Part shown: positions 1 to 64,000 of the stretch, one piece after another
Numbering within the stretch: the stretch's first letter is position 1
Layout: the number at the start of each line of letters is the position of its first letter
Assembly (NCBI GenBank): GCA_913055675.1
Contig: CAJXKY010000001.1
Location: 11,094 to 75,093 of the forward strand
DNA from: an uncultured Halanaerobiales bacterium
Lineage (GTDB): Bacteria; Bacillota; Halanaerobiia; Halanaerobiales; M55B127
Length of the DNA: 64,000 bases
Reading direction: 5' to 3'
Position numbers and translations under genes: made by a program
Notes under the pieces: generated by a model
Databases searched by the model: none
Seen by the model: the letters and a program-made list of their open reading frames with translations, nothing else
What the model was told of the DNA's origin: nothing

Positions 1-1
1 T

Positions 2-727
2 AATGCCGAAAAATTTATAGCTTATTTTCAAAATTTCAGTAATACTTATTTACCTTTAGAAGACTTAAAGAAATATGTTAAAAAGGCAGCACAAGTTGAA
101 GATGTAGTAGAGGTATGTTTTTCGACAAGACCTGATTGTATTAGTGATAATTATTTAAAGGAATTAAATAATTTAATTGAGGAAAATGATTTGGATATCA
201 ATTTAACTTTGGAACTTGGGTTACAGACAGTTAATTATCACACCTTAAAAGATATAAATCGCAAACATACTTTAGCGGAATTTATAAATGCAGTAATGAT
301 TGCCCATAAATATGATATAAAGGTAGGGGTACATTTAATTTTAAATTTACCTGGTGATACCATGGATGATGTTATAGAAAACGCTAAAGTGATATCGGCT
401 CTAAAAGTTGATAATATTAAATTGCATGCCTTATATATAAGAAAAAATACACAGTTTGCTGAAATGTATGAAAATGGTGAAATTAAATTAGAAAGTAAAG
501 AGGAGTATATAAATAGAGTTTTAACATTTTTAGAATACCTATCACCTGATATAGCCGTCCAGCGTTTATTAGGTAGAGCTCCAGAAGAAGAGACTCTCTT
601 TGTTAACTGGGGTAATCATTGGGCCCAAATTCACCAAAAGATTTTGAATAAAATGAATAAGATTAATTTCAAACAGGGCTCTAAATATAATTATTTGGAT
701 GGTAAAGCACTAAGAAACATTGACTGA
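2..727 (+). CDS. radical SAM protein, TIGR01212/YtqA-like (5' end outside window)
   Basis: Reading frame is open from the window edge. It covers the C-terminal half of a radical-SAM barrel (LELGLQTVNYHTLKDINRKH, IKLHALYI). Confidence 0.7.
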   Translation, partial: NAEKFIAYFQNFSNTYLPLEDLKKYVKKAAQVEDVVEVCFSTRPDCISDNYLKELNNLIEENDLDINLTLELGLQTVNYHTLKDINRKHTLAEFINAVMIAHKYDIKVGVHLILNLPGDTMDDVIENAKVISALKVDNIKLHALYIRKNTQFAEMYENGEIKLESKEEYINRVLTFLEYLSPDIAVQRLLGRAPEEETLFVNWGNHWAQIHQKILNKMNKINFKQGSKYNYLDGKALRNID

Positions 728-804
728 TATTTTTAAATAATGTTGAAAATAGAGTGATAAAAAGTTAAAATAATAATTGAGAATATGATATGGAGGTTTT
801 TAAT

Positions 805-1368
805 ATGGATATAGATAAGATAGTACAAGATTCCTATAATGCTGTATCAGAATTATTGGATATAGTAGATTTACTTGAAGGTGATATATTTGTATTAGGG
901 GGAAGTACTAGTGAAATTACTGGTAATAAAATAGGAACAGCTTCTAATCCTGAGATTGGAGAAAAGATCATAAAAAAGATAATACCTTTAATAAAGAAAA
1001 ATGATATATTTTTAGCTGTGCAGTGTTGTGAACATCTTAATAGAGCTTTAGTAGTTGAAAAAGAAAGTGCAGTTAAATATAATCTTGAAGTTGTTAATGC
1101 TGTGCCTCATAAAAAGGCAGGAGGTTCTTTATCTACAGCTGCCTATAAACATTTTGAAAATCCGGTAATGGTTGAAAAAATATCAGGTCATGCCGGTATA
1201 GATATTGGTGATACTTTAATAGGGATGCATCTAAAACATGTAGTAGTTCCAGTTAGAATAGATATCAAAAAAATCGGAGAAGCTAATTTAACATTAGCTA
1301 GAACCCGGCCTAAATTAATAGGTGGGGAAAGGGGAAGATATACTGAGCATAGTAAACATCTCAATTAA
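805..1368 (+). CDS. TIGR01440/UPF0340 family protein
   Basis: ATG at 805 lies 7-8 nt after the GGAGG RBS. Family-like motifs: VLGGSTSEI, VQCCEHLNRALVVE, GHAGIDIGDT. Confidence 0.7.
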   Translation: MDIDKIVQDSYNAVSELLDIVDLLEGDIFVLGGSTSEITGNKIGTASNPEIGEKIIKKIIPLIKKNDIFLAVQCCEHLNRALVVEKESAVKYNLEVVNAVPHKKAGGSLSTAAYKHFENPVMVEKISGHAGIDIGDTLIGMHLKHVVVPVRIDIKKIGEANLTLARTRPKLIGGERGRYTEHSKHLN

Positions 1369-1396
1369 TAAGATAATATATTAATGGGGGTTTATA

Positions 1397-3310
1397 ATGA
1401 TGCTGAGTCAAAAGAGTATTATAATAATATTTTCAGTGCTTTTAATATTATTAGTTTCTCCCCCTTTATCTTTAGCTCAAAGTCAAGATATTAACTCTAT
1501 AAATGAGGTAAGTTTAAATATAGATATTATAGTTGTATTGTTATTAATCATATTCATTATGTTATTGTTCTTTTTTGAACCAATAAATATAGATATGATA
1601 GCTTTATCTGTTCCTGTGATTTTATTTGTTTTAAATAAATGGACTAAAATCACTGCAGAAGAAGCTATATCTGGATTTGCAAATAAAGCAACCATAACTG
1701 TCTTAGCAATGTTTGTTATAAGTGCAGGAATCCAACAGTCGGGTATTATACAGGTTTTAGGGAGAAAAATTGCTGATATTACAGGAAGTAATCATTATAG
1801 ACAGGTTGGTTTGATTACAGGGATTTCAGGTTCAATAGCATGTATTTTGAATAATACACCTGTAGTAGCTATTTTTATTCCGATGGTAAATAATATTGCA
1901 AACAAAACAAAAACTTCTCCTTCAAAATTATTAATTCCCTTATCTTACGCTTCAATGATGGGGGGGATGGTTACCTTAATTGGAACTTCATCAAATTTAT
2001 TAGCAAGTGATATTTCAGCACGTTTAATTGACCATCCGTTTTCAATGTTTGAATTCACTAAATTAGGATTACTTGTTCTTGTAGTAGGAGTAACTTATTT
2101 GGTTTTAATAGGTCATAAACTTATTCCTGATAGACTTGCTACTACAGATAATATATTTGAAGAATTTGAAATGAAAGAATATTTAACAGAAGTTGTAGTA
2201 GAAGAGAATTCACCCTTAATTGGTAGAACTCTTGAAGATCTTAAAAATAATACTGGTATGGATATGGATTCTGTTATGTTAAATCGTGAAGATAATCAAT
2301 ATATTGAATCTTCTAACCAAAAAGGCATAAAAAAGGGTGATCATTTAATAATTAGAGCTGATCACGAAACAATATTAAAAGTAATGAAAAGAAATGAGTT
2401 ACGATTAGTTCCTCATAGTGATATTTATCAGAAAAATTTAAAAGATCCTATTAAAGGGCAGAAATTAATGGAAGTAGTAATTCCTTATGGTTCTTTTATG
2501 CAGGGTCAGAGTATTTCCGAGGTAAACTTTATAGAACGTTATGGAGCTACGGTACTTGCCATCAGAAGAGGGGAAGGATTAACTCATAAGAGAATGCAGG
2601 ATGTAGAATTGAAACAAGGAGATGTAATATTATTCTTAGTTAATGAAGAAACAGCAGATCGGTTTAGAAAAAATGAAAACTTTATTGTTTCAAAAGAAAT
2701 TGATACAAGAGATTATGAGTTTTCAAGAGCAGTTAAAGCTTTAACTATCCTAGCTGGTGTTGTAGCATTAGCAGCATTTAATATAGTTCATATTGTTATA
2801 GCTGCTCTAGGTGGAGTAATTGCAATGGTCGCTGTAGGTTGTATAGACCATAACCAGATATATGATTCAATTAATTGGGAAGTAATATTTCTATTAGCAG
2901 GTTTGATACCCTTGGGGATTGCAGTTGAAAAAACAGGTACAGCCCAATATATAGCTTATCAAGTTTTGAGATTAGCAAAAATATTTTCCCCTATTATCAT
3001 GTTAGCTGTATTTTACTTTTTAACAGCATTTTTAACAAATGTTATTAGTAAAAATGCAAGTGTAATATTGATGATACCGATTGCTATAAATACGGCTCAA
3101 ATTTTAAATGTAAATCCATTTGCTTTTATTTTGGCAGTAACATTTGCAGCTGGCACTGCTTTTGCTACTCCGATAGGTAATCAGACAAATTTAATGGTAT
3201 ATGGACCTGGTGGATATAAATTTAAAGATTATATTATAGTAGGTCTGCCTTTACAGATTTTATCAGGTATAGTAACTACCTTTGGTATAGTATATTTTTG
3301 GGGACTTTAA
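1397..3310 (+). CDS. SLC13/DASS-family permease with two central TrkA-C (RCK_C) domains
   Basis: 637 aa. Multi-TM N- and C-terminal halves flank a soluble ~200 aa insert with duplicated RCK_C-like segments. The motif GTSSNL/IGNQTNL is repeated. Confidence 0.75.
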   Translation: MMLSQKSIIIIFSVLLILLVSPPLSLAQSQDINSINEVSLNIDIIVVLLLIIFIMLLFFFEPINIDMIALSVPVILFVLNKWTKITAEEAISGFANKATITVLAMFVISAGIQQSGIIQVLGRKIADITGSNHYRQVGLITGISGSIACILNNTPVVAIFIPMVNNIANKTKTSPSKLLIPLSYASMMGGMVTLIGTSSNLLASDISARLIDHPFSMFEFTKLGLLVLVVGVTYLVLIGHKLIPDRLATTDNIFEEFEMKEYLTEVVVEENSPLIGRTLEDLKNNTGMDMDSVMLNREDNQYIESSNQKGIKKGDHLIIRADHETILKVMKRNELRLVPHSDIYQKNLKDPIKGQKLMEVVIPYGSFMQGQSISEVNFIERYGATVLAIRRGEGLTHKRMQDVELKQGDVILFLVNEETADRFRKNENFIVSKEIDTRDYEFSRAVKALTILAGVVALAAFNIVHIVIAALGGVIAMVAVGCIDHNQIYDSINWEVIFLLAGLIPLGIAVEKTGTAQYIAYQVLRLAKIFSPIIMLAVFYFLTAFLTNVISKNASVILMIPIAINTAQILNVNPFAFILAVTFAAGTAFATPIGNQTNLMVYGPGGYKFKDYIIVGLPLQILSGIVTTFGIVYFWGL

Positions 3311-3322
3311 TGAGGTGATCAG

Positions 3323-4180
3323 ATGGAAAAATTAAAAATTATAGTAGATAGTGCATGTGATATACCAAATAATTATTTGAAAGAAAACAATATAGACTTA
3401 TTGCCGTTCAGGATAATTGTAGACCAAGAAGAATATTTGGATGGAATAGATATTGATACAGAACAGTTATTCAAGTTTTTAGAAGAAAAACGCCATGTTA
3501 CTACTTCTCAAGTAAGAGCTACTGATTTTGAAAAAGCATTTACCAATTGTGCAGAAAAGGGTTGGGACTGTCTATACTTAGCTTTTTCTTCTAAAATGTC
3601 AGGTGCTTATCAGACTGCAAAATTAATATCAGAAAATGTAAAAGAAAAATATCCCGATTTTAAAATGGAAGTAATAGATACCAAAAGTGGTTCAACTGCT
3701 ATTAATCTTTTAGTAGAACAAATAGTTCAGTTAAAAAATAATAAGTTACCCTTCGAAGATATAATAAAAAAGGCTGAGGTACTTACTAAAAATGTTGAGC
3801 ACATTTTTACTTTAGAGAGTTTAGAAAGATTAAAAACGGGTGGAAGAATAAGTAAAACAACCGCGGCGATTGGGGAATTTTTGAATATTAAACCTGTATT
3901 AGAAGTAAATAATGGGAAAATAGAATTATTTAAAAAAGTAAGGGGATATGATAGAGCCTATAAGAAGATATTAAAAATAATGGAAAAAAGAAGTAGTGAT
4001 CTTAAAAATAAGCTTATTGGTATAAGTTATTCGGGTGAAAAAGAAAATGCCATAAAATTAAAAGAAATGATTGCTGATCGTTTTGGGACTAAGGATTTTA
4101 TGATAAATATGATTAGTAATGTTTTAACTGTTCATTTAGGAAGAAGTGGGGTAGGAGTATTTTTTATAAATGAAAAATAA
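3323..4180 (+). CDS. DegV family fatty-acid-binding protein
   Basis: 285 aa. Shows the IVDSACDIP N-terminus, TSQV motif and SGAYQTA typical of DegV. Confidence 0.85.
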   Translation: MEKLKIIVDSACDIPNNYLKENNIDLLPFRIIVDQEEYLDGIDIDTEQLFKFLEEKRHVTTSQVRATDFEKAFTNCAEKGWDCLYLAFSSKMSGAYQTAKLISENVKEKYPDFKMEVIDTKSGSTAINLLVEQIVQLKNNKLPFEDIIKKAEVLTKNVEHIFTLESLERLKTGGRISKTTAAIGEFLNIKPVLEVNNGKIELFKKVRGYDRAYKKILKIMEKRSSDLKNKLIGISYSGEKENAIKLKEMIADRFGTKDFMINMISNVLTVHLGRSGVGVFFINEK

Positions 4181-4192
4181 AGAGGAATTTAT

Positions 4193-4951
4193 ATGGAAAA
4201 AGTAGTTTACTTAAGATTATTTGGTGAATTAAATCAGTTTTTTGAAGATAAAAATAAAAGGATAAGAGAGATAAAATATAAAGATAGACAAACCATTAAG
4301 GATATACTGGAAGGTATTGGTGTGCCCCATACTGAGGTATATTTTTTATTGAAAAATAATCAACCAATTAACTTTAATTATTTAGTAAAAAATGGTGATT
4401 CTATTAGCGCTTACCCTATATTTAAAACAATTAATATTGAATCTTCTCAAAAAACTTTACGTAAAAAATTCCCTTATCAACCTAAATTCATAGCGGATGC
4501 ACATTTGGGTAAATTAGTTAGTTATTTAAGGATACTAGGGTTTGATACCCTTTATTATAATGATTATGGTGATAAATTTCTAGCTGATAAATCTGCCAAG
4601 GAGAACAGAATATTATTGACAAAAGACCATGGGCTATTAATGAGAAAAAAAGTTAAGTATGGATATTATATTAGAAATGATAATCCTCAAAAGCAGCTTT
4701 CGGAAGTAATACATCGTTATGATTTAAAAGAATATATTAATAAATCAAGTCGTTGTCCTAAATGTAATCATTTGCTAGAAAGTATTAGAAAAGAAAAAAT
4801 TATAGATAGATTAGAACCTAAGACCAAAAAGTATTATAATGAATTTTATATTTGTACTAACTGTGATCAAATATATTGGAAAGGTTCACATTTTAAAAAA
4901 ATAGAAGAATTAATAAATGACATTGAGGATGAATTTAATAATGGGTTATAA
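4193..4951 (+). CDS. Mut7-C (DUF82) PIN-like RNase domain protein with N-terminal ubiquitin-like beta-grasp domain and C-terminal Zn-ribbon
   Basis: N-terminal ThiS/MoaD-like ~75 aa, then FIADAHLGKLVSYLRILGFD (Mut7-C signature), then CPKCN...CTNCDQIYWKGSH. Confidence 0.75.
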   Translation: MEKVVYLRLFGELNQFFEDKNKRIREIKYKDRQTIKDILEGIGVPHTEVYFLLKNNQPINFNYLVKNGDSISAYPIFKTINIESSQKTLRKKFPYQPKFIADAHLGKLVSYLRILGFDTLYYNDYGDKFLADKSAKENRILLTKDHGLLMRKKVKYGYYIRNDNPQKQLSEVIHRYDLKEYINKSSRCPKCNHLLESIRKEKIIDRLEPKTKKYYNEFYICTNCDQIYWKGSHFKKIEELINDIEDEFNNGL

Positions 4952-5852
4952 ACACACAAAATATCCGGAGTGGTCTTGGTCTCAATCAAGAGAGAATATT
5001 TTTAAAACTTGTTTGAGGAAATATTACTTTCAATATTATAAAAGTCATAACGGATGGGAGTGGAATGCTCCAGAAGAAAATAAAAAAGTATACCGATTAA
5101 AAAAATTACAGTCAACTGATACTATTTTGGGTAGTTCAGTCCATCATCTTTTGCATAGAGTAATCTATGATGGGTTGCCATTAGAAAAAAAGGTTTTAGA
5201 TGATAAAATAAAAAAAGAGTTAAATGATGCTTTTAGAGAATCACAAAACAAACCTGCTTGGAAAGTCAATCCTTCTAAACATGTAATGTTGAAAGAAATA
5301 TATTATAACGATGAGTTAAAAGACAGCAAAATTGATTTTATAAATTATAAAAAAGATCAAATTATCAATTATCTAATAAATACAGATGTAGTAGAAAACA
5401 TCAAAAACTCTTATTATGTAAAATCTTTTGATACAGATACTTTTGAAACCTTTGAATATAACAAAACCAAAGTTTATGCTATACCAGATTTAATTTATAA
5501 AAAAGGTAAAAATGAAAAACCTCATATCGTGGATTGGAAAACTGGCAAAGAAAAAAATAGTAGTAAAGAACAATTGAAATTATACGCATATTATTATTAC
5601 CGTACTTATAATTATACTGGAGAAATTACAGCTACATTTATCTATTTATATGAACAAAAAAAGAAAGAATATATTTTTGATGATAAGATTATTAAGGAAA
5701 CCGAGAAAAAAATAGAAAATAGTATTAAGGAAATGAAAGAATATCTGAAAGATGAAAAATGGAATCAACCTTTAGGACAAGCTCAATTTAAAAAAAGAAC
5801 TAATGATGTTGTCTGCAGTTACTGTAAATTTCGCGAATTGTGTAATAGATAA
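4941..5852 (+). CDS. PD-(D/E)XK nuclease, Cas4/RecB-like with Fe-S cysteine set
   Basis: IPDLIY...IVDWKTGK...QLKLYAYY motifs. One N-terminal Cys (KTCLRKY) plus C-terminal CSYCKFRELC. Overlaps the end of the Mut7-C gene. Confidence 0.7.
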   Translation: MGYKHTKYPEWSWSQSRENIFKTCLRKYYFQYYKSHNGWEWNAPEENKKVYRLKKLQSTDTILGSSVHHLLHRVIYDGLPLEKKVLDDKIKKELNDAFRESQNKPAWKVNPSKHVMLKEIYYNDELKDSKIDFINYKKDQIINYLINTDVVENIKNSYYVKSFDTDTFETFEYNKTKVYAIPDLIYKKGKNEKPHIVDWKTGKEKNSSKEQLKLYAYYYYRTYNYTGEITATFIYLYEQKKKEYIFDDKIIKETEKKIENSIKEMKEYLKDEKWNQPLGQAQFKKRTNDVVCSYCKFRELCNR

Positions 5853-5867
5853 TAAGAGGTGTGAAAA

Positions 5868-6644
5868 TTGGATCTGCATTTAGACAAGGTACATAATAAT
5901 AAAATATCAAAAGCCATAGCTGAATTTAATTTAATTGATAAAAATGATAAAATTATAGTTGGTTTGTCAGGTGGGAAAGATAGTTCTTTTTTGCTTTATG
6001 CTTTAAAAATATTGAGTGAACATACGTCATTAAATTTTAAAGTAAGTGCTGTTACAGTTGATTTGGGTTTTGAGGAAAGTAATCATTTATCTTATCTAAA
6101 GTATTTGTGTGATAAATTAGAAGTGAACCTTAAAGTAATTAAAACAGATATATATAAATATATTATAAACGAGGAGAATGGTAATCCCTGTTCAAAATGT
6201 GCTCACTTTAAAAAAGGAGCTATTGTTAATTACATGAAGGAAAAAGGATATGAAAAATTAGCTTTTGGTCATCATTATGATGATGCAGTAGAAACTTATT
6301 TAATGAGTATTCTTTATTCTGGTCAGGTAAATACATTACAGCCAAAGAGGTTTTTAAGTGATAATGAAGTATATATAATAAGACCATTGATTTACTTAAG
6401 GGAAAAAAGAATAATTTCTGCAAAAGATAGAATAGAATATAAGGATACCTTCACAAAATGTCCTTATGACCAGGAAACTAAAAGAGAAGAAATAAAAGAA
6501 ATTTTAGAAAAGATTAAATTCAATAAACAAATTTTTTATAATATTGCATCAGCAATGAGGGGAAATTCTATTAAGGAATTATGGCCCGTCAAGGAAGATG
6601 AGCAAATATTAACAGAAAAGATGCAATCTATTTGGGAAAATTAA
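5868..6644 (+). CDS. PP-loop ATPase, TtcA-like tRNA thiolation family
   Basis: SGGKDS PP-loop, CSKCAHFKKG, GHHYDD. TTG start after AGAGGTG. Confidence 0.7.
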   Translation: MDLHLDKVHNNKISKAIAEFNLIDKNDKIIVGLSGGKDSSFLLYALKILSEHTSLNFKVSAVTVDLGFEESNHLSYLKYLCDKLEVNLKVIKTDIYKYIINEENGNPCSKCAHFKKGAIVNYMKEKGYEKLAFGHHYDDAVETYLMSILYSGQVNTLQPKRFLSDNEVYIIRPLIYLREKRIISAKDRIEYKDTFTKCPYDQETKREEIKEILEKIKFNKQIFYNIASAMRGNSIKELWPVKEDEQILTEKMQSIWEN

Positions 6645-6691
6645 AATTAATTCACATCTGTGATAAAACGACAAACAAGGAGTGTAAATTT

Positions 6692-7792
6692 ATGAGCAAA
6701 GTATATTTCGCTGATATTAGAGCTAGAAGTGAAAAAAATAGTAAAATAGAGAAAATAAAAAACTTATTCGAAAAAGCCGGTTTTGGTGATTTAATAGAAG
6801 ATGAAGATTTTACAGCTATTAAGCTTCATTTTGGAGAATATGGTAATGATGGATATATAAATCCTGTTTTTGCAAGGCAGGTTGTAGATAAAATTAAAGA
6901 ACATAAAGGTAAACCCTTTGTTACTGATACAAACACCCTATATTCAGGTATGAGACACAATTCCATCGATCACTTGAGAGTTGCAAATTTACATGGTTTC
7001 AATTTTTCTGTTTTAGATGCGCCAGTTATTATTGCAGACGGCTTGAATAGAAAAGATTATACTGAGATAGCTATTGATGGTAAACATTTTCAAAAAGTAA
7101 AGATTGCCTCTGATATTATTAATTCTGATGGAATGATAGTTATGTCTCATTTTAAAGGGCATGCCATGGCTGGATTTGGTGGTTCTATTAAAAATATTGC
7201 CATGGGTTGTGCTCCTGCTCCGGGTAAAAAAGAACAACATGATGCTGAGATAAAATCTGATAATGATACGTGTATTGCTTGTGGTAGATGTGCAGAAGTT
7301 TGTCCAACTTCAGCTATAGTAGTTGATGATTTTGCAGTTATTGACCCTGAGAAATGTATTGGCTGTGGAGAATGTATGACAGTATGTCCAGTAGACGCAA
7401 TATATATGGATGAGGAAACAGAAATAGGACCTTTTATGGAAAGAATGACTGAATATGCTTATGGGGTTGCAAAAGATAAAGAAGGAAAAATTGGATATAT
7501 AAACTTCTTGATGGATATTACTCCGGAATGTGATTGTGCTACTTGGAGTGATGCTCCCATAGTTCGAGATATTGGAATATTAGCTTCAAAAGATCCAGTA
7601 GCCTTGGATAAGGCTAGTTATGACCTGGTGAATAAACAAGAAGGTATCAAGCATTCCCATTTAAAGGACAATTTTGAAAAAGGGAAAGATAAATTTAAAG
7701 GTATCAGAAAAAACACCAAAAGTACAATCCAGCTAACTTATGGGGAAAAAATGGGACTAGGTCAATTAGATTATGAATTAATCAAAATATAA
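6692..7792 (+). CDS. DUF362 domain protein with 2x[4Fe-4S] ferredoxin insert
   Basis: ATG at 6692 follows AAGGAG. CIACGRCAEVCP and CIGCGECMTVCP motifs lie inside a DUF362-like scaffold. Confidence 0.75.
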   Translation: MSKVYFADIRARSEKNSKIEKIKNLFEKAGFGDLIEDEDFTAIKLHFGEYGNDGYINPVFARQVVDKIKEHKGKPFVTDTNTLYSGMRHNSIDHLRVANLHGFNFSVLDAPVIIADGLNRKDYTEIAIDGKHFQKVKIASDIINSDGMIVMSHFKGHAMAGFGGSIKNIAMGCAPAPGKKEQHDAEIKSDNDTCIACGRCAEVCPTSAIVVDDFAVIDPEKCIGCGECMTVCPVDAIYMDEETEIGPFMERMTEYAYGVAKDKEGKIGYINFLMDITPECDCATWSDAPIVRDIGILASKDPVALDKASYDLVNKQEGIKHSHLKDNFEKGKDKFKGIRKNTKSTIQLTYGEKMGLGQLDYELIKI

Positions 7793-7813
7793 TAATTAAT
7801 TTGAGGTGAAAGA

Positions 7814-8587
7814 ATGAAGGTAAAAAAACAATATATGAAACTTTTTAAAAAAAATATTTATTTGAATAAAGAAAAAAAGAAAAACATAATTGAACAAGAA
7901 CGAAAAGAAGTAGAAAGTATAATGAGTAAATATGATAATGAGCAGGAAGCCTTTAATGAAGAAATGGAAGGTGCTATACCTAAAGCACATCGATTGACTA
8001 AAGAAAATGCTAATTATATTGAGGATATGGGTATTGTCAACGTGATTAAATTTTTAGGTAAAGTTCCTCACTTTAATATTAAAAGCAAAATGCAAATTGG
8101 AAATTTACCTCTTTTTCACATCACTAGTGGCTATAATCCCCAAAAAGGAGATTATGATGTAGCTCGTGGGATAATTTCAATTGGTAGTAAAGCACGAGGT
8201 GTAATAGCTATAGGTAAATTAGCCTATGGACTAATTGCCATAGGTGGAATAAGTATAGGAGTATTATCGGTAGGGATATTGTCAGCTGGGGTATTTGCCG
8301 TTGCTGGTATTGCTTTTGCCCTTTTATTAGCTTTAGGAGGGATTAGTATTTCGGCAGTAGCTTCTTTAGGAATTGTGGCGCTTTCTTCTTTAGCGGCTTC
8401 TGGACAAGTAGCAATGGCAAATTTTGTTAAAACTGGGCAAAAAGTCAGTGAAAATATTCCGGGATGGTTTGAAATAATGGCCAATAACATGGGAAATGTA
8501 GTATTAATATTTGAATTAATTTTAATAGCAATATTAGCTCTAATTTTCTATTTTAATTATTATTCAAAATATAAATATAATGAGTAG
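7814..8587 (+). CDS. membrane protein with glycine-zipper repeats, unknown function
   Basis: Lys/Glu-rich cytoplasmic N-terminus followed by reiterated G-x-I-[AS]-I-G units (RGIISIGSKARGVIAIGKLAYGLIAIGGISIGVLSVG). Confidence 0.55.
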   Translation: MKVKKQYMKLFKKNIYLNKEKKKNIIEQERKEVESIMSKYDNEQEAFNEEMEGAIPKAHRLTKENANYIEDMGIVNVIKFLGKVPHFNIKSKMQIGNLPLFHITSGYNPQKGDYDVARGIISIGSKARGVIAIGKLAYGLIAIGGISIGVLSVGILSAGVFAVAGIAFALLLALGGISISAVASLGIVALSSLAASGQVAMANFVKTGQKVSENIPGWFEIMANNMGNVVLIFELILIAILALIFYFNYYSKYKYNE

Positions 8588-8594
8588 AAGTTAT

Positions 8595-8616
8595 CCCGTT
8601 AGTAGCGGGGTTTTTC
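8595..8616 (+). terminator. weak rho-independent terminator
   Basis: CCCGUU/AGCGGG stem followed by a T-run. Confidence 0.45.
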
Positions 8617-8663
8617 TTTCATTTTCTAGCTAAAATATTTAGCAATATTCGGAGTTGAAGTAG

Positions 8664-10037
8664 ATGATAGAAGAAAAAAAAGAATCTTTAAAATATAATT
8701 ATATAGTTGAAGGTCCTATATTAAAGTCTTTAATTACTTTAGCTTGGCCAATAATGTTGAGTCAATTAATGCAGACTTTATATAATTTAGCAGATACATT
8801 ATGGCTAGGTAGAGTTGGTCCCGAAGCTGTTGCAGCAATTTCAATTAGTTTTCCAATTGTATTTATGATGATTTCAATTGCAGCAGGTTTAACTATTGCT
8901 GGAACTGCTTTAATAGCTCAGCATAAGGGGAAGGGAAATCTAATTAAAATTAATAATATAATAGGCCAATTATTTTCTTTTATAGTTTTTTTATCTATTG
9001 TTATTAGTGTAATTGGTTTCATTTTTGCTCGCAAAATAATTATTCTAATGGGAGCTGAACCACAAATAGTTGGTTCTGCAACAGCATATCTACGTACAAT
9101 TTTTGCCGGGATGCCATTTATGTTTGTGTTTTTTATTTTTTCATCCATTTTAAGAGGGGTTGGGGATACTAAGACTCCTTCCATCATGATGTTTTTTTCA
9201 GTTACTTTGAATATAATTTTAGATCCCCTTTTAATTTTTGGAATAGGGATATTTCCAAGATTAGATGTAGCTGGAGCTGCCTTAGCGACAATTATAGCAA
9301 GAGCTATTGTAGCTATATACGCATTAATTTTGATTAGGAAAGGTATGGAAGGGTTTTATCTAAAAAGTACTAATTTGAAGTGGAATTATAGTATAATAAA
9401 GAAGATTATAAGAATTGGAGTTCCGTCATCTGTTGAGCAATCTATGATAGCAATGGGCCAACTTTTAATGACAAGCCTGGTAGCCAGTTTTGGAACCATG
9501 ACTTTAGCTGCATATGGGATAGTAAATCGTATTATTAGTTTGCCTACCATATTGGCTTTTGGTGTTGGGGCTGCAGCAACTACAATGGTTGGACAAAATA
9601 TTGGAGCTGAAAAACAAAAAAGAGCAGAGCGTACTTCTAAAGTTAGTATTTCAATAATTTTCATAACAATGACAATTTTAGGTATTATTCTGTTTATAGA
9701 ACCCGAATTTGTAATTAGAATTTTTAATGGGGCTCCCCAAGTAGTTAAATTTGGTACTCAATATTTGAGAATAGTTGCTTTAACATTTGGCTTTTTAGGA
9801 GCCTTACATGTGAGCAACGGAGTTTTTAAAGGAGCAGGAAAAACGATTCCACCAATGATTATTTCTTCCTCATCTTTATGGTTATTTAGGCTAGGATTAG
9901 CTTATCTTCTAATAAATTTCTTATCTTTTTCACAGGTAGGTTTATGGTGGGCAGTGGCTCTTTCACATTTAGGAGGTTCACTTTTAGGATTAATTTGGTT
10001 AAAATTATCAAACTGGAGTACTTCTATTATAGATTAG
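8664..10037 (+). CDS. MATE family efflux transporter
   Basis: 457 aa, 12 TM. N-terminal signature WPIMLSQLMQTLYNLADTLWLGRVG. Confidence 0.9.
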   Translation: MIEEKKESLKYNYIVEGPILKSLITLAWPIMLSQLMQTLYNLADTLWLGRVGPEAVAAISISFPIVFMMISIAAGLTIAGTALIAQHKGKGNLIKINNIIGQLFSFIVFLSIVISVIGFIFARKIIILMGAEPQIVGSATAYLRTIFAGMPFMFVFFIFSSILRGVGDTKTPSIMMFFSVTLNIILDPLLIFGIGIFPRLDVAGAALATIIARAIVAIYALILIRKGMEGFYLKSTNLKWNYSIIKKIIRIGVPSSVEQSMIAMGQLLMTSLVASFGTMTLAAYGIVNRIISLPTILAFGVGAAATTMVGQNIGAEKQKRAERTSKVSISIIFITMTILGIILFIEPEFVIRIFNGAPQVVKFGTQYLRIVALTFGFLGALHVSNGVFKGAGKTIPPMIISSSSLWLFRLGLAYLLINFLSFSQVGLWWAVALSHLGGSLLGLIWLKLSNWSTSIID

Positions 10038-10108
10038 TTAAAATTTATTAAGTATAGTTTAATTTTTTTAATTAAAAATACTTTAAAATACAAAAATATA
10101 ATTTTTTG

Positions 10109-10137
10109 TTGACATTATTTCATATATTAGTTATAAT
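10109..10137 (+). promoter_or_regulatory. sigma-A type promoter (consensus)
   Basis: TTGACA (10109-10114), 17-nt spacer, TATAAT (10132-10137). Confidence 0.7.
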
Positions 10138-10143
10138 ATTAAA

Positions 10144-10352
10144 TGTGAAAATATTATTAAAGCGAGTGATGCATAATGAAAAGGACAGTTTTTTAATCCC
10201 ATCAAATTGAAGATGTAGTGTTTTAATCCGTGGGATTGTTATGTCCTTTTTTAAATGGATTTCAACATATGATTAATGAACTCTGTGCGCGCTTTAAAAA
10301 CAAATATTAATGAGTTTATCTTACCACAGGTTTATTGGACCTGTGGTTTTTT
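10144..10352 (+). ncRNA. unclassified ~210-nt leader or small RNA with two tandem intrinsic-terminator hairpins
   Basis: Hairpin 1: AAAGGACA..AATCCCA / TGGGATT..TGTCCTTT followed by T-run (10180-10252). Hairpin 2: CCACAGG-N9-CCTGTGG followed by TTTTTT (10324-10352). Both lie between the promoter and the rsgA start. Confidence 0.45.
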
Positions 10353-10377
10353 ACGTTTATATAGAAAGGAAGATAAA

Positions 10378-11396
10378 ATGCTAAAAAAATTAGGATTAAA
10401 TAGATATAAATTTAATATAAAGGATACAAAAAATATGGGAAGAGTAGTTGCTCAATATCGAGATTTGTATAAAATTAGTACTAAAAGTACTGAAATAATG
10501 GCTACTTTATCTGGCAAAGATTATTATAAAGCTAACAGACCTGATTTTCCTGTTGTGGGAGATTGGGTAAGATATGAACAATATAATAAACAAAGTAATG
10601 CTGTGATAAAAAATGTTTTAAAGAGAGGTACTAAATTATCACGGCAGCAAGCTGGAAGAAAAGAAGAGGAACAAATAATAGCTGCCAATATTGATTTAAT
10701 CTTTATTGTAACTTCATTAAATCAAGAATTTAGTAAAAGAAGATTAGAGAGATACTTAACTATAGCCTGGGATAGTGGTGCAAAACCCATTATTATTTTA
10801 AATAAGGCAGATTTAAGTGATGATATAGAATATTTCCAGTCGGAAGTGGAAAGCATTGCTTTTAATACGCCAAATATAATAAGTAGTTGTGTTAATAATC
10901 GGGGTATTCAAGAAATTAGAGATATGATAAACCCTGATAAAACAGCTGTTTTAGTTGGTTCTTCTGGTGTAGGCAAATCTTCTATAATAAATATGTTATT
11001 AGATAAAAGTAGCCAGGCTACCAAAAATATTCGAGAAAATGATGGTAGAGGGAAGCATACTACTACTAACCGGGAGTTGTTTTTAATTCCTTCAGGTGGA
11101 GTCATTATCGATACGCCTGGGTGAGAGAAATTCAACTTTGGGTTGATGAAAATTCTTTAGATAATGTGTTCGGAGAAATAGATAGATTATCAAATGAATG
11201 TAAGTTTAATGATTGTACTCACCAACATGAACCGGAGTGTGAAGTTAAGCTAGCAGTTCAAAAAGGTGAATTAAATAAAGCTAGATTAGTTAATTATTTT
11301 AAAATGAAAAGAGAAATTGAACATCAAAAATTAAAGGAAAAATATAATTCAAATAGAGCAAATAAAATAAAGTGGCAAAAATTAAAAAAGCAATAA
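10378..11396 (+). pseudogene. rsgA: ribosome small-subunit-dependent GTPase A paralog, interrupted by a -1 frameshift at 11119-11124
   Basis: The N-terminal part carries NKADL, GSSGVGKSS and DTPG, and stops at TGA 11122. The C-terminal part continues in the -1 frame as (V)REIQLW...CKFNDCTHQHEPEC (Zn finger). One missing G in a G-run would restore DTPGVREIQLW. Confidence 0.7.
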
Positions 11397-11420
11397 ATAC
11401 AATATAAGGAGGGATAATTA

Positions 11421-12137
11421 ATGGAGTTAAAATGGTATGGAAAATTATTCGAAAACTATGGAGAAAAATATGAAGAAGAACCGTTTGTTCAAGGTACTTT
11501 AGGGGAAGTTGATTTTATTGAAAAAGAAATGGATTATAATAAAGATACAGATATATTGGATATTGGGTGTGGTACAGGTAGGCATTCTATTGAATTAGCT
11601 AAAAGAGGTTATAACGTTGTAGGTATTGATTTATCAAAATCAATGATCAAGCAAGCTCAAAGTAAAATACAGGATAAGAATTATAATCTGAATTTTAAAA
11701 TTAAAAATGCACTTGATTTGGATTATAAAGAAGAGTTTGATCTAAATTTAATATTATGTGAAGGAGCCTTTTCATTGATGGATGAAGACAGAAAAGATTA
11801 TAAAATACTTGAAAATTCATATAATTCTTTAAAGAGAAATGGTAAGTTAATTTTAACTGTCTTAAATGCCTATAAACCGATAATAGAAGAAAATGATAAT
11901 TTAGATTTGATAACTTTAAGAGAACAATTCGAGTTAGAAGTAATAGATGATAATGATATTAAGAAATCTATTGAAGGTGAACAGCGTTACTACCTACCGA
12001 GTGAAATAACTTGGAGATTAAAAAATATAGGATTTGATAAAATAGATATATATGGCTGTGAATTAGGAAATTATAGCCGTAAGAGAAAAATTAATAAAAC
12101 AGATATGGAATTTTTGGTGATAGCCAAAAAAGAATGA
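11421..12137 (+). CDS. class I SAM-dependent methyltransferase
   Basis: Motif I ILDIGCGTGRHS and acidic-loop VVGIDLS. Confidence 0.8.
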   Translation: MELKWYGKLFENYGEKYEEEPFVQGTLGEVDFIEKEMDYNKDTDILDIGCGTGRHSIELAKRGYNVVGIDLSKSMIKQAQSKIQDKNYNLNFKIKNALDLDYKEEFDLNLILCEGAFSLMDEDRKDYKILENSYNSLKRNGKLILTVLNAYKPIIEENDNLDLITLREQFELEVIDDNDIKKSIEGEQRYYLPSEITWRLKNIGFDKIDIYGCELGNYSRKRKINKTDMEFLVIAKKE

Positions 12138-12156
12138 TTATTCGAGGTGATTATAA

Positions 12157-12249
12157 ATGCGATTTACATATACAGAAGATGAGTATAAAATGATTTTTGA
12201 ATTTCATACTGAAGAGTATGTTATTGAAATAGAAATAGAAAAGGTATAG
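12157..12249 (+). CDS. 30-aa hypothetical small protein
   Basis: ATG lies 7 nt after GAGGTGA. Sequence is MRFTYTEDEYKMIFEFHTEEYVIEIEIEKV, followed directly by a terminator. Confidence 0.3.
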   Translation: MRFTYTEDEYKMIFEFHTEEYVIEIEIEKV

Positions 12250-12252
12250 ATA

Positions 12253-12277
12253 AATAGGGGGGGTTCCCCTATTTTGT
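12253..12277 (+). terminator. rho-independent terminator
   Basis: AATAGGGG / CCCCTATT stem, 5-nt loop, T-rich tail. Confidence 0.6.
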
Positions 12278-12308
12278 TTGACAACTATATTCTAATATGG
12301 TAATATAG
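12278..12308 (+). promoter_or_regulatory. promoter with overlapping inverted repeat (candidate ArsR operator)
   Basis: TTGACA (12278-83), 17 nt, TAATAT (12301-06). The inverted repeat CTATATT (12285-91) / AATATAG (12302-08) spans the spacer and the -10 element. Confidence 0.55.
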
Positions 12309-12326
12309 CAATTAGGAGGTGTGGTT

Positions 12327-12647
12327 ATGGATGATAAATTATTTAAAGCAAGAGAAAAGATAATAAAATCTCTAGCAAATAGTTACAGATTAAAAATTGT
12401 AGAAACTTTAGGAAATAAAGAGAAAATGTGTGTTTCAGATTTAGAGGAGGAACTGGATTTAAATCAATCTTCAGTTTCCAAACATCTAAATATATTAAAA
12501 ACAGCAGGGGTAGTAGAAGCAAAAAAAGAAGGCTTAAAAAACTATTATTCACTTAAAACCCCTTGTATTATAAATTTCTTTCAATGTGTAGATAACGTCA
12601 TTCAAAGTGATATAAATGATAGGATGAATGTTTTAAATAATAAATAA
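12327..12647 (+). CDS. ArsR/SmtB family transcriptional regulator
   Basis: wHTH region CVSDLEEELDLNQSSVSKHLNILKTAGVV. ATG lies 7 nt after AGGAGG. Confidence 0.85.
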   Translation: MDDKLFKAREKIIKSLANSYRLKIVETLGNKEKMCVSDLEEELDLNQSSVSKHLNILKTAGVVEAKKEGLKNYYSLKTPCIINFFQCVDNVIQSDINDRMNVLNNK

Positions 12648-12666
12648 ATATGAGGTGAAATATTAT

Positions 12667-13842
12667 ATGAGTAAATTGAAAAAACTATCTTTATACATAG
12701 CAGTATTTCTTGCAGCTTTTTATATTCCAATTGGTAATGCGAAATTTCAACAAGCTATAATTGAAGCATTTTATATGTTAAAAGAATATGCACAAGAACA
12801 TGTATTACTATGTCTAATTCCAGCATTTTTCATAGCTGGTGCTATAGCGAACTTTATATCTAAAAATGCAATTATTAAATACTTTGGTAGTGAAGCTAAA
12901 AAGTGGGTCTCGTATTCAGTAGCTTCAGTATCAGGAACAATTTTGGCGGTCTGTTCTTGTACTGTTCTTCCACTTTTTGCTGGAATTTATAAAAAAGGAG
13001 CGGGAATTGGACCGGCAACGGCATTTTTATATTCTGGACCAGCGATAAATGTTTTAGCCATTATTTTAACAGCTCGTGTTTTAGGCTGGCAACTTGGGTT
13101 AGCAAGGGCAATTGGAGCTATTATATTTGCAGTGGTTATCGGAATATTAATGGCTATTATATTTCGTAAGGAAGACAAAGAACGTTTAAAAGGTAACATA
13201 GCAGTAGGTAATAATGATGATGAAGAAGCTAGATCGGGATTCCAAAACATCATATATTTCATTACTTTAGTCTTAATATTAATATTTGCAGCTTGGGCAA
13301 AACCAAGTCAAGCTTCAGGTTTTTGGATGTATATTTACAATATTAAATGGCCGGTTACTATTTCTTTACTTGCAATATTGGTAATAATTTTAAAAAGTTG
13401 GTTTGATAAAAACGAAATAAGTGATTGGTTTGATTCCACTTGGGATTTTGCTCAACAAATTTTACCATTGCTTTTTGCCGGAGTATTAGTAGCAGGTTTT
13501 CTAATGGGAAGGCCGGGAACAGAAGCTGGTATTATACCTGCTCATTGGATTTCAAATTTCGTTGGTGGCAATTCTATTTTAGCTAATTTTACTGCTTCTA
13601 TTCTTGGAGCCTTTATGTATTTTGCTACTTTAACTGAAATTCCCATTTTACAGGGATTAATGGGACTTGGCATGGGGAAAGGACCAGCTTTGGCACTATT
13701 ACTTGCAGGTCCTGCTCTTAGTTTACCAAATATGTTAGTAATAAGAAGTGTTATGGGAACTAAAAAAACTTTAGTCTTTATCAGTCTAGTTGTAGTTATG
13801 TCTACATTTAGTGGGTTTGTTTATGGAACCTTTGTTTTATAA
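12667..13842 (+). CDS. permease, UPF0718/ArsP-like family
   Basis: Multi-TM protein with the CSCTVLPLF motif and GPALSLP repeat typical of this permease family. Sits downstream of ArsR. Confidence 0.7.
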   Translation: MSKLKKLSLYIAVFLAAFYIPIGNAKFQQAIIEAFYMLKEYAQEHVLLCLIPAFFIAGAIANFISKNAIIKYFGSEAKKWVSYSVASVSGTILAVCSCTVLPLFAGIYKKGAGIGPATAFLYSGPAINVLAIILTARVLGWQLGLARAIGAIIFAVVIGILMAIIFRKEDKERLKGNIAVGNNDDEEARSGFQNIIYFITLVLILIFAAWAKPSQASGFWMYIYNIKWPVTISLLAILVIILKSWFDKNEISDWFDSTWDFAQQILPLLFAGVLVAGFLMGRPGTEAGIIPAHWISNFVGGNSILANFTASILGAFMYFATLTEIPILQGLMGLGMGKGPALALLLAGPALSLPNMLVIRSVMGTKKTLVFISLVVVMSTFSGFVYGTFVL

Positions 13843-13873
13843 AAAATAAAAATATTTAAAGGAGATGATAGTT

Positions 13874-14107
13874 ATGAAAAAGATTGAAATTTTTGGAACA
13901 GGCTGTCCGAACTGTGAAAAGACCGAAGATAATATTAAAAAAGTGGTAGAAGAAATGGATTTAGATGCAGAGATAGTGAAGGTAGAGGATATGAATGAAA
14001 TCACAGAACGAGGGGTGATGTTAACACCTGCTGTAGCGGTAGATGGGGATATGAAAATTACCGGTAAAGTTCCAGCTGAAGAGGATATTAAAGGTTGGTT
14101 TGAATAA
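13874..14107 (+). CDS. thioredoxin-fold small protein (redox-active disulfide protein 2 family)
   Basis: 77 aa with FGTGCPNCEK motif. The ArsR + permease neighbourhood is conserved for this family. Confidence 0.8.
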   Translation: MKKIEIFGTGCPNCEKTEDNIKKVVEEMDLDAEIVKVEDMNEITERGVMLTPAVAVDGDMKITGKVPAEEDIKGWFE

Positions 14108-14182
14108 AATTTAAAAAGTATATAGTGTAATCATGATTAAATTATATTAAAATAATCAGTTTTATGAGAAAATTATAAAGAG

Positions 14183-14238
14183 GAATCCCGTGATTTAGGT
14201 AGAAATATACAAACATACCTATTTCAAGGGATTTTTTA
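14183..14238 (+). terminator. long-stem rho-independent terminator
   Basis: GAATCCC..TAGGTA / TACCTA..GGGATT followed by TTTTTT. Confidence 0.6.
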
Positions 14239-14257
14239 TTATATGGAGGGATAATTT

Positions 14258-14836
14258 GTGACAAGTATACTAGTATCAAGCAAAAGAAAGGGTTTAGGTA
14301 AAACCACTTTAATTAAAAAATTTATTAAAAATCTCAGGGGAGATATTGTCGTAATTAAAAGTTCAATTCATGATGAATATGATGGATTTAAATTGATAGA
14401 AGATAATAATATAATAAAAGAAGATAATACAGATACAAATATATTTGATAAAGCAGGAGCAGAAAAAGTATATTATTTAAAATCTAACAAAGACAGCCTA
14501 AAAGAAGGAGTTAAGAAAAGTTTAAATAAAATCAAAGAATATGATTATTTAATTGTGGAGGGTAATAGCATTATAGAATTTATAAATTTTAATTTAGTCT
14601 TTTATTTAGATTTGGAGGGGGGAGATAAAAAAGATTCAGCGGAAATGTGTAAAAATAGAGCTGATGTAATCATTAATAAAGAAAAAGAACAACAAATAGA
14701 ATTAAACTTGGAAAAAATAAGTTGTTTTAAAGCTCATTTAATAGGACATTCGCTTGGCATACCTTTAAAAAAGGTAGGTAAGATGCTTAATAATGAACAG
14801 GTGAGAGTTGAAGATTGTCAACTAGGCTTATTTTAA
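14258..14836 (+). CDS. MobB-like P-loop protein with an extra C-terminal domain
   Basis: GLGKTTL P-loop, VVIKSSIHD and DKAGAEKV resemble MobB. The C-terminus ends VRVEDCQLGLF. It is the first gene of the FDH operon. Confidence 0.5.
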   Translation: MTSILVSSKRKGLGKTTLIKKFIKNLRGDIVVIKSSIHDEYDGFKLIEDNNIIKEDNTDTNIFDKAGAEKVYYLKSNKDSLKEGVKKSLNKIKEYDYLIVEGNSIIEFINFNLVFYLDLEGGDKKDSAEMCKNRADVIINKEKEQQIELNLEKISCFKAHLIGHSLGIPLKKVGKMLNNEQVRVEDCQLGLF

Positions 14837-14875
14837 AAGACTAATAAATGGTGAAAACAAAAAAGGGGTAAAAAT

Positions 14876-15355
14876 ATGGATTTTGAAAGAACTAAAATAA
14901 AAAGCATAATAGATGAGTATAGAGGTGAAAAAGGAAGTTTAATTCCAATCCTAAATGAAGTACAGAAAGAAATTGGTTATTTGCCTGTAGAAGCGCAAGA
15001 ATACATAGGCAAGGAATTAAATATTCCCTTAAGTAAAATTTATGGGGTTATAACTTTTTATACCCAATTTTCAACAGTTCCAAAAGGTAAATATGTTATT
15101 CATGCTTGTGATGGGACTGCATGTCATGTTCGTGACTCTCAAGATGTAATAGATAAAATAAAAGAACAACTTAATTTCAAAGAAGGTACTAATAGCACTG
15201 AGGATGGCTTATTTACCTTAGAAACAGTTTCTTGTATCGGTGCTTGTGGTTTAGCACCGGTAGTTACCATTAATGAAAAAGTATATGGTAAAATGACTCC
15301 TGATAAAATTAAGAATGTATTAGAGGAATACCGGGGGAGTGAAAAGGGTGTTTAA
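14876..15355 (+). CDS. NuoE/HymA-type [2Fe-2S] subunit
   Basis: Thioredoxin-like 2Fe-2S pattern CDGTACHV ... CIGACGLAP. Confidence 0.9.
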   Translation: MDFERTKIKSIIDEYRGEKGSLIPILNEVQKEIGYLPVEAQEYIGKELNIPLSKIYGVITFYTQFSTVPKGKYVIHACDGTACHVRDSQDVIDKIKEQLNFKEGTNSTEDGLFTLETVSCIGACGLAPVVTINEKVYGKMTPDKIKNVLEEYRGSEKGV

Positions 15356-17222
15356 AACAAGAAAAGAATTAGATAATGCAATTCAAACTTCTAAGAAAAA
15401 GATTAGTAAAGAAGGGTTAAAAGTTTTAGTTTGTGCGGGAACAGGCTGTGTAGCTAATGGTTCAATTAAAATCTTTGAAAATCTACAAAACAAAATAGAA
15501 AAATTAGATCTACCTATTAATATAAGTTTAATGGAAGAAAATACAAAAGAAAACATCACTGTAAAAAAGAGTGGTTGTCACGGCTTTTGTGAACAAGGTC
15601 CTTTAGTTAAAGTAGAACCACTTGGATTGTTATATAAGGGTGTCGAAGAAAAAGATGTAGATAGAATTATAGAAGATTCCCTGGTAGAGGGGAATTTAAT
15701 TGAAGATTTATTATACAAAGATCAAGAGGGAGTAAGTTATTCCAAAGAAAATGAAATTCCATTTTATATAAATCAAAACAGAGTTACGTTGAAAAATTGT
15801 GGAAATATAGACCCTGAAAACATAGAGGATTATTTAGCTGAAGATGGCTACCAAGCTTTAAGTGAAGTCCTATTTGAGCTAACACCAGAAAAAGTTTGTG
15901 ATATTATTAGCGAATCTGGATTGAGAGGCAGGGGGGGAGCAGGTTTCCCTACTGGTACGAAATGGAATTTCGCTCGTCAAGAAAAAGCTGATCAGAAATA
16001 TGTAATTGTAAATGGTGATGAAGGTGACCCTGGTGCATTTATGGACAGAAGTGTGATGGAAGGTGATCCTCACCGTGTATTAGAAGGATTATTAATTACA
16101 GGTTATGCTATAGGAGCTACTAAAGGTCACATATATGTTAGAGCTGAGTATCCCTTAGCGGTAAAAAGGTTACGCAAAGCTATTAAAGATGCTAAAAAAG
16201 CAGGTTTAATAGGTGAAAATATACTTGGTAGTGGATTTGATTTTGAAATAAAGATTACTGAAGGAGCCGGGGCCTTTGTATGTGGAGAAGAAACGGCCTT
16301 AATGGCTTCAATAGAAGGCGATAGAGGTATGCCTAGACCCAAACCACCTTTTCCAGCAAATTCAGGTTTATGGGGCAAACCAACTAATATTAATAATGTT
16401 GAAACGATTGCAAATGTGCCTAGTATAATTTCAAATGGTGCAGAATGGTTTAGTAGTATTGGCCAGGAAAATAGCACAGGAACAAAGACATTTGCTCTAA
16501 CGGGAGATGTTCAAAATACTGGTTTAATTGAAGTACCGATGGGTATTACCTTAGAAAAAATTATTAATGATATCGGAGGCGGTATCAGAGAAGGCAAAAA
16601 ATTCAAAGCAGTTCAAATTGGAGGTCCTTCTGGTGGTTGTCTCACAAAAGAACATTTCGATTTATCATTAGATTTTGATTCATTACAGCAAGCTGGAGCC
16701 ATGATAGGTTCTGGTGGAATGGTAGTAATGGATGAAGATACCTGTATGGTTGAAGTATCAAGGTTCTTTTTAAGTTTTACCCAAAAAGAATCTTGTGGGA
16801 AATGTTCTCCATGTAGAATCGGTACTAAAAGGATGCTAGATATTTTAGAAAGAATTGTAGCAGGAGAGGGTAAGCCTGAGGATTTAGAAAAACTGGATAG
16901 CTTAGCCCATACTATTAAAGAAACTTCATTGTGTGGATTAGGAAAAACTGCACCTAATCCTGTTTTGACAACTCTTAGATATTTTAAAGATGAATATAAA
17001 GCTCATATAGAAGAGAATAGATGTCCGGCTGGACAGTGTAAAGAATTGAAAGATAGTTATGTAATAGATCAAGATGCATGTATAGGATGTACCCAATGTG
17101 TGAGTGTCTGTCCAGTAGATGCCATATCTGGTGAGCCAAAAGAAGCTCATAAAATAGATCCAGAAATATGTACAGTCTGTGGTTCTTGTGAACCCGTCTG
17201 TCCGGTAGATGCTATTTCATAA
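15339..17222 (+). CDS. NuoF/HymB-type NAD(P)H-binding flavoprotein with extra N-terminal 2Fe-2S and C-terminal 2x[4Fe-4S] domains
   Basis: GLRGRGGAGFPTG (FMN/NAD site), ESCGKCSPCR, CIGCTQCVSVCP, CTVCGSCEPVCP. Confidence 0.9.
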   Translation: MKRVFKTRKELDNAIQTSKKKISKEGLKVLVCAGTGCVANGSIKIFENLQNKIEKLDLPINISLMEENTKENITVKKSGCHGFCEQGPLVKVEPLGLLYKGVEEKDVDRIIEDSLVEGNLIEDLLYKDQEGVSYSKENEIPFYINQNRVTLKNCGNIDPENIEDYLAEDGYQALSEVLFELTPEKVCDIISESGLRGRGGAGFPTGTKWNFARQEKADQKYVIVNGDEGDPGAFMDRSVMEGDPHRVLEGLLITGYAIGATKGHIYVRAEYPLAVKRLRKAIKDAKKAGLIGENILGSGFDFEIKITEGAGAFVCGEETALMASIEGDRGMPRPKPPFPANSGLWGKPTNINNVETIANVPSIISNGAEWFSSIGQENSTGTKTFALTGDVQNTGLIEVPMGITLEKIINDIGGGIREGKKFKAVQIGGPSGGCLTKEHFDLSLDFDSLQQAGAMIGSGGMVVMDEDTCMVEVSRFFLSFTQKESCGKCSPCRIGTKRMLDILERIVAGEGKPEDLEKLDSLAHTIKETSLCGLGKTAPNPVLTTLRYFKDEYKAHIEENRCPAGQCKELKDSYVIDQDACIGCTQCVSVCPVDAISGEPKEAHKIDPEICTVCGSCEPVCPVDAIS

Positions 17223-17242
17223 TGGAAAGGAGAAATAAATTT

Positions 17243-19936
17243 ATGAATATTACTATAGACAATAATGAATATGAAGCTCGTGCTGGTCAGACTATTTTAG
17301 ATATTGCAAAAGAAAATGATATAGATATACCTACATTGTGTTATGACCCTCATTTAAGTATTACAGGTGCGTGTAGAATGTGTATGGTAGAAATGGAAAA
17401 CGGTGGGTTAACCACAGCTTGTTCTACTCCTGTTACCGAGGGAATGAATATAAAAACTAAAAGTGAAAAAGTATGGAATAGAAGGAGAGAAATCCTCGAT
17501 TTATTACTATCAGATCATAATATTGAATGTATGACCTGTGAAGCTGATGGAGATTGTAAGTTACAGGATTTAGCCTATGAATACAATATAGAGGAATCGT
17601 CATTTGATAGTGAAAATGATAGGGTTTTCGATTTTTATAAAGATAATGAATTTATTGAATTAGATCCGAATAAATGTATTCTGTGTGGAAAATGTATTCG
17701 AGTCGATAAAGAAGTACAATGTTCAGATGCTATTGAATTTATAGAAAGAGGTTTTCAAACTAAAGTTGGTACAACTTTAGACCAAGGTTTTGATAATGAA
17801 AAATCTACATGTGTTTTCTGTGGGCAGTGTGTAGAAATGTGTCCGACAGGGGCTTTAACATATATTCCTTCTAAAAAGCAAGCACGAAAAAAAGATTTTA
17901 GAAATGTAGTTACAACCTGTCCATACTGTGGAGTAGGTTGTCAGTTAGAATTAAGAATCAAAGATGATGAAATCATAGAAGTTGGTTCTGTATATAGAGA
18001 TGGAACTCCTAATCCTGCTGGTGAAGCATGTGTAAAAGGAAGATTTGGTCTTCAATTTGTGAATCATCCTGACCGTTTAAGAAAACCTTTAATTAGAAAA
18101 GATGGTGAACTGGTTGAAAGCGAATGGGATGAAGCTTTAGATTATGTAGCTAAAAGATTTTCTGAAATCAAAGAAAAACATGGACCTAAAGCTATGGCGG
18201 GATTAAGTTCAGCTAAATGTACAAATGAAGAAAACTACTTGATGCAGAAGTTTATGAGGGCAGTAATTGGAACTAATTCTGTTGATCATTGTGCTAGGCT
18301 TTGTCATGCTTCAACCGTTACTGGTTTAGTAAAAGCATTTGGTTCAGGAGCAATGACAAATTCAATTGGAGAAATTGAAGGAGCTGACGTAATATTTATA
18401 ACCGGCTCGAACCCTACAGAAAATCATCCAGTTATAGGGAGTAAAATTAAAAAAGCATATAAAAATGGTACAAAAATAATAGTAGCAGATCCCAGAGATA
18501 TTGAATTTTCTCCTCTAGCAGAAGTATCTTTAAATCAGAAACCGGGATCTGATGTGGCATTATTAAATGGTTTAATGCATGTAATAATTAAAGAAGATTT
18601 ACATGATAAAGAATTTATAAATGATAGAACAGAAAATTTTGAAATCGTAAAAGAAGTTGTAGCAGAATATACACCGGAAAAGGTAGAAGAAATAACTGGT
18701 ATTGACAAAGAAGATATTATTAAAGCTGCCAAAATATTTGGTAAGGCTGATAAAGGTGCTATATATTTTGCGATGGGAATAACACAGCATAGAACTGGTA
18801 CTGACAATGTTTTATCTGTTGCTAATCTTGCTATGTTAACAGGAAATGTAGGATTTGAAAGTACAGGTGTAAATCCTTTAAGAGGTCAAAATAATGTTCA
18901 AGGTGCTTGTGATCTTGGAGCATTATCTAATGTTTATCCTGGGTATCAATCAGTTGAAGATCCAGACATTAGAAAGAAATTTAGTGACTATTGGGATGCT
19001 GATGACTTGTCTTCAGAAGTAGGATTAACTGTAGTTGAAATATTTAATGAAGTTAATAAAGGTAATCTACACGGCTTATATATAATGGGCGAAAATCCTA
19101 TGATTTCTGATCCTGATCAAACTCATATCCAAAAAGCTCTTGAAGATGTTGAGTTTTTAGTTGTTCAGGACATATTCCTTAGTGATACAGCAGAATATGC
19201 TGATGTAGTATTACCGGCAGCAAGTTTTGCCGAAAAAAATGGAACCTTTACAAATACTGAAAGAAGAGTTCAAAAAGTTAAAAAAGCTGTTCCTGCTCCA
19301 GGTGTAGCGAAACCTGATTGGGAGATTATAGTAGAGATTGCTAATCGAATGGGTTATGAAATGGAATATAATAATCCGTCAGAGATATTGGATGAGATTG
19401 CAGATTTAACTCCTATCTATGGAGGTATAAGAGCAAAACGATTAGGTGAAACTGGCTTACAATGGCCATGTTTAGATGAAGAACATCCAGGAACTAAATT
19501 CTTGCATGAAGGAGAGTTTTCAAGAGGAAAAGGTAAATTTAACTCTGTAACCTATATACCTCCAGCTGAATCTGCTGATGAAGAATATCCATATATAATG
19601 ATGACAGGTAGAATGCTTTATCATTTTCATACCGGGACTATGACTAGAAATTCAAAATCGATTGATAATCATTCCCCAGATGCTTATGTAGAAATTAATA
19701 AAAAAGATGCTAAAGAATTAGGTATTGAAAATAAGGATAGAGTGAAAGTTACTTCTAGAAGAGGTAAAGTAGAAACGTATGCCAAGGTAGGTGAAAGGGT
19801 AAGTAAAGGACAAATCTTTATGCCATTCCATTATGCTGAAAGTCCAGCTAATCGTTTAACTAATCCTGTATTAGATGAAGATGCTAAAATACCTGAGTTA
19901 AAGGTAACCGCTGTAAGTTTAGAAAAGCTAAATTAA
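17243..19936 (+). CDS. fdhA: formate dehydrogenase catalytic subunit (FdhA/FdsA type, Cys variant) with N-terminal 2Fe-2S/4Fe-4S domains
   Basis: Fe-S N-terminus, molybdopterin oxidoreductase core, and HCARLCHASTV. That last motif matches the SARVUHGPSV region of Sec-FDHs but carries Cys. ATG 17243 follows AAAGGAG. Confidence 0.9.
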   Translation: MNITIDNNEYEARAGQTILDIAKENDIDIPTLCYDPHLSITGACRMCMVEMENGGLTTACSTPVTEGMNIKTKSEKVWNRRREILDLLLSDHNIECMTCEADGDCKLQDLAYEYNIEESSFDSENDRVFDFYKDNEFIELDPNKCILCGKCIRVDKEVQCSDAIEFIERGFQTKVGTTLDQGFDNEKSTCVFCGQCVEMCPTGALTYIPSKKQARKKDFRNVVTTCPYCGVGCQLELRIKDDEIIEVGSVYRDGTPNPAGEACVKGRFGLQFVNHPDRLRKPLIRKDGELVESEWDEALDYVAKRFSEIKEKHGPKAMAGLSSAKCTNEENYLMQKFMRAVIGTNSVDHCARLCHASTVTGLVKAFGSGAMTNSIGEIEGADVIFITGSNPTENHPVIGSKIKKAYKNGTKIIVADPRDIEFSPLAEVSLNQKPGSDVALLNGLMHVIIKEDLHDKEFINDRTENFEIVKEVVAEYTPEKVEEITGIDKEDIIKAAKIFGKADKGAIYFAMGITQHRTGTDNVLSVANLAMLTGNVGFESTGVNPLRGQNNVQGACDLGALSNVYPGYQSVEDPDIRKKFSDYWDADDLSSEVGLTVVEIFNEVNKGNLHGLYIMGENPMISDPDQTHIQKALEDVEFLVVQDIFLSDTAEYADVVLPAASFAEKNGTFTNTERRVQKVKKAVPAPGVAKPDWEIIVEIANRMGYEMEYNNPSEILDEIADLTPIYGGIRAKRLGETGLQWPCLDEEHPGTKFLHEGEFSRGKGKFNSVTYIPPAESADEEYPYIMMTGRMLYHFHTGTMTRNSKSIDNHSPDAYVEINKKDAKELGIENKDRVKVTSRRGKVETYAKVGERVSKGQIFMPFHYAESPANRLTNPVLDEDAKIPELKVTAVSLEKLN

Positions 19937-19948
19937 AGGATGATTTAT

Positions 19949-20545
19949 ATGAATGCTATAATATTAGCAGGTGGTAAAAGTTCAAGGTTTGGTTCTAATA
20001 AGGCTATGTACAAACTAGACCAAAAACCTATGTTAGAAAACATTATAGAAAAATTAGAACCTTTTTTCAACAAAATATATATTATAGGAAATGAAAAACA
20101 GGAATTGAAGGGAATTAAGGGAAAAATTGAATATTTAACAGATAAAATCCCAGATAAAGGTCCATTAGGAGGGTTATATACTGGTTTATCAAAGACTGAT
20201 AGCCAATTTAATTACCTACAGGCTTGTGATATGCCATTTATCTGTGAGGATTATTTAAACTTCATGCAATGTTATGTAGATAAAGATAGCAAATATGAGG
20301 CATATATTCCTGAAAAAGGAGGTTATTTAGAACCCTTTGTAGGTATTTATAACAAAAATATAAAAGAAGAAATATTGAAATTGATTAAAAAAGATCAACT
20401 TAACTTTGATTATTTATTCAATAAGATAAATATCAAAAAGATTCCTGAAGAAGAAATAGAAAAGGTAGCGGATACCAAAAGAATATTTTTTAATATTAAT
20501 CGAAAAGAAGATTTGGTTAAATATAATAAATTTAAAGTTAAATAA
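19949..20545 (+). CDS. mobA: molybdenum cofactor guanylyltransferase
   Basis: ILAGGKSSRFG N-terminal motif and GPLGG. Confidence 0.85.
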   Translation: MNAIILAGGKSSRFGSNKAMYKLDQKPMLENIIEKLEPFFNKIYIIGNEKQELKGIKGKIEYLTDKIPDKGPLGGLYTGLSKTDSQFNYLQACDMPFICEDYLNFMQCYVDKDSKYEAYIPEKGGYLEPFVGIYNKNIKEEILKLIKKDQLNFDYLFNKINIKKIPEEEIEKVADTKRIFFNINRKEDLVKYNKFKVK

Positions 20546-20548
20546 ATA

Positions 20549-20578
20549 AAAAAGGGACAGCTAATAGCTGTCCCTTTA
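20549..20578. terminator. bidirectional rho-independent terminator between convergent operons
   Basis: AAAGGGACAGC-TAAT-AGCTGTCCCTTT flanked by A-run and T-run. Confidence 0.8.
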
Positions 20579-20594
20579 CTTTATCATATTATAT

Positions 20595-21386
20595 TTAAAC
20601 TGTATATTTTACGATTATTTCAGGGTCAAGAACTCTAAACATAAATGATTCACTAATAAACAATCTTACTGATTTAGAATCATGTTCTTCGAATCCGATT
20701 GAGAAGTCTTGACCAATTGTTAGTTCTAAGTCTTCATGATCTTTTGGAATTAAGAGTGCTCCTTCTATTTCTTCACTAAAGACTATTTCGCCACCAATAA
20801 CTTCTTCTATACGTTTATTTAAAGGATAACCCTTTATTTGCTTTTGAATTCTTGAATATGCTTCTTTACCTACAATTAGATTATAAGGTTTATCAGCATA
20901 TACATCTTGTAACATGATCATACCTTCACTTACTGAATCCATAATAGAAGAATCTTCTTTTCCAAATGAAAGGGATTTTTTAGCTACTTTATTTAAACCT
21001 TTAATGTCACCTGCTTTAAATCCATTATAGATTGCGTTATCTTCAAATTCAGCCATTTTTTCGACAGCTTTTTCTAATGGACCTAAATCAACATCTTTAG
21101 CTCCTCTTTCTAAATTATCCATTTCCCATCTGTTTAGTTCAAAAGTATAACGTGATTCTATAAGAGGAGTTACTTTATATTTACTACTTCTTACTTCATC
21201 TTCATTTCCTTTAATAATTCCAAGTTTACCTTCTGAAATTGAATTGAATTCTATACCATGAGGACCATCTACATTCACAGATTTACGAGCTGTTAATTGA
21301 GTTTTGAAAACTTCAGCAGCTCTTTCATCTATTTCGTCCCATGCCTTTTGAGTTAAAGGAGCTTGTTCTCTTTTTAATAAATCCAT
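20595..21386 (-). CDS. family 1 encapsulin nanocompartment shell protein
   Basis: 263 aa. N-terminus MDLLKREQAPLTQKAWDEIDERA and overall linocin-M18/HK97-fold encapsulin pattern. Lies directly downstream of a cargo gene. Confidence 0.9.
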   Translation of the reverse strand: MDLLKREQAPLTQKAWDEIDERAAEVFKTQLTARKSVNVDGPHGIEFNSISEGKLGIIKGNEDEVRSSKYKVTPLIESRYTFELNRWEMDNLERGAKDVDLGPLEKAVEKMAEFEDNAIYNGFKAGDIKGLNKVAKKSLSFGKEDSSIMDSVSEGMIMLQDVYADKPYNLIVGKEAYSRIQKQIKGYPLNKRIEEVIGGEIVFSEEIEGALLIPKDHEDLELTIGQDFSIGFEEHDSKSVRLFISESFMFRVLDPEIIVKYTV

Positions 21387-21407
21387 ATTAATACCTCCTT
21401 AAAAATG

Positions 21408-21764
21408 TTATTTCATATTACCAATATTTAAACCTTTAGATTCACCTTCGTCATCATCTTCTTCATCTTCACCTTCAGCCTCTTCAATTTCTGTTATCGG
21501 TTGATTGGTAAATAGATAGGTTTCTAATTCTTCTTTCCAAGCTGGAACATTTCTTCTCAACCATTCTAATGCCATGGCGGCATGTTCAATTTCTTCATCG
21601 CGATTGTGTTCTAAAATTGCTTGTACATCGGGATCATTAGTTGCAGAAGCTCTCTGATTGTACCAATTCACAGCCTCAACTTCTTCTTTTAAACTATTTA
21701 ATATACGTGCCGTGTCTAAAGTTTTTTCGTCCATATTTTCTTGTGGTTCATGATAATCTGACAT
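21408..21764 (-). CDS. encapsulated ferritin-like cargo protein (EncFtn) with C-terminal targeting peptide
   Basis: EncFtn core (EEVEAVNWYNQR...EHNRDEEIEHAAMALEW), acidic linker, and C-terminal GLNIGNMK resembling the G-S-L-x-I-G-S-L-K encapsulin localisation sequence. Confidence 0.85.
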   Translation of the reverse strand: MSDYHEPQENMDEKTLDTARILNSLKEEVEAVNWYNQRASATNDPDVQAILEHNRDEEIEHAAMALEWLRRNVPAWKEELETYLFTNQPITEIEEAEGEDEEDDDEGESKGLNIGNMK

Positions 21765-22022
21765 TAATATATAACCTCCTCATTTTTGTTGTTCTTATGT
21801 GTTATTATCTATTATATATTATTCAATTAAAAGCATGAATATCCTTCATGCATTAAAAATTATATAGGATATATTATTAGCAAAAAAGTAAATGTTTTAC
21901 AATTTGGAAATAACTATCTCTTTATTAAAAATATTAATAAATAATTAATACAAAAAAGCTTGATAAAAATGTTATATTTAACTAAAATAATATATGAAAA
22001 AGAAAAATATGGAGGTGCAACT

Positions 22023-22928
22023 ATGTCTAATCAGGTGATGAAAGTTCATAATATAGAGAAGACGTTTCAAAATACAAAAGCAGTAGATAAAATTTCTTTC
22101 GAGGTTGAGAAAGGAGAAGTTTTAGGACTTTTAGGACCAAATGGAGCTGGAAAGACTACCACAATTAGAATGATTATGGATATTATGCAGCCTGATAAAG
22201 GTGAAATTATCTTAAATGAAAATATAATAAGTAATCAAAAAGAGATTGGATATTTGCCAGAAGAAAGAGGAATTTATGATACAACCAAAGTATTAGATAC
22301 TATTTTGTACTTTGCTGATCTTAAAAATATGGAATTAGAAGAGGCAAAAAAAGAGGCTAATAAATGGTTAAAATTATTCGATCTACTTGAATTTAAAAAC
22401 AATAAGATTGAAGATCTTTCCAGAGGTATGCAGCAAAAAGTACAGTTTATTATTTCGGTTATACATAACCCCAAATTATTAATTTTAGACGAAGTTTTTT
22501 CTGGATTAGATCCAGTAAACCAAGAATTATTTAAAAAAATTGTTCGAGATTTAATAAATGAAGGGGCAACTATCTTATTGTCTTCACATAGAATGAATTT
22601 GGTTGAAGAGATTTGTAATCGTATTTTTATGATAAACAGAGGACAAAGAGTTTTATATGGTAAAATTGATGATATTAAAGATGAATATAAACAGAAAAAA
22701 GTTATTATAAAATCTGGGAGTAATTTAACTTTTATTAAAAATCTCACTAATGTTTCAGATATTAAAATAGAGGGAAGTCAAGTATCTTTTAATATTAAAA
22801 ACAATGTTAATATCAAAGAATTTTTATCATTCATATCGGAAAAAATCAAGGTTGATGAGATATCAATTGTTAAACCACCTTTACACGAAATTTTTGTCCA
22901 TACAGCTAAAGGAGGTAATGGACAATGA
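22023..22928 (+). CDS. ABC transporter ATP-binding protein (ABC-2 type)
   Basis: Walker A GPNGAGKTT, signature LSRGMQQK, Walker B LLILDE. Confidence 0.9.
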   Translation: MSNQVMKVHNIEKTFQNTKAVDKISFEVEKGEVLGLLGPNGAGKTTTIRMIMDIMQPDKGEIILNENIISNQKEIGYLPEERGIYDTTKVLDTILYFADLKNMELEEAKKEANKWLKLFDLLEFKNNKIEDLSRGMQQKVQFIISVIHNPKLLILDEVFSGLDPVNQELFKKIVRDLINEGATILLSSHRMNLVEEICNRIFMINRGQRVLYGKIDDIKDEYKQKKVIIKSGSNLTFIKNLTNVSDIKIEGSQVSFNIKNNVNIKEFLSFISEKIKVDEISIVKPPLHEIFVHTAKGGNGQ

Positions 22929-24139
22929 AGGATAGTTTAAAAGTTGCAAAATGGGAAATTAAAACAATAATTAGAAATAAGTCCTTTATTATTATGACAA
23001 TATTTGTTCCGATTATGATTCTAATAATAGGTGGAGGTATAGGTTATTTTTCAGCCCAAAGTGAGGGCTCTGATACCTTATTAGTTGGTATTCATAATAA
23101 TACAGAAGTTATTACTAACGAAGAAATTAAGAATCGTGAAACAGATAGCATCCACTTTTTATTTTTTGAGGATATAAATGAAGATGAAATTTCAAAAACG
23201 ATAGTCGAGAACAATTTAAGTAGTTTTTTATATATTCCCAAAGGAGTTTTAAAAAATAATACTTTAAATAATTATTTTAATGATTTACAAGGTGTTGAAA
23301 CAGAAAGAATAAAAAATATATTGAATCCTTTGATCGTTGATTTAAGGATAAGAGATTCCGGATATAATGTAGATGAAATAAACAATTTGGTACGGGAAAT
23401 AAATATAAAGTCCAAATCTTTAAACTCTAAAGGGTTTAATAATGCTAATGTTATAGAAATGCTTTTACCTTTTGGATTTGCTATGCTCATGGTCTTTGCA
23501 GCAATTTTTTCAGGTTCAGCTTTGATGCAGAGTATTATAAAAGAAAAAAGTAATAGAATAGTAGAAATTATTTTATCTTCTATTAATTCCTGGGATTTGA
23601 TGATGGGTAAGGTATTAGGATATGGAATTATTGGTTTAATTCAAATTTTAATATGGGTAGTATCAGCTTTAACTGTTTTAAAATTTGTATTTGATTTTTC
23701 TCTAACATCATTATTCACAATAAAAATTATGTACATGTTTATCTTTTTTGTATTAGGATTTATTTTGATTTCTTCTATTAATGCAATTGTAGGTTCAGGG
23801 ATGAAAGAAGCACAATCTGGATCACAATCTACAGGATTTATGGTTATGATACCACTGATACCACTTTATTTCTCAAGTTTTATAGTCAATAATCCTGAAG
23901 GACTATTTAGTTATTTATTCACCTACATTCCTTTTACTTCAGCAACTACAATGTTGATTAGACTAGGATTTTCTAATCCTCCTTTAGTAGAAATATTTGG
24001 TGTCATGGTATTATTGATAATAGCAAATTATCTATTTATTAAATTGGCTGCCAAAATATTCAGAATTGGAATGTTAATGTATGGTAAAAATGCTAGTTTT
24101 AAAGAATTATTTAAATGGGCAAGAAGTAGTGATTATTAA
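22925..24139 (+). CDS. ABC-2 family transporter permease
   Basis: N-terminal TM helix, large extracytoplasmic loop, then 5 C-terminal TM helices. Start overlaps the ATPase stop. Confidence 0.8.
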   Translation: MKDSLKVAKWEIKTIIRNKSFIIMTIFVPIMILIIGGGIGYFSAQSEGSDTLLVGIHNNTEVITNEEIKNRETDSIHFLFFEDINEDEISKTIVENNLSSFLYIPKGVLKNNTLNNYFNDLQGVETERIKNILNPLIVDLRIRDSGYNVDEINNLVREINIKSKSLNSKGFNNANVIEMLLPFGFAMLMVFAAIFSGSALMQSIIKEKSNRIVEIILSSINSWDLMMGKVLGYGIIGLIQILIWVVSALTVLKFVFDFSLTSLFTIKIMYMFIFFVLGFILISSINAIVGSGMKEAQSGSQSTGFMVMIPLIPLYFSSFIVNNPEGLFSYLFTYIPFTSATTMLIRLGFSNPPLVEIFGVMVLLIIANYLFIKLAAKIFRIGMLMYGKNASFKELFKWARSSDY

Positions 24140-24159
24140 TCAGGAAAGGAGGTATAAAG

Positions 24160-24291
24160 ATGGAATTCATGAGTTTTTTGGCAACTCCAGCTTTTGTTTT
24201 TGCTTTAATAGCAATGGCTCAGGCATCTAAATTAAAAGATAGAATTGATAAATTAGAAAAGGATATTGTAGATTTACAAAATAAAATATAA
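24160..24291 (+). CDS. 43-aa small membrane/coiled-coil protein (not in ORF track)
   Basis: Strong RBS AGGAGG 6 nt upstream. Sequence MEFMSFLATPAFVFALIAMAQASKLKDRIDKLEKDIVDLQNKI is one TM helix plus an amphipathic tail. Confidence 0.5.
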   Translation: MEFMSFLATPAFVFALIAMAQASKLKDRIDKLEKDIVDLQNKI

Positions 24292-24359
24292 AGGATGATT
24301 GGTTTAAGTAAAGAAGTTAAAATATAAGTGAAAAATATATTAGAATGAAAGGAGTTATT

Positions 24360-24683
24360 ATGCTTACAAAAAGATTAAGATTATCTTTATTTGTTGGTGC
24401 TATACTAGGTATTTTTTGTATAATTGGAGTTGGATATCGACAAGGGTATGCAGGTAATGAGTTGTATTTATTTGCTATGTGGTATAATAGAATAATAATG
24501 GGACTTCTTATTGGCTTAGCAGGTAACTGGATGAAAAAAAGATATATTTTACGTGGTTTAATATTAGGTACTTTAGTAACTACAGCATTCTATCTATCAA
24601 CTGGGTTTAGAGATTTACCAGGATTTTTAGCTGGTATTGCCTATGGGGTTATAATAGACTATATTGCTACTAAATATTCATAA
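24360..24683 (+). CDS. small integral membrane protein, unknown function
   Basis: About 107 aa with 3-4 predicted TM helices. ATG follows AAGGAG. Confidence 0.55.
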   Translation: MLTKRLRLSLFVGAILGIFCIIGVGYRQGYAGNELYLFAMWYNRIIMGLLIGLAGNWMKKRYILRGLILGTLVTTAFYLSTGFRDLPGFLAGIAYGVIIDYIATKYS

Positions 24684-24788
24684 TCGAATAATTTATTATT
24701 TAGATTTGTTTTTATAAAAGGAAAAAGACAAATTTTCTTTAATATTATATAGTAAGGTATAATAATTGTGCCAAGGGAGGATTTAATA

Positions 24789-25256
24789 GTGAAAAAACTA
24801 TTATTGTTTTTATTAGTTTTAATGATCATATCTACAGCATTAAATGGCCTTTGGGAATATGGACAGACTGGAATATTTTATACAATTAATGGAGAAGCTT
24901 CTTTTGAAAATTATAATTTATTAACGGGAAGAATATTTGTAGATGTATTAGTAACTCTTATATTATTTATCTTTATGTCTATTATTAATTTTGATTGGAA
25001 ATGGTTTTTTAACTGGGATAAAAAAGATACTTTTATCATATTATTGTTTGCTTTTTTAGCAAGTTTTTATGTAGAGGTAAATGCTTTATATATAGGTAGA
25101 TGGAGTTATAGCAGTAGTATGCCTCTTTTAATAGGTACTGAAGTTGGATTCCTTCCATTATTGCAGTGGATGGTCATTATTCCTATTTCTTTAATATTGA
25201 CACGTTTGGTCATGAAAGGTAGTATTAAAAATAATAAAAGGTATAGATTTTATTAA
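24789..25256 (+). CDS. integral membrane protein, unknown function
   Basis: GTG start 8 nt after AGGGAGG. Four or more hydrophobic helices. Confidence 0.55.
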   Translation: MKKLLLFLLVLMIISTALNGLWEYGQTGIFYTINGEASFENYNLLTGRIFVDVLVTLILFIFMSIINFDWKWFFNWDKKDTFIILLFAFLASFYVEVNALYIGRWSYSSSMPLLIGTEVGFLPLLQWMVIIPISLILTRLVMKGSIKNNKRYRFY

Positions 25257-25567
25257 ATTAATTTAATGTAAGCTTATATTAGAAGAGAAAGTACTTTAAA
25301 AATTTATTAATCATCAATATTATTATTCGATTTTCTTACAATTATTCAATATATTTAAATCAAGTTTAGAAGATTTCTATATTAAAGTAATAAATTAAAC
25401 CAATAAAGCAAAATCATCCCTGTGTGTAAATATTTTTGTTGAATGGTATAAATAAGTTTAGGCTATATTTAAAAGGAACGGTTATTGTTAACTTTGAAAT
25501 AATAACTATAATTTAAGTTTAATATTTTTTTATTATTAGTAAAAGCAAAAAATAATTCAATAATCAA

Positions 25568-25595
25568 TTACAACACAAATATAATATGTTATAAT
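25568..25595 (+). promoter_or_regulatory. candidate promoter of the M-like/S-like pair
   Basis: TTACAA (25568-73), 16 nt, TATAAT (25590-95). Followed by AGAGGTGG RBS and ATG 25617. Confidence 0.5.
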
Positions 25596-25616
25596 TTTTA
25601 AAAGAGGTGGTAAAAT

Positions 25617-26534
25617 ATGGTAGAAGAATCTTCTCTGAAAGCAGAAATTAAAGAAATAGAGGATTTTATAAAAAACAATGAGAATAATCCGATAGATGAT
25701 ATAAATAGAATTCTTGAAATATTAACTAATTATAAAAACGATTCGATGAGTATAAACAAAAGTAATCCCTATTATGGAGTAATAAAAGAGATGATTTTAT
25801 TAGAACCGAAAAAAAAATATCAAGTTTTATTCAATGTTTTTAATAATCTTATTATTAATAAAGAGTTACCAATATTAATTACTGACAATTTAATAGAATT
25901 GATAGCTAGACAAATAGATATAATTAGTAATGCAAAATCTATCAATTTATTATTAACAAATAATAATGCTAAATTACTAGGACAAATTTATTATAATACT
26001 AATATAGATCATATAGATATTTATAGTGAGGAAATTAAATATAAAAATATATTTAAAAAACTATATAATATTGGTGAAATAAATAATGTTGAGTTTATTG
26101 AAAAAAATATAATAAATACAAAACAGCAAAGAAAGTATGATTTGATATTAAGTCCTGTATTATTTAAAAGTAAAAAGGTTAACTTTAATAATGAAAAAGT
26201 TGATATTAAAGAAGCAGTAATTGAGGAAATATTGAATAGATTAAAAAATGATGGTTATTTGTTTAGTATTGTAAAAGATGGTATCTTAAACAATAAACAA
26301 TTTGAAGGACTTAGAGAAAAGTTATTAGATAAGTTTGATCTCTTATCAATTATAGAATTTCCTAAAACTATTTCATATGAAAATCGAGCGGTTAATACTT
26401 CACTTTTAATTATTAGAAATAATGAAGAACAAAATGAAAAAGTGTTTTTAGCACTACTTGAAAAAGATTCAAAAGAGGAGACAAACAATTTAATAGAAAA
26501 ATTCAACTCGTATTATTGTGGAGTGGTTAAATGA
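25617..26534 (+). CDS. HsdM-like N6-adenine methyltransferase homolog with degenerate SAM-binding and catalytic motifs
   Basis: The fold order matches gamma-class N6-MTases. Motif I is INLLLTNNNAKLL instead of DPxCGSGxFL. Motif IV is DLILSPVLF instead of D..xNPPF. The post-motif-IV region is conserved (DGYLFSIVKDGILNN..GLREKLLDKFDLLSIIEFP...NTSLLIIRNN). Confidence 0.6.
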   Translation: MVEESSLKAEIKEIEDFIKNNENNPIDDINRILEILTNYKNDSMSINKSNPYYGVIKEMILLEPKKKYQVLFNVFNNLIINKELPILITDNLIELIARQIDIISNAKSINLLLTNNNAKLLGQIYYNTNIDHIDIYSEEIKYKNIFKKLYNIGEINNVEFIEKNIINTKQQRKYDLILSPVLFKSKKVNFNNEKVDIKEAVIEEILNRLKNDGYLFSIVKDGILNNKQFEGLREKLLDKFDLLSIIEFPKTISYENRAVNTSLLIIRNNEEQNEKVFLALLEKDSKEETNNLIEKFNSYYCGVVK

Positions 26535-27820
26535 AATCATTAATAATTAACCAAAGTGATTTTGAATCAAAATGGTCAGTAAACAGGTATCTTAATTTAC
26601 CTAAACCACCTGATACAGAGCTAATAAATATAACAGAAATACTATATATTAATCCCGAAAAAAGATATCTAAGTAATAATAAGATAACTGAGGACATGGA
26701 ATTAATAGAAGCAAAATCGGTAGATAAAAATACAGGTATGATTAAAAACCCAATCAAAATAAGAAACAAAAATGATTTGCCTCAAAGAGCCAGGTTGATT
26801 GCCAAACCAGGAGATATTATTTTTCCAACTATTCAAAGTGAAAATATTTCACCCATTTTCATCAAAAATAATGATTATATAGTCTCGGATTATTTTGCAG
26901 TTCTTGTACCAAAGTATAATAGGATGACAGACCCTTATTATTTATATTGGTCTTTACAAGATGATTATGTAAAAGAACAGGTGAGATCTTATTATCAAGG
27001 TAGTTATGGCAAAAAAATTAATATTGAAGAATTTAAAAAAATAAAAATTAAGTGGTTGGATAAAACTAAAAGAAAAAAGAAAAGTAAGAATGTAAAAAGT
27101 TTTCTTTCTGCACTTGAAGAGAAAAACAGTGAATTATCTTTAAAAGATACTATTGATAGGATATTTGAAGATACATTTGAAATCAATAAAGAGGAGCTTA
27201 AAAGTGAAAAAAGTAAAATTGCTTCTAAAAATTTATTGGAAAAGCAAAAAACTTGGAATATAAAGCAGTTGTTGGTTGCAAAATTAAAAGAAAATACAAC
27301 TCATCAAGTTAGGAAACTTAATGAAATTGCCCTAAATATTACCATGGGATTACAACATCGTAATGTAGAAAAGATAGATAAAAAATCTCTAATTAAAGGT
27401 AAAAACATTGAAGTTATGAAATTAAAGTTACAAGACAAAAATAAAAGCCCGGTTCATACTGTAGAAAAACATCAACTACAAAATAATGATATTATAATTA
27501 GAGTTAAGGGTAAAATTGGACCATGCACACTGGTAACAAAGGAAGAAGAAGGAATGCATTTTTATAATGATATAGCTAAAATCAAAGCAGATAAAAACAT
27601 TGTTATGCCTCAGTATTTATCCTTATATTTAAATGGATTTTTTGGAGATTATTACTTAAATAAATATAGCAAGGATAAATCTATGACTTATTTAAACATT
27701 AAATCTCTTAATAAAATTCCGGTTATTATTCCGGGAATATTAGATCAATTTAAAATAATTGAAAGATTTCATAACGAAAAAATTATTCATTTGATAAACA
27801 AAAACAATATTTTTAATTAA
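26531..27820 (+). CDS. HsdS-like specificity subunit homolog (two target-recognition domains plus coiled-coil spacers)
   Basis: Duplicated TRD pattern: AKPGDIIFPTI...YLYWSLQ...INIEEFKKIKI and LQNNDIIIRVKG...YLSLYLNG...LNIKSLNKIPVIIP, each followed by a helical spacer. Shows ATGA start/stop overlap with the M-like gene. Confidence 0.6.
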   Translation: MKSLIINQSDFESKWSVNRYLNLPKPPDTELINITEILYINPEKRYLSNNKITEDMELIEAKSVDKNTGMIKNPIKIRNKNDLPQRARLIAKPGDIIFPTIQSENISPIFIKNNDYIVSDYFAVLVPKYNRMTDPYYLYWSLQDDYVKEQVRSYYQGSYGKKINIEEFKKIKIKWLDKTKRKKKSKNVKSFLSALEEKNSELSLKDTIDRIFEDTFEINKEELKSEKSKIASKNLLEKQKTWNIKQLLVAKLKENTTHQVRKLNEIALNITMGLQHRNVEKIDKKSLIKGKNIEVMKLKLQDKNKSPVHTVEKHQLQNNDIIIRVKGKIGPCTLVTKEEEGMHFYNDIAKIKADKNIVMPQYLSLYLNGFFGDYYLNKYSKDKSMTYLNIKSLNKIPVIIPGILDQFKIIERFHNEKIIHLINKNNIFN

Positions 27821-27977
27821 TAATAATTTCTTTGTTTAACTAGAAAGGAGAAGGTCCTGATATAATTAAATCAAGCCTTCTCGTTTAAATTAAATATACA
27901 AATAAATATTGAGATATTTTTTATAAAGGTTCGATTAAATATCATAGTTATTCTCAGCAATATTATTTACAGTATCT

Positions 27978-29225
27978 TTAAAAATCCCAGTCAATGTTAG
28001 GTTTTGGTAATGTAATAAAAAGATTGTCTAATTTTTGTATAAGCTCTTTAGGCGCTTTAAAATAATTTGTATATGGTAATATGGCAGGACGAACTGCCCC
28101 TAACCACATTCTGGTAAAAGTATTTATATTTGTTTTAAGAACTAAAAGTCCTGGAGTTAATCCTTTTTTAATCTTAGAAGTTCTTCCAAAACTTAAAGTA
28201 TATTCTCCACTTAAACCCTGCCACGGTGAATTATCATCTAAATAGTTTTCAATAGGATCTTTTAATTGGAGATTAAATTCTAGTTTGTTATTAGGAAATG
28301 TTGTTTTATTTATGCAATCTTCTAGGTTTAAAATGCGTGCTTGCCAGAAAGCTTTAGCTTTATTTGTTACTTCGAATTTACTATTTTTTGTAACATGGGA
28401 ATCATGATATGGTTTTTCAATAAATTGTTGAAATTGAATTCCTGCTGGTTCCAATATTCTTACTAAATGGACTTGATCACCTAAAGCTTTCAATAAATTC
28501 ATTAATTCAAAAAATTGTTCTTTATTATTAAAGATCATCCATCTGATTAAATAAGGTCCACGTAAATCATTTACGGGTTTAATCCACATATGATGAGTTA
28601 TATTTCCATCTTTATTCCGATAACCTAAGCCGAAAGGTTTACTTGAACCAAATAACATTTCAGAGTGTGTGATTTCAGTAGGCAAAAGAGTACAGTAACC
28701 ATGTCTTTTAAATCTTTCAAGCCTAGATTTATGAACATCTTTAAAATCCTCTAGTTTTATTCTTTCAGGTATTCGATAATTATTTTCTATAATTAAATGG
28801 TCAGGATCGAAACTGATGATGTGTTCATAACTGCCTGTACCATAACCTAATTTATTATAAAATCCCTGTTCAAACATACCAAGTGCTGAAACATTTACTC
28901 CTTGAGCGGCGGCTTCAGCAACCACTTCTGCAGTTGCTTTAGAAGCAATTCCTTGTTTTCTTGCAATTCTGCTTATAGTGACAGCGGTTACGGCTTGCAG
29001 TGATAATTCTTCATCAAGATATTGAATATGGCCAGGAGTAGAATTCACATAACCTTCTACTTGGTCTTTTAATAAAGCAACCTTACCTTGGCCCCCTTTT
29101 ACAAAGTACTGTAAAGCTTCATTTTGTTTTTCATTATCTTTTATCCAGCCGATTTCCTGCCAAATCTTATAAATCTTGTCAAAATCTTTTTCAAAATTAA
29201 AATATCTTAATTTCATTTCACTCAT
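27978..29225 (-). CDS. GNAT N-acetyltransferase, Eis-like (GNAT plus C-terminal SCP2-like domain)
   Basis: 415 aa. Acetyl-CoA site RKQGIASKATAEVV. Length and architecture fit the Eis family. Confidence 0.6.
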   Translation of the reverse strand: MSEMKLRYFNFEKDFDKIYKIWQEIGWIKDNEKQNEALQYFVKGGQGKVALLKDQVEGYVNSTPGHIQYLDEELSLQAVTAVTISRIARKQGIASKATAEVVAEAAAQGVNVSALGMFEQGFYNKLGYGTGSYEHIISFDPDHLIIENNYRIPERIKLEDFKDVHKSRLERFKRHGYCTLLPTEITHSEMLFGSSKPFGLGYRNKDGNITHHMWIKPVNDLRGPYLIRWMIFNNKEQFFELMNLLKALGDQVHLVRILEPAGIQFQQFIEKPYHDSHVTKNSKFEVTNKAKAFWQARILNLEDCINKTTFPNNKLEFNLQLKDPIENYLDDNSPWQGLSGEYTLSFGRTSKIKKGLTPGLLVLKTNINTFTRMWLGAVRPAILPYTNYFKAPKELIQKLDNLFITLPKPNIDWDF

Positions 29226-29370
29226 CCTTTTAATATGTATTCTTTAATAATATTCTTATTTAATACAAAAACACCTTTATATTTACAAAATTTTTGTTAT
29301 TAAATAATTGCAGGATTTTGACCTTTATAAAAGAATTTATTATTATAGAAGAGAAAAAGGAGTGATATAT

Positions 29371-29658
29371 GTGAAAGACGATGAAAAGTATAATAAGGCA
29401 AAGGAAAAAGTTAAAGAAATAAAAGATTTTTATTCTCATCTTTTAGTCTATATAGTTGTAAATATTGGTATATTTCTTATAAATTATATTGTTTCACCTG
29501 GTAACTATTGGTTCTATTGGCCATTAATTGGTTGGGGAATTGGATTGGCTGTACATTGGACACAAGTATTTGGAGTTAATAGATTTCTAGGAGAGAGATG
29601 GGAGAAAAAGAAAATCAGAGAGATTATGGATGATTTGGAAGAAGACGAAAATAAATAA
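29371..29658 (+). CDS. 2TM domain-containing protein
   Basis: GTG follows AAAGGAG. Pattern FYSHLLVYIVVN...NYWFYWPLIGWGIGLAVHW matches the 2TM family. Confidence 0.65.
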   Translation: MKDDEKYNKAKEKVKEIKDFYSHLLVYIVVNIGIFLINYIVSPGNYWFYWPLIGWGIGLAVHWTQVFGVNRFLGERWEKKKIREIMDDLEEDENK

Positions 29659-29676
29659 AAGAAAGAAGGAATAAAA

Positions 29677-30756
29677 TTGAAGTACAATAATTATTTAGTT
29701 GTATTGTCGATACTTTTTCTTTTTGTAATATTGTTTACTCCTGTGACTAGTGCTTTGAAAGTAGAAGGTAAGTATCCAATAGAACTCTTTGATGAGTTCT
29801 GGGAGTCCAAACTGACAGAAGAGGAATATAGTATATTAAAAGAAGCAAGTACTGAACCGGCTTTTAATAATAAATATTATCGTAACAAAGAAAAGGGAAT
29901 TTATTCATGTGCAGCGTGTGGGAATTTTCTATTTGATTCAGAGCACAAGTATAGCTCTGGTAGTGGTTGGCCTAGTTTTTATGATGTTTATTCCGATAAT
30001 TCTGTAGTAACTAGAGCAGATGATAGTATGGGAATGAACCGAACCGAGGTTATTTGTTCAAGATGTGGTGGCCATCTCGGTCATTTATTTAGTGATGGGC
30101 CTGAACCGACTGGTTTAAGATACTGTATAAATTCAGCGTCACTGCAGTTTTTAAAAGCTGCTCATTTTGCAAAAGGCTGATTTTGGGGTACCGAGGCCCA
30201 GTTTGGTGCCTTAGATGGAGTAGTTCATACTTATGTAGGTTATGCTGGTGGTACAACTGATAACCCTACCTATAATGAAATCGGAAATCATGCAGAGACA
30301 TTAAAAGTTTTATATGATCCGGAAGTTGTTACCTATGAAGAATTAGTAGATTATTATATTGAAATAACTGAAGTTAATTTTAGACCTACTTCTGGACAAT
30401 ATAGATATATAATATTTTATGATAATGAAAAACAAGAGCAACATATAAAAGAGGTAGAAGAAAAAAGAAGAGAAGCAGAAGAAATATATTTTGATGTAAA
30501 AGAATTAGAAAAATTTTATATAGCAGAAGATTATCATCAAAAATATCAGGTTAGATCAAATAAAAAGCTGTATAATAAGTTAATGGAGATATTTAAAGGT
30601 GAACAGGTATTTATTGATTCTACATTAGCTACAAAATTGAATTCTTACCGTTCAGGATTAATTTCTGATCAAAAGATGAATCAGATAATTGATAATTCTT
30701 ATCTTAGTCCCATTTACCCTCAAAAAATAGAAGAAGTTAAGGATATAATAGAATAA
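29677..30756 (+). CDS. msrBA: fused peptide-methionine sulfoxide reductase MsrB-MsrA with in-frame TGA (candidate selenocysteine) at the MsrA catalytic position; N-terminal signal/anchor
   Basis: The MsrB part has CAACG, CSRCGGHLGH and RYCINS. TGA at 30178-30180 is followed in the same frame by 191 sense codons with MsrA motifs: FWGTEAQF, GYAGGTTDNPTY, HAETLKVLYDP, QYRYIIFY, AEDYHQKY. The context AHFAKG-TGA-FWG corresponds to GCFWG. Confidence 0.75.
30193..30212 (+). promoter_or_regulatory. candidate bacterial SECIS stem-loop
   Basis: GAGGCCCA-GUU-UGG(U)GCCUU forms 8 bp with one bulged U and a G/U-containing apical loop. It starts 12 nt after the UGA. Confidence 0.45.
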
Positions 30757-30803
30757 ATATTAAATAATTCACTTGAATAAAAAGACTTTGGAGGGGTTAA
30801 TAA

Positions 30804-32756
30804 ATGGACAATAATCATAAAGAAATGGTACAAGATTTCAAAAGAAGATTTTTTGTTTCATTAATATTTATGGTTTCCGTCTTAATATTATCACCTATGA
30901 TCCAGTCTTTTATAAATATAGAAATTTCCTTTTATGGCAGTAACTATTTATTGTTTTTCTTATCCACAGTTATCTTTTTCTATGGAGGATGGCCTTTTCT
31001 TAAAGGTTTATATGATGAATTAAGTGATAAAACTCCTGGAATGATGACTCTGATAGCATTAGCAATATCGGTTGCATATATCTATAGTAGTGCAGTTGTA
31101 TTTGGTTTAGAGGGTAGATTTTTCTTCTGGGAACTGGCTACTTTAATAGTAATTATGCTCTTAGGTCACTGGATAGAAATGAGATCAGTAATGAGTGCTT
31201 CTCGAGCACTTGAAGAATTGGCAAAGTTAATGCCGGATAATGCTCATCTAATCGAAGATGATGAAATAGTTGATGTTAAAATAAAAGAACTAGAAGTAGG
31301 AGATATAATATTAGTTCGCCCTGGTGAAAAATTACCTGCTGACGGTGAAATTGTTGACGGAACAAGCTACGTCAATGAATCAATGTTAACAGGAGAATCA
31401 GAACCAGTAGAAAAAAATGTTGGAGATGAAGTAATTGGTGGTTCAATAAATGGTGATAGTTCTATTGAAGTTGAGATCAAAAATGCAGGTGAGGATAGCT
31501 ATCTTTCTCAAGTTATCAATTTAGTCTCAGAAGCTCAAAAAGCTAAATCAAAAACACAGGGTTTAGCTGATAGAGCAGCACTTTATCTAACTATTATTGC
31601 ACTTTCAGTTGGTTTAATAACCTTATTCTCATGGTTAGGTGTGGGAAGAGATCTTGCATTTTCAATTGAAAGAATGGCAACTGTTATGGTTATTACCTGT
31701 CCTCATGCTCTCGGTTTAGCCATACCATTAGTGGTAGCGGTTTCAACTACCATATCTGCTCAGAACGGGCTTTTAATAAGAAATAGAACTGCCTTTGAGA
31801 ACTCAAGAAAAATATCTACAATAGTATTTGATAAAACCGGGACTCTAACAGAAGGAGAATTTGGGGTAAGTGAAATTCAATCTTTTAAGACAGATTATTC
31901 TAAAGATGATATTATTAAATATGCAGCTTCTTTAGAAAGTAATTCAGAACATCCTATAGCAAGAGGCATAGAAAAAAATGCTGAACAAAAGAAAATAGAT
32001 TATTATGATATAAATGGTTTTAGTAATATTCAAGGTAAAGGTGTCCGGGGAAAAATAAACGGGAAAGAATATTTTGTTGTCAGCCCTGGATATTTAGAAG
32101 AAAATAACACGGAAGTTCCCAATGAATTCGAACAAAAAACAGGACCCTTTACAAGAACATTTGTTTTAGAAGAAAATGAAATCATTGGTGCAATAACTTT
32201 ATCAGATAAAATCCGGAAATCTGCAAGAGAAACTGTAGCAAAATTACAGAATAAAGGAATAAAGGTTTGGATGTTAACAGGGGACAATGAACAAACAGCT
32301 AAATATGTAAGTGATGAACTATCTTTAGATGGTTATCTAGCAGAAGTTTTACCACATGAAAAGCAGGAAAAAATAAAAGAATTTAAAGGAAATAAAGAAT
32401 TTGTAGCAATGACAGGGGATGGAGTAAATGATGCACCGGCTTTGGCAAACGCTGATGTTGGGATAGCTATTGGCTCTGGTACTGATGTTGCTGCTGAAAC
32501 TGCTGATATTATATTAGTTGAAAGTGATCCTGCCGATGTATTAACATTAATAGAATTTGGTAAAGCAACTTATCGAAAAATAGTCCAAAATCTATTTTGG
32601 GCTACAGGATATAATGCAATTGCAATTCCATTAGCAGCAGGTGTATTAGCTGGTTATGGAATTATGATATCACCGGCGTTTGGAGCTGTATTGATGTCTT
32701 TAAGTACTGTTATAGTAGCTATTAATGCTAAACTCCTTAAAATCAATAAAAACTAA
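30804..32756 (+). CDS. heavy-metal (copper) P1B-type ATPase, CopB-like (CPH motif), no N-terminal HMA domain
   Basis: TGES, CPH in TM6 ([12 protein letters not shown]), [17 protein letters not shown]. Confidence 0.85.
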
Positions 32757-32772
32757 TAAAGGGGAGAATTCT

Positions 32773-33621
32773 ATGAGTGAAATGAGTGTTCCCACTAGAT
32801 TATTAGGAAAAACAGGTGAAGAGGTTTCGATATTAGGCCTTGGTGGTTATCATATAGGAAAGTTAGATAAAGATCAATCAATAAAATTAATCCGAAGTGC
32901 AATAGATGAAGGAATAACTTTTATGGATAACGCCTGGTGTTATCATCAGGGGTTAAGTGAAAAAATAATGGGCGAAGCACTCAAAAATGGTTATAGAGAA
33001 AAAGCCTTTGTCATGACCAAAAATCATGGACGCACAAAAGAAAGATTTAATAAACAACTAGAAGAGAGTTTGCAGAGACTAAACACTGATTATATAGACC
33101 TTTTACAGTTACATGAAATAATCAATTTTGGTGAACCGGCTAAAATAGTAAATGAAGGAGTTTTAGAAGAAGCGTTAAAAGCTAAAGAAGAAGGAAAAAT
33201 AAAATATATAGGATTTACAGGTCACAGGTATCCTCAATTACACCAGGAAATGCTCGATATTGATTTTGATTGGGATACTGTTCAGTTTCCTCTCAATGTA
33301 CTCGATTATCACTACCGTAGTTTCCAAAATCAAATTTTACCCCAAGCTAAAGAAAAAAATATGGGGGTAATTGGGATGAAAAGCCTTGCGGCAGGTCGTA
33401 TTTTCAAAACTGATATTGGTGTAGAAGAAGCTATTAAATATTCTCTTTCAATGCCAATCAGTACATTGGTTAGTGGTATAGACTCCATGGAAGTGCTGGA
33501 ACAAAATTTAGAAATTGTGCGTAATTTTGAACCCTATAGTGATAAAGAGTTAGAAGAATTAAGAAATCGTATGAAAGATGAAGCTTATAAAGGGCAACAT
33601 GAATATTATAAAACCGACTAA
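32773..33621 (+). CDS. aldo/keto reductase
   Basis: ATG follows AGGGGAG. Motifs LGLGGYHIG, FMDNAWCY, IDLLQLHE. Confidence 0.85.
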   Translation: MSEMSVPTRLLGKTGEEVSILGLGGYHIGKLDKDQSIKLIRSAIDEGITFMDNAWCYHQGLSEKIMGEALKNGYREKAFVMTKNHGRTKERFNKQLEESLQRLNTDYIDLLQLHEIINFGEPAKIVNEGVLEEALKAKEEGKIKYIGFTGHRYPQLHQEMLDIDFDWDTVQFPLNVLDYHYRSFQNQILPQAKEKNMGVIGMKSLAAGRIFKTDIGVEEAIKYSLSMPISTLVSGIDSMEVLEQNLEIVRNFEPYSDKELEELRNRMKDEAYKGQHEYYKTD

Positions 33622-33642
33622 AAATTTAAGGAGGTATTATTT

Positions 33643-34104
33643 ATGATTAGAGAAGGAAAAAACCCAAATGGATTTACTTTACCAGACCAAGAAGGAAATG
33701 ATGTTGATATAAGTGAGTACAATGATAGATACAAATTACTTTCTTTTCATCCACTAGCATGGACAAGTGTTTGTGCCAAACAGATGAAAGCACTTGAAGA
33801 ACATTATGATGAATTTGAAGATTTAAATACTGTTCCCTTAGGAATTAGTATTGATCCGGTACCAACCAAGAAGGCATGGGCTGATCATCTTGGACTAAAG
33901 AAATTAAAAATATTATCTGATTTTTATCCGTTGGGATTTGCAGCTAAAATCATGGATGTATTTATAGAATCAAAAGGAATTTCAGGGAGAGCAAATATTT
34001 TACTAGACCCAGAAGGAAATGTTGTTTGGGCGAAAAAATATGATATCCCAGAATTACCTGATATTGAAGGGGTAATTGAGGCAATAAAAAAGGTTCAAAA
34101 ATAA
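33643..34104 (+). CDS. peroxiredoxin (AhpC/TSA-redoxin family)
   Basis: FHPLAWTSVC peroxidatic Cys motif. 153 aa. Confidence 0.8.
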   Translation: MIREGKNPNGFTLPDQEGNDVDISEYNDRYKLLSFHPLAWTSVCAKQMKALEEHYDEFEDLNTVPLGISIDPVPTKKAWADHLGLKKLKILSDFYPLGFAAKIMDVFIESKGISGRANILLDPEGNVVWAKKYDIPELPDIEGVIEAIKKVQK

Positions 34105-34143
34105 TATGAAATAGTTTGGTTAAAAAAGAATATTAAAAGGAAT

Positions 34144-34170
34144 AGAAACCGCCGAGAGGCGGTTTCTTTA
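34144..34170. terminator. bidirectional rho-independent terminator
   Basis: GAAACCGCC-GAGA-GGCGGTTTC between convergent genes. Confidence 0.8.
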
Positions 34171-34180
34171 TTTAAAAGAG

Positions 34181-34759
34181 TTATTTAATTTTAATGAAAT
34201 CTCCAGGTTTAAGTAATCTTGAATCGTAACCTGCTTCTCTTAAAATTTTATTTAGTTCCATTGCTTCATTAACGTTTTCTTCATCTTTAGAATTGAAATG
34301 ATAAGGAACTACTATTCCTGGTTTTATATCTTTAACTCGGTTCAAATATTCATTGAAAAAGTCTTTAAAGCTTGCAGTAAACATTAATTTAACGTCTTCT
34401 TTAGGTTTGGGATAATCAGCAGAATCTGCAGTATGATAAATACCTTTGTAAAAATAACAGACAGATTCTTCGGAGTTATAACAATTACATTCCATTACTT
34501 GGATTTCACTTTTAATAGTTTCTCCACTTTCAATAACTTCACCTTCAACATCAAAGTTATCAAAAAATGATTGAGGACCATATATTGTTGCTTTAGGATA
34601 TTTCTCCGTAACTTTCATATCAAAATGATCATCATGTTCATGTGTTACTAAAATTATATCAGGAGTAGTTTCAGGTTTAGATTCATAATTAGGGTCAATT
34701 AAGATGTTTAAATCGTCTTCTATTTCTATACAAGCTTCTCCTAACCATCTTACTTTCAT
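34181..34759 (-). CDS. MBL-fold metallo-hydrolase
   Basis: HEHDDH motif. ATG lies 8 nt after AAGGAG on the minus strand. Confidence 0.75.
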   Translation of the reverse strand: MKVRWLGEACIEIEDDLNILIDPNYESKPETTPDIILVTHEHDDHFDMKVTEKYPKATIYGPQSFFDNFDVEGEVIESGETIKSEIQVMECNCYNSEESVCYFYKGIYHTADSADYPKPKEDVKLMFTASFKDFFNEYLNRVKDIKPGIVVPYHFNSKDEENVNEAMELNKILREAGYDSRLLKPGDFIKIK

Positions 34760-34930
34760 ATATATCACTCCTTCTGTTTTTTTATATTATAGATAAAAGT
34801 CCAAAACCCTTTTTTAAGGGTTTTTAATGTAAATTAGTTGGGAAAAATTGAAATAATTATATGAACTCGATATAATATTAACAGTAATTAAAATACAATA
34901 TAATAATAAATTTATAAGGAGTTGGAGAAA

Positions 34931-35845
34931 ATGAAAAAGAGCACCATTTTAATTTTAAGTTTTTTGTTAATTAGTTCACTAATTATATTTCATCCAGGGG
35001 GTAGTGTTTTAGCAGAGGTTTTTTCCTTAAAAATAGGAATAATGCCTGCTGTTGATTCAGCACCGATATTATTAGCTCAAGAAAGAGGATATTATGCTGA
35101 TGAAAATTTAGAGATGCAGATAGATATTTATACTAATGCTGTAAATCGTCAGAGTGCTTTACAAACTGGAGAACTTGATGGGGCTATGACTGACTTGATT
35201 GCTTTTATTAATAATGTTCATAATGGATTCCCTATAAAGATAACTACTAGCACAGATGGTAGTTTTCCGTTTTTAGTGAAAAAGGACTTTGAAGAAAAAG
35301 AAAAGATTGATATTGGAATGATGGAAATAAGTGTATCAAATTTTCTTAGCGAACAATTTTTATCAGATAAATATGATTTAAATAAAATATATATTTCAGC
35401 CATACCAGCTCGTTTGGAAATGGTTAAGTCTGGAAAATTGGATAAGGCTATTATTCCTGAACCTTTAGCTTCAATGGGGGAACTAGCAGGATTAGAAAAA
35501 AGAGTTTATGACAACGAGTATGATTTTACTCCTGAGGCAATGATCTTTACTGAAAAAGCTATTGAAAATAAGGCTGAAGCTCTCAAAAGATTTCATAAAG
35601 CATATAATAGGGCTGTTAAAGATATACAGGAGGATGATAGTTTAGCTCGAGATATTTTAATTAATAAATTAAAGTTGAAACCAGAAATAAAAGAATTAAT
35701 AACTTTACCAGAGTATCATTTGGCTAGAGTACCTTCAGAGTCATACTTAAAAGTGGTTATCAATTGGGTTGAAAATAAACAGAACATAGATGTAGAAATT
35801 TCTTATCAAGATATGATAGAGGGGAAATTTATAGAAAATGATTAA
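34931..35845 (+). CDS. ABC transporter substrate-binding protein, NMT1/THI5-SsuA-like, with signal peptide
   Basis: Signal peptide, then KIGIMPAVDSAPILLAQERGYY, typical of the NMT1/aliphatic-sulfonate SBP family. Confidence 0.75.
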   Translation: MKKSTILILSFLLISSLIIFHPGGSVLAEVFSLKIGIMPAVDSAPILLAQERGYYADENLEMQIDIYTNAVNRQSALQTGELDGAMTDLIAFINNVHNGFPIKITTSTDGSFPFLVKKDFEEKEKIDIGMMEISVSNFLSEQFLSDKYDLNKIYISAIPARLEMVKSGKLDKAIIPEPLASMGELAGLEKRVYDNEYDFTPEAMIFTEKAIENKAEALKRFHKAYNRAVKDIQEDDSLARDILINKLKLKPEIKELITLPEYHLARVPSESYLKVVINWVENKQNIDVEISYQDMIEGKFIEND

Positions 35846-36572
35846 AGTTTCAAATTTAGATTTTTCTTATCAAAATGAAAAAGTAGTAGAAAACATTAAC
35901 TTTTCCATTAAAGAGGGAAAAAGCCTTGCCATAATTGGACCATCAGGCTGTGGTAAATCCACCTTAATATATTTACTAGCCGGTTTATTAAAACCAGACG
36001 AAGGTGTTATTAAAATAAATGGCAATATAATTAATAATATCAGAAAAAAAACAGGAGTAATTTTGCAAAATTATGGTCTTTTCCCTTGGAAAACAGTTTT
36101 TGATAATGTTGCTTTAGGACTTAAAGTTAGAGACTATGATAAAAATAAAATAGATGATATGGTCAAAAATGCTTTGGAAAAAATGGGGATAAGTGAATTA
36201 CATAATAAGTTTCCTGCAGAGTTAAGTGGAGGACAAAATCAAAGAGTAGCAATTGCCCGTTCACTTGTTTTAAACCCGGATTTATTATTAATGGACGAGC
36301 CATTTTCTGCCCTTGATGCTCTTACAAGGGAAGAAATGCAGAATTTAATTCTGAAAATACATAAGGAAAACAATTTATCTTACTTAATAGTAACCCATAA
36401 TATAGATGAAGCAGTATTTTTAGGTCAAGAAATTGCAGTTATGAAAGAAGGGAAGTTTATTCATATGATAGACAACCCTTATTTTGGAGATATAAAGTTA
36501 CGGGAAAAAGAAGAGTTTTTTGAGTTATGTAAAGAACTGAGAGTTATGATGTCTGAGGATGATTTATTGTGA
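35838..36572 (+). CDS. ABC transporter ATP-binding protein (SsuB/TauB-like)
   Basis: GPSGCGKST, LSGGQNQR, LLLMDEP. Confidence 0.9.
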   Translation: MIKVSNLDFSYQNEKVVENINFSIKEGKSLAIIGPSGCGKSTLIYLLAGLLKPDEGVIKINGNIINNIRKKTGVILQNYGLFPWKTVFDNVALGLKVRDYDKNKIDDMVKNALEKMGISELHNKFPAELSGGQNQRVAIARSLVLNPDLLLMDEPFSALDALTREEMQNLILKIHKENNLSYLIVTHNIDEAVFLGQEIAVMKEGKFIHMIDNPYFGDIKLREKEEFFELCKELRVMMSEDDLL

Positions 36573-37339
36573 TCAAAAGAAGCCGCTTAAATACTCTTTA
36601 TGGTGCAATCTTTATAATAGCGATTTGGTGGTTAATGCATTTGTTTTATAGTTCTAGTGTTATTCCTTCACCATATATAGTTATAATAAATTTTTTCAAT
36701 AAATTACTGCCTGTATTAATACCACATATAGCAATGAGTTTATACCGAATTATAACAGCGGTATTGTTGGCCGTAATTGTAGGAATCTCTATTGGTTTAT
36801 TAACTGGAGTTAATGAAAAAGTGGATCAATTTTTTTCACCAGTGATTTATCTATTATATCCTATTCCCAAGATTGCCTTTTTACCGTTATTTATGTTGTT
36901 ATTTGGTTTAGGTAATAGTTCTAAAATCATTTTAATTATGGTGATAGTAATCTTTCAAATAATTGTTACCACTAGAGATAGTGTTAAAAATATTAATCCA
37001 GAATATTTCTATTCAGCCAGATCCGTAGGAGTTAAAGGTTGGAAAATATATCGGCATGTAATATTCCCAGCAATATTACCACAGATATTAACAGCTCTAA
37101 GAATAACTGTAGGAACCAGCATTGCAGTTTTGTTTTATGCAGAAAATTTTGCTACTCAATATGGAATAGGATATTATATCATGAATAGCTGGATAATGGT
37201 TAATTATGTTGATATGTTTACCGGCATATTAGCGATAAGTATTTTAGGTTTATTAATTTTCCAGGTTATTGATTTATTAGAAGAAAAGTATTGTCACTGG
37301 GTTAAGGTTGGTAATCAAGAAGAAAGAGAAATTCGGTGA
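36569..37339 (+). CDS. ABC transporter permease (SsuC/TauC-like)
   Basis: BPD-transporter EAA-like loop (SARSVGVKGWKIYRHVIFPAILP). Six TM helices. Confidence 0.85.
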   Translation: MIKRSRLNTLYGAIFIIAIWWLMHLFYSSSVIPSPYIVIINFFNKLLPVLIPHIAMSLYRIITAVLLAVIVGISIGLLTGVNEKVDQFFSPVIYLLYPIPKIAFLPLFMLLFGLGNSSKIILIMVIVIFQIIVTTRDSVKNINPEYFYSARSVGVKGWKIYRHVIFPAILPQILTALRITVGTSIAVLFYAENFATQYGIGYYIMNSWIMVNYVDMFTGILAISILGLLIFQVIDLLEEKYCHWVKVGNQEEREIR

Positions 37340-37343
37340 TCTT

Positions 37344-38234
37344 TCAATTTAAAAATAAAGTAATAATTTGAATAAAACCAAAACTTAAATGCAGTTGATT
37401 TGTAATTGGTACTCCAGTATTATTAGCTTCAGCTACATTATTGTAAGCTTTAACAGCAAGAGGAAGCGTAATAAATACTAATAAACTTGATAGAGGAAAT
37501 TGATTAAAAATAACGAATATTAATGTTAGAAGGTAAGATGTGATTATTAGAAAGAGATATAATATTTTCCCGCTGTGGAAGCCTAATCTGACAGTTAATG
37601 TTTTAATATTTAACTTTTGGTCTCTATTGTAATCACGAAGTTCATTGCTTAGCATTAATACTGGGATAAGAAGACTTACCGGGAGGCTAAATAGTATTGG
37701 TTTATAAGAAAAATAACCAGTAAAAACTAAATAACTACCAGTTACCATTAATGGTCCCATTAATATAAAAGAAAGTGGGGTTCCTAAACCTCTTTTTTTA
37801 TAAACAATTGGTTCACCAGTATAGGAATAACCGCCTATAATGCCTAAAATTCCAATAATTAATAATTTAGGTGTGCTGAGATAAATCAAAGCAAGCCCAA
37901 TTAGCCCTGTAATACCAAAACATAATATTCCCAGGCAGAATATTAGGATATGAAACCAATTTCTTTTTTTACCTAAAAAACTATAATTTTTTCCATTAAA
38001 GTGAAGGTTTTTGTATTCACATTCGAAATAATCGTTAATAAAATTAGTCGCAGTTTGAACAAAGAGACCTGCTATAGTTATTAAAATAATTAATATTAAA
38101 TTCTCTTTATTTAAAGTTAGATTAAGTTCTCTATTTGCGATAACAATCCCCAGTGTAGTTGAATAGAGAGCTAAAGATAAAGATAGTGGGCGGGAGGCTT
38201 TCCAGATTTCTTTTAAAATTTTGGATATTTTCAT
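37344..38234 (-). CDS. UbiA-family prenyltransferase (MenA-like)
   Basis: Polytopic membrane protein with NFINDYFE and SNELRDYNRD Asp-rich motifs. Confidence 0.7.
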   Translation of the reverse strand: MKISKILKEIWKASRPLSLSLALYSTTLGIVIANRELNLTLNKENLILIILITIAGLFVQTATNFINDYFECEYKNLHFNGKNYSFLGKKRNWFHILIFCLGILCFGITGLIGLALIYLSTPKLLIIGILGIIGGYSYTGEPIVYKKRGLGTPLSFILMGPLMVTGSYLVFTGYFSYKPILFSLPVSLLIPVLMLSNELRDYNRDQKLNIKTLTVRLGFHSGKILYLFLIITSYLLTLIFVIFNQFPLSSLLVFITLPLAVKAYNNVAEANNTGVPITNQLHLSFGFIQIITLFLN

Positions 38235-38347
38235 TATTTTCACCTAAATATTATGATATTTTTCACATAAACTATAAATTATTATTACATAGAAAAAAAT
38301 AATGTTCAATAAAAAAAATAATTTTTTTAATAGAAGGGGGTTTAAAA

Positions 38348-39007
38348 ATGAGTGATTATGAAGAAGAAGTAATAGAAATTATAAAAGATGGACCCTATAT
38401 AGCATATAATGTAAAAATAATGACAGATAAAGACGGGAATAAAATAGATACTTCACCTAGAATGGTGTTATGTAGATGCGGTCATTCTGATGATAAACCA
38501 TTTTGTGATGGTACTCATGCTGAGATTGATTTCAATGATGATAAAAAGGAAGACCGGGTTCCAGATAAAGTAATAGCTTATGAAGGTGATAACATAACTA
38601 TCTATGATAATAGGGGAGTATGCAGCCATATTGGATATTGTACTGGTTTGCTTCCTGAGGTTTTTGATAAAACAAGATTCAAATGGATTAAACCTAATGC
38701 GGCAGATACTAAGGATATAATAAAAGTGTGTGAACTATGTCCTTCAGGTGCTTTAAGTTATAGTTTGCCCGGTGGAGAAAGAGTTCAAAAACCAGTTAAA
38801 CACAAGAAAAAAATAAAAGTATCCCCTAACCCATATGGTGACAATGGACCTTATGATGTATTTGGAGGGATTAAATTAATATCGAAAGAAGGATATTCTC
38901 CTGAATGTGAAGAACACTATTCACTTTGTCGTTGTGGTTCTTCTAAAAACATGCCTTTTTGTGATGGAAGTCATAGAGATCAAATCGAATTTAATAATAA
39001 TAAATAA
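38348..39007 (+). CDS. CDGSH iron-sulfur domain protein (two CDGSH motifs flanking a Cys-rich middle domain)
   Basis: CRCGHSDDKPFCDGTH and CRCGSSKNMPFCDGSH. Confidence 0.85.
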   Translation: MSDYEEEVIEIIKDGPYIAYNVKIMTDKDGNKIDTSPRMVLCRCGHSDDKPFCDGTHAEIDFNDDKKEDRVPDKVIAYEGDNITIYDNRGVCSHIGYCTGLLPEVFDKTRFKWIKPNAADTKDIIKVCELCPSGALSYSLPGGERVQKPVKHKKKIKVSPNPYGDNGPYDVFGGIKLISKEGYSPECEEHYSLCRCGSSKNMPFCDGSHRDQIEFNNNK

Positions 39008-39104
39008 ATATAATTATTGATCTCAAATTATTTTGTATAATTTTTACAAACTAATAGTATTAAACTTTACAAGTTTAGACAATAATGATAATATAAATAC
39101 AAAT

Positions 39105-39275
39105 AATAAATAAACTAACGGGGATTGGTGAAATTCCATACCGGTGGTAGAGTCCACAAGCTAATTTAATTAGTTGAACTGGTTAAATTCCAGTACCGAC
39201 AGTATAGTCTGGAAGGGAGTTAGATAATATATTCATGTAATTATAATCCCTTCCTTACGGAGGGATTTTTTATTT
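39105..39275 (+). promoter_or_regulatory. FMN riboswitch (RFN element) with terminator expression platform
   Basis: Conserved blocks GGGATTGGTGAAATTCCATACCGGTGGTA, GGTTAAATTCCAGTACCGACAGTATAGTCTGGAAGGGAG, then AATCCCTTCC-TTAC-GGAGGGATTTTTT. Lies upstream of ribD. Confidence 0.9.
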
Positions 39276-39301
39276 CGGTACATAATTTTGGAGGTATTTA
39301 A

Positions 39302-40417
39302 ATGAATCAAAGAAATGATGAATATTATATGGAAAAAGCTTTAAAATTAGCAGCCCAAGGAGAAGGTTATACAAGTCCCAACCCATTAGTAGGTGCTGTT
39401 GTAGTTAAGGATGATGAGATTGTAGGTAAAGGTTACCATAAAAAAGCTGGTGAAGCACATGCCGAAGTTCATGCCCTTAATCAGGCTGGTGATAAAGCTG
39501 AAGGTGCTACTTTGTATGTTAATTTAGAGCCTTGCTGTCATCTAGGAAAAACCCCAGCCTGTTCTTTAAAAATAATAAATTCTAATATTTCCAGACTGGT
39601 AGTTGCTATGGAAGATCCTAACCCAATTGTAGCCGGTAAAGGTATTAAGGATCTTGAAGAAGCCGGTATTGAAATAAAAACTGGTGTTTTAGAACAAGAA
39701 GCAAAAAAGCTTAATGAAATATTTATAAAAAACATGACTGAACAAATGCCTTTTGTTTATTTAAAAACAGGTCAGACCCTTGATGGATATTTAGCTACTC
39801 GAACCGGACACTCAAGATGGGTTACTAATGAAGAAGCTCGAAAATATGGTCATCAAATGAGACATAAGGTAGATGGAATATTAGTTGGAATAGGCACTGT
39901 AGTTGGTGATAATCCGAATCTAACTACTAGATTAGATGATAAAGATGGTAAAGATCCAATTAGAATTGTATTAGATAGTAAACTTCAAACACCAAATGAT
40001 GCCAATATAATTAATGAAGATTCGGAAAGTCCTACCTTTATAATAACTACTGAAGACTATGATAGAGATAAATATGAAAAACTTAATAAATTAAATAATT
40101 TAAAAATAATCGTCTTATCTAAAGATGAAAATGGAAGAATTGATTTAAATCAATTGTTAAAAGAATTGTATAAAAAAGAGGTTACAAGTATTTTAATAGA
40201 AGGTGGAGGTACGGTTAATCATTCTTTTTTGAAAACAGGTCTTATAGATAAATTTTATTGTTTTGTTGCTCCTAAGATACTTGGAGGTAATGATGGAGTT
40301 CCTTCTTTTAGTGGTCCGGGAGTAGAAAAAATGAATAATGCATATCAGTTGGAAAATATAGAGTATGAATTTTTAGACGGTGATTTATTGTGTAAAGGTG
40401 AAATCAGAAAGGAGTGA
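39302..40417 (+). CDS. ribD: bifunctional diaminohydroxyphosphoribosylaminopyrimidine deaminase / 5-amino-6-(5-phosphoribosylamino)uracil reductase
   Basis: HAEVHAL...LEPCCHLGKTPAC deaminase Zn motif plus a RibD_C reductase domain. Confidence 0.95.
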   Translation: MNQRNDEYYMEKALKLAAQGEGYTSPNPLVGAVVVKDDEIVGKGYHKKAGEAHAEVHALNQAGDKAEGATLYVNLEPCCHLGKTPACSLKIINSNISRLVVAMEDPNPIVAGKGIKDLEEAGIEIKTGVLEQEAKKLNEIFIKNMTEQMPFVYLKTGQTLDGYLATRTGHSRWVTNEEARKYGHQMRHKVDGILVGIGTVVGDNPNLTTRLDDKDGKDPIRIVLDSKLQTPNDANIINEDSESPTFIITTEDYDRDKYEKLNKLNNLKIIVLSKDENGRIDLNQLLKELYKKEVTSILIEGGGTVNHSFLKTGLIDKFYCFVAPKILGGNDGVPSFSGPGVEKMNNAYQLENIEYEFLDGDLLCKGEIRKE

Positions 40418-40421
40418 TATT

Positions 40422-41075
40422 TTGTTTACTGGTATTGTTCAGGAAGTAGGAACGTTAAAAAGAAAAGTAAAAACAAGTGATAAATATAAATTAATTATTG
40501 AAGCGGAAGATTTTCTAGATGATGTATCTATTGGAGATAGCATTGCTGTAAATGGAGTTTGTTTAACTGTAGTTAAATTTAATTCTAATACTTTTACTGT
40601 AGATGTTATGCCTGAAACAGTCAAAGCTACTAATATTGAAGATGTTCATAATGGTACGCCCTTAAATTTAGAAAAATCATTACAACCCTATAATTTTATG
40701 GGAGGTCATATTGTTAGCGGCCATGTTGATGGGACTGGAATAGTTAAAAGTATTAAAAAGGAGAAAAACTCTCGATTGATTGATATCAAAGTTTCAGAGG
40801 GAGTCGCTAAATATATAGTTGATAAAGGTTCTGTTGCATTAAATGGAATAAGTTTAACTATTACTGAGCTTAAGGATAAATCTATAACTGTATCAATAAT
40901 TCCAGAGACTTGGAATAGTACGAACTTCAAATATCTAAAAACTGGTGATAAATTGAATATTGAGGTTGATGTAGTTGGGAAATATGTAGATAAGTTAATG
41001 AATAAAAAACAGAAAGAAAAAGAAAAGAAAGATAAGATAACAAAAGACCTATTAAGAGAAAATGGATTTATTTAA
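40422..41075 (+). CDS. ribE: riboflavin synthase alpha chain
   Basis: TTG start 7 nt after AAAGGAG. (M)FTGIVQEVG and duplicated lumazine-binding repeats (NGVCLTV / NGISLTI). Confidence 0.9.
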   Translation: MFTGIVQEVGTLKRKVKTSDKYKLIIEAEDFLDDVSIGDSIAVNGVCLTVVKFNSNTFTVDVMPETVKATNIEDVHNGTPLNLEKSLQPYNFMGGHIVSGHVDGTGIVKSIKKEKNSRLIDIKVSEGVAKYIVDKGSVALNGISLTITELKDKSITVSIIPETWNSTNFKYLKTGDKLNIEVDVVGKYVDKLMNKKQKEKEKKDKITKDLLRENGFI

Positions 41076-41090
41076 GAAGGAGAGATAATT

Positions 41091-42296
41091 ATGGATCAAA
41101 TTGAAGAAGCTATTGAAGATATAAAAAATGGTGAAATGGTCATTGTAGTAGACGATGAAGATAGAGAAAACGAGGGAGATCTTGTGATGGCAGCTCAAAA
41201 GGCTGATAAAGATAGTATTAACTTCATGATAAAAAAAGCTAGAGGATTAGTTTGTACACCTTTAGAAGAAGAAAGAATAAATGAACTAGATTTACCTCAA
41301 ATGGTTGAAAATAATACAGATAATCATGAAACAGCTTTTACAGTTTCAGTAGATTATAAAGATACAACTACAGGTATTTCTGCCCATGAAAGAGCACTTA
41401 CAATTAAGAAATTAGCTGATGATAATGCTCTAGCTCAAGACTTTAAAAGACCTGGTCATATTTTTCCCTTAACAGCTAGACAGGGAGGAGTATTAAGGCG
41501 AGCAGGGCATACAGAAGCAGCTGTTGATCTTGCTAAATTAGCTGGCTTAAAACCAGCAGGAGTTATCTGTGAAATAATTAAAGAAGATGGTAGTATGGCC
41601 AGAATGCCGGAACTTAAAGAGTTTGCAAAAAAATATAATCTTAAAATGATTACCATAGAAGATTTAATTAAATATAGAAAGAAAAAAGATAAATTAGTTC
41701 GTAAAGAAGCAGATGCAGAATTACCGACTAAGTTTGGTGATTTTAATATAGAAATATTTACAACTGAAGTTGACAATAAAGAACATATTGCTATCATTAA
41801 AGGAGATGTAAAAGGTAAAGAAGATGTTTTAGTCCGTGTACATTCTCAATGTATAACTGGAGATATATTTGGCTCTCTGAGATGTGATTGTGGGCAACAA
41901 CTAGCTGCTGCTCTTCAAATGATTGAAGAAGAAGGTGAAGGAGTAGTATTATATATGCGGCAAGAAGGTAGAGGTATAGGACTTAAAAACAAAATTAAAG
42001 CATACTCTTTACAGGATGAAGGTATGGATACTGTTGAAGCTAATGAAGCATTGGGTTTTAAGCCAGATTTAAGAGATTATGGTATTGGAGCTCAAATCTT
42101 GTCCGAACTTGGACTTCATACATTAAGATTAATAACAAACAACCCGAAAAAAGTTATAGGTTTAGAGGGTTATGGTTTGAAGATTACTGAACGAATTCCA
42201 TTAGAAATAGAGCCGAATGAAGAAAATGAGTTTTACTTAAAAGTGAAAAAAGATAAGATGGGACATCTGTTAGATTTGGACACAAATAATAATTAA
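41091..42296 (+). CDS. ribBA: bifunctional 3,4-dihydroxy-2-butanone-4-phosphate synthase / GTP cyclohydrolase II
   Basis: [30 protein letters not shown]...CDCG. Confidence 0.95.
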
Positions 42297-42308
42297 CGGA
42301 GGGTTAAT

Positions 42309-42776
42309 ATGACAAAAGTATATGAGGGAAAATTAGTAGGAGATAAACAGAAGGTCGGAATTGTTGTAGGAAGATTTAATGAATTTATCTCAGGTAAATT
42401 ATTAGAAGGTGCATTAGACGGCTTAAAAAGACATAATGTAAATGAAGAGGATATTGAAGTAGCCTGGGTCCCTGGATCTTTTGAAATACCTTTAACAGCT
42501 AAAAAAATGGCTAATACTGGTAAATATGATGGCATAATTTGTTTAGGTGCAGTTATTAGAGGAGAAACCCCTCACTTTGAATATGTTTCTGCTGAAGTAT
42601 CTAAGGGAGTTGCAAATGTAAGTTTGGATTCTGAGACTCCTGTTATATTTGGAGTTCTTACAACAGATACGATAGAACAAGCAATTTCTAGAGCTGGTAC
42701 AAAATCGGGTAACAAAGGTTTTGAAGCTGCTTTATCATTAATTGAAATGGTTAACCTTTTTGATGAAATAGAGTAA
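42309..42776 (+). CDS. ribH: 6,7-dimethyl-8-ribityllumazine synthase
   Basis: 155 aa with [31 protein letters not shown]. Confidence 0.95.
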
Positions 42777-42793
42777 ATATTAATATCTGAAGT

Positions 42794-42826
42794 TGGGGCT
42801 AACTTTAACAGTTAGTCCTTTTTTTA
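42794..42826 (+). terminator. rho-independent terminator of rib operon
   Basis: GGGCTAAC / GTTAGTCC stem followed by TTTTTTT. Confidence 0.7.
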
Positions 42827-42920
42827 TTTTGAACACAAAATAATAATATGGAAGTTAAATTTAAAAAGTGATATAATAAATTTAGGTTTATACATAAATA
42901 TTTGAAGGGGGTTTTTACAA

Positions 42921-43721
42921 TTGAATAGTGATGTTATTGATTATGAAGTGCTTGGAGATGATATGCAGGTTGTTGAAATCGAATTAGATCCACAGGAAAC
43001 AGTAATTGCTGAAGCAGGTGGAATGAATTGGATGGACAGTGGAATTGACTATGAAGCCAAAATGGGAGATGGAACAGAACTTAACCAATCAGTTTTAAAT
43101 AAAGTTTTTGGAGCCGGAAAAAGATTAATAAGTGGTGAGTCGATATTTTTAACACATTTTACAAATCGAAAAACCATAAAGAGTAAAATCGCTTTTGCAG
43201 CTCCATATCCAGGTAAAATAATTCCATTAGAACTTTCTGAACTGCCTAATAATACTTTTACCTGCCAAAAAGATGCCTTTCTCTGTGCAGCAAAGGGAAC
43301 TAAATTAGATATAACTTTTAATAAAAGAATAGGAACCGGTTTGTTTGGTGGAGAAGGTTTTATTTTAGAGAAAATTTCAGGAGATGGACGAGTTTTTCTT
43401 CATGCTGGAGGAACTGTGGTAAAAAAAGAGTTGGATGGAGAAATGTTGAAAGTTGATACTGGATGTTTAGTTGGTTTTACTGATGGAATTGATTATAATA
43501 TCCAAAAAGCTGGCAAATTAAAAACAATGTTGTTTGGTGGAGAAGGTTTGTTTTTAGCTAAACTACATGGTAAAGGTACAGTTTACCTACAAAGTTTACC
43601 GTTCTCAAGATTAGCGGATAGAATACTTAAAAGTGCACCTCGTATGGGCGGAAATAAAAAAGGTGAAGGATCTGTTTTAGGTAAAATTGGTGGTTTTATT
43701 GATGGCGATAATTTTATATAA
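42921..43721 (+). CDS. TIGR00266/AIM24 family protein
   Basis: TTG start. Motifs [42 protein letters not shown]. Confidence 0.8.
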
Positions 43722-43732
43722 TTTTTTAACAT

Positions 43733-43766
43733 AAAAAAAGTCCCTTAGAATTTTAAGGGACTTTTC
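43733..43766. terminator. bidirectional rho-independent terminator
   Basis: AAAAAAAGTCCCTTA-GAATTT-TAAGGGACTTTT between convergent genes. Confidence 0.8.
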
Positions 43767-43805
43767 AGTATGCTTTAAAAAAATATTTGAGTAATATAGA
43801 AGGTA

Positions 43806-44996
43806 TCAAGTTAAAAATTGAATGATATTGAATATAACATTGGCACTTATACCTGCAACAAGACCTCCAATAAAATGACTACTAATAGCTGTAGAAATTA
43901 GTTTTCTGCGGTTAAGGGCATCCATCATAGCAACATGAGTGCTAAGAAAACCACTCCAACACATCCCCATGGCAGTAAATACAGCAATTTCATTAGGACC
44001 AATAATGTTTTCTGCTAAGAATTTAGGGATTAAACTTAATGCAGCTCCTACTGCTCCCAGTGCTGTTATGGGAAAAGCAATTGCTTCCGGATTACTAAAG
44101 CCAAAAAGAGGTTTTAAAATAGGAGATAGAATATTACCGATTTGAGGAAGCAGTCTAACTCCCTCAAAAGCATTACCTTGATATCCTGCTTCAGGTGGAC
44201 CAAAGGTTAATATCATGATTATAGTACAGATTACAACTACTCCTGGAATAATACTGAGTCCTATATCTACTCCCAACTTTCCTCCTTCTAGCATTGCACT
44301 CAAAGCTCTTTCCATAAAATTTTCATTAGCTTCACTTGGTTTCTTTTTATTTAAAAAGTTTCGTTCTTCTACATTATCTAACTTTTCTTTATTTAAATGT
44401 TCTTTATAGTTTTTATCTATGCCCATCTGTTTTTTAACTCGGTAATTCATAATTCTAACACTTACTATACTACCCATAATAGCTCCTAAATTACCAATCA
44501 AGGCTTCTTTCATAAATCCTAGACCCGCCATAAAGGTAGTCAGTATTAGACCCATACCAAAGGCAGTCCCAAGATTACATAAAGAAGGAACTTCATGCTT
44601 TTTAAAATACCCAAGATACCCTTCTTCTTTAGCTAAGGAAATTATGGCTGGATTATCTGAAAGATATGTAGTTATAGTACCTAAAAAAGAAACCCCAGGT
44701 AGATTATATAGAGGTCTCATTAGGGGAGCAAATAGTTTATTTAGTAAAAATATTAAACCAAATTCGGTTGCCATTTTTCCAAAAGCTCCTGCGAGAACCG
44801 CTATCGCCATAATGTAAAAAACAGTATCCATTAATAGTTTGTATGCAGTTTCCATAAGAGTAGAAAACATATTTCCTATTCCCATCTGGCTTCCAACATA
44901 ACCGAAGAATAAAAAAATTAAGGCTAAAAATATGATAGTGTCACTATATTTTTTTTGAAAAGAAACTACAGGATTATTTTTTTGCAAAATTAACAC
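43806..44996 (-). CDS. polytopic membrane protein, possibly nucleoside-recognition (Gate) domain transporter
   Basis: 396 aa with two hydrophobic halves separated by a charged loop. The family assignment is from memory only and the exact start is uncertain (TTG at 44987 is also possible). Confidence 0.5.
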   Translation of the reverse strand: MLILQKNNPVVSFQKKYSDTIIFLALIFLFFGYVGSQMGIGNMFSTLMETAYKLLMDTVFYIMAIAVLAGAFGKMATEFGLIFLLNKLFAPLMRPLYNLPGVSFLGTITTYLSDNPAIISLAKEEGYLGYFKKHEVPSLCNLGTAFGMGLILTTFMAGLGFMKEALIGNLGAIMGSIVSVRIMNYRVKKQMGIDKNYKEHLNKEKLDNVEERNFLNKKKPSEANENFMERALSAMLEGGKLGVDIGLSIIPGVVVICTIIMILTFGPPEAGYQGNAFEGVRLLPQIGNILSPILKPLFGFSNPEAIAFPITALGAVGAALSLIPKFLAENIIGPNEIAVFTAMGMCWSGFLSTHVAMMDALNRRKLISTAISSHFIGGLVAGISANVIFNIIQFLT

Positions 44997-45246
44997 TCCA
45001 TTTATATAAATAATATATTCACATACAGGTCATATTATAATATATTTATATTATGAATACAATAATGAATTAAAATTATTGTTGTGAATTAAGAGTGAAA
45101 AACAAAGTTGACAAAATTACTCAAGTATGATATATTTATATTAACAAATCAAATAAATAATGATTTTAAACAGATAAATTTATAAATAGTATTTAAATAA
45201 TTATATGGTAAGTAATAAATCTTATTACAAAGAGGGAGGATATATT

Positions 45247-45405
45247 ATGTTTTACAATAAAAAAGGAAAGTTAAATGAGTTTAATGATTCAAATAATAGA
45301 AATCAGGGTGTCGATGTAAATAAATCTAATAATTCATTATTGTTTTTTCACCCATTAGCTTGGACAAGCCTATGTGCCGATGATAATCAGAACTGTAAAG
45401 TATAG
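45247..45405 (+). pseudogene. truncated peroxiredoxin paralog (ends just after the peroxidatic Cys)
   Basis: LLFFHPLAWTSLCADD aligns with LLSFHPLAWTSVCAKQ of the intact 33643 gene. Only ~52 aa remain of ~153. Confidence 0.6.
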
Positions 45406-45439
45406 TTTATAATTTGACAAATAAATATAAGACCCATCA

Positions 45440-45467
45440 ATACCGCCTTTGTGCGGTATTTTTTTTA
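45440..45467 (+). terminator. rho-independent terminator
   Basis: ATACCGC-CTTTGT-GCGGTAT followed by TTTTTTTT. Confidence 0.7.
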
Positions 45468-45539
45468 TTTTAAAGTACAGCATTACCTTGAGGGGAGGAT
45501 TCTCCCTTCAAGTCGAAAATTTGTTAATCATTCCATCTC

Positions 45540-46675
45540 GTTTTGTCTATATAAATCGGGTTCGCTCAAACTCCCAATAATCCAACTGATTTTGACTCTT
45601 TTCTAACTAGGTTTAAAACCCTTATCCATAACAATGCAAAACTTGTCTTTGGACTCGAAGATACCCAGGGACTAGGCCATTCACTCGCACAATGGTTAAT
45701 TAAAAAAGACTATACTGTTAAAGAAATCAATCCTGTTCAAGCTAAAAGAAAAAGAAAACAAAGTACTTCTCCTGACAAGTCCGATAAAGTTGATACAGAA
45801 GCTATTGCAAACGTTCTTTTAAACAAATGACGCCAATTTTAAGGCTATTAGAAAGCTTAACAACTAAAGAAAGAATTTAGTCAAAGCACAAACCAGGGTT
45901 AAAAACAGATTACATAACCTCATTCATCAACAGTATCCAGAATATAAGAAGTTTTTCAGTGATCCTTTCGGGAAAACGGCTTTAGCCTTTTGGAATAAAT
46001 ACCCTCACCCAAATGAATTAAAGCATATTGGTGAAAAAAGATTAAATAACTTTTTGAAAAAACAGGCCAAGAGTATTTCCAATGATAAAGCTTCTCATAT
46101 CCTTTCTCTGGTAAATAAGGATAAATCTCAAGTAATTTCTACTGAAACCAGAAAATCTTTAATATCGATGCTCATCAAACAGTTAAAACTGATCAGCCAA
46201 AATCTTGTAGAAATAAATCATCTACTGAAAAAATCAGTAGAAAGTAGTCAGTATAAGCTTACTACCATGCCGAATATTGATTTTAAATTAGCTGCCTTAT
46301 TTATTTCCAATATCAAAAATATCGATCGTTTTGACTCTGCTGATCAATTAGCTTGTTATGCAGGATTAGCACCGGTAGAATATAGTTCGGGCAAATCTCA
46401 AAAATCAACTTCCAAAAAATATGGCTGTCGGGACCTTAATAATGTCTTCTATATCCTTGCTCTACAGCAAATCGGTAGTTACAAAAACGGTCGAATTAAA
46501 AACCCGGTCGCTTATAACTATTATCAAAAAAGTTTAAAGAAGGCAAATCTAAAAAAACAGCTCTTACCTGTTTACAAAGAAGATTAGTTGATATTATCTA
46601 TGCTATGATGAGGGATAGATCTGTTTATGAATTACCTGAAATACCCAACTATGAAATTTTAAATACAGTTGTTTA
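45540..46675 (+). mobile_element. decayed IS110-family transposase gene (several frameshifts/stops, N-terminus eroded)
   Basis: Fragments lie in three frames. Fragment 1: LVFGLEDTQGLGHSLAQWL...EINPVQAKRKRK..KSDKVDTEAIANVLL, then stop. Fragment 2: RVKNRLHNLIHQQYPEY...LTTMPNIDFKLAALFISNI...FDSADQLACYAGLAPVEYSSGKS. Fragment 3: ALTCLQRRLVDIIYAMMRD. Confidence 0.8.
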
Positions 46676-46912
46676 ACCGGGTATTTAAAACACTTATATA
46701 AAGACTTTAATGCTTAAAAAATTAAATATCTACTCCTTGAGGATAGCTTTGTGATTATTTAAAATTAATACCTACTTATTTCCATTATTTAACTTTTTAT
46801 TGAATGTCTATTTAAAAAATGGCTAGGTATATCCCCTACTTACGTTGAAAGATATTTATCAATTTGTATATATTTTCAAACTATTTGCAAAAAATATTTA
46901 AAGTTTTGCAGG

Positions 46913-46930
46913 AATATCAAATTTGATATT
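46913..46930. promoter_or_regulatory. perfect 18-bp palindrome (candidate operator)
   Basis: AATATCAAATTTGATATT is its own reverse complement. Confidence 0.4.
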
Positions 46931-46952
46931 GAATTTTGCTTACAGAGATAAA

Positions 46953-46966
46953 TATAATCGATTACA
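46953..46966. promoter_or_regulatory. LacI/CcpA-type operator-like palindrome
   Basis: TATAATCGATTACA has one mismatch from the TGTAATCGATTACA-type palindrome. A half-site CGATTACA recurs at 47197-47204 next to the AOR RBS. Confidence 0.4.
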
Positions 46967-47222
46967 TAATTTTTACATATGAATAGATTAGTCATTTTAT
47001 ATGCAGAATTATATTATTATTTTTAATTATATTATTATAAAAGAAATTAAAAACAGTATAGATGTTGTCATAATAGTCAAAACACCTTTTTTAATAAATC
47101 ATAATAGTAATTAGTATAAGTTTTAGATTTTTAATTACATTTAATTATGATCTTAAAAAACGCTTTAAAAATTATATTTATTGTTCAAAATAAAAACGAT
47201 TACATAATAAGGAGATGGTAAT

Positions 47223-49097
47223 ATTAAATTTACCGCTTATGTTAACTTAACCACAAAAGAAATTCAAGTAAAGGAAACCCCGATAGAGTTAATAAAAAAA
47301 TATTTAGGAAGCAGAGGATATGCTGCAAAAATATTATACGATAATGTTGGGTTAGAGATTGAGCCCTTATCAGAAGATAATTTATTAATTTTCTCTCCTG
47401 GACTTTTATCTGGTACACCTTGGCCTACTGGAGCTCGTTATACAGTTACTGCTAAATCTCCTTTAACAGGAGCTTATGGATATTCTAATTCTTCAGGTCA
47501 TTTTGGACCAGAATTAAGAAAAGCAGGTTTTGCAGCTATAGTATTTGAAGGTAAATCTGAAAAACCTGTATATCTTAAAATAGAGGATGAAAATCTTGAA
47601 TTACTAGAAGCTACTGATTATTGGGGTAAAAATGCGTTAGAAACCGAAAAATTACTTAAAGAAAAACATGATGGTTCAAAAGTTGCTGCTATCGGGCAAG
47701 CAGGAGAAAATTTAGTCAAAGTATCTTCTGTAATAAATGACGGTGGAAGAGCAGCTGCTCGCTGTGGTCTAGGGGCAGTAATGGGTTATAAAAATTTGAA
47801 GGCTTTAGTAGTAAATGCTTCTCAGGAAGTAAATTACTCACAAGAATTTAAAGATAAAGCAATAGAAAAAATGAAAAAGGCAGGTACTCATCCCGGCTCG
47901 AAAAGTCTTCGTAAATGGGGAACAGTAGAATTGGTAGATCCCAAAAATCAAAGTGGAGACCTACCAACAAGAAATCACCAATCAGGACAATTTAATTATG
48001 CGGATAAAGTTAATGCAAAAGCTCTGGATAATTATGTATATCAAAATACCGGTTGTTATTCTTGTCCAATCAGATGTTCTAGACTTTCAAAAGTAGAAAA
48101 TGGCGATTATCAGGCCGAAATTGAAGGGCCTGAATATGAAACTATAAATTCAATGGGCCCAATGGTTGATAACCATGATATGGAATTAATAATTTATGCA
48201 AATAAATTGTGTAATGAATATGGAATTGATACAATTTCTACTGGAGTAATAATAAGTTTTGCTATGGAATGTCATGAAAAGGGAATTTTAGATGATGAAG
48301 AATTAAGTTTAGAATGGGGCGATAAAGAAACTATTACTGAACTAATAAAGAAAATTGCTTTTAGAGAAGGTTTAGGCGATTTATTGGCTGAAGGATGTTA
48401 CAGGGCTGCAAAAAAAATAGGTCAGGGAGCTGAAGAATTAGCCATGCATGTCAAAAAAATGGAAATACCAATGCAAGAGCCCCGTGCTTCAAAAGCTATG
48501 GGGCTTGGACATGCTACTTCAAATAGAGGTGCCGATCACTTATATGGCTTACCTACTATTGATTTAACAGGTAATGTGGAGGTGGCCGAAAAATACTTCT
48601 CTGAATATATGCCACAGATCCTTGAAGTGTACTCTCAAAAATATAAACCAGAAATGCTGAGTTTTACTCAAGAGTATAATGCTATTTCTGATGCTTTAGG
48701 AGTATGTAAATTTTCAACTACTGAAAATTTCGCACTTTTACCTGAAGATATCGCAGAGGGTATCAGTCTATTAAGAGAGGATCTTGATTTTGATGAAGAA
48801 GAATTACTTAAAGCTGGTGAAAGAATAATTAATTTAGAAAGAATGTACAATTATCGACATGGTATGACAAGGAGTGCAGATAATTTACCGGAGAGATTTT
48901 TAAAAGACTCTTTGAATATTTATGAAGTTGAAAAAGATAATAAATTAACAGATAAGGTAGTGGTAGAGAATCTAAAAGTAGATCTTGATCAAATGCTTGA
49001 TATATATTATCAGTTAAGAGGTTGGAATCAAAAGGGAGTTCCTACTGAAGAAAAATTAAAAGAACTAGATATGGAAGAATTAATTAAAGATCTTTAA
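47223..49097 (+). CDS. aldehyde:ferredoxin oxidoreductase family protein (tungstopterin type), paralog 1, with a non-canonical ATT start or a 5' defect
   Basis: AOR homology (YLGSRGYAAKILYD..., GCYSCPIRC, EGPEYET, DTIS) is open in frame from 47211. There is no ATG/GTG/TTG in that frame before 47781. ATT 47223 lies 8 nt after AAGGAG (47209-14). Confidence 0.7.
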   Translation: MKFTAYVNLTTKEIQVKETPIELIKKYLGSRGYAAKILYDNVGLEIEPLSEDNLLIFSPGLLSGTPWPTGARYTVTAKSPLTGAYGYSNSSGHFGPELRKAGFAAIVFEGKSEKPVYLKIEDENLELLEATDYWGKNALETEKLLKEKHDGSKVAAIGQAGENLVKVSSVINDGGRAAARCGLGAVMGYKNLKALVVNASQEVNYSQEFKDKAIEKMKKAGTHPGSKSLRKWGTVELVDPKNQSGDLPTRNHQSGQFNYADKVNAKALDNYVYQNTGCYSCPIRCSRLSKVENGDYQAEIEGPEYETINSMGPMVDNHDMELIIYANKLCNEYGIDTISTGVIISFAMECHEKGILDDEELSLEWGDKETITELIKKIAFREGLGDLLAEGCYRAAKKIGQGAEELAMHVKKMEIPMQEPRASKAMGLGHATSNRGADHLYGLPTIDLTGNVEVAEKYFSEYMPQILEVYSQKYKPEMLSFTQEYNAISDALGVCKFSTTENFALLPEDIAEGISLLREDLDFDEEELLKAGERIINLERMYNYRHGMTRSADNLPERFLKDSLNIYEVEKDNKLTDKVVVENLKVDLDQMLDIYYQLRGWNQKGVPTEEKLKELDMEELIKDL

Positions 49098-49158
49098 AAA
49101 CTCGATTCAAAATAATGAGTTGAAGATAAATGTTTTTAAAAAGTATGGAGTGTTAAAA

Positions 49159-50181
49159 ATGAGAAAAACTACAATTAAAGATGTAGCAAAAAAAGCAGAA
49201 GTATCTGTCGCAACAGTTTCAAGGACTTTAAATGATCCAGACTCAGTTAAAAAAAGTACAAGAGAGAAAGTTTTAGATACTGTTGAAAAAATGGAATATG
49301 ATCCTAATCCAGTAGCTAAGGCTTTACGTTTAAATAAGGTCAATTCAATTGGATTGATAGTTCCTAATATAACTAATACAAGTATGGCAGAAATAATCAG
49401 AGGTGCACATGAAGAACTCGGAGACCATGGATATAATACAGTGTTATTTAATTCAGGAGAAGATTTTAGACGAGAGGAACATTTTTGTGAAATTATACAA
49501 AATACAATGGTCGATGGGGTAATATTCGTTACTGGTACTGGAGCTACTCCTCCTGTTGAGATGTTATCATCTGATTTAGCAGCATGTTTAATTAATCGCA
49601 AGTCAGAATTGGAATATGTGGACCAAGTTATGGCCGATGAAGAAGAAGGAATGAAGTTATTAACCTATCATTTTAATAGAATGGGCCACAAAAGGATTGG
49701 CTTTATAACTGGTAATCAACAAACATCTGCAACGAAAAATAAGCTTAAAGGGTATAAGAATTTCTTTGAAAATAATGAATTAGAGTTTAACAATGAATAT
49801 GTTGTTTCAGGTAATTGGACAATTGAAGGTGCTTTTCTTGCTATGAAAGAATTATTGGGGCTTAAAGAAAAACCAACTGCTGTAATTATAGGTACAGACA
49901 CTATGGCTTTAGGAGCTCTTAGTGCTATTAGAGATAGTGGGCTTTCTATACCTGAAGATATTGCAATAAGTGGTTTTGATAATTCACCAAGTAGTGAATA
50001 TTATACCCCACCTTTAACAACATTAAAATATCCAAATTATAAATTGGGTAAACTTTCAGCTCGATCAATATTAAATAGATTAGAAAATCCCGATAGAGAG
50101 AAAAAAAACATCAATATTCCTTTGGATATAATGATTAGAAAATCTTGTGGATATCGTATAGGTTTTGACCAAAATCGTTAA
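49159..50181 (+). CDS. LacI family transcriptional regulator
   Basis: N-terminal HTH TIKDVAKKAEVSVATVSRTLN plus a periplasmic-binding-fold sugar-binding domain. Confidence 0.9.
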   Translation: MRKTTIKDVAKKAEVSVATVSRTLNDPDSVKKSTREKVLDTVEKMEYDPNPVAKALRLNKVNSIGLIVPNITNTSMAEIIRGAHEELGDHGYNTVLFNSGEDFRREEHFCEIIQNTMVDGVIFVTGTGATPPVEMLSSDLAACLINRKSELEYVDQVMADEEEGMKLLTYHFNRMGHKRIGFITGNQQTSATKNKLKGYKNFFENNELEFNNEYVVSGNWTIEGAFLAMKELLGLKEKPTAVIIGTDTMALGALSAIRDSGLSIPEDIAISGFDNSPSSEYYTPPLTTLKYPNYKLGKLSARSILNRLENPDREKKNINIPLDIMIRKSCGYRIGFDQNR

Positions 50182-50195
50182 AAGGTTGTGTAAAA

Positions 50196-50471
50196 ATGAA
50201 AATTGAAGTTAAGTATTTCAATATTGTTCAGATGAAATTAGATAAAAAGAAGGATGAGATTGATTTAAAACCCGGTAGTGGTATTTATGATTTAATAGAA
50301 AAGTTAGCTGAGATAAATGGTCCAAAATTGAATAATATAATATTGGATAATAACGGGGAGATTAAATCATATATTAAAATATATAGAAACAAAAAATTAT
50401 TATCTGATTATAAAGTTGAACTTTCAGACCGCGATACAGTAAATATATTTATGGCAGTAGCAGGTGGTTAA
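50196..50471 (+). CDS. MoaD/ThiS-family ubiquitin-like small protein (C-terminal GG)
   Basis: 91 aa, beta-grasp-like, ending ...FMAVAGG. Confidence 0.7.
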   Translation: MKIEVKYFNIVQMKLDKKKDEIDLKPGSGIYDLIEKLAEINGPKLNNIILDNNGEIKSYIKIYRNKKLLSDYKVELSDRDTVNIFMAVAGG

Positions 50472-50495
50472 CAAATATAAAATGGGGTGCTAAAT

Positions 50496-51899
50496 ATGAT
50501 TGATAAGTTAATAAAAAATTCTACTTTAATTACAGTTAATAAAAATAGAGAAATATTAAAAAATCATTCAATTGCAGTAAAAGATAAAAAAATTGTAGAT
50601 ATTGCTGAAAATGGTAAACTAGAAAAAAAATATAATGGAAATTATAAAGTGATAAATGGGGAAGGTAAATATGTATTTCCAGGATTGATAAATACTCATA
50701 CACATCTTTTTCAAACTCTTTTAAAAGGAATGGGAGATAATATGTCATTAGAAGATTGGTTTCCTAAAATGACAGCTCCCAGTGCAGTACATTTAAAAAA
50801 AGAAGATATGTATGCTGCCGCTAGATTGGGTATATTAGAAACCATTCAAAGTGGTACTACTACACTTTTAGATTACATGTATGCTCATCCCCAACCTGAA
50901 TTATCTGATCCGGTTATTGAAGCATTTAAGGAATTAAAATTAAGAGGTATTTTTGGTAGAGGAACACATAACACTGGACAGCAATTTGGAAATCCTGAAG
51001 GAATAATTCAGGACATTGATACTATAGAAGATGATGCTAGAAGATTGTTAGATAAGCATCATAATTCAGAAGGGGGAAGAATCAAAGTTTGGTTAGCTCC
51101 AGCAGCAATTTGGACCAATAGTAAAAAATTATTAAAAGTATTATGGGAACTAACACAAGAGTATAATACTGGTTTAACTGCTCATATTTCTGAAACCCCT
51201 TTTGATAGACAAGCTTCACAAGAAATACATGGTAATTCGGACATTAAAGTATTAGAAGAATTGGGTATTGTTGGTCCTGAAGTACTTTTAGTTCATTGTG
51301 TACATTTAACTGATCGAGACAAAAGAATGATCAAACACTATGATATGAAAGTTTCTCATAATCCGGTAAGTAATATGTATTTAGCCTCAGGAGTGGCAGA
51401 TATTCCAGGAATGATTGAAAGAGAAATTCAAGTATCTTTAGCTACTGATGGTCCGGCCAGTAATAATTCTCAAGACATGATAGAAGTACTAAAATCAACT
51501 GCATTATTACATAAAGTAAGTAATATGGATCCTACTATAATTACTGCTGAGAAAGTTTTAGAAATGGCAACTATTGATGGAGCAAAAACTTTAGGTATGG
51601 AAGATGAAATTGGTTCTATTGAGGTAGGTAAAAAAGCTGATTTATTTATTTATAATCCGAAACTTTCTGCAAAATCTATTCCTATGAACCATCCGGTTTC
51701 TACCCTTGTATATTCAGGAAGTGATAGATGTGTAGAAACGGTACTAGTAGATGGAAACATAATATTCGATCAAGGTAAATTAATAACTGGAGATCAGGAA
51801 AAGATTATTAACCAAGGACAAAAAGCCGCAAATGGTTTAGCAAAGAGAGCTGGTTTAGAACATATTAAAAACCGAGAATGGTCTTCGATTGCTTTTTAG
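50496..51899 (+). CDS. amidohydrolase (MtaD/SsnA/guanine-deaminase-like chlorohydrolase family)
   Basis: PGLINTHTHLFQT metal-binding motif, HISE, and VHCVH...SLATDG. Confidence 0.8.
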   Translation: MIDKLIKNSTLITVNKNREILKNHSIAVKDKKIVDIAENGKLEKKYNGNYKVINGEGKYVFPGLINTHTHLFQTLLKGMGDNMSLEDWFPKMTAPSAVHLKKEDMYAAARLGILETIQSGTTTLLDYMYAHPQPELSDPVIEAFKELKLRGIFGRGTHNTGQQFGNPEGIIQDIDTIEDDARRLLDKHHNSEGGRIKVWLAPAAIWTNSKKLLKVLWELTQEYNTGLTAHISETPFDRQASQEIHGNSDIKVLEELGIVGPEVLLVHCVHLTDRDKRMIKHYDMKVSHNPVSNMYLASGVADIPGMIEREIQVSLATDGPASNNSQDMIEVLKSTALLHKVSNMDPTIITAEKVLEMATIDGAKTLGMEDEIGSIEVGKKADLFIYNPKLSAKSIPMNHPVSTLVYSGSDRCVETVLVDGNIIFDQGKLITGDQEKIINQGQKAANGLAKRAGLEHIKNREWSSIAF

Positions 51900-51959
51900 A
51901 AAATATAATTTGATGGGATAATTTCCAAATATCCATTAATTATTTAGGAGGATAAAACG

Positions 51960-52919
51960 ATGAGTGAGAAACTTGATTTGCCAAAAGTAGATTTTGATAT
52001 CGACTCTTTAAAATTAGATGTTTTATTTGAAAATGAGGATTATTTAAAAGAATCAAAAAGGGATTCTTTAGTAAATAATACCCCCAGTAAAATAGATAAA
52101 ATTTATGGAAACTTATTTATGCCGTTATCCAATGGAGATTTTCCTCATGTATATTCAAGTTTTGTTTACTCCCTGGATGGTAAAATAGGTTTTCCAGATT
52201 TACCTGAAGGGCCTTTAGTTTCCAGTAAAAATGAACTTGATCCTGAAGGAGGTAAAGCAGATTTTTGGTTGTTAAATGTACTTCGTACTTATGCTGATAT
52301 AGTTATTAGGGGTGCTAAAACATTAGAAGCAGAAGAGGAAGGTACTGGCCATATTTTTGATGATGATTTAATAGATATAAGAAAAAGCAAACTTAAAAAA
52401 AGAAATGACCACCCAATAAATTTAATTGTTTCTCTAGATGGAACAGATATTCCCTTGAATCATAAAGTGTTCCAAGTACCAGAAATAACAGTATGGATTA
52501 ACACTTCCCCTAATGGTGTTAAATATTTAAAGAAAAACTGGGAAAAAGAATTCACTGTTTTGCATGACTTTGAAAACAAACAATGGAAGCAAAAAATCAA
52601 GAATGCTAAAAAGGGTGATATTTTAGTAATCTGCACTGGTAAAGAAAATAATACAGATGCCATACATTTATTAAAGATTTTAAAAGAAATTGGGATGGAA
52701 CAAATAAGTGTTGAATCTCCATCCTATACATGGCATTTAATGAAAAATAATTTAGTTGATGAGATGTTTATAAATTATTCTAGCTTGTATATAGGAGGAG
52801 AGATGACATTTGGTTTAAATGATCCCTTCACAAGTGAAGACCATCCACATGCAAAAATTGTTAAGTTAGCAATGCATAATTCTGCATTCCTATATACTCG
52901 TCAAAAGATGCTTTATTAA
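51960..52919 (+). CDS. RibD C-terminal domain (dihydrofolate-reductase-like) family protein
   Basis: VYSSFVYSLDGKIGFPD...ADIVIRGAKT...pattern resembles RibD_C pyrimidine reductases. It is separate from the true ribD at 39302. Confidence 0.6.
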   Translation: MSEKLDLPKVDFDIDSLKLDVLFENEDYLKESKRDSLVNNTPSKIDKIYGNLFMPLSNGDFPHVYSSFVYSLDGKIGFPDLPEGPLVSSKNELDPEGGKADFWLLNVLRTYADIVIRGAKTLEAEEEGTGHIFDDDLIDIRKSKLKKRNDHPINLIVSLDGTDIPLNHKVFQVPEITVWINTSPNGVKYLKKNWEKEFTVLHDFENKQWKQKIKNAKKGDILVICTGKENNTDAIHLLKILKEIGMEQISVESPSYTWHLMKNNLVDEMFINYSSLYIGGEMTFGLNDPFTSEDHPHAKIVKLAMHNSAFLYTRQKMLY

Positions 52920-53030
52920 TATATGAATATATTTTTAATATTTTGAAAAATAATATTATTTATATAATTCAGGCAGGAATTTGTGTATAAATATTTAATA
53001 ATATAATATAGTATAAATTATAAAATAGAT

Positions 53031-53127
53031 TTTAAATACTTTTTTAAATTAAGTAATTAATAGAATATTTATTTACATTCTTGAATATATTTTTTATTTA
53101 AATACTTTTTTAAATTAAGTAATTAAT
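53031..53127. repeat. perfect 31-bp direct repeat, two copies 66 bp apart
   Basis: TTTAAATACTTTTTTAAATTAAGTAATTAAT occurs at 53031-53061 and 53097-53127, immediately upstream of the AOR-2 RBS. Confidence 0.85.
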
Positions 53128-53146
53128 TATAAGGAGGTACATAATT

Positions 53147-55009
53147 ATGGGAAAAGGTTATAATGGCAAGATTCTTAGAGTTAATTTAAATGATCATACT
53201 TGTGAAATAGAAAAAAAAGAAGAAAAATTCTATCGGAAATATCTTGGTGGTCGTAATTTTATTGCTCACTTTCTATTAAAAGAACTTGAACCCGGAATTG
53301 ATCCACTTGGTCCAGAGAATATAATGGTTTTTGCTCCTGGTATTTTGACGGGTTCTCCAATTGGGGGAACAGGTAGAAATAGTGTAGGTGCTAAATCGCC
53401 GTTAACAGGCTATTATGGAGAAGCAGAAGCGGGTGGATATTTTGGTGCTGAGTTAAAAAAAGCAGGTTTTGATGCATTAATAATAGAGGGTAAATCTGAC
53501 ACGCCGGTTTATCTTTGGATTAAAGATGAAGAAGTACATATTAAAGATGCTACTGAACTTCAAGGAAAGAAAATTGCCGAAGTTCAAAAGGATATTGAAA
53601 AAGAGACTGGAGAAAGTGCTGTTCGAACAGCTTTGATTGGTCCTGGCGGAGAAAATGAAGTTAAGTTTGCCAGTATAATGAACGATATTACTCATGCCTA
53701 TGGTAGGACAGGCATGGGAGCAGTTATGGGTTCGAAAAACTTAAAAGGAGTAGCTGTTAAAGCTAACAATAGGCTTGATTTTCATGACAGAGATCAAGTT
53801 TTAGAAATTGCAAAATGGTTAAATGAAAACGTTGATGAATATTGTGGATGGGCAGTAGAAATGGGAACTCCTGGATCTATTATGGATCATAATATGGGGG
53901 ATGGACTTCCAACAAGAAATTTCAATGAAGCCAGTTTTGAAAATGCCCAAGATATTTCTGGTGAGGAAATGCATTCTACTATATTAGTTGGGAGAGATAC
54001 TTGTTATGCCTGTCCAGTTAGATGCAAACAGGTGGTAGAGGTAGAAGAACCATATAATGTAGATAGAGTATATGGAGGGCCTGAATATGAAACTCTTACA
54101 TCTTTTGGTTCTATGTGTGGGGTTTCAGATTTAAAAGCTGTTGCTAAGGCTAATGAGATTTGTAATGCTTATACATTAGATACTATATCGACAGGTGGAG
54201 CAATTGCTTTTGCAATGGAATGTTTTGAGAAAGGAATTATTGATAAAAAAGCGACCAATGGTATGGAATTAGTTTTTGGTAATGGGGAAGCCATGGTTAA
54301 GTTAACAAAACAAATAGCTAACCGCGAAGGTCTCGGAGATATTTTAGCAGATGGAATTAGGCAAGCGGCTAAAACGTTTGGTAATGGGGCAGAAAAATTA
54401 GCGGTAGAAGTAAAGGGGCAGTCAGTTCCTTATCATGAGCCCAGAACAAAGAAAGGTACAGCTTTAGGTTATGCACTTTCTCCAACTGGTGCTGATCATG
54501 TTCATAATATATTAGATGACTTTTATGTGCCTGGTAGTTTTGCTATTGATGAAATCAAGGCTCTTGGCATTTCTGAAGGTTTACCAATGGAACAATTAGA
54601 TTACCAGAAAGTAAGAATGTATGCTTATCGAGTAATGTGGACAAGTTTATTAAACTCATTAGTTATGTGTTTATTTATGCCTTTCACATACGAACAACAG
54701 GTAGAAATGGTTAATGCTGTTACAGGTTGGAATACCACCACATTTGATTTAGCTAAAATTGGAGAAAGAAGCATCAACTTAACTAGAGTATTTAATTTAC
54801 GTGAAGGACTAACAGCTAAAGAAGATACACTCCCTGATAAAATGTTTGAAGTGGGCATTTTTGATGATGATAGAAAAGTAGATAGGAAAAAATTTAAAGA
54901 AGCTGTGCAAACATATTATAAAATGATGGGATGGACCAGAAAAGAAGGTAAACCGGAAAAAGAAAAATTAATGGAACTTGATATTGAATGGGCGAATGAG
55001 TATATTTAA
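53147..55009 (+). CDS. aldehyde:ferredoxin oxidoreductase family protein (tungstopterin type), paralog 2
   Basis: 620 aa. ILRVNLND..YLGGRNF, TCYACPVRC, GGPEYETL, DTISTGG and the C-terminal AOR domains. Confidence 0.9.
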   Translation: MGKGYNGKILRVNLNDHTCEIEKKEEKFYRKYLGGRNFIAHFLLKELEPGIDPLGPENIMVFAPGILTGSPIGGTGRNSVGAKSPLTGYYGEAEAGGYFGAELKKAGFDALIIEGKSDTPVYLWIKDEEVHIKDATELQGKKIAEVQKDIEKETGESAVRTALIGPGGENEVKFASIMNDITHAYGRTGMGAVMGSKNLKGVAVKANNRLDFHDRDQVLEIAKWLNENVDEYCGWAVEMGTPGSIMDHNMGDGLPTRNFNEASFENAQDISGEEMHSTILVGRDTCYACPVRCKQVVEVEEPYNVDRVYGGPEYETLTSFGSMCGVSDLKAVAKANEICNAYTLDTISTGGAIAFAMECFEKGIIDKKATNGMELVFGNGEAMVKLTKQIANREGLGDILADGIRQAAKTFGNGAEKLAVEVKGQSVPYHEPRTKKGTALGYALSPTGADHVHNILDDFYVPGSFAIDEIKALGISEGLPMEQLDYQKVRMYAYRVMWTSLLNSLVMCLFMPFTYEQQVEMVNAVTGWNTTTFDLAKIGERSINLTRVFNLREGLTAKEDTLPDKMFEVGIFDDDRKVDRKKFKEAVQTYYKMMGWTRKEGKPEKEKLMELDIEWANEYI

Positions 55010-55038
55010 ACTTATAATAATGTAAGGAGTGTTAAATA

Positions 55039-57336
55039 TTGAATGCAAAACTGGAGAAAAACTCAGGGTACATATCATATAATATAGACGGAATGAAGAT
55101 CAAATTTCATAAAGATCCTTTCGCCGTAGAAATTACTAAAGATCAAACTTCTATTACTGGGAATTATAAAATGGAGGGGCAAGGATTTTATTTTAATCAT
55201 AAAAATGTAGAAAAGAGAGAATTTTTAAATATAATTGAAGGGTATGATTTTAATAATGGAAATTTAACTATAAAACTTTTAAGTAATAAAAATACAAAAG
55301 TCAGACTAAATGTGACAAAAAAATTAGATTATGTAGTTAATTTTACTTTTGAAAATATTTCGGATAAAAATGAGATTTCCAGTTTTGCTGCTGAGTGGCA
55401 AATAAATGAAGGAGATCATTTCTATGGGTTTGGAGAAAGATTTGGATCTATTGATAAAAAAGGAGAAAAAGTAGATTTATGGGTTGAAAATGGTTCATAT
55501 CCAGGCTCGACTTATAAGCCTATTCCCTTCTTTATGAGTCCCCGTGGGTATGGAATGATGATAGATACTGACCATCGTTGTATCTGTAAGATGGGTGAGA
55601 TAGACAATTCAAATAAATATTCCATAATCAACATGGATTCTCAGTTAGAAATAAACTTCATATATGGACCTGAAATGAAAGATATACTCGATAGATATCT
55701 AAAAATAGTTGGGAAACCCAGTTCTCCACAAAAGTATTTTTTTGGTCCCTGGAAATCCAGAGATTGGAAGGTTGAAAATCAAGAAAGTGTTTATGAAGAT
55801 CTCAATACACAACGAGAACTTAATATCTCAGGAACAATAAAATTAATAGATGCAGGTTGGGAAACCGAGTACCATACTTTTAAGTTTGATGAGAACAAAT
55901 ATCCTAATTACAAAAAAATGATTAATGATGCAAGCAAAAAAGGTTATAAAATTGTACTTTGGATTTCTCCCTGGCTAATGTCAGGAACTGAAGCTTATAA
56001 AAATGCTAAAGAAAAAGGCTACTTCATTAAAAAAGAGGATGGAAGTGTATATGTCAATAAACTAGGTAATTCACCAACCCTGCGTGGCTCAGTACTTGAT
56101 TTTACAAAGCCGAAAGTAGTTAAGTGGTGGCAGGATAATTTAAGAGAAGTAATGGAGCTTGGAATTGTAGGATTTAAAACTGATTTTGGTGAACAGGTGC
56201 CAGTTGATTCAGTATTTGACAATGGAAAAACAGGAGCAGAAATGCATAACATATTTCCTGAATTGTATAACCGATTAACTTGGGAAGTTGTTAAAGAAAA
56301 AGATGGTATACTTTTTGCTCGCTCTGCTTGGCATGGATCTCAAAAATATCCTGGTATTTGGGCTGGTGATCAGGCGCCAGGCTTTGCTCCATGGAGTGGT
56401 TTACCTAGTGTTATAAGTGCTGGACTTTCTGCTGGAATGTCTGGTTTCCCCTATTGGGCTAGCGATATAGGAGGTTACTTTGGAAAACCTTCTAAAGAAG
56501 TATTTATTAGGTGGGCTCAATTCGGTGCTTTCTCCCCAATAATGCAAATACATGGAAAAGGAGAACATGATCCCTGGAATTTTGATAGTGAAACCTTAAT
56601 TATCTATAAAAATTATGCTCAACTTCATATGAGATTATTATCTTATATTTATAAATATTCTAAAAGAGCAGCTCAAACAGGTGAACCAATAATGAAAGCT
56701 TTACCTTTTGCCTACCAAGATGATGAGAGAGTTCATAAACTTGAATGTGCACAATATGAATACTTATTTGGAGAAGAAATTTTAGTGGCTCCAATTTATT
56801 ATGGTGGAAATTTCAAAAGAATATATCTTCCAAAAGGAAAATGGATAGATTGGTGGACCGGCAATGAGTATGATGGTAACCAAGAAATCGAATATATTGC
56901 TAGTTTAAAAAGAATACCTTTATTTATTAAAAAAGGATCAATTATTCCACTCCTACCTGCTGGTATAGATACAATATTACCTGTAGAGAGTAAAAAAATA
57001 AAAAATGAAGAGGATAAGCTAATATATGAAATATATCCTTCTGAAGAAGCAACTTTTTCTCGGGATGATGGCTGTAAAATAAAGGTTAAGAAAATTAAAA
57101 ATCAAATTGAAATTAAAATTGAGAATTCTAGTCTAAAAGAAATGGAGTTGAATATTATTGATGCCTTAGATAAAGAAATAAAGAGTTTTTCAGGGTGTAA
57201 TATAATAGATACTGGTAAGGCATCCCCGGTTCTCTCCGAGGTTGATCCGGATAAAGTGCTACATGAAGGTTTTAAAATAGTAATTGCGCCTCAAAAAGAG
57301 GATATAAAAATAAAATTGGAAAGCGAGGAGAAATAA
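55039..57336 (+). CDS. glycoside hydrolase family 31 (alpha-glucosidase/xylosidase-like)
   Basis: VLWISPW, GFKTDFGE (nucleophile region), IWAGDQ, GFPYWASDIGGY. Confidence 0.85.
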   Translation: MNAKLEKNSGYISYNIDGMKIKFHKDPFAVEITKDQTSITGNYKMEGQGFYFNHKNVEKREFLNIIEGYDFNNGNLTIKLLSNKNTKVRLNVTKKLDYVVNFTFENISDKNEISSFAAEWQINEGDHFYGFGERFGSIDKKGEKVDLWVENGSYPGSTYKPIPFFMSPRGYGMMIDTDHRCICKMGEIDNSNKYSIINMDSQLEINFIYGPEMKDILDRYLKIVGKPSSPQKYFFGPWKSRDWKVENQESVYEDLNTQRELNISGTIKLIDAGWETEYHTFKFDENKYPNYKKMINDASKKGYKIVLWISPWLMSGTEAYKNAKEKGYFIKKEDGSVYVNKLGNSPTLRGSVLDFTKPKVVKWWQDNLREVMELGIVGFKTDFGEQVPVDSVFDNGKTGAEMHNIFPELYNRLTWEVVKEKDGILFARSAWHGSQKYPGIWAGDQAPGFAPWSGLPSVISAGLSAGMSGFPYWASDIGGYFGKPSKEVFIRWAQFGAFSPIMQIHGKGEHDPWNFDSETLIIYKNYAQLHMRLLSYIYKYSKRAAQTGEPIMKALPFAYQDDERVHKLECAQYEYLFGEEILVAPIYYGGNFKRIYLPKGKWIDWWTGNEYDGNQEIEYIASLKRIPLFIKKGSIIPLLPAGIDTILPVESKKIKNEEDKLIYEIYPSEEATFSRDDGCKIKVKKIKNQIEIKIENSSLKEMELNIIDALDKEIKSFSGCNIIDTGKASPVLSEVDPDKVLHEGFKIVIAPQKEDIKIKLESEEK

Positions 57337-58175
57337 TGCCATTAGTAGATACTAAAAATATTTTAAATAAAGCTAAAAATAGTAATTATGGTATAGGTTC
57401 TTTTAATATATATAATTTAGAAACGACACAAGCTGTAATGGATGCAGCGGAGGAAAATAAATCTCCTGTTATGATTCAAGCTTGGTCTGGAATTTTTGAG
57501 ATGGGTTTAGTAGAAATGGAAACACTTGTTTCCCTTGTTAAAACTAGAATTGGACTTTCGAAAGTTCCTGCCTCCTTACATTTAGATCATGGAGAAAAAT
57601 ATGAAACCATTTGTAAAGCTATTCGAGCAGGCTTCACTTCTGTTATGATTGATGCTTCTACTAAATCTCTAGAGGCAAATATTGCATTAACTAAAAAAGT
57701 TGTAGAAACTGCTCATGCTTCAGGAGTATCAGTTGAGGCGGAATTAGGCCATGTAGGTGAAGAAAAAGGAGATAGTGTTTTTACTGATCCTGATGAAGCT
57801 AAATACTTTGTTAAAGAAACTGATGTTGATTATTTAGCAATATCTATAGGAAGTATCCATGGATACAATGAAGACGATGTTAAATTAAATATAGAACTAC
57901 TAAGAAAAATCAAAGAAAAAATTGATATACCATTGGTTTTACATGGTTCTTCTTACTTATCAGGTGAAGAGTTAGGAAAAGCAGTTAAAAATGGAATTGA
58001 TAAAGTTAATATTAATACAGAAGTTAGTGTAGCAATGATAGAAGGATTTAAACAGGCATTGGCAGATAATCCAAACACCATATATAACAATATTTTTACC
58101 GATCAAGCAAAATATGAAATGGTAAAGGTAATAAAAGAAAAAATGAATATGTTAAATTCAAGTAATCAACTTTAG
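57336..58175 (+). CDS. class II (metal-dependent) ketose-bisphosphate aldolase family protein
   Basis: SLHLDHG, SVMIDAS, EAELGHVG, SIGSIHG, LVLHGSS. Confidence 0.85.
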   Translation: MPLVDTKNILNKAKNSNYGIGSFNIYNLETTQAVMDAAEENKSPVMIQAWSGIFEMGLVEMETLVSLVKTRIGLSKVPASLHLDHGEKYETICKAIRAGFTSVMIDASTKSLEANIALTKKVVETAHASGVSVEAELGHVGEEKGDSVFTDPDEAKYFVKETDVDYLAISIGSIHGYNEDDVKLNIELLRKIKEKIDIPLVLHGSSYLSGEELGKAVKNGIDKVNINTEVSVAMIEGFKQALADNPNTIYNNIFTDQAKYEMVKVIKEKMNMLNSSNQL

Positions 58176-58223
58176 TTGATATGGATTTGTTGTATGAATT
58201 AAAAATTTAAAGGGGTGTGGGTA

Positions 58224-59210
58224 ATGGATTTGGATGTTGTTGGAATTGGGGTACCTTGTGTAGACCTATTATTTAATATCGATCATTTACCGGATAAAGA
58301 TGAATCATTACCTATTCAGGAATATTCCTATCAAGGAGGTGGTAAGGTAGCTACTGCTCTTGTGACACTAGCTCGTTTGGGAGAACAAACAGGTTTTATA
58401 GGTAAGGTTGGTAATGATAAATTCGGGAAATTTGTTACAAAAGATTTTAAGGAACATGGGGTAGATACTATCCACTTAAAGTATGAGAAAGCGGGAAAGA
58501 CACCTTTTTCAGTAGTGTTAAGTGATCAAAAAACTAGTGGCAGAAATATTTTATATAATAAAGGTGAGCTAGAAACTTTAAATTATTCCGAAATAGATCT
58601 TGATTACATAAAACAGGCAGATTTTTTACATATGGCTTACCCTAGGAAATTAGAATATGAAATATTAAAAGAAATTGAAAATGAAGATATTACAACTATA
58701 TTTGATGCTGATTTTTTTGAAACTGCAATAATTGATCTTCTACCTTTTATCAATGTACTCATTACTTCGCAAGAGTTTGCAGAAGGGTATGGAGAAAGTT
58801 TAGACAACGAATTAGATAAATTTGAGGATATATTATTAAAATTGTCTCAGGAAGGACCGGAAATAGTTGTTATAACAATGGGTAAAGAAGGTTCATTAAT
58901 ATACTATGAGAATGAGGTTTTTCACCAGGAAGTTTTTTCAGTAGAAACCAAGGATACAACTGGAGCTGGTGATGTTTATCATGGAGCATTTATATATGGA
59001 TTATTAAATAACAAAAGTATAAAAGAGACTGCTAAGATTGCATCAGCAGTATCGGCAATCAAAACCACAGTAATTGGAGGACGAGCTGGAATTCCAACAG
59101 CTGGTGATTTAAATTATTTTTTAAAGAATAATGCAGTTAGAATAACCGACAAAAAACAGAGGATAAAAAATTATAGAAATAATTTTCATATTGGGAGTGA
59201 GTTAAAGTGA
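58224..59210 (+). CDS. PfkB/ribokinase-family sugar kinase
   Basis: GGKVATA and DTTGAGDVYHGAF motifs. Confidence 0.85.
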   Translation: MDLDVVGIGVPCVDLLFNIDHLPDKDESLPIQEYSYQGGGKVATALVTLARLGEQTGFIGKVGNDKFGKFVTKDFKEHGVDTIHLKYEKAGKTPFSVVLSDQKTSGRNILYNKGELETLNYSEIDLDYIKQADFLHMAYPRKLEYEILKEIENEDITTIFDADFFETAIIDLLPFINVLITSQEFAEGYGESLDNELDKFEDILLKLSQEGPEIVVITMGKEGSLIYYENEVFHQEVFSVETKDTTGAGDVYHGAFIYGLLNNKSIKETAKIASAVSAIKTTVIGGRAGIPTAGDLNYFLKNNAVRITDKKQRIKNYRNNFHIGSELK

Positions 59211-60382
59211 GATTAGGGTTTAATGATATGAGCAGATATAATAGAATAACTGTTTTAAATTTAATAAGACGCAATGTAAGTATCTCTAGATCAGAGTTAG
59301 CAGAAAAAACAGGACTAACTCCTCCTAGTATATCTAGAATTACTAAGGAATTAATGGAACGAGATTTAATAATAGAATCTGGTGTAGGAGAATCTAATGT
59401 AGGCCGGAAACCAATTATGATGGAATTTAATGAAAGTAGCAGGTCAATTATTGGGTTGGATTTAAGGCCTGATCACATAAATGGAGTTATTACAAATTTG
59501 AGCCCTCAAATTTTAAAAAAATATGAAAATGATTTTGATATTAATTTACCCCCAAAGAAAATTTTAAATATCTGTAGAAATTTTTTAAATAATATATTAG
59601 AGGATGTAAAAGAAATAGCGCCATTACTTGGAGTTGGGATAGTTTTGCCAGGTGTAGTTGATATAGACAAAGGGGAATTAACTTATTCCGCCCCAATGGG
59701 ATGGAGTAAAGTTGATATTAAATCTAGTTTTAAAGAAATTCTCCCAGATATACCATTTAGAATAGATAATTTAGCACATGCAGTTGCTTTAGGAGAAAAA
59801 TGGTTAAAGCATGACAAAGAAAGAGATGATTTTGTATATGTTTATGTAGGCAAAGGTATAGGAGCAGGTATTATTGCAAATGGACAAATCTATCATGGTT
59901 CTGAATATAATGCTGCTGAAATTGGCCATTCCACTATAAATTTTAATGGACCGCTTTGCAGTTGTGGAAATAGAGGATGTTTAGAAACTTATTGTTCTAC
60001 AAAAGTATTACAAAGTAATATTGAAAATAAATTAGATATTACAATTAAAAGAGAAGAAGAGTTATGGGAAATATTAAATTCAAATGAAAAAAAAGTGAAT
60101 GAAGTAATAGAGGAAGCATTAGATTATTTAGGGATAGGGATAGCTAACTTAATAAATACCTTAAATCCTGAAAAGATTATAATTGGAGGTTGGCCTCAAA
60201 AAGTAGGATATAATCAAGTACTACATTATTTGTGGAAAGTTGTACAAAAACATTCTATGGAGGGTTTAAGCGATAATATAGAAGTAGAGTTTTCATATAA
60301 AGATGAAGATGTAGGACCTTTATTAGGCGCTTCAACTTTAGTATTAGAAGACTTTTTAACAGAAACAGCAGTGAAAAATTAG
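59207..60382 (+). CDS. ROK family transcriptional regulator (wHTH + ROK sugar-binding domain)
   Basis: N-terminal ISRSELAEKTGLTPPSISRITKEL. ROK Zn motif GHSTINFNGPLCSCGNRGCLE. Confidence 0.85.
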   Translation: MRLGFNDMSRYNRITVLNLIRRNVSISRSELAEKTGLTPPSISRITKELMERDLIIESGVGESNVGRKPIMMEFNESSRSIIGLDLRPDHINGVITNLSPQILKKYENDFDINLPPKKILNICRNFLNNILEDVKEIAPLLGVGIVLPGVVDIDKGELTYSAPMGWSKVDIKSSFKEILPDIPFRIDNLAHAVALGEKWLKHDKERDDFVYVYVGKGIGAGIIANGQIYHGSEYNAAEIGHSTINFNGPLCSCGNRGCLETYCSTKVLQSNIENKLDITIKREEELWEILNSNEKKVNEVIEEALDYLGIGIANLINTLNPEKIIIGGWPQKVGYNQVLHYLWKVVQKHSMEGLSDNIEVEFSYKDEDVGPLLGASTLVLEDFLTETAVKN

Positions 60383-60451
60383 AACTATTAAATTATATGA
60401 TGAGAAATTATAATGATTTGATATAACATAAATTAAAGGAAGGTGAAAAAT

Positions 60452-61795
60452 ATGAATAAGTTTAAAATTGGTTTTGTATCTTTAGGAAAGCAATATGGAT
60501 TTAATCTTGATTTAGCCGGTGAAACTCGAAAGAAATCTATAGATTTACTTGAGAGTATTGATGACTTATCAGTAGTTACAGCTGGAGATTTAGTTATTAC
60601 AGAAAACGATGCCCAAAATGCTATAGAAAAGTTTAAAAATAATAATGTTGATCAGGTAATAATTCAAAGTGGAACATTTTCTTCAGGAGAAGTTTTTATG
60701 AAATTCGCAAAATCTTTTGATGGTCCTTTTCTACTTTGGGGAATTCCTGAACCTAAGATAGAAGAGAATATTAAACTAAACTCATTGTGTGGAGTAAATT
60801 TAAATTCCAGTCTTCTTTCAAATCTTGATAAGGAATATAAATATATATATGGTAATCCTACTGAAGAGAAAATTAATAATGAATTAGTTAGTTGGTTCAA
60901 AGTGAATTCATTAAAAGAAGATTTAAAAGATTTAAATGTAGGTTTGTTTGGTTCACACACACCAGGGTTTTATACTTTTGGCATTAATGAATTGAAATTA
61001 CGTAAAAATGTTGGTCCCCGTATAACTCATGTAGATTTAAGTAAATTATATCAAAAAGCAGAATCACATAAAGGGGAAGATACTTCTGATTTTGATAGCG
61101 AACTTAGTGAATTATCAGATAACTACGATGAACTACCTAAAAATAAACAGAGTCAGTATTCAAGGACATATAAAAGTTTTAAAGATATAATAGATGAGTT
61201 TTCTTTAGATGCAGTAGCAGTAAAATGCTGGCCAGAATTTATAGAAGATTATGGACAAGCCGCTTGTGCCACTCTTTCGAAGTTAACTAATGATGATATA
61301 GTTACAGGTTGTGAAGGAGATGTATTAGGTACTGTTACTTCCTATATATTAAGTGAACTTGGAGATAGTGCGCCCTTTATAGCTGATTTAGTTCAAATAG
61401 AAAAAGACAAAAACACAGGAGTAATGTGGCATTGTGGAGTAGCACCATTTTGCCATGCACATTCAGAAAGTCCTGTTAAAATAGGTGAAGAATTTGGTAT
61501 AGGAGGAATCAATGTAGAATTTGCTATGCAACCTGGAGAAGTTACTATTGCGAGACTTAGTATGAATAAAGGAGATTATCGACTATTAATTACAAGTGGA
61601 GAAGCAGTTGATACTACTGAAACACCTGACGGTACAGCGGCTGTTGTTAAATTTGATTCAGATATTAATGAAGTATTAGACACAATAATTTATGGTGGAT
61701 ATGAACATCATTTAAGTTTGGTATATGCAGATGTTAAAAAGGAATTAATAGAATTAGGTAAGTTATTAGATATAGAGACAGTGGTATTAGAATAA
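60452..61795 (+). CDS. L-fucose/L-arabinose isomerase-family sugar isomerase
   Basis: ATG lies 7 nt after AAAGGAAGG. About 447 aa with VTGCEGDVLGT and WHCGVAP segments as in FucI/AraA-like proteins. Confidence 0.65.
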   Translation: MNKFKIGFVSLGKQYGFNLDLAGETRKKSIDLLESIDDLSVVTAGDLVITENDAQNAIEKFKNNNVDQVIIQSGTFSSGEVFMKFAKSFDGPFLLWGIPEPKIEENIKLNSLCGVNLNSSLLSNLDKEYKYIYGNPTEEKINNELVSWFKVNSLKEDLKDLNVGLFGSHTPGFYTFGINELKLRKNVGPRITHVDLSKLYQKAESHKGEDTSDFDSELSELSDNYDELPKNKQSQYSRTYKSFKDIIDEFSLDAVAVKCWPEFIEDYGQAACATLSKLTNDDIVTGCEGDVLGTVTSYILSELGDSAPFIADLVQIEKDKNTGVMWHCGVAPFCHAHSESPVKIGEEFGIGGINVEFAMQPGEVTIARLSMNKGDYRLLITSGEAVDTTETPDGTAAVVKFDSDINEVLDTIIYGGYEHHLSLVYADVKKELIELGKLLDIETVVLE

Positions 61796-61880
61796 AATTA
61801 ACTGATGCAAATAACACTGTTCCATAAGTTACTATAATAAAAATATTTAGAATATTGTAACAGGACAAGAGGTGAATTTA

Positions 61881-63008
61881 ATGATAATTGAAAATCTTAA
61901 AGCGAACTTGGTGGTTCATCCTCTTCCAGGCGAGTTTCATCCAGCCTGGGGACCTGGGCTTACTATGAGGGAATTACCCTTGACTTTAATTGAAATAACT
62001 ACTGATACTGGAATAAAAGGTTATGGGGCCTTGCCTGCTTCTGGCAAAGAAGGGGTAGTAGGTGTCAATACATTTATTAAAGATAATTTGATTGGTTTAG
62101 ATGTATTTAATATAGAAGAGATAGAAAAAGTTTTGAGAAATGCTAGTCTAAGAACGATATGGCCTTGGGGAGTTGAAATGGCAATTTGGGATATAATTGG
62201 CAAAGATGCAAATAGACCAGTATATAAATTGATGGGGGGATTTCAAGATGAAATAAAAGTATATGCTAGTTTAGGGGAAGTTAGATCAGCTGAAGATAGA
62301 GTTAAAGAAGCAATACAAATAAAAGAAGCTGGTTTTTCTGGCATTAAATTACGGTTTCATGACAATGATCCTTCAAATGATATTAAAATAGCTCGTGATG
62401 TTGTGGAAGCTGTAGGAGAATCAATGGAAATTATGGTAGATGCTAACCAGGCAGATGCTCTTCCTGGTTCTAAAAGTGTTAATCAATGGGATTATTATAC
62501 TGCACTAGAGGTTGGTAAAGAATTAGAAAAAATGGGAATAGCCTGGCTAGAAGAACCATTACCTCGTTTTGATATAGAGGGATTAAAAAAATTATCTAAT
62601 AAACTTAGTATTCCCATAGCTGGTGGAGAAAAAAATCAAATGATTGCGGAATTCAAACAATTAATTGAAAATGATTGTTATGATATTTTACAGGGGGATG
62701 CTAGTTTTTCTGGAGGATTATTTGAATTGAGAAAAATTGCAGGTATTGCTGAAGCATATCATAAAAAATTTATTCCTCATACTTGGAGTAATGGTATTGG
62801 ATTATATGCTAATTTACAGCTAGCAGCATCATTACCAAATTGTCCATGGTTTGAATATCCCTATGAAAAACCAGGTTGGGACCATGCGGCAAATAATATC
62901 TTATTTAAAGAAGGTTTAGAGATTAAAAATGGGTATATTAATGTGCCCCAAAAACCCGGCTTAGGTTTTGAAATAGAACCAACTCAATTAGAGAAGTATA
63001 AAGTTTAG
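61881..63008 (+). CDS. enolase-superfamily enzyme (mandelate racemase/muconate-lactonizing family; probable sugar-acid dehydratase)
   Basis: KLRF, MVDANQA, WLEEP, AGGE, DILQGD, PHTW metal/acid-base ligand pattern. Confidence 0.8.
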   Translation: MIIENLKANLVVHPLPGEFHPAWGPGLTMRELPLTLIEITTDTGIKGYGALPASGKEGVVGVNTFIKDNLIGLDVFNIEEIEKVLRNASLRTIWPWGVEMAIWDIIGKDANRPVYKLMGGFQDEIKVYASLGEVRSAEDRVKEAIQIKEAGFSGIKLRFHDNDPSNDIKIARDVVEAVGESMEIMVDANQADALPGSKSVNQWDYYTALEVGKELEKMGIAWLEEPLPRFDIEGLKKLSNKLSIPIAGGEKNQMIAEFKQLIENDCYDILQGDASFSGGLFELRKIAGIAEAYHKKFIPHTWSNGIGLYANLQLAASLPNCPWFEYPYEKPGWDHAANNILFKEGLEIKNGYINVPQKPGLGFEIEPTQLEKYKV

Positions 63009-63199
63009 TAAATTCTTAAAATAATCAACAAGTTTGAAAGTTTAAATTAATTAAGTATAAATTATGGGGATAAGGTGAAAATAGGATTTTTTCATTAAAT
63101 ACAAACTTTATAACGGGGGGTGAGAAATTTCAAATAATAACAATTTGGTAGAATTAGGTTTGGAAATTAGATAAAAAATTATTTAAAGGAGGGTTTATT

Positions 63200-64000
63200 T
63201 TGTTGAAAAGAATAATTGCTTTAACAGGTTTATTAGTATTATTAGCAGGTTTATTTTTAGCTAACGGAGTCCAGGCACAGGGTGAGACAGAAATTGATGT
63301 GTGGATCTATCAGTCATTTTATGAAAATGAAGAAGATTCTGCAATAGTAAAAGCAACAGAGAAATTCATGGAAGAAAACCCAAACATAAAAGTAAATTTA
63401 ATTCCTACTGTCTATGGTTCAGGTTCTTATAGAGATAAATTCATTAGAGTTTCCAGAGGTGGCGGTGGTCCAGATGTTATAATGAACGATATTATCTGGG
63501 TACCACAAATGGCAGCGATGGAAATAATCCAGCCCGTTGGAGATATGATGGGAGATAAGAAAAATGAATTTTTCGAAACTCCTCTTAAAGCTGCAACTCA
63601 TGAAGATAAAATATATGGTGTGCCTTACCATACAAATGCTTTAGGATATTTTTATAATAAAGATCTTTTCAGAAAAGCTGGTTTAGATCCTGAAGATCCA
63701 CCAGATACCTGGAGTGAATTCAGAGCAGCAGCTAATCTAATAACAAAAGAAACAGATTCCCACGGATTTGGCTATATGGGCCATTGGGGAGGTTCGTTTG
63801 AATGGTTTTCCCCTTTCTGGGCATTTGGTGCTAATGTCTTAGAAGATAATATGAAAGAAGCAGCTTTGAATAGTCCACAGGGTAAAATGGCAACTGAATT
63901 TTGGATTAATATGGTAACCCAAGATGGTGTTGTGCCTAAAGCTTCTTCAACTTGGAAAAGCTGGGAAGAAATAGCTTCTGGTTTTGCTACGGAAACTGTA
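63200..64000 (+). CDS. ABC sugar transporter substrate-binding protein, family 1 (3' end outside window)
   Basis: Not in the ORF track because it is open-ended. TTG(TTG) start follows AAAGGAGGG. Signal peptide KRIIALTGLLVLLAGLFLANGVQA, then EIDVWIYQSF...PDVIMNDIIWV. Confidence 0.8.
   Translation, partial: MLKRIIALTGLLVLLAGLFLANGVQAQGETEIDVWIYQSFYENEEDSAIVKATEKFMEENPNIKVNLIPTVYGSGSYRDKFIRVSRGGGGPDVIMNDIIWVPQMAAMEIIQPVGDMMGDKKNEFFETPLKAATHEDKIYGVPYHTNALGYFYNKDLFRKAGLDPEDPPDTWSEFRAAANLITKETDSHGFGYMGHWGGSFEWFSPFWAFGANVLEDNMKEAALNSPQGKMATEFWINMVTQDGVVPKASSTWKSWEEIASGFATETV

Follow-up and report, generated by a model that had tools for sequence, protein, structure and literature searches.

An orphan type I-like M/S gene pair with intact reading frames, degenerate methyltransferase motifs and no R subunit

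What keeps a type I-like M/S gene pair intact when the M-like protein carries degenerate methyltransferase motifs and no R gene accompanies it? The question is raised by two genes in a 64,000-nucleotide stretch of DNA from an uncultured Halanaerobiales bacterium (GenBank assembly GCA_913055675.1, contig CAJXKY010000001.1), all of which was analysed and which we call the window (64 kb). The features of the locus are collected in Table 1.

Table 1. Features of the M-like/S-like locus, numbered by position in the window; aa, residues of the encoded protein.
Feature	Position	Strand	Description
AT-rich non-coding spacer	25257-25616	.	360 nt, 17.8% GC; no credible ORF
Conserved promoter-proximal block	25520-25616	+	A/T tracts and two promoter candidates; kept in 5 orthologous loci
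Promoter candidate 1	25556-61, 25580-85	+	TTCAAT, 18 nt, TATAAT; present in 5/5 orthologous loci
Promoter candidate 2	25567-72, 25587-95	+	ATTACA, 17 nt, TGtTATAAT; scan-listed; deleted in L001
Shine-Dalgarno sequence	25604-25610	+	GAGGTGG, 6 nt 5' of the M-like ATG; GAGGTG invariant in orthologous loci
M-like gene	25617-26534	+	305 aa; N-terminal helical domain, Rossmann methyltransferase fold, C-terminal helix; predicted non-catalytic
Motif I remnant	25941-25988	+	aa 109-124, INLLLTNNNAKLLGQI; lacks glycine at the place of the (D/E)PxxGxG of SAM-binding enzymes
Motif IV remnant	26136-26165	+	aa 174-183, YDLILSPVLF; S179-P-V-L182 replaces N-P-P-F/Y
Coupling signal	26520-26534	+	GGAGTGG Shine-Dalgarno within the M-like 3' end; ATGA stop/start overlap at 26531-34
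S-like gene	26531-27820	+	429 aa, pI 9.6 (9.55); HsdS homolog
TRD1-like region	26606-27046	+	S-like aa ~26-172, approximate
Central helical region	27047-27316	+	S-like aa ~173-262, approximate
TRD2-like region	27317-27730	+	S-like aa ~263-400, approximate
C-terminal conserved helix		+	S-like aa ~401-429, approximate
Hairpin and U-rich tail	27844-27886	.	Between the convergent S-like and GNAT genes; probable (bidirectional) terminator

A first-pass annotation had described two intact, translationally coupled genes in an AT-rich islet. Both frames are indeed present on the + strand, the ATGA overlap can be read directly, and GC content is 21.2% for the M-like gene and 25.5% for the S-like gene, and lower still for the upstream spacer, vs 30.5% for the window; the persistently low GC points to a foreign origin of the pair. 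The local base composition predicts one stop in about 10 codons, and the chance of an open frame is ~4e-15 for 305 codons and ~5e-21 for 429 codons; the longest stop-free run in 1000 shuffles had a mean of 76 codons and a maximum of at most 198. The 4-nt overlap recurs in L001, L003, L006, L007 and L012, short overlaps or gaps occur in L009, L011, L017 and L018, and the ATGA overlap with its internal Shine-Dalgarno sequence is conserved across the M-like/S-like family.

We found five orthologous loci, from uncultured Halanaerobiales, in which the pair occupies the same chromosomal slot and has the same degenerate motifs. In these five lineages the slot is flanked by ABC-transporter/membrane genes on one side and by GNAT, MsrB and P-type ATPase genes on the other; the neighbours that vary are Rce1-like, 254-aa methyltransferase (MTase), MMPL and, in one relative, IS605 genes. 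The loci share 64-88% identity, so they are not assembly duplicates of one genome, and close relatives occur in 1 of 185,579 species representatives, which makes a very narrow clade. The M-like protein is 305 aa long in all close homologs. We found dN/dS of 0.21-0.31 for M, 0.09-0.15 for S and 0.03-0.13 for flanking genes, with M evolving 2-3 times faster than S, and the dS of the pair (0.55-1.06) matches that of the flanking housekeeping genes (0.4-1.16). Hence, the pair is under purifying selection and is inherited vertically in synteny; the low dN/dS, the flank-like dS, the conserved synteny and frames this improbable by chance speak for selection and not decay, as first proposed.

The stretch upstream had been called non-coding, with a promoter of its own. 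No credible ORF was found in it, and tblastn detected in it no remnant of the Rce1-like protease and/or 254-aa class I MTase gene that stands at this position in relatives; the spacer is ~85% identical, an indel aside, to that of the close relative L007. The promoter claim divides. In 5/5 orthologous loci the ~100 nt leading up to the ATG have been conserved despite near-saturated synonymous sites (dS 0.6-1.0), and promoter-like hexamers are not enriched in the spacer (26 found vs 24.6 expected from shuffles); it is thus this conservation, and not the hexamer scan, that supports a dedicated promoter. We saw no obvious bipartite site in the conserved promoter block. Downstream of the pair, the probable terminator hairpin (MFE -19.5 kcal/mol, z = -4.3; 0/200 shuffles fold as well) was missed by the consensus terminator scan because of its long loop.

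The M-like protein had been assigned to the HsdM/N6-adenine MTase fold. It has no significant match in Pfam, HsdM_N included; PADLOC profiles matched it (mad2, 7e-11; MTase_I, 1.8e-9), NCBIfam likewise returned adenine methyltransferases, and its family profile matched the PDB sequences of HsdM (3lkd, 4.7e-13) and EcoR124 HsdM (3.6e-9). For the AF2 model (pLDDT 89.7), the best Foldseek match was 2f8l (E 9.5e-14, TM 0.70, probability 1.00), followed by the HsdM structures 2okc, 3ufb, 5ybb_A, 7btq and 2y7c, and probability was also 1.00 to HsdM, M.BseCI, CamA and PacII. Its Rossmann-like seven-stranded fold and motif order X-I-II-III-IV-V-VIII are those of a gamma-class N6-adenine methyltransferase. 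Hence, homology and fold hold up on significant profile and Foldseek matches, with Pfam silent. At 305 aa vs ~500 aa for HsdM, and with an alignment to 3lkd that begins at 3lkd residue 126, the protein is much shorter than HsdM and has no counterpart to its first ~125 residues. Its best whole-length structural match, 2f8l, is lmo1582 of Listeria monocytogenes, a 323-aa standalone putative SAM-dependent methyltransferase of similar size, with the same helical N-domain plus Rossmann domain and a motif IV that is itself non-canonical (DLPVGY); it differs in retaining a glycine-rich motif I (DPACGTANLL), and sequence identity is 13%. We know of no S-subunit partner for 2f8l.

Motif I and the catalytic NPPF had both been reported as replaced; aligned residue by residue, INLLLT-NNNAKLL falls on motif I and YDLILSPVLF, with its SPVLF, on motif IV. 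The segment LLLT-NNNAKLL aligns to DPACGTG and DPAAGSG of solved methyltransferases and to the SGxG of one family group (group A), and in the model beta1 spans residues 109-113 and the next helix residues 118-125. At the position of the motif II acid stands Y136, with no conserved acidic residue nearby. Within the clade S179, P180, L182 and F183 are invariant, and [NDS]PP[YFWH] occurs nowhere in the M-like protein or its full-length relatives. Close homologs keep LLT-N… and S-P-[VI]-L-F in 8/8 cases, and across 7 sequences, down to 64% identity, the residues standing in for motifs I, II and IV either do not vary or vary conservatively. That this copy is a lone decayed allele among canonical homologs is thus refuted, with degenerate motifs in all of these close homologs and NPPF in none of the 13 distant M-like relatives aligned. 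We infer that SAM binding has been lost, and the motif loss implies that whatever the pair does would be independent of methyl transfer. Y254 (the aromatic of motif VIII), N164 (at the motif III position of the alignment) and D175 are conserved, and given Y254 and N164 the protein may keep a residual ligand pocket.

For the S-like protein, the proposed HsdS layout of duplicated TRD plus coiled coil is borne out by profiles. PADLOC Specificity_I matched in two stretches (5e-26), several profiles matched end to end, and the family profile matched in PDB S.BsaXI (9e-14), HsdS 5ybb_D over the first half (7e-12) and EcoKI HsdS over the second half (3e-10). The internal duplication is visible to profiles and not detectable by BLASTP (E 0.63). 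By these matches both halves of the protein are truly homologous to HsdS. The boundaries of its regions are approximate because the structure model is poor (pLDDT 30); with these approximate boundaries, conservation within the clade is 0.84 and 0.82 for the TRD-like regions vs 0.74 for the coiled coil/central helical region, and against distant members it is 0.38 and 0.32 vs 0.24. This pattern is the reverse of ordinary HsdS, whose recognition domains diversify and whose coiled coil is conserved, and it fits one fixed target and not a diversifying defence specificity. At the junction from TRD1 to the coiled coil, near which M docks, the S-like family reads IKWL…R..K vs PLPPL.EQ..I in canonical HsdS.

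The best NCBIfam and PADLOC names for the pair are Mad2 (methylase) and Mad5 (S subunit), and the S-like protein matches the MADS5 profile at 2e-16. In MADS, Mad2 is an active m6A methylase, and Mad6, Mad7 and Mad8 are mandatory in the authors' model (bioRxiv 10.1101/2023.03.30.534895). The scores here are far under the cut-offs (MADS2, 22.8 vs 720 bits; MADS5, 59.6 vs 400), and no further mad-like gene was found in the window. With Mad2/Mad5 scores below cut-off and Mad6-8 absent, we rejected membership in MADS.

The absence of an adjacent HsdR or nuclease gene, also noted at first, extends beyond the immediate neighbours: we found no HsdR, other nuclease gene or M/S paralogue anywhere in the 64 kb, and no hsdR in the orthologous loci; the large ORFs that we examined in the window are those of transporters and metabolic enzymes.

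Beyond the clade there is a rare family of ~320-aa M-like plus ~420-aa S-like pairs, numbering about 14 clusters (E < 1e-10) in 1.84 billion representatives, whose database names are 'N-6 DNA methylase' and 'restriction endonuclease S subunit'. Of the 13 distant full-length M-like relatives, P0018 (NSPF) is the sole one with N or D at the motif IV catalytic position. Group A retains SGxG and has H, Q, S, I, L, A or N at the catalytic position, a variety that shows relaxed constraint on catalysis. At these positions the sister lineages in group B carry mutually unrelated residues (LLQPNL, LIYSLR, LYSFVM and so on), the pattern of an unconstrained former site. On these alignments, catalytic decay is general across the family. 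Many related methyltransferase-like proteins have a variant motif IV such as DxPFG or HFPFG. Among the distant members, L009 and L011 adjoin mobile-element primases, and L017 is followed immediately by a full-length type I methylase and its S gene.

The M-like/S-like pair has probably been co-opted for a task other than DNA methylation. Possible roles listed at first were a regulator, a decoy, an exclusion system and a partner for a distant catalytic subunit. We tentatively prefer an M2S1-type complex without methyl transfer, kept for target binding alone as a domesticated DNA-binding factor. With two different recognition domains spaced by a coiled coil, the S-like protein would recognise one fixed bipartite DNA site. 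DNA binding by type I enzymes is a property of the trimer, S and M each being unable to bind alone (2014, PMC3874165); the M-like protein would be retained because DNA binding needs the whole trimer, acting as a clamp and scaffold attached via its C-terminal helix and not as an enzyme. Expressed from its own conserved promoter, the complex would serve this Halanaerobiales lineage as a chromosomal sequence-specific DNA-binding factor, regulatory or architectural. Complex formation, DNA binding and cellular role are all points that we infer.

Compared with the type I M2S1 enzymes M.EcoKI, M.EcoR124I and T. tengcongensis HsdM/HsdS (2y7c, 7btq, 5ybb), the pair shares the M-then-S order, translational coupling, an S with two recognition domains and coiled-coil regions, and an M with the gamma-class fold and C-terminal helix. 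It differs in the shortened M, in the loss of motif II along with I and IV, in TRDs more conserved than the coiled coil, and in vertical inheritance within a housekeeping neighbourhood. Of what marks a type I R-M system we found the two-TRD S; motif I, motif IV, a full-length HsdM and diversifying TRDs are missing, as is hsdR from the window and the orthologous loci.

A precedent for the domesticated factor is Esub1 (SpyM3_0890 of Streptococcus pyogenes, PDB 8vsq/8vsr), an HsdS-derived protein whose gene lies apart from R-M genes and for which a DNA-binding, transcription-factor-like nature has been argued (PMC11754733). The S-like family profile matches this recognition-domain protein at 3.5e-7. 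Unlike the S-like protein, which has an M-like partner gene, Esub1 is a half-size S that homodimerises and has no such partner gene, and its binding of HsdM is not convincing (PMC11754733). Another precedent is Ronin, whose HsdMS works without methyl transfer. The S-like protein is also basic (pI 9.55), in favour of a binding factor. Other observations sit less well with a housekeeping regulator: the contexts of L009, L011 and L017 fit defence or counter-defence better, the low GC points to foreign origin, and a clade found in 1/185,579 species representatives is unusually narrow for an important housekeeping factor.

Ronin of E. coli ECOR55 consists of hsdS and hsdM without hsdR, senses Ocr, ArdA and Aop1, dispenses with methyl transfer (motif IV mutant F287G), needs the 61-aa membrane toxin RonA, and includes its upstream non-coding region as a part of the system (bioRxiv 10.1101/2023.04.06.535777). 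By this precedent, a dead M2S1 could be a decoy or sponge for DNA-mimic inhibitors (Ocr, ArdA and similar) of phage or plasmid, an explanation that we regard as rather unlikely, whether the decoy titrates inhibitors off genuine R-M/BREX enzymes or, in the manner of Ronin, frees or switches on an effector whose gene lies elsewhere. Like Ronin, the locus has M and S genes without R and an upstream non-coding region; a decoy has no need of catalytic motifs, which would explain their family-wide decay, and the strong conserved promoter and Shine-Dalgarno sequence fit the high expression needed by a sponge. The place of L017 beside a complete methylase, other distant members at mobile-element borders, and a GC content suggestive of horizontal acquisition point the same way. 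However, Ronin HsdM is full-length with canonical NPPF and the M-like protein is neither, so that without the ~125 N-terminal residues it would be an incomplete mimic. Ronin resides in defence/mobile contexts (integrase, BREX, type I/IV), and we found no R-M, BREX or other defence gene in the 64 kb. No RonA-like small membrane toxin or other effector adjoins the pair: ORFs in the flanking spacers are only 26-32 aa, TTG-initiated and not conserved, and in relatives these spacers are just 74-128 nt, which leaves no room for a ronA-type gene. Vertical inheritance, housekeeping-like dN/dS and invariant recognition domains are also atypical of defence genes.

It is improbable that the pair is an orphan methyltransferase still active through an unconventional catalytic site, directed by S to a bipartite site and holding SAM by non-classical residues. 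The confidently predicted Rossmann fold, the purifying selection on both genes, the conserved D175, Y254 and N164, and the non-canonical motif IV of 2f8l and of related proteins (DxPFG/HFPFG) would all suit such an enzyme, but the glycine loop, the ribose-binding acid and the motif IV N/D plus aromatic are missing all at once, the catalytic position of group A varies despite SGxG, the group B residues are those of an unconstrained former site, and M evolves faster than S.

More doubtful still is subunit sharing, in which the S-like protein plus an M-like adaptor would recruit a catalytic HsdM and/or HsdR encoded elsewhere in the genome, either lending that enzyme one more fixed specificity or forming a mixed M/M-like complex that hemi-methylates. 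In type I systems a single hsdM/hsdR set is known to serve additional hsdS genes (Loenen 2014), there are non-canonical type I enzymes whose two M subunits differ (PacII M1M2S, PMC9613975; PDB 7vs4 is among the fold matches), and a canonical M plus S pair adjoins the L017 genes. Against this, no partner was found within 64 kb, the S-like family diverges from canonical HsdS at the very junction near which M docks, co-evolution and translational coupling tie the S-like protein to its own M-like protein, and a complex able to restrict but lacking cognate methylation would be toxic to its own cell. A decaying remnant of an R-M or defence system, its ORFs open by chance or recently inactivated, would account for the lost canonical motifs, the absent R gene, the low GC and the plastic flanks with IS605 in one relative, and is scarcely credible given frames astronomically unlikely by chance, dN/dS well below 1 in at least 5 lineages at dS 0.6-1.0, the conserved promoter, Shine-Dalgarno sequence and overlap, and a length of 305 aa in all homologs.

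In eukaryotes, METTL14 (of METTL3-METTL14) and DNMT3L are methyltransferase pseudoenzymes that scaffold substrate binding; SAM binding or catalysis has been lost, and the fold is kept under selection as a binding or scaffolding subunit. Taking up again the DNA-binding factor that we prefer, we suggest with some reserve that the pair is an R-M-derived M2S1 pseudoenzyme that has lost SAM binding and catalysis and been domesticated as a chromosomally inherited, fixed-target DNA reader, made of S-subunit recognition domains, for regulation or chromosome organisation. It would be a prokaryotic counterpart of METTL14 and DNMT3L, with the difference that those pair with an active paralogue in their complex and an active partner is not evident here. 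Decay in the family would then have been stepwise, the catalytic residue going first and the SAM loop second.

Type I M and S subunits are usually read as 'a methylase', and pipelines that annotate methylomes and defence systems will wrongly take such pairs for orphan type I methyltransferases; a conserved pair that can hardly methylate and yet is under purifying selection points to a class, likely unrecognised so far, of R-M-derived binding complexes. If the pair is a decoy, Ronin-type decoy immunity would extend to Bacillota and to effector-less forms. If it is a DNA-binding factor, the modular, swappable recognition domains of S would be reusable as a non-enzymatic DNA reader, of interest for how regulators evolve and as a template for design.

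The two open frames of the pair, the M-like and the S-like gene, are not chance products. In the local base composition (45% A, 31% T), stops should occur roughly once in ten codons; the chance of an open frame calculated from this composition is ~4e-15 for 305 codons and ~5e-21 for 429 codons, and the longest stop-free run in 1000 shuffles averaged 76 codons and reached at most 198. The first-pass annotation had described both frames and the ATGA overlap that couples them, and both stand as read, along with the AT-rich islet that holds them: GC is 21.2% in the M-like gene, 25.5% in the S-like gene and 17.8% in the upstream spacer, versus 30.5% in the window. This GC deficit of the pair recurs in all orthologous loci. 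We found no credible ORF in the 360-nt upstream spacer, in keeping with its description as non-coding, and no Rfam match in or close to the locus of the pair. The rest of the 64 kb carries transporter and metabolic-enzyme genes, nearly all on the + strand. Neither a helicase-nuclease gene, a second M or S gene nor any defence gene was found within the 64-kb window, which bears out the reported absence of an adjacent gene for HsdR or another nuclease.

Features of the M-like/S-like locus (positions in the window)
Feature	Position	Strand	Detail
M-like gene	25617..26534	+	305-aa ORF
S-like gene	26531..27820	+	429-aa ORF
ATGA overlap of the M-like and S-like genes	26531-34	+	read in the sequence
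Shine-Dalgarno of the S-like gene	within the end of the M-like gene	+	GGAGTGG, read in the sequence
Shine-Dalgarno of the M-like gene	6 bases ahead of the ATG	+	GAGGTGG
Promoter block	upstream of the M-like gene	+	A/T tracts, TTCAAT-N18-TATAAT, Shine-Dalgarno; conserved across five lineages
Second promoter candidate	overlapping the first	+	ATTACA-N17-TGtTATAAT; missing in a relative's locus, L001
Hairpin, then U-rich tail	27844-27886		between the pair and the convergent GNAT gene; z = -4.3

The pair had also been credited with a promoter of its own. About 100 nt ahead of the M-like ATG are kept in all five lineages, between which synonymous sites are near saturation, and this conserved block speaks for the claim; a promoter scan by itself gave no excess over chance in the AT-rich DNA.

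A Pfam search returned no significant match for either protein. This silence is a sign of divergence, so specialised libraries and structure were needed. The S-like protein matched PADLOC Specificity_I (5e-26) over two stretches, several models being covered over their full length, and NCBIfam MADS5 (2e-16). Its family profile matched S.BsaXI (9e-14, residues 90-416), the first half of T. tengcongensis HsdS (7e-12) and the second half of EcoKI HsdS (3e-10). On these profile matches, the S-like protein is a bona fide HsdS homolog, as first proposed. The internal duplication is detectable by profiles only; BLASTP of the N-terminal against the C-terminal half was not significant (E 0.63).

For the M-like protein, phmmer with the single sequence against PDB sequences gave only noise, and the family profile succeeded instead, matching HsdM 3lkd (4.7e-13), 2f8l, M.BseCI and EcoR124 HsdM. 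Adenine methyltransferases were matched in PADLOC over the C-terminal half only (mad2 7e-11, MTase_I 1.8e-9, PglX). An AlphaFold model from 16 aligned family sequences was confident (pLDDT 89.7, pTM 0.87), and all 50 of the 50 Foldseek matches listed against the PDB were N6-adenine DNA or RNA methyltransferases. The best of these was 2f8l (lmo1582), a standalone enzyme of 323 aa (E 9.5e-14, TM 0.70), followed by the HsdM subunits 2okc, 3ufb, 7eew, 5ybb_A, EcoR124I and EcoKI. Methyltransferase homology is significant in the profile and fold searches, Pfam excepted.

The same alignments locate the catalytic motifs. The profile segment iLlpf-sgtgkLl aligned on DPACGTG/DPAAGSG (motif I) and yDlivsnvPf on NPPY/NPPF (motif IV). 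At these places the window protein reads LLLT-NNNAKLL, with the glycine absent, and YDLIL-S-P-V-L-F, with neither N/D nor an aromatic residue, so that the degenerate motif I and the replacement of NPPF by SPVLF are confirmed against solved methyltransferases. The motif II acid, at the end of strand 2, aligned to Y136, with no conserved acid nearby. The protein also lacks the first ~125 residues of HsdM, and it is acidic (pI 5.47) where the S-like protein is basic (pI 9.55). By alignment and predicted structure, it is established as a methyltransferase fold that lacks the elements for holding SAM or activating a target adenine.

Close homologs of the M-like protein numbered only eight in a search of 5.8 billion proteins (64-100% identity), on contigs derived from uncultured Halanaerobiales. 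They are exactly 305 aa long, except P0002, a 308-aa variant identical to the window protein. The survey of homologs for the variant motifs found LLT-N… and S-P-[V/I]-L-F kept in all of the aligned ones (P0003-P0008). One of them, P0003 (a JGI contig of 1260 nt), equals the window protein over residues 1-252 and the 64%-identical P0007/P0008 over the last ~53; this protein stems either from natural recombination between lineages or from chimeric assembly of the metagenome.

Among orthologous loci, the pair occupies one constant chromosomal slot. On the first side lie formate-dehydrogenase/NADH-dehydrogenase genes, encapsulin and EncFtn, an ABC transporter and two small membrane proteins; after the pair come a GNAT gene, a 2TM protein, MsrB and a P-type ATPase. 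By Nei-Gojobori estimates, dN/dS is 0.21-0.31 for the M-like gene and 0.09-0.15 for the S-like gene (dS of the pair 0.55-1.06), and 0.03-0.13 for flanking genes (dS 0.4-1.16); the constraint on the S-like gene equals that on the neighbouring ABC permease. Since dN/dS is low and dS resembles that of the flanks, the pair has co-diverged with the chromosome under purifying selection. Hence, the original view that selection rather than simple decay maintains these frames is upheld by dN/dS, the constant slot and frame lengths beyond chance. In this gene order, the encapsulin shell gene (Linocin_M18) and the EncFtn-like cargo gene (window 20595-21764, - strand) adjoin the formate-dehydrogenase/NADH-dehydrogenase-like genes; they are syntenic in all relatives and strongly conserved, with dN/dS 0.05-0.10.

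The genes directly around the pair vary between relatives while the pair is constant, and these flanks are a gene-turnover hot spot (L003 12303-15034; L001 12291-14468; L006 3736-5267). L001, L003 and L006 carry an Rce1-like CPBP protease gene upstream, where L003 and L006 also have a gene for a class I methyltransferase of 254 aa; downstream, L001 has an intact MMPL transporter gene and L003 has MMPL fragments and an IS605 TnpA/TnpB element. None of these extra genes has left a trace in the window. The 254-aa methyltransferase was rejected as the true catalytic partner, being without trace in the window and absent from L001 and another relative's locus, L007.

Elsewhere in the window, an FMN riboswitch (Rfam RF00050, 103.6 bits; 39110-39228, +) precedes a riboflavin operon that includes a DHBP synthase/GTP cyclohydrolase II gene (41091-42296). 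An aldehyde:ferredoxin oxidoreductase gene (47781-49097) retains C-terminal domains only; upstream of it lie an IS110-family transposase fragment (46054-46587, Transposase_20 1.9e-17) and ~1.2 kb without long ORFs. GC skew flips sign at 44-47 kb. In this region (45000-49097), an old insertion probably truncated the gene; an intact AFOR paralogue lies at 53147-55009. GC skew is strongly positive nearly throughout 1-64000, with the cumulative skew climbing monotonically to 14. The positive skew and mostly + strand genes fit a leading-strand segment of a chromosome of the Bacillota type.

The wider M-like family is small. Only 14 proteins reached E <1e-10 when 1.84 billion representatives were searched exhaustively with the profile; they include full-length relatives of 309-336 aa with 19-26% identity. 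An alignment of all matches to the family profile shows two groups. Group A (e.g. Natroniella acetigena WP_248627269.1) retains an SGxG motif I and, in most members, an E aligned with motif II (P0018 has I, P0019 Q and P0028 A); at motif IV it shows HPPF, QPPI, SPPL, IPPL, LPPI, NSPF or ASPF, and therefore the catalytic position can vary freely. In group B, which comprises the window clade, P0009-13 and P0016, all three motifs are gone, and the former motif I loop is unrelated from lineage to lineage. Canonical NPPF is present in more distant profile matches. In a neighbour-joining tree, which carries no support values, A and B are sisters to each other, the window clade nests in B and the canonical enzymes branch outside. 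Groups and tree tentatively fit an order in which catalysis would have been lost first and the SAM loop second. The proteins P0023-P0130, retrieved with the family profile, include many longer (650-850 aa) methyltransferase-like ones with a GxG motif I and a motif IV that does not begin with N/D (such as HFPFG, TPPFG, GPPFG, APPFG and LPPIG); in this part of the gamma-methyltransferase superfamily, catalytic motifs may often be degenerate.

Wherever context was available, an S-like gene of 411-425 aa follows the M-like gene, usually overlapping it; in L013, a locus of a distant member, a 207-aa gene separates them. The third genes of the distant members differ: a Prim-Pol/D5-type primase-helicase (L009/L021, L011), a sigma-70-like gene (L012), a full-length type I methylase and S pair (L017) and an Mre11/Rad50/HerA operon (L018). 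Hence, the two-gene module is the unit, and no nuclease partner recurs throughout the family. The primase-helicase gene (Prim-Pol/D5_N) follows the pair on the same strand (L009 3151-8086, same as L021; L011 355-4574), only 29 nt downstream in L011, and L009 has a RecT gene further on. This suggests that the module also travels at mobile-element edges, and a link of a dead M2S complex to origin recognition is conceivable. The family had no relative in phage GenBank records, and an S-family scan of viral contigs gave no match; the same scan of JGI metagenomes returned two contigs only, both with the already known P0009 locus. The only plasmid match was an unrelated 295-aa methylase without an S gene. 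With the close alignment, a single GTDB species representative was matched, so that the family is nearly absent from that set. In L017 (10001-20972 of a 4.69-Mb genome), 670 nt separate a dead-looking pair (323 + 419 aa) from the genes downstream of it for a full-length type I methylase (626 aa, PADLOC MTase_I E = 0) and an S subunit (458 aa), which are followed by three large genes (351, 351 and 1346 aa) with no Pfam or PADLOC match; the region may represent an R-M-like system, so far uncharacterised, next to a decoy-like pair.

In ordinary type I systems, the helical regions of S stay conserved. The recognition domains of these systems diversify and recombine (Loenen et al. 2014, PMC3874165). 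For the S-like protein, region boundaries are approximate because structure prediction failed for want of alignment depth (the AlphaFold model, from 5 close homologs, reached only pLDDT 30). Within these approximate boundaries, the TRD-like regions are more conserved than the central helical region: mean pairwise identity in the clade is 0.84 (TRD1-like), 0.82 (TRD2-like) and 0.74 (central), and identity of the window protein to four distant members is 0.38, 0.32 and 0.24, respectively. This pattern speaks for a single, fixed target and against a changing defence specificity.

DNA binding by type I enzymes takes the M2S trimer, as S and M do not bind on their own (Loenen 2014, PMC3874165); a lineage needing DNA recognition would therefore be obliged to keep M after losing catalysis. 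We tentatively favour, as a possibility short of even confidence, that the M-like and S-like proteins form a non-catalytic M2S1-type complex, which would read one fixed bipartite DNA sequence and might serve as a DNA-binding factor with a regulatory or architectural role. This reading gains plausibility from two precedents: a DNA-binding function outside R-M has been argued for Esub1, an HsdS-like protein of S. pyogenes (PMC11754733), and the HsdMS of Ronin is able to work without methyl transfer (bioRxiv 10.1101/2023.04.06.535777).

The main alternative is that the pair acts, much as Ronin does, as a decoy or sponge that draws in DNA-mimic anti-restriction proteins. Catalysis would be dispensable in such a role, the GC of the pair is low and the surroundings of some distant members are mobile or R-M-adjacent, but we found no RonA-like effector, the window is free of defence genes and the inheritance of the pair is housekeeping-like, and we regard this role as unlikely. 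Identity with Ronin itself was ruled out: no RonA-like toxin gene was found at the locus, and the HsdM-like protein is degenerate, whereas the HsdM of Ronin is intact. The pair descends from, and would work like, a type I modification methylase, from which it differs in that motifs I and IV are lost, M is short of full length, no hsdR lies beside it and its TRDs do not diversify. A cryptic active enzyme is improbable, and subunit sharing with a distant HsdM or HsdR still less probable. That the pair is a decaying relic is very hard to credit. Membership in MADS was rejected as well, with Mad2/Mad5 scores far under the cut-offs and Mad6-8 absent; mad3/mad8-like matches downstream of the Natroniella pair proved to be an Mre11/Rad50/HerA repair-type operon.

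As far as computation goes, these results support the reading of the pair as an orphan that is M/S-like, degenerate in its catalytic motifs and kept by selection. We found no account of the family in the literature on dead HsdM/HsdS pairs, pseudo-methyltransferases with S subunits or lmo1582/YtxK, and its members are named 'N-6 DNA methylase', 'restriction endonuclease S subunit' or 'hypothetical protein' in databases. The pair flags a systematic annotation error and defines a testable class of R-M-derived pseudoenzyme complexes.

What the first reader, a model, noticed from the sequence alone, without database searches (positions are those of the whole stretch)
53147..64000. Tungsten-type aldehyde:ferredoxin oxidoreductase as first gene of a carbohydrate utilisation operon
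**Operon structure.** AOR paralog 2 is followed after only 29 nt, with no terminator, by a GH31 glycosidase. The chain then continues with tight or overlapping junctions (TAATG at 57334-38, GTGA at 59207-10). The downstream genes are a class II ketose-bisphosphate aldolase, a PfkB kinase, a ROK regulator, a FucI/AraA-like isomerase, an enolase-superfamily (sugar-acid dehydratase-like) enzyme and an ABC sugar-binding protein.

**Why it stands out.** AORs are not usual members of bacterial sugar operons. Two readings fit the gene set:
- Isomerase, kinase and aldolase produce a C2/C3 aldehyde (glyceraldehyde, lactaldehyde or glycolaldehyde) that AOR oxidises with ferredoxin as acceptor.
- An Entner-Doudoroff-like branch runs through an aldonate dehydratase, a KDG-kinase-like PfkB and an aldolase. 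Here AOR would play the role it has in archaeal non-phosphorylative ED pathways.

Either reading would be an uncommon ferredoxin-coupled glycoside catabolic route in a bacterium.
Basis: inference. Interest (0 to 1): 0.6.

Follow-up and report, generated by a model that had tools for sequence, protein, structure and literature searches.

The report
Tungsten aldehyde oxidoreductase heading a sugar operon
A salt-loving anaerobe (Halanaerobiales) has a ferredoxin-linked, tungsten-type aldehyde oxidoreductase as the regulated first gene of a conserved operon for an unidentified alpha-linked sugar, where it most likely oxidises the small aldehyde left after the sugar is split, which would give this poorly understood enzyme family a concrete metabolic job.

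Summary
On the + strand lie AOR, GH31, class II aldolase, PfkB kinase, ROK regulator, SftI-like isomerase, enolase-superfamily enzyme and an ABC importer. Gaps are short or overlapping and no terminator follows the AOR.

The linkage is conserved. Eight diverged genomes (isomerase 44-89% identical, 32-51% GC) have the AOR first. Their AORs form one clade (100/100). A palindrome, TTACTTA-N3-TAAGTAA, lies 32-41 nt before the first gene in seven loci.

Three aerobe-type versions lack the AOR and carry an NAD(P) aldehyde dehydrogenase instead, once translationally coupled to glycerate kinase.

The core resembles sulfoglycolysis (sulfo-EMP2), but the published sulfonate motifs of the glycosidase and kinase are absent, and the aldolase has lost its 6-phosphate site.

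Best reading: glycoside, then ketose-1-phosphate, then DHAP plus glyceraldehyde or lactaldehyde, which the AOR oxidises. The Entner-Doudoroff reading is not.

The sugar and the enolase-family enzyme's step remain unknown.

The scan has noted AORs in other sugar operons on other DNA, but no look-alike of this cluster. I found no paper describing it.

The parts
53031..53127 (+). Promoter/operator region. It holds two perfect 31-nt direct repeats (53031-53061 and 53097-53127). Each contains an operator-like site TTTTTTAAATTAAGTAA (53040-53056 and 53106-53122). The proximal site lies 41 nt before the AOR start codon.
   Evidence: The repeat was found. The proximal copy is fully conserved in G002 and the distal copy partly. 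Matches to TTACTTA-N3-TAAGTAA lie 32-41 nt upstream of the first gene in 7 loci, against 0.88 hits in shuffled loci. That the ROK protein binds here is inferred.
53147..55009 (+). Class I tungsten-type aldehyde:ferredoxin oxidoreductase (WorL only), first gene of the operon. Proposed oxidase of the aldolase-derived C3 aldehyde.
   Evidence: AFOR_N + AFOR_C. Scores 430 bits to P. furiosus AOR 1aor. CxxCxxxC plus the distal Cys, and the equivalents of Thr243, Glu313 and His448, are conserved. Orthologs are 52-65% identical in the other clusters, against 30-38% for paralogs in the same genome. The cluster AORs are monophyletic at 100/100.
55039..57336 (+). Cytoplasmic GH31 alpha-glycosidase of a distinct YicI-related subfamily (motif KLIDAxWE).
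   Evidence: Pfam GH31 domains. YicI 316 bits, YihQ 198 bits. Nucleophile D382 and acid/base D444 are present. The YihQ R301/W304 loop and Q288 are absent. YicI C307/F308/W380 are replaced by A/G/G. No signal peptide.
57336..58175 (+). Class II (metal-dependent, DHAP-type) ketose-1-phosphate aldolase that lacks a 6-phosphate site.
   Evidence: PF01116, 299 bits. The 'DPR' arginine and the 6-phosphate Ser found in the genome's own FBA and in E. coli GatY are replaced by aromatic-x-Asn and an invariant Trp in all cluster aldolases.
58215..59210 (+). PfkB-family sugar kinase, proposed ketose 1-kinase.
   Evidence: PF00294. The best solved relative is sulfofructose kinase YihV (7ag6, 104 bits). 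The catalytic GAGD motif is kept, but the YihV K27/N109/R138 sulfonate triad is absent.
59207..60382 (+). ROK-family transcriptional regulator with an N-terminal winged helix. Proposed repressor acting at the operator upstream of the AOR.
   Evidence: ROK + HTH_24/MarR domains. NagC/Mlc-like. Present in every cluster variant. Binding to the operator is inferred.
60443..61795 (+). Aldose-ketose isomerase of the FucI/AraA-like family, a sister subfamily of the sulfoquinovose isomerase SqvD/SftI.
   Evidence: Fucose_iso_C. Scores 351 bits against NCBIfam SftI, whose cutoff is 700, and all cluster orthologs score 260-350 bits. Homologs at or below 36% identity lie in unrelated contexts.
61872..63008 (+). 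Enolase-superfamily (mandelate racemase subgroup) dehydratase-like enzyme. A distinct subfamily whose step in the pathway is unknown.
   Evidence: MR_MLE_N/C. The best relatives are galactonate, talarate and arabinonate dehydratases, all far below cutoff. The metal ligands and His-Asp dyad are kept, KxK is KxR, and an 11-12 aa insertion follows DANQ; both features are conserved in all orthologs. It is the most conserved protein of the cluster at 51-68% identity.
63200..64000 (+). CUT1-type ABC transporter binding protein with a signal peptide. The gene continues to window-equivalent 64465 and is followed by two permease genes ending at 66292.
   Evidence: SBP_bac_1. The best solved relative is 5ci5 at 132 bits, while the sulfoquinovosyl-glycerol binder SmoF scores only 57 bits. 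Downstream genes were read from the genome.

Best explanation
This is a ROK-regulated operon for an imported alpha-glycoside whose sugar cannot enter glycolysis by ordinary 6-phosphorylation.

Proposed route:
1. The ABC system imports the glycoside.
2. The cytoplasmic GH31 releases the sugar.
3. The SftI-like isomerase converts the aldose to a ketose.
4. The PfkB kinase phosphorylates C1.
5. The class II aldolase, which has lost its 6-phosphate site, cleaves the ketose-1-phosphate into DHAP and a short, uncharged 2-hydroxy-aldehyde (glyceraldehyde or lactaldehyde).
6. The AOR, the first gene behind the cluster's own operator, oxidises that aldehyde to the acid and passes the electrons to ferredoxin, and from there probably to hydrogenase.
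7. Glycerate, if that is the product, enters lower glycolysis through glycerate kinase.

Oxygen-tolerant relatives use an NAD(P) aldehyde dehydrogenase for step 6.

What is shown: the gene content, order and conservation, the operator, the single recruitment of the AOR, the AOR/ALDH alternation, and the loss of the phosphate and sulfonate motifs.

What is inferred: every substrate, ferredoxin as acceptor, tungsten as the metal, ROK as the operator-binding protein, and co-transcription.
For: - **Operon structure.** Gaps are tight or overlapping, a ribosome-binding site precedes GH31, and there is no terminator.
- **Conserved order.** The AOR (with or without a GG-ending WorX ORF) is first, 13-37 nt before GH31, in G002, L029, L030, L032 and L033, and 91 nt before it in L043. 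G123 has the same order.
- **Single recruitment.** The eight AORs form one clade at 100/100, with none of 30 sampled homologs inside. Two near relatives at 55-56% identity are stand-alone genes in non-sugar contexts.
- **Shared operator.** TTACTTA-N3-TAAGTAA lies 32-41 nt before the first gene in seven loci, including the ALDH-type L034. Shuffled loci give 0.88 hits.
- **AOR/ALDH alternation.** The three ALDH-type clusters (L034, L035, L036) have the same gene set without an AOR. They carry a PF00171 dehydrogenase closest to lactaldehyde DH, GAPN and sulfo/phosphonoacetaldehyde DH.
- **Glycerate kinase.** In L034 the dehydrogenase stop overlaps a glycerate kinase start. L033 has a glycerate kinase after the permeases. 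The window's genome has one on contig C49.
- **Aldolase.** The 6-phosphate Arg and Ser are replaced by aromatic residues.
- **AOR integrity.** The cofactor and catalytic residues are intact, and the genome has two MoeA genes.
Against:
- The sugar is unknown.
- The enolase-superfamily enzyme is universally conserved but has no place in the core scheme.
- Glycerate kinase is inside only 2 of 11 clusters.
- Lactate, the product if the aldehyde is lactaldehyde, would leave both glycerate kinase and a dehydratase unexplained.
- The second pterin-binding motif of the AOR reads NSLVMC instead of DxxGLC.
- The oxygen relations of several hosts are unknown, because they are metagenome contigs.
Confidence: 0.58

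Rival explanations
1. Sulfosugar variant. The cluster is a divergent sulfoglycolysis (sulfo-EMP-type) operon. The GH31 would be a third, non-canonical kind of sulfoquinovosidase, the aldolase would release sulfolactaldehyde, and the AOR would oxidise it to sulfolactate. The enolase-family enzyme might then eliminate sulfite to give pyruvate.
For: - The isomerase's only NCBIfam relative is the sulfoquinovose isomerase SftI.
- The kinase's best solved relative is sulfofructose kinase.
- The family combination PF02952 + PF00294 + PF01116 matches published hybrid sulfo-EMP1/2 clusters (PMC10665668).
- SqiA binds sulfonate through backbone amides, so losing the Arg is compatible with sulfonate.
- AmSqgH shows that a GH31_3-like enzyme without the RWY motif can be a sulfoquinovosidase (PMC12780224).
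- A canonical sulfoquinovose cluster exists in the same order, in G028.
- AOR-type clusters have no sulfonate exporter, which would fit complete breakdown of the C3 sulfonate.
Against: - The YihQ Q/E-RWY residues are absent from all cluster GH31s.
- The position beside C6 is a small neutral residue, while about a third of the wider subfamily has Arg or Lys there.
- The YihV K-R-N triad is absent and Asn109 is replaced by a hydrophobic residue (PMC8006165).
- The isomerase scores only half the SftI cutoff.
- The substituting dehydrogenase is not GabD/SlaB-like.
- The binding protein is not SmoF-like.
- Glycerate kinase coupling is unexplained.
- No sulfite-handling genes lie in the clusters.
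Confidence: 0.12
2. Sugar-level oxidation. The AOR (or the dehydrogenase in aerobes) oxidises the released sugar itself, or an open-chain or anhydro sugar aldehyde, to a sugar acid. The enolase-family enzyme then dehydrates or cyclo-isomerises that acid, as in 3,6-anhydrogalactose catabolism or the top of non-phosphorylative Entner-Doudoroff/Weimberg routes. Isomerase, kinase and aldolase would serve a second moiety.
For: - The enolase-family enzyme co-occurs with AOR or ALDH in every cluster and is the most conserved member.
- In ALDH-type clusters it lies next to EamA and ALDH with overlapping genes.
- Its nearest relatives are C5/C6 acid-sugar dehydratases.
- An ALDH followed by an enolase-superfamily cycloisomerase and a PfkB kinase is the known logic of anhydrogalactose pathways (my own knowledge, not checked here).
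Against: - The aldolase is DHAP-type, not the pyruvate-type needed after a 2-keto-3-deoxy acid.
- The PfkB is not KdgK-like.
- AOR and ALDH enzymes act poorly on cyclised hexoses (background knowledge).
- This reading needs two substrates or an unusual sugar for which there is no other hint.
Confidence: 0.14
3. General detoxification, or coincidental linkage. The AOR is a broad-specificity aldehyde scavenger, for example for methylglyoxal or other reactive by-products, or it runs in reverse as a carboxylate reductase. It would sit at this promoter without a defined step in the pathway.
For: - The enzyme belongs to the broad-specificity P. furiosus AOR clade.
- Its closest non-cluster relatives are stand-alone genes.
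- Characterised Class I WORs of this clade are described as detoxifying enzymes (PMC13328260).
- The genome has at least five other AOR paralogs.
Against: - The position behind the cluster's operator is fixed in eight genomes.
- The AORs are monophyletic and co-inherited with the cluster.
- An ALDH takes the AOR's place in every cluster that lacks it, and no cluster has both or neither.
Confidence: 0.08

Closest known systems
Sulfo-EMP2 and hybrid sulfo-EMP1/2 sulfoglycolysis (SqvD/SftI isomerase, YihV or SqiK kinase, SqiA class II aldolase, YihQ GH31, then SlaB dehydrogenase or YihU reductase)
   Same: - The same protein families in the same roles: GH31 glycosidase, PF02952 isomerase, PF00294 kinase and PF01116 aldolase lacking the 6-phosphate Arg, followed by disposal of a C3 aldehyde.
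- A ROK regulator also occurs in the canonical cluster of G028.
   Different: - The sulfonate-recognition residues of YihQ and YihV are absent.
- The isomerase scores half the SftI cutoff.
- There is no SLA reductase, GabD-type dehydrogenase or sulfonate exporter.
- An AOR and an enolase-superfamily enzyme are added.
Phosphorylative L-fucose / L-rhamnose pathways (isomerase, 1-kinase, aldolase, then lactaldehyde dehydrogenase AldA/RhaW or reductase FucO)
   Same: The reaction logic is the same: aldose to ketose to ketose-1-phosphate to DHAP plus a C3 2-hydroxy-aldehyde, which is then oxidised. The substituting ALDH is closest to a lactaldehyde dehydrogenase model.
   Different: - The kinase (PfkB, not FGGY) and the aldolase (PF01116, not PF00596) belong to different families.
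- A GH31 alpha-glycosidase suggests a D-gluco/xylo-type sugar rather than L-fucose or L-rhamnose.
- The oxidant is ferredoxin-linked.
Non-phosphorylative branch of the archaeal Entner-Doudoroff pathway (glyceraldehyde to glycerate by an aldehyde oxidoreductase or dehydrogenase, then glycerate kinase)
   Same: Non-phosphorylated glyceraldehyde is oxidised to glycerate by a pterin or ferredoxin-type oxidoreductase. Glycerate kinase follows, and it is present in L033, L034 and the window's genome.
   Different: Here the aldehyde would come from a DHAP-type class II aldolase acting on a ketose-1-phosphate, not from a KD(P)G pyruvate aldolase, and the host is a bacterium. The archaeal AOR role is from my own knowledge; PMC2063504 only cites the original papers.
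Class I tungsten oxidoreductases (WorL with or without WorX) of the P. furiosus AOR clade (PfAOR 1aor; CsWOR87)
   Same: - A single large subunit with no adjacent polyferredoxin or flavoprotein gene.
- Conserved [4Fe-4S] and catalytic residues.
- A ThiS-like, GG-ending WorX gene next to the AOR in five relatives (PMC13328260).
   Different: - Characterised members are described as broad detoxifying enzymes, whereas this lineage is fixed in a catabolic operon.
- In the window, WorX is not adjacent; a ThiS-like gene lies 2.7 kb upstream at 50196-50471.
PfkB kinase plus PF01116 aldolase pairs acting on non-bisphosphate ketoses (E. coli YdjH/YdjI; IolC/IolJ of inositol catabolism)
   Same: The same two families are paired to phosphorylate and cleave a ketose that carries something other than phosphate at its far end. 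YdjI likewise lacks the DPR arginine.
   Different: Those substrates end in a carboxylate, whereas the cluster aldolase pocket is aromatic and uncharged. Sequence similarity is no higher than to FBP aldolases (162 bits against 197 bits).
GH31 subfamily 3: alpha-xylosidase YicI and the sulfoquinovosidase AmSqgH
   Same: YicI is the closest solved relative (316 bits). The catalytic Asp pair and the KTDFGE motif are shared.
   Different: - The xylose-restricting residues Cys307, Phe308 and Trp380 are replaced by small residues, so a C6 group should fit.
- I could not obtain the AmSqgH sequence, so a direct comparison was not possible.

Membership tests
Sulfoglycolysis (sulfo-EMP / sulfo-EMP2) gene cluster | GH31 sulfoquinovosidase with the Q/E-R-W-Y sulfonate pocket (YihQ Q288, R301, W304, Y508) | tested here: not met
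   The R301/W304 loop and Q288 are missing from the window GH31 and from all six orthologs compared; only the Tyr is present. The motif definition comes from PMC8006165 and PMC12780224. AmSqgH shows that this feature is not obligatory for activity.
Sulfoglycolysis (sulfo-EMP / sulfo-EMP2) gene cluster | Sulfoquinovose isomerase SqvD/SftI (NCBIfam NF048012 equivalog, cutoff 700 bits) | tested here: not met
   The window protein scores 351 bits and the cluster orthologs 280-301 bits. They are a sister subfamily, not the equivalog.
Sulfoglycolysis (sulfo-EMP / sulfo-EMP2) gene cluster | Sulfofructose kinase with the K27-N109-R138 sulfonate triad | tested here: not met
   The positions read Ser, Leu/Ile/Phe and an alignment gap in all cluster kinases, while the catalytic Asp is conserved.
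Sulfoglycolysis (sulfo-EMP / sulfo-EMP2) gene cluster | Class II sulfofructose-1-phosphate aldolase: a PF01116 enzyme lacking the inter-subunit 6-phosphate Arg, with sulfonate held by backbone amides | tested here: inconclusive
   The 6-phosphate Arg and Ser are absent, as in SqiA, but an invariant Trp and a 2-residue insertion sit in the loop that binds sulfonate in SqiA. Sequence alone cannot decide.
Sulfoglycolysis (sulfo-EMP / sulfo-EMP2) gene cluster | Sulfolactaldehyde reductase (YihU) or GabD/SlaB-type dehydrogenase, plus a sulfonate exporter | tested here: not met
   None is present in the window or in the AOR-type loci. The ALDH of the aerobic variants scores higher against lactaldehyde DH (463 bits) than against SSADH/GabD models (338-359 bits).
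Class I tungsten-containing oxidoreductase (AOR clade) | AFOR_N and AFOR_C domains, with [4Fe-4S] Cys ligands and catalytic Thr243/Glu313/His448 (PfAOR numbering) | tested here: met
   Both domains are found at E = 1e-76 and 1e-123. All listed residues align with 1aor.
Class I tungsten-containing oxidoreductase (AOR clade) | No WorS polyferredoxin, flavoprotein or membrane subunit genes adjacent; an optional ThiS-like WorX | tested here: met
   The neighbours are a RibD_C gene upstream and GH31 downstream. WorX-like GG-ending ORFs follow the AOR in L029, L030, L032 and G123.
Class I tungsten-containing oxidoreductase (AOR clade) | Tungsten (not molybdenum) in the pterin cofactor, and ferredoxin as the electron acceptor | not testable with these tools
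   There is only indirect support: two MoeA copies in the genome and membership of the PfAOR clade.
   The aldolase is PF01116, a DHAP-dependent class II enzyme. The PfkB scores 25 bits against KdgK (cutoff 400) and 96 bits against archaeal KDG/KDGal kinase (cutoff 400).
GH31_3 alpha-xylosidase (YicI) | Cys307-Phe308 and Trp380, which close the pocket around C5 and exclude a C6 group | tested here: not met
   These are replaced by Ala-Gly (Ala plus A/S/C in orthologs) and by Gly/Ser. The score against the alpha-xylosidase equivalog is 415 bits, with a cutoff of 606.
Class II fructose/tagatose-1,6-bisphosphate aldolase | 6-phosphate binding by the 'DPR' arginine and a loop Ser/Thr | tested here: not met
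   Both are present in the genome's housekeeping FBA (contig C14) and in E. coli GatY, and absent from all seven cluster aldolases. All FBA and tagatose-bisphosphate aldolase equivalog scores fall below cutoff.

The most novel reading that the evidence does not exclude
The cluster encodes an undescribed, ferredoxin-coupled pathway for a C6-modified alpha-D-glucoside such as a quinovoside or sulfoquinovoside. It would be built from new specificity subfamilies of GH31, SqvD-like isomerase, PfkB kinase and class II aldolase. The tungsten AOR would be the committed C3-aldehyde oxidase. The enolase-superfamily enzyme would be a new C3-acid beta-eliminase (glycerate dehydratase or sulfolactate sulfo-lyase) that turns the AOR product directly into pyruvate, so anaerobes could use the whole sugar without excreting a C3 product.
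Probability: 0.12. Interest if true: 0.85.

Novelty: new variant of a known kind. Interest (0 to 1): 0.62.

Why it matters
According to the 2026 classification (PMC13328260), only five of 92 tungsten-oxidoreductase clades contain an enzyme with a defined physiological role. That paper does not mention sugar or carbohydrate gene contexts at all.

This cluster offers a well-delimited, testable case of a bacterial Class I AOR with a fixed catabolic step. An NAD(P) dehydrogenase in aerobic relatives serves as a natural control. A conserved operator and regulator give a handle for finding the inducer.

The cluster also defines an orphan pathway that is a sister to sulfoglycolysis. Its sugar is unidentified, and it contains a new enolase-superfamily subfamily.

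If confirmed, the pathway would show how fermenters send aldehyde electrons to ferredoxin and hydrogen rather than NADH during glycoside breakdown.

Tried and rejected
**Readings tested and rejected or weakened**
- Canonical sulfoquinovose operon: rejected at residue level for the GH31 and the kinase, and by model score for the isomerase. It is kept only as a minority rival.
- Alpha-xylosidase reading of the GH31: rejected because the xylose-restricting residues are replaced.
- FBP or tagatose-bisphosphate aldolase: rejected because the 6-phosphate site is lost and a separate housekeeping FBA exists.
- Entner-Doudoroff-like reading: rejected because the aldolase class is wrong and the kinase is not KdgK-like.
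- Enolase-family enzyme as a racemase: unlikely, because KxK is KxR and only the His-Asp base remains.
- The 14-nt palindrome ATTAAGTAATTAAT as a wider regulon motif in the window: no enrichment, with 8 hits against 8.8 expected.

**Searches that gave little or nothing**
- The binding protein as an SQGro binder: SmoF scores only 57 bits, which is uninformative.
- The search for related loci with the isomerase found only the near-identical G002 contig.
- The AmSqgH sequence could not be obtained because no supplements are held, so no direct comparison was made.
- Full-text searches for AOR with sulfoquinovose and AOR with GH31 returned no papers.

Full report
**1. Observation**

Pfam and NCBIfam confirm each family:

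| Gene | Coordinates | Family |
|---|---|---|
| AOR | 53147-55009 | AFOR_N + AFOR_C |
| GH31 | 55039-57336 | GH31, TTG start |
| Aldolase | 57336-58175 | PF01116, class II |
| Kinase | 58215-59210 | PfkB |
| Regulator | 59207-60382 | ROK with winged helix |
| Isomerase | 60443-61795 | FucI/AraA-like |
| Enolase-superfamily protein | 61872-63008 | MR_MLE_N/C |
| ABC binding protein | from 63200 | SBP_bac_1 |

- The AOR-GH31 gap is 29 nt, with AAGGAG 9 nt before the TTG.
- TAATG and GTGA are true overlaps.
- No terminator-like hairpin falls in any intergenic gap.
- Reading on in the genome (window = G000:C1:11094-75093), the binding-protein gene ends at window-equivalent 64465. Two permease genes follow, ending at 66292, after which the theme changes.
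- The closest relative is a Halanaerobiales MAG, so the host is a halophilic fermenting anaerobe.

**2. Conservation of the AOR linkage**

Within the genus the cluster is sporadic. Only 2 of 13 genomes (G000 and G002) have a close isomerase ortholog. In a phylum sample, 3 of 401 genomes have one.

Wherever the cluster occurs in anaerobe-type genomes, the AOR comes first. The order is:

AOR – (GG-ending ThiS-like ORF, the 'WorX' of PMC13328260) – GH31 – aldolase – PfkB – ROK – (M24/creatinase-like) – isomerase – enolase-family – (MalK) – binding protein – two permeases

It is seen in:
- G002;
- L029, L030, L032 (Moorellaceae bacterium AZ2) and L033 (complete Clostridia genome CP069393.1);
- G123;
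- L043, as far as that contig reaches.

These loci range from 32 to 51% GC. Their proteins are only 33-68% identical to the window's, and the ranking of identity is the same for every gene. The gap before GH31 is 13-37 nt in all the complete loci.

**3. One AOR lineage**

The AOR has thousands of homologs at 52-56% identity. Two that I examined are stand-alone genes in non-sugar contexts.

In a maximum-likelihood tree, the eight cluster-linked AORs form a single clade at 100/100. None of 30 sampled database homologs falls inside it, and the genome's own paralogs lie far outside. So the AOR was recruited once from a generic clade and has since been inherited with the cluster.

**4. Shared operator**

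The 227-nt region upstream of the AOR holds two perfect 31-nt repeats. The proximal copy is fully conserved in G002.

Comparing the diverged loci revealed an inverted repeat, TTACTTA-N3-TAAGTAA. It is perfect in L029 and L032. With two mismatches or fewer, it lies 32-41 nt before the start codon of the first gene in:
- the window, G002, L029, L030, L032 and L033;
- the ALDH-type L034, where the first gene is the aldolase.

Shuffled loci give 0.88 hits across six loci. The AOR therefore sits directly behind the cluster's own control element. That the ROK protein binds it is my inference.

**5. Non-orthologous displacement**

Three loci carry the same genes in another order and have no AOR: Paenibacillus nasutitermitis (L034) and two metagenome contigs (L035, L036), at 51-60% GC. 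They encode a PF00171 aldehyde dehydrogenase beside an EamA-type transporter.

No cluster has both oxidases, and none has neither. The split is 8 AOR-type to 3 ALDH-type.

- The dehydrogenase is closest to lactaldehyde dehydrogenase (463 bits, below cutoff). Next come phosphono- and sulfoacetaldehyde dehydrogenases and GAPN, all of which act on C2-C3 aldehydes.
- In L034 its stop codon overlaps the start of a glycerate kinase gene.
- L033 has a glycerate kinase after the permeases.
- The window's genome has an intact glycerate kinase on contig C49.

**6. What the enzymes say about the substrate**

The catabolic core resembles sulfoglycolysis at family level:
- The isomerase's only NCBIfam relative is the sulfoquinovose isomerase SftI.
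- The kinase's best solved relative is sulfofructose kinase.
- PF02952 + PF00294 + PF01116 is a published hybrid sulfo-EMP combination (PMC10665668).
- A canonical sulfoquinovose cluster, with a YihQ-model GH31 scoring 953 bits, exists in the same order in G028.

The residue-level tests fail, however:
- **GH31.** It lacks YihQ's R301/W304 loop and Q288.
- **Kinase.** It lacks the K27-N109-R138 triad.
- **Isomerases.** They score about half the SftI cutoff.
- **Binding protein.** It is not SmoF-like.

Other residue-level results:
- **GH31 is not xylosidase-like either.** YicI's Cys307, Phe308 and Trp380 are replaced by small residues, so a C6 group should fit.
- **C6 pocket is neutral.** In the wider 'KLIDAxWE' subfamily, about a third of members have Arg or Lys at x, the residue next to C6. 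All cluster enzymes have G, A, S or C.
- **Aldolase has no 6-phosphate site.** It has lost the 'DPR' arginine and the 6-phosphate Ser that the genome's own FBA and E. coli GatY retain. Aromatic-x-Asn and an invariant Trp take their place.

Together these results point to a ketose-1-phosphate with an uncharged tail. The aldehyde released would then be glyceraldehyde or lactaldehyde.

AmSqgH shows that sulfonate motifs can be reinvented within GH31 (PMC12780224), so a sulfosugar is disfavoured but not excluded.

**7. The unexplained member**

The enolase-superfamily protein is the most conserved protein of the cluster. It keeps the three metal ligands and the His-Asp dyad, has KxR in place of KxK, and carries a subfamily-specific 11-12-residue insertion.

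It therefore looks like a one-base dehydratase or beta-eliminase acting on a 2-hydroxy-acid. Three roles are possible:
- It acts on the acid made by the AOR. Glycerate would give pyruvate, and sulfolactate would give pyruvate plus sulfite.
- It acts on an acidic aglycone.
- It acts on a sugar acid made by the AOR or ALDH from the sugar itself.

I could not decide between these.

The M24/creatinase-like gene found in most relatives is absent from the window, from G002 and from the rest of this genome.

**8. Mechanism and comparison**

The best-supported scheme is:
1. ABC import of the glycoside.
2. Hydrolysis by the GH31.
3. Aldose-ketose isomerisation.
4. 1-phosphorylation.
5. Class II aldol cleavage to DHAP plus a C3 aldehyde.
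6. Oxidation of the aldehyde by the AOR, with ferredoxin as acceptor.
7. Entry of glycerate through glycerate kinase.

The scheme compares with known systems as follows:
- It works like the fucose, rhamnose and sulfo-EMP pathways.
- Its last steps work like the archaeal non-phosphorylative Entner-Doudoroff branch.
- It is not a member of any of these, because it fails their defining sequence features (see the membership table).

The AOR itself does meet the sequence criteria of a Class I WOR.

**9. Novelty and limits**

I found no paper linking an AOR to GH31 or to sulfoquinovose. The WOR classification paper never mentions sugar contexts.

Earlier notes of this scan report AORs in other sugar operons on other DNA: rhamnose/fucose clusters, a canonical sulfoquinovose operon and orphan islands. 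They contain no look-alike of this cluster. I did not check those notes.

Everything here is comparative. No enzyme activity has been measured. The metal, the electron acceptor and the sugar are all inferred.

Noticed in passing
window 47211-49097: The ORF lister calls AOR 'paralog 1' only from 47781, so only the AFOR_C domains appear. G002 encodes a full-length ortholog (tblastn match L024:3055-4908, 93% identical over the shared part). A decayed IS110 transposase fragment lies upstream at 46054-46587.
   Followed up: partly
window 49120-52919: Between the two AORs lie genes for a LacI regulator, a 91-aa ThiS/MoaD-like protein ending in GG (50196-50471), an amidohydrolase and a RibD_C protein. 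All are syntenic in G002. The ThiS-like gene may serve as the WorX for both AORs, because the window lacks the WorX ORF that follows the AOR in other clusters.
   Followed up: partly
L026 (G028:C1:3803000-3822999): A genome of the same order carries a canonical sulfoglycolysis cluster: a YihQ-model GH31 (953 bits, cutoff 553), an SftI-like isomerase, a class II aldolase lacking DPR, a sulfolactaldehyde/tartronate-semialdehyde-reductase-like gene, a sodium:solute symporter and a ROK regulator. It has no AOR.
   Followed up: partly
L029:11353-11369: A second operator-like site (ATACTTAATTTATGTAA) lies 32 nt before the enolase-family gene of L029. It suggests an internal regulated promoter for the enolase/ABC half in that genome. 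No equivalent was found in the window at two mismatches or fewer.
   Followed up: no
L001, between 1560 and 1629 (window-equivalent 64466-64535): A GC-rich stem-loop (GGGGCTAT-TGTAAG-ATAGCCCC, then TATATTT) lies between the binding-protein gene and the first permease gene. It looks like an attenuating terminator of the kind that raises binding-protein expression over the permeases.
   Followed up: no
L001:4690-7191 and L043:7115-9744: A purple-acid-phosphatase-like metallophosphoesterase and a 5'-nucleotidase C-domain gene lie just downstream of the cluster in the window's genome, and just upstream of the AOR in L043. This is either a conserved neighbourhood or a rearrangement around the cluster.
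   Followed up: no
G000 contigs C8, C7, C38, C44 and C13: The 2.4-Mb, 79%-complete genome encodes at least six AOR-family genes (two in this window, four elsewhere at 30-38% identity) and a second GH31 at 34% identity. Two MoeA genes lie side by side on C6.
   Followed up: no
proteins P0211-P0330 (GH31 homologs): The GH31 'KLIDAxWE' subfamily has thousands of members in Chloroflexota, Deinococcota and Bacillota, far more than the isomerase-defined cluster. About a third have Arg or Lys at the residue beside C6 ('DARW'), which would suit an anionic C6 group. Their gene contexts were not examined.
   Followed up: no
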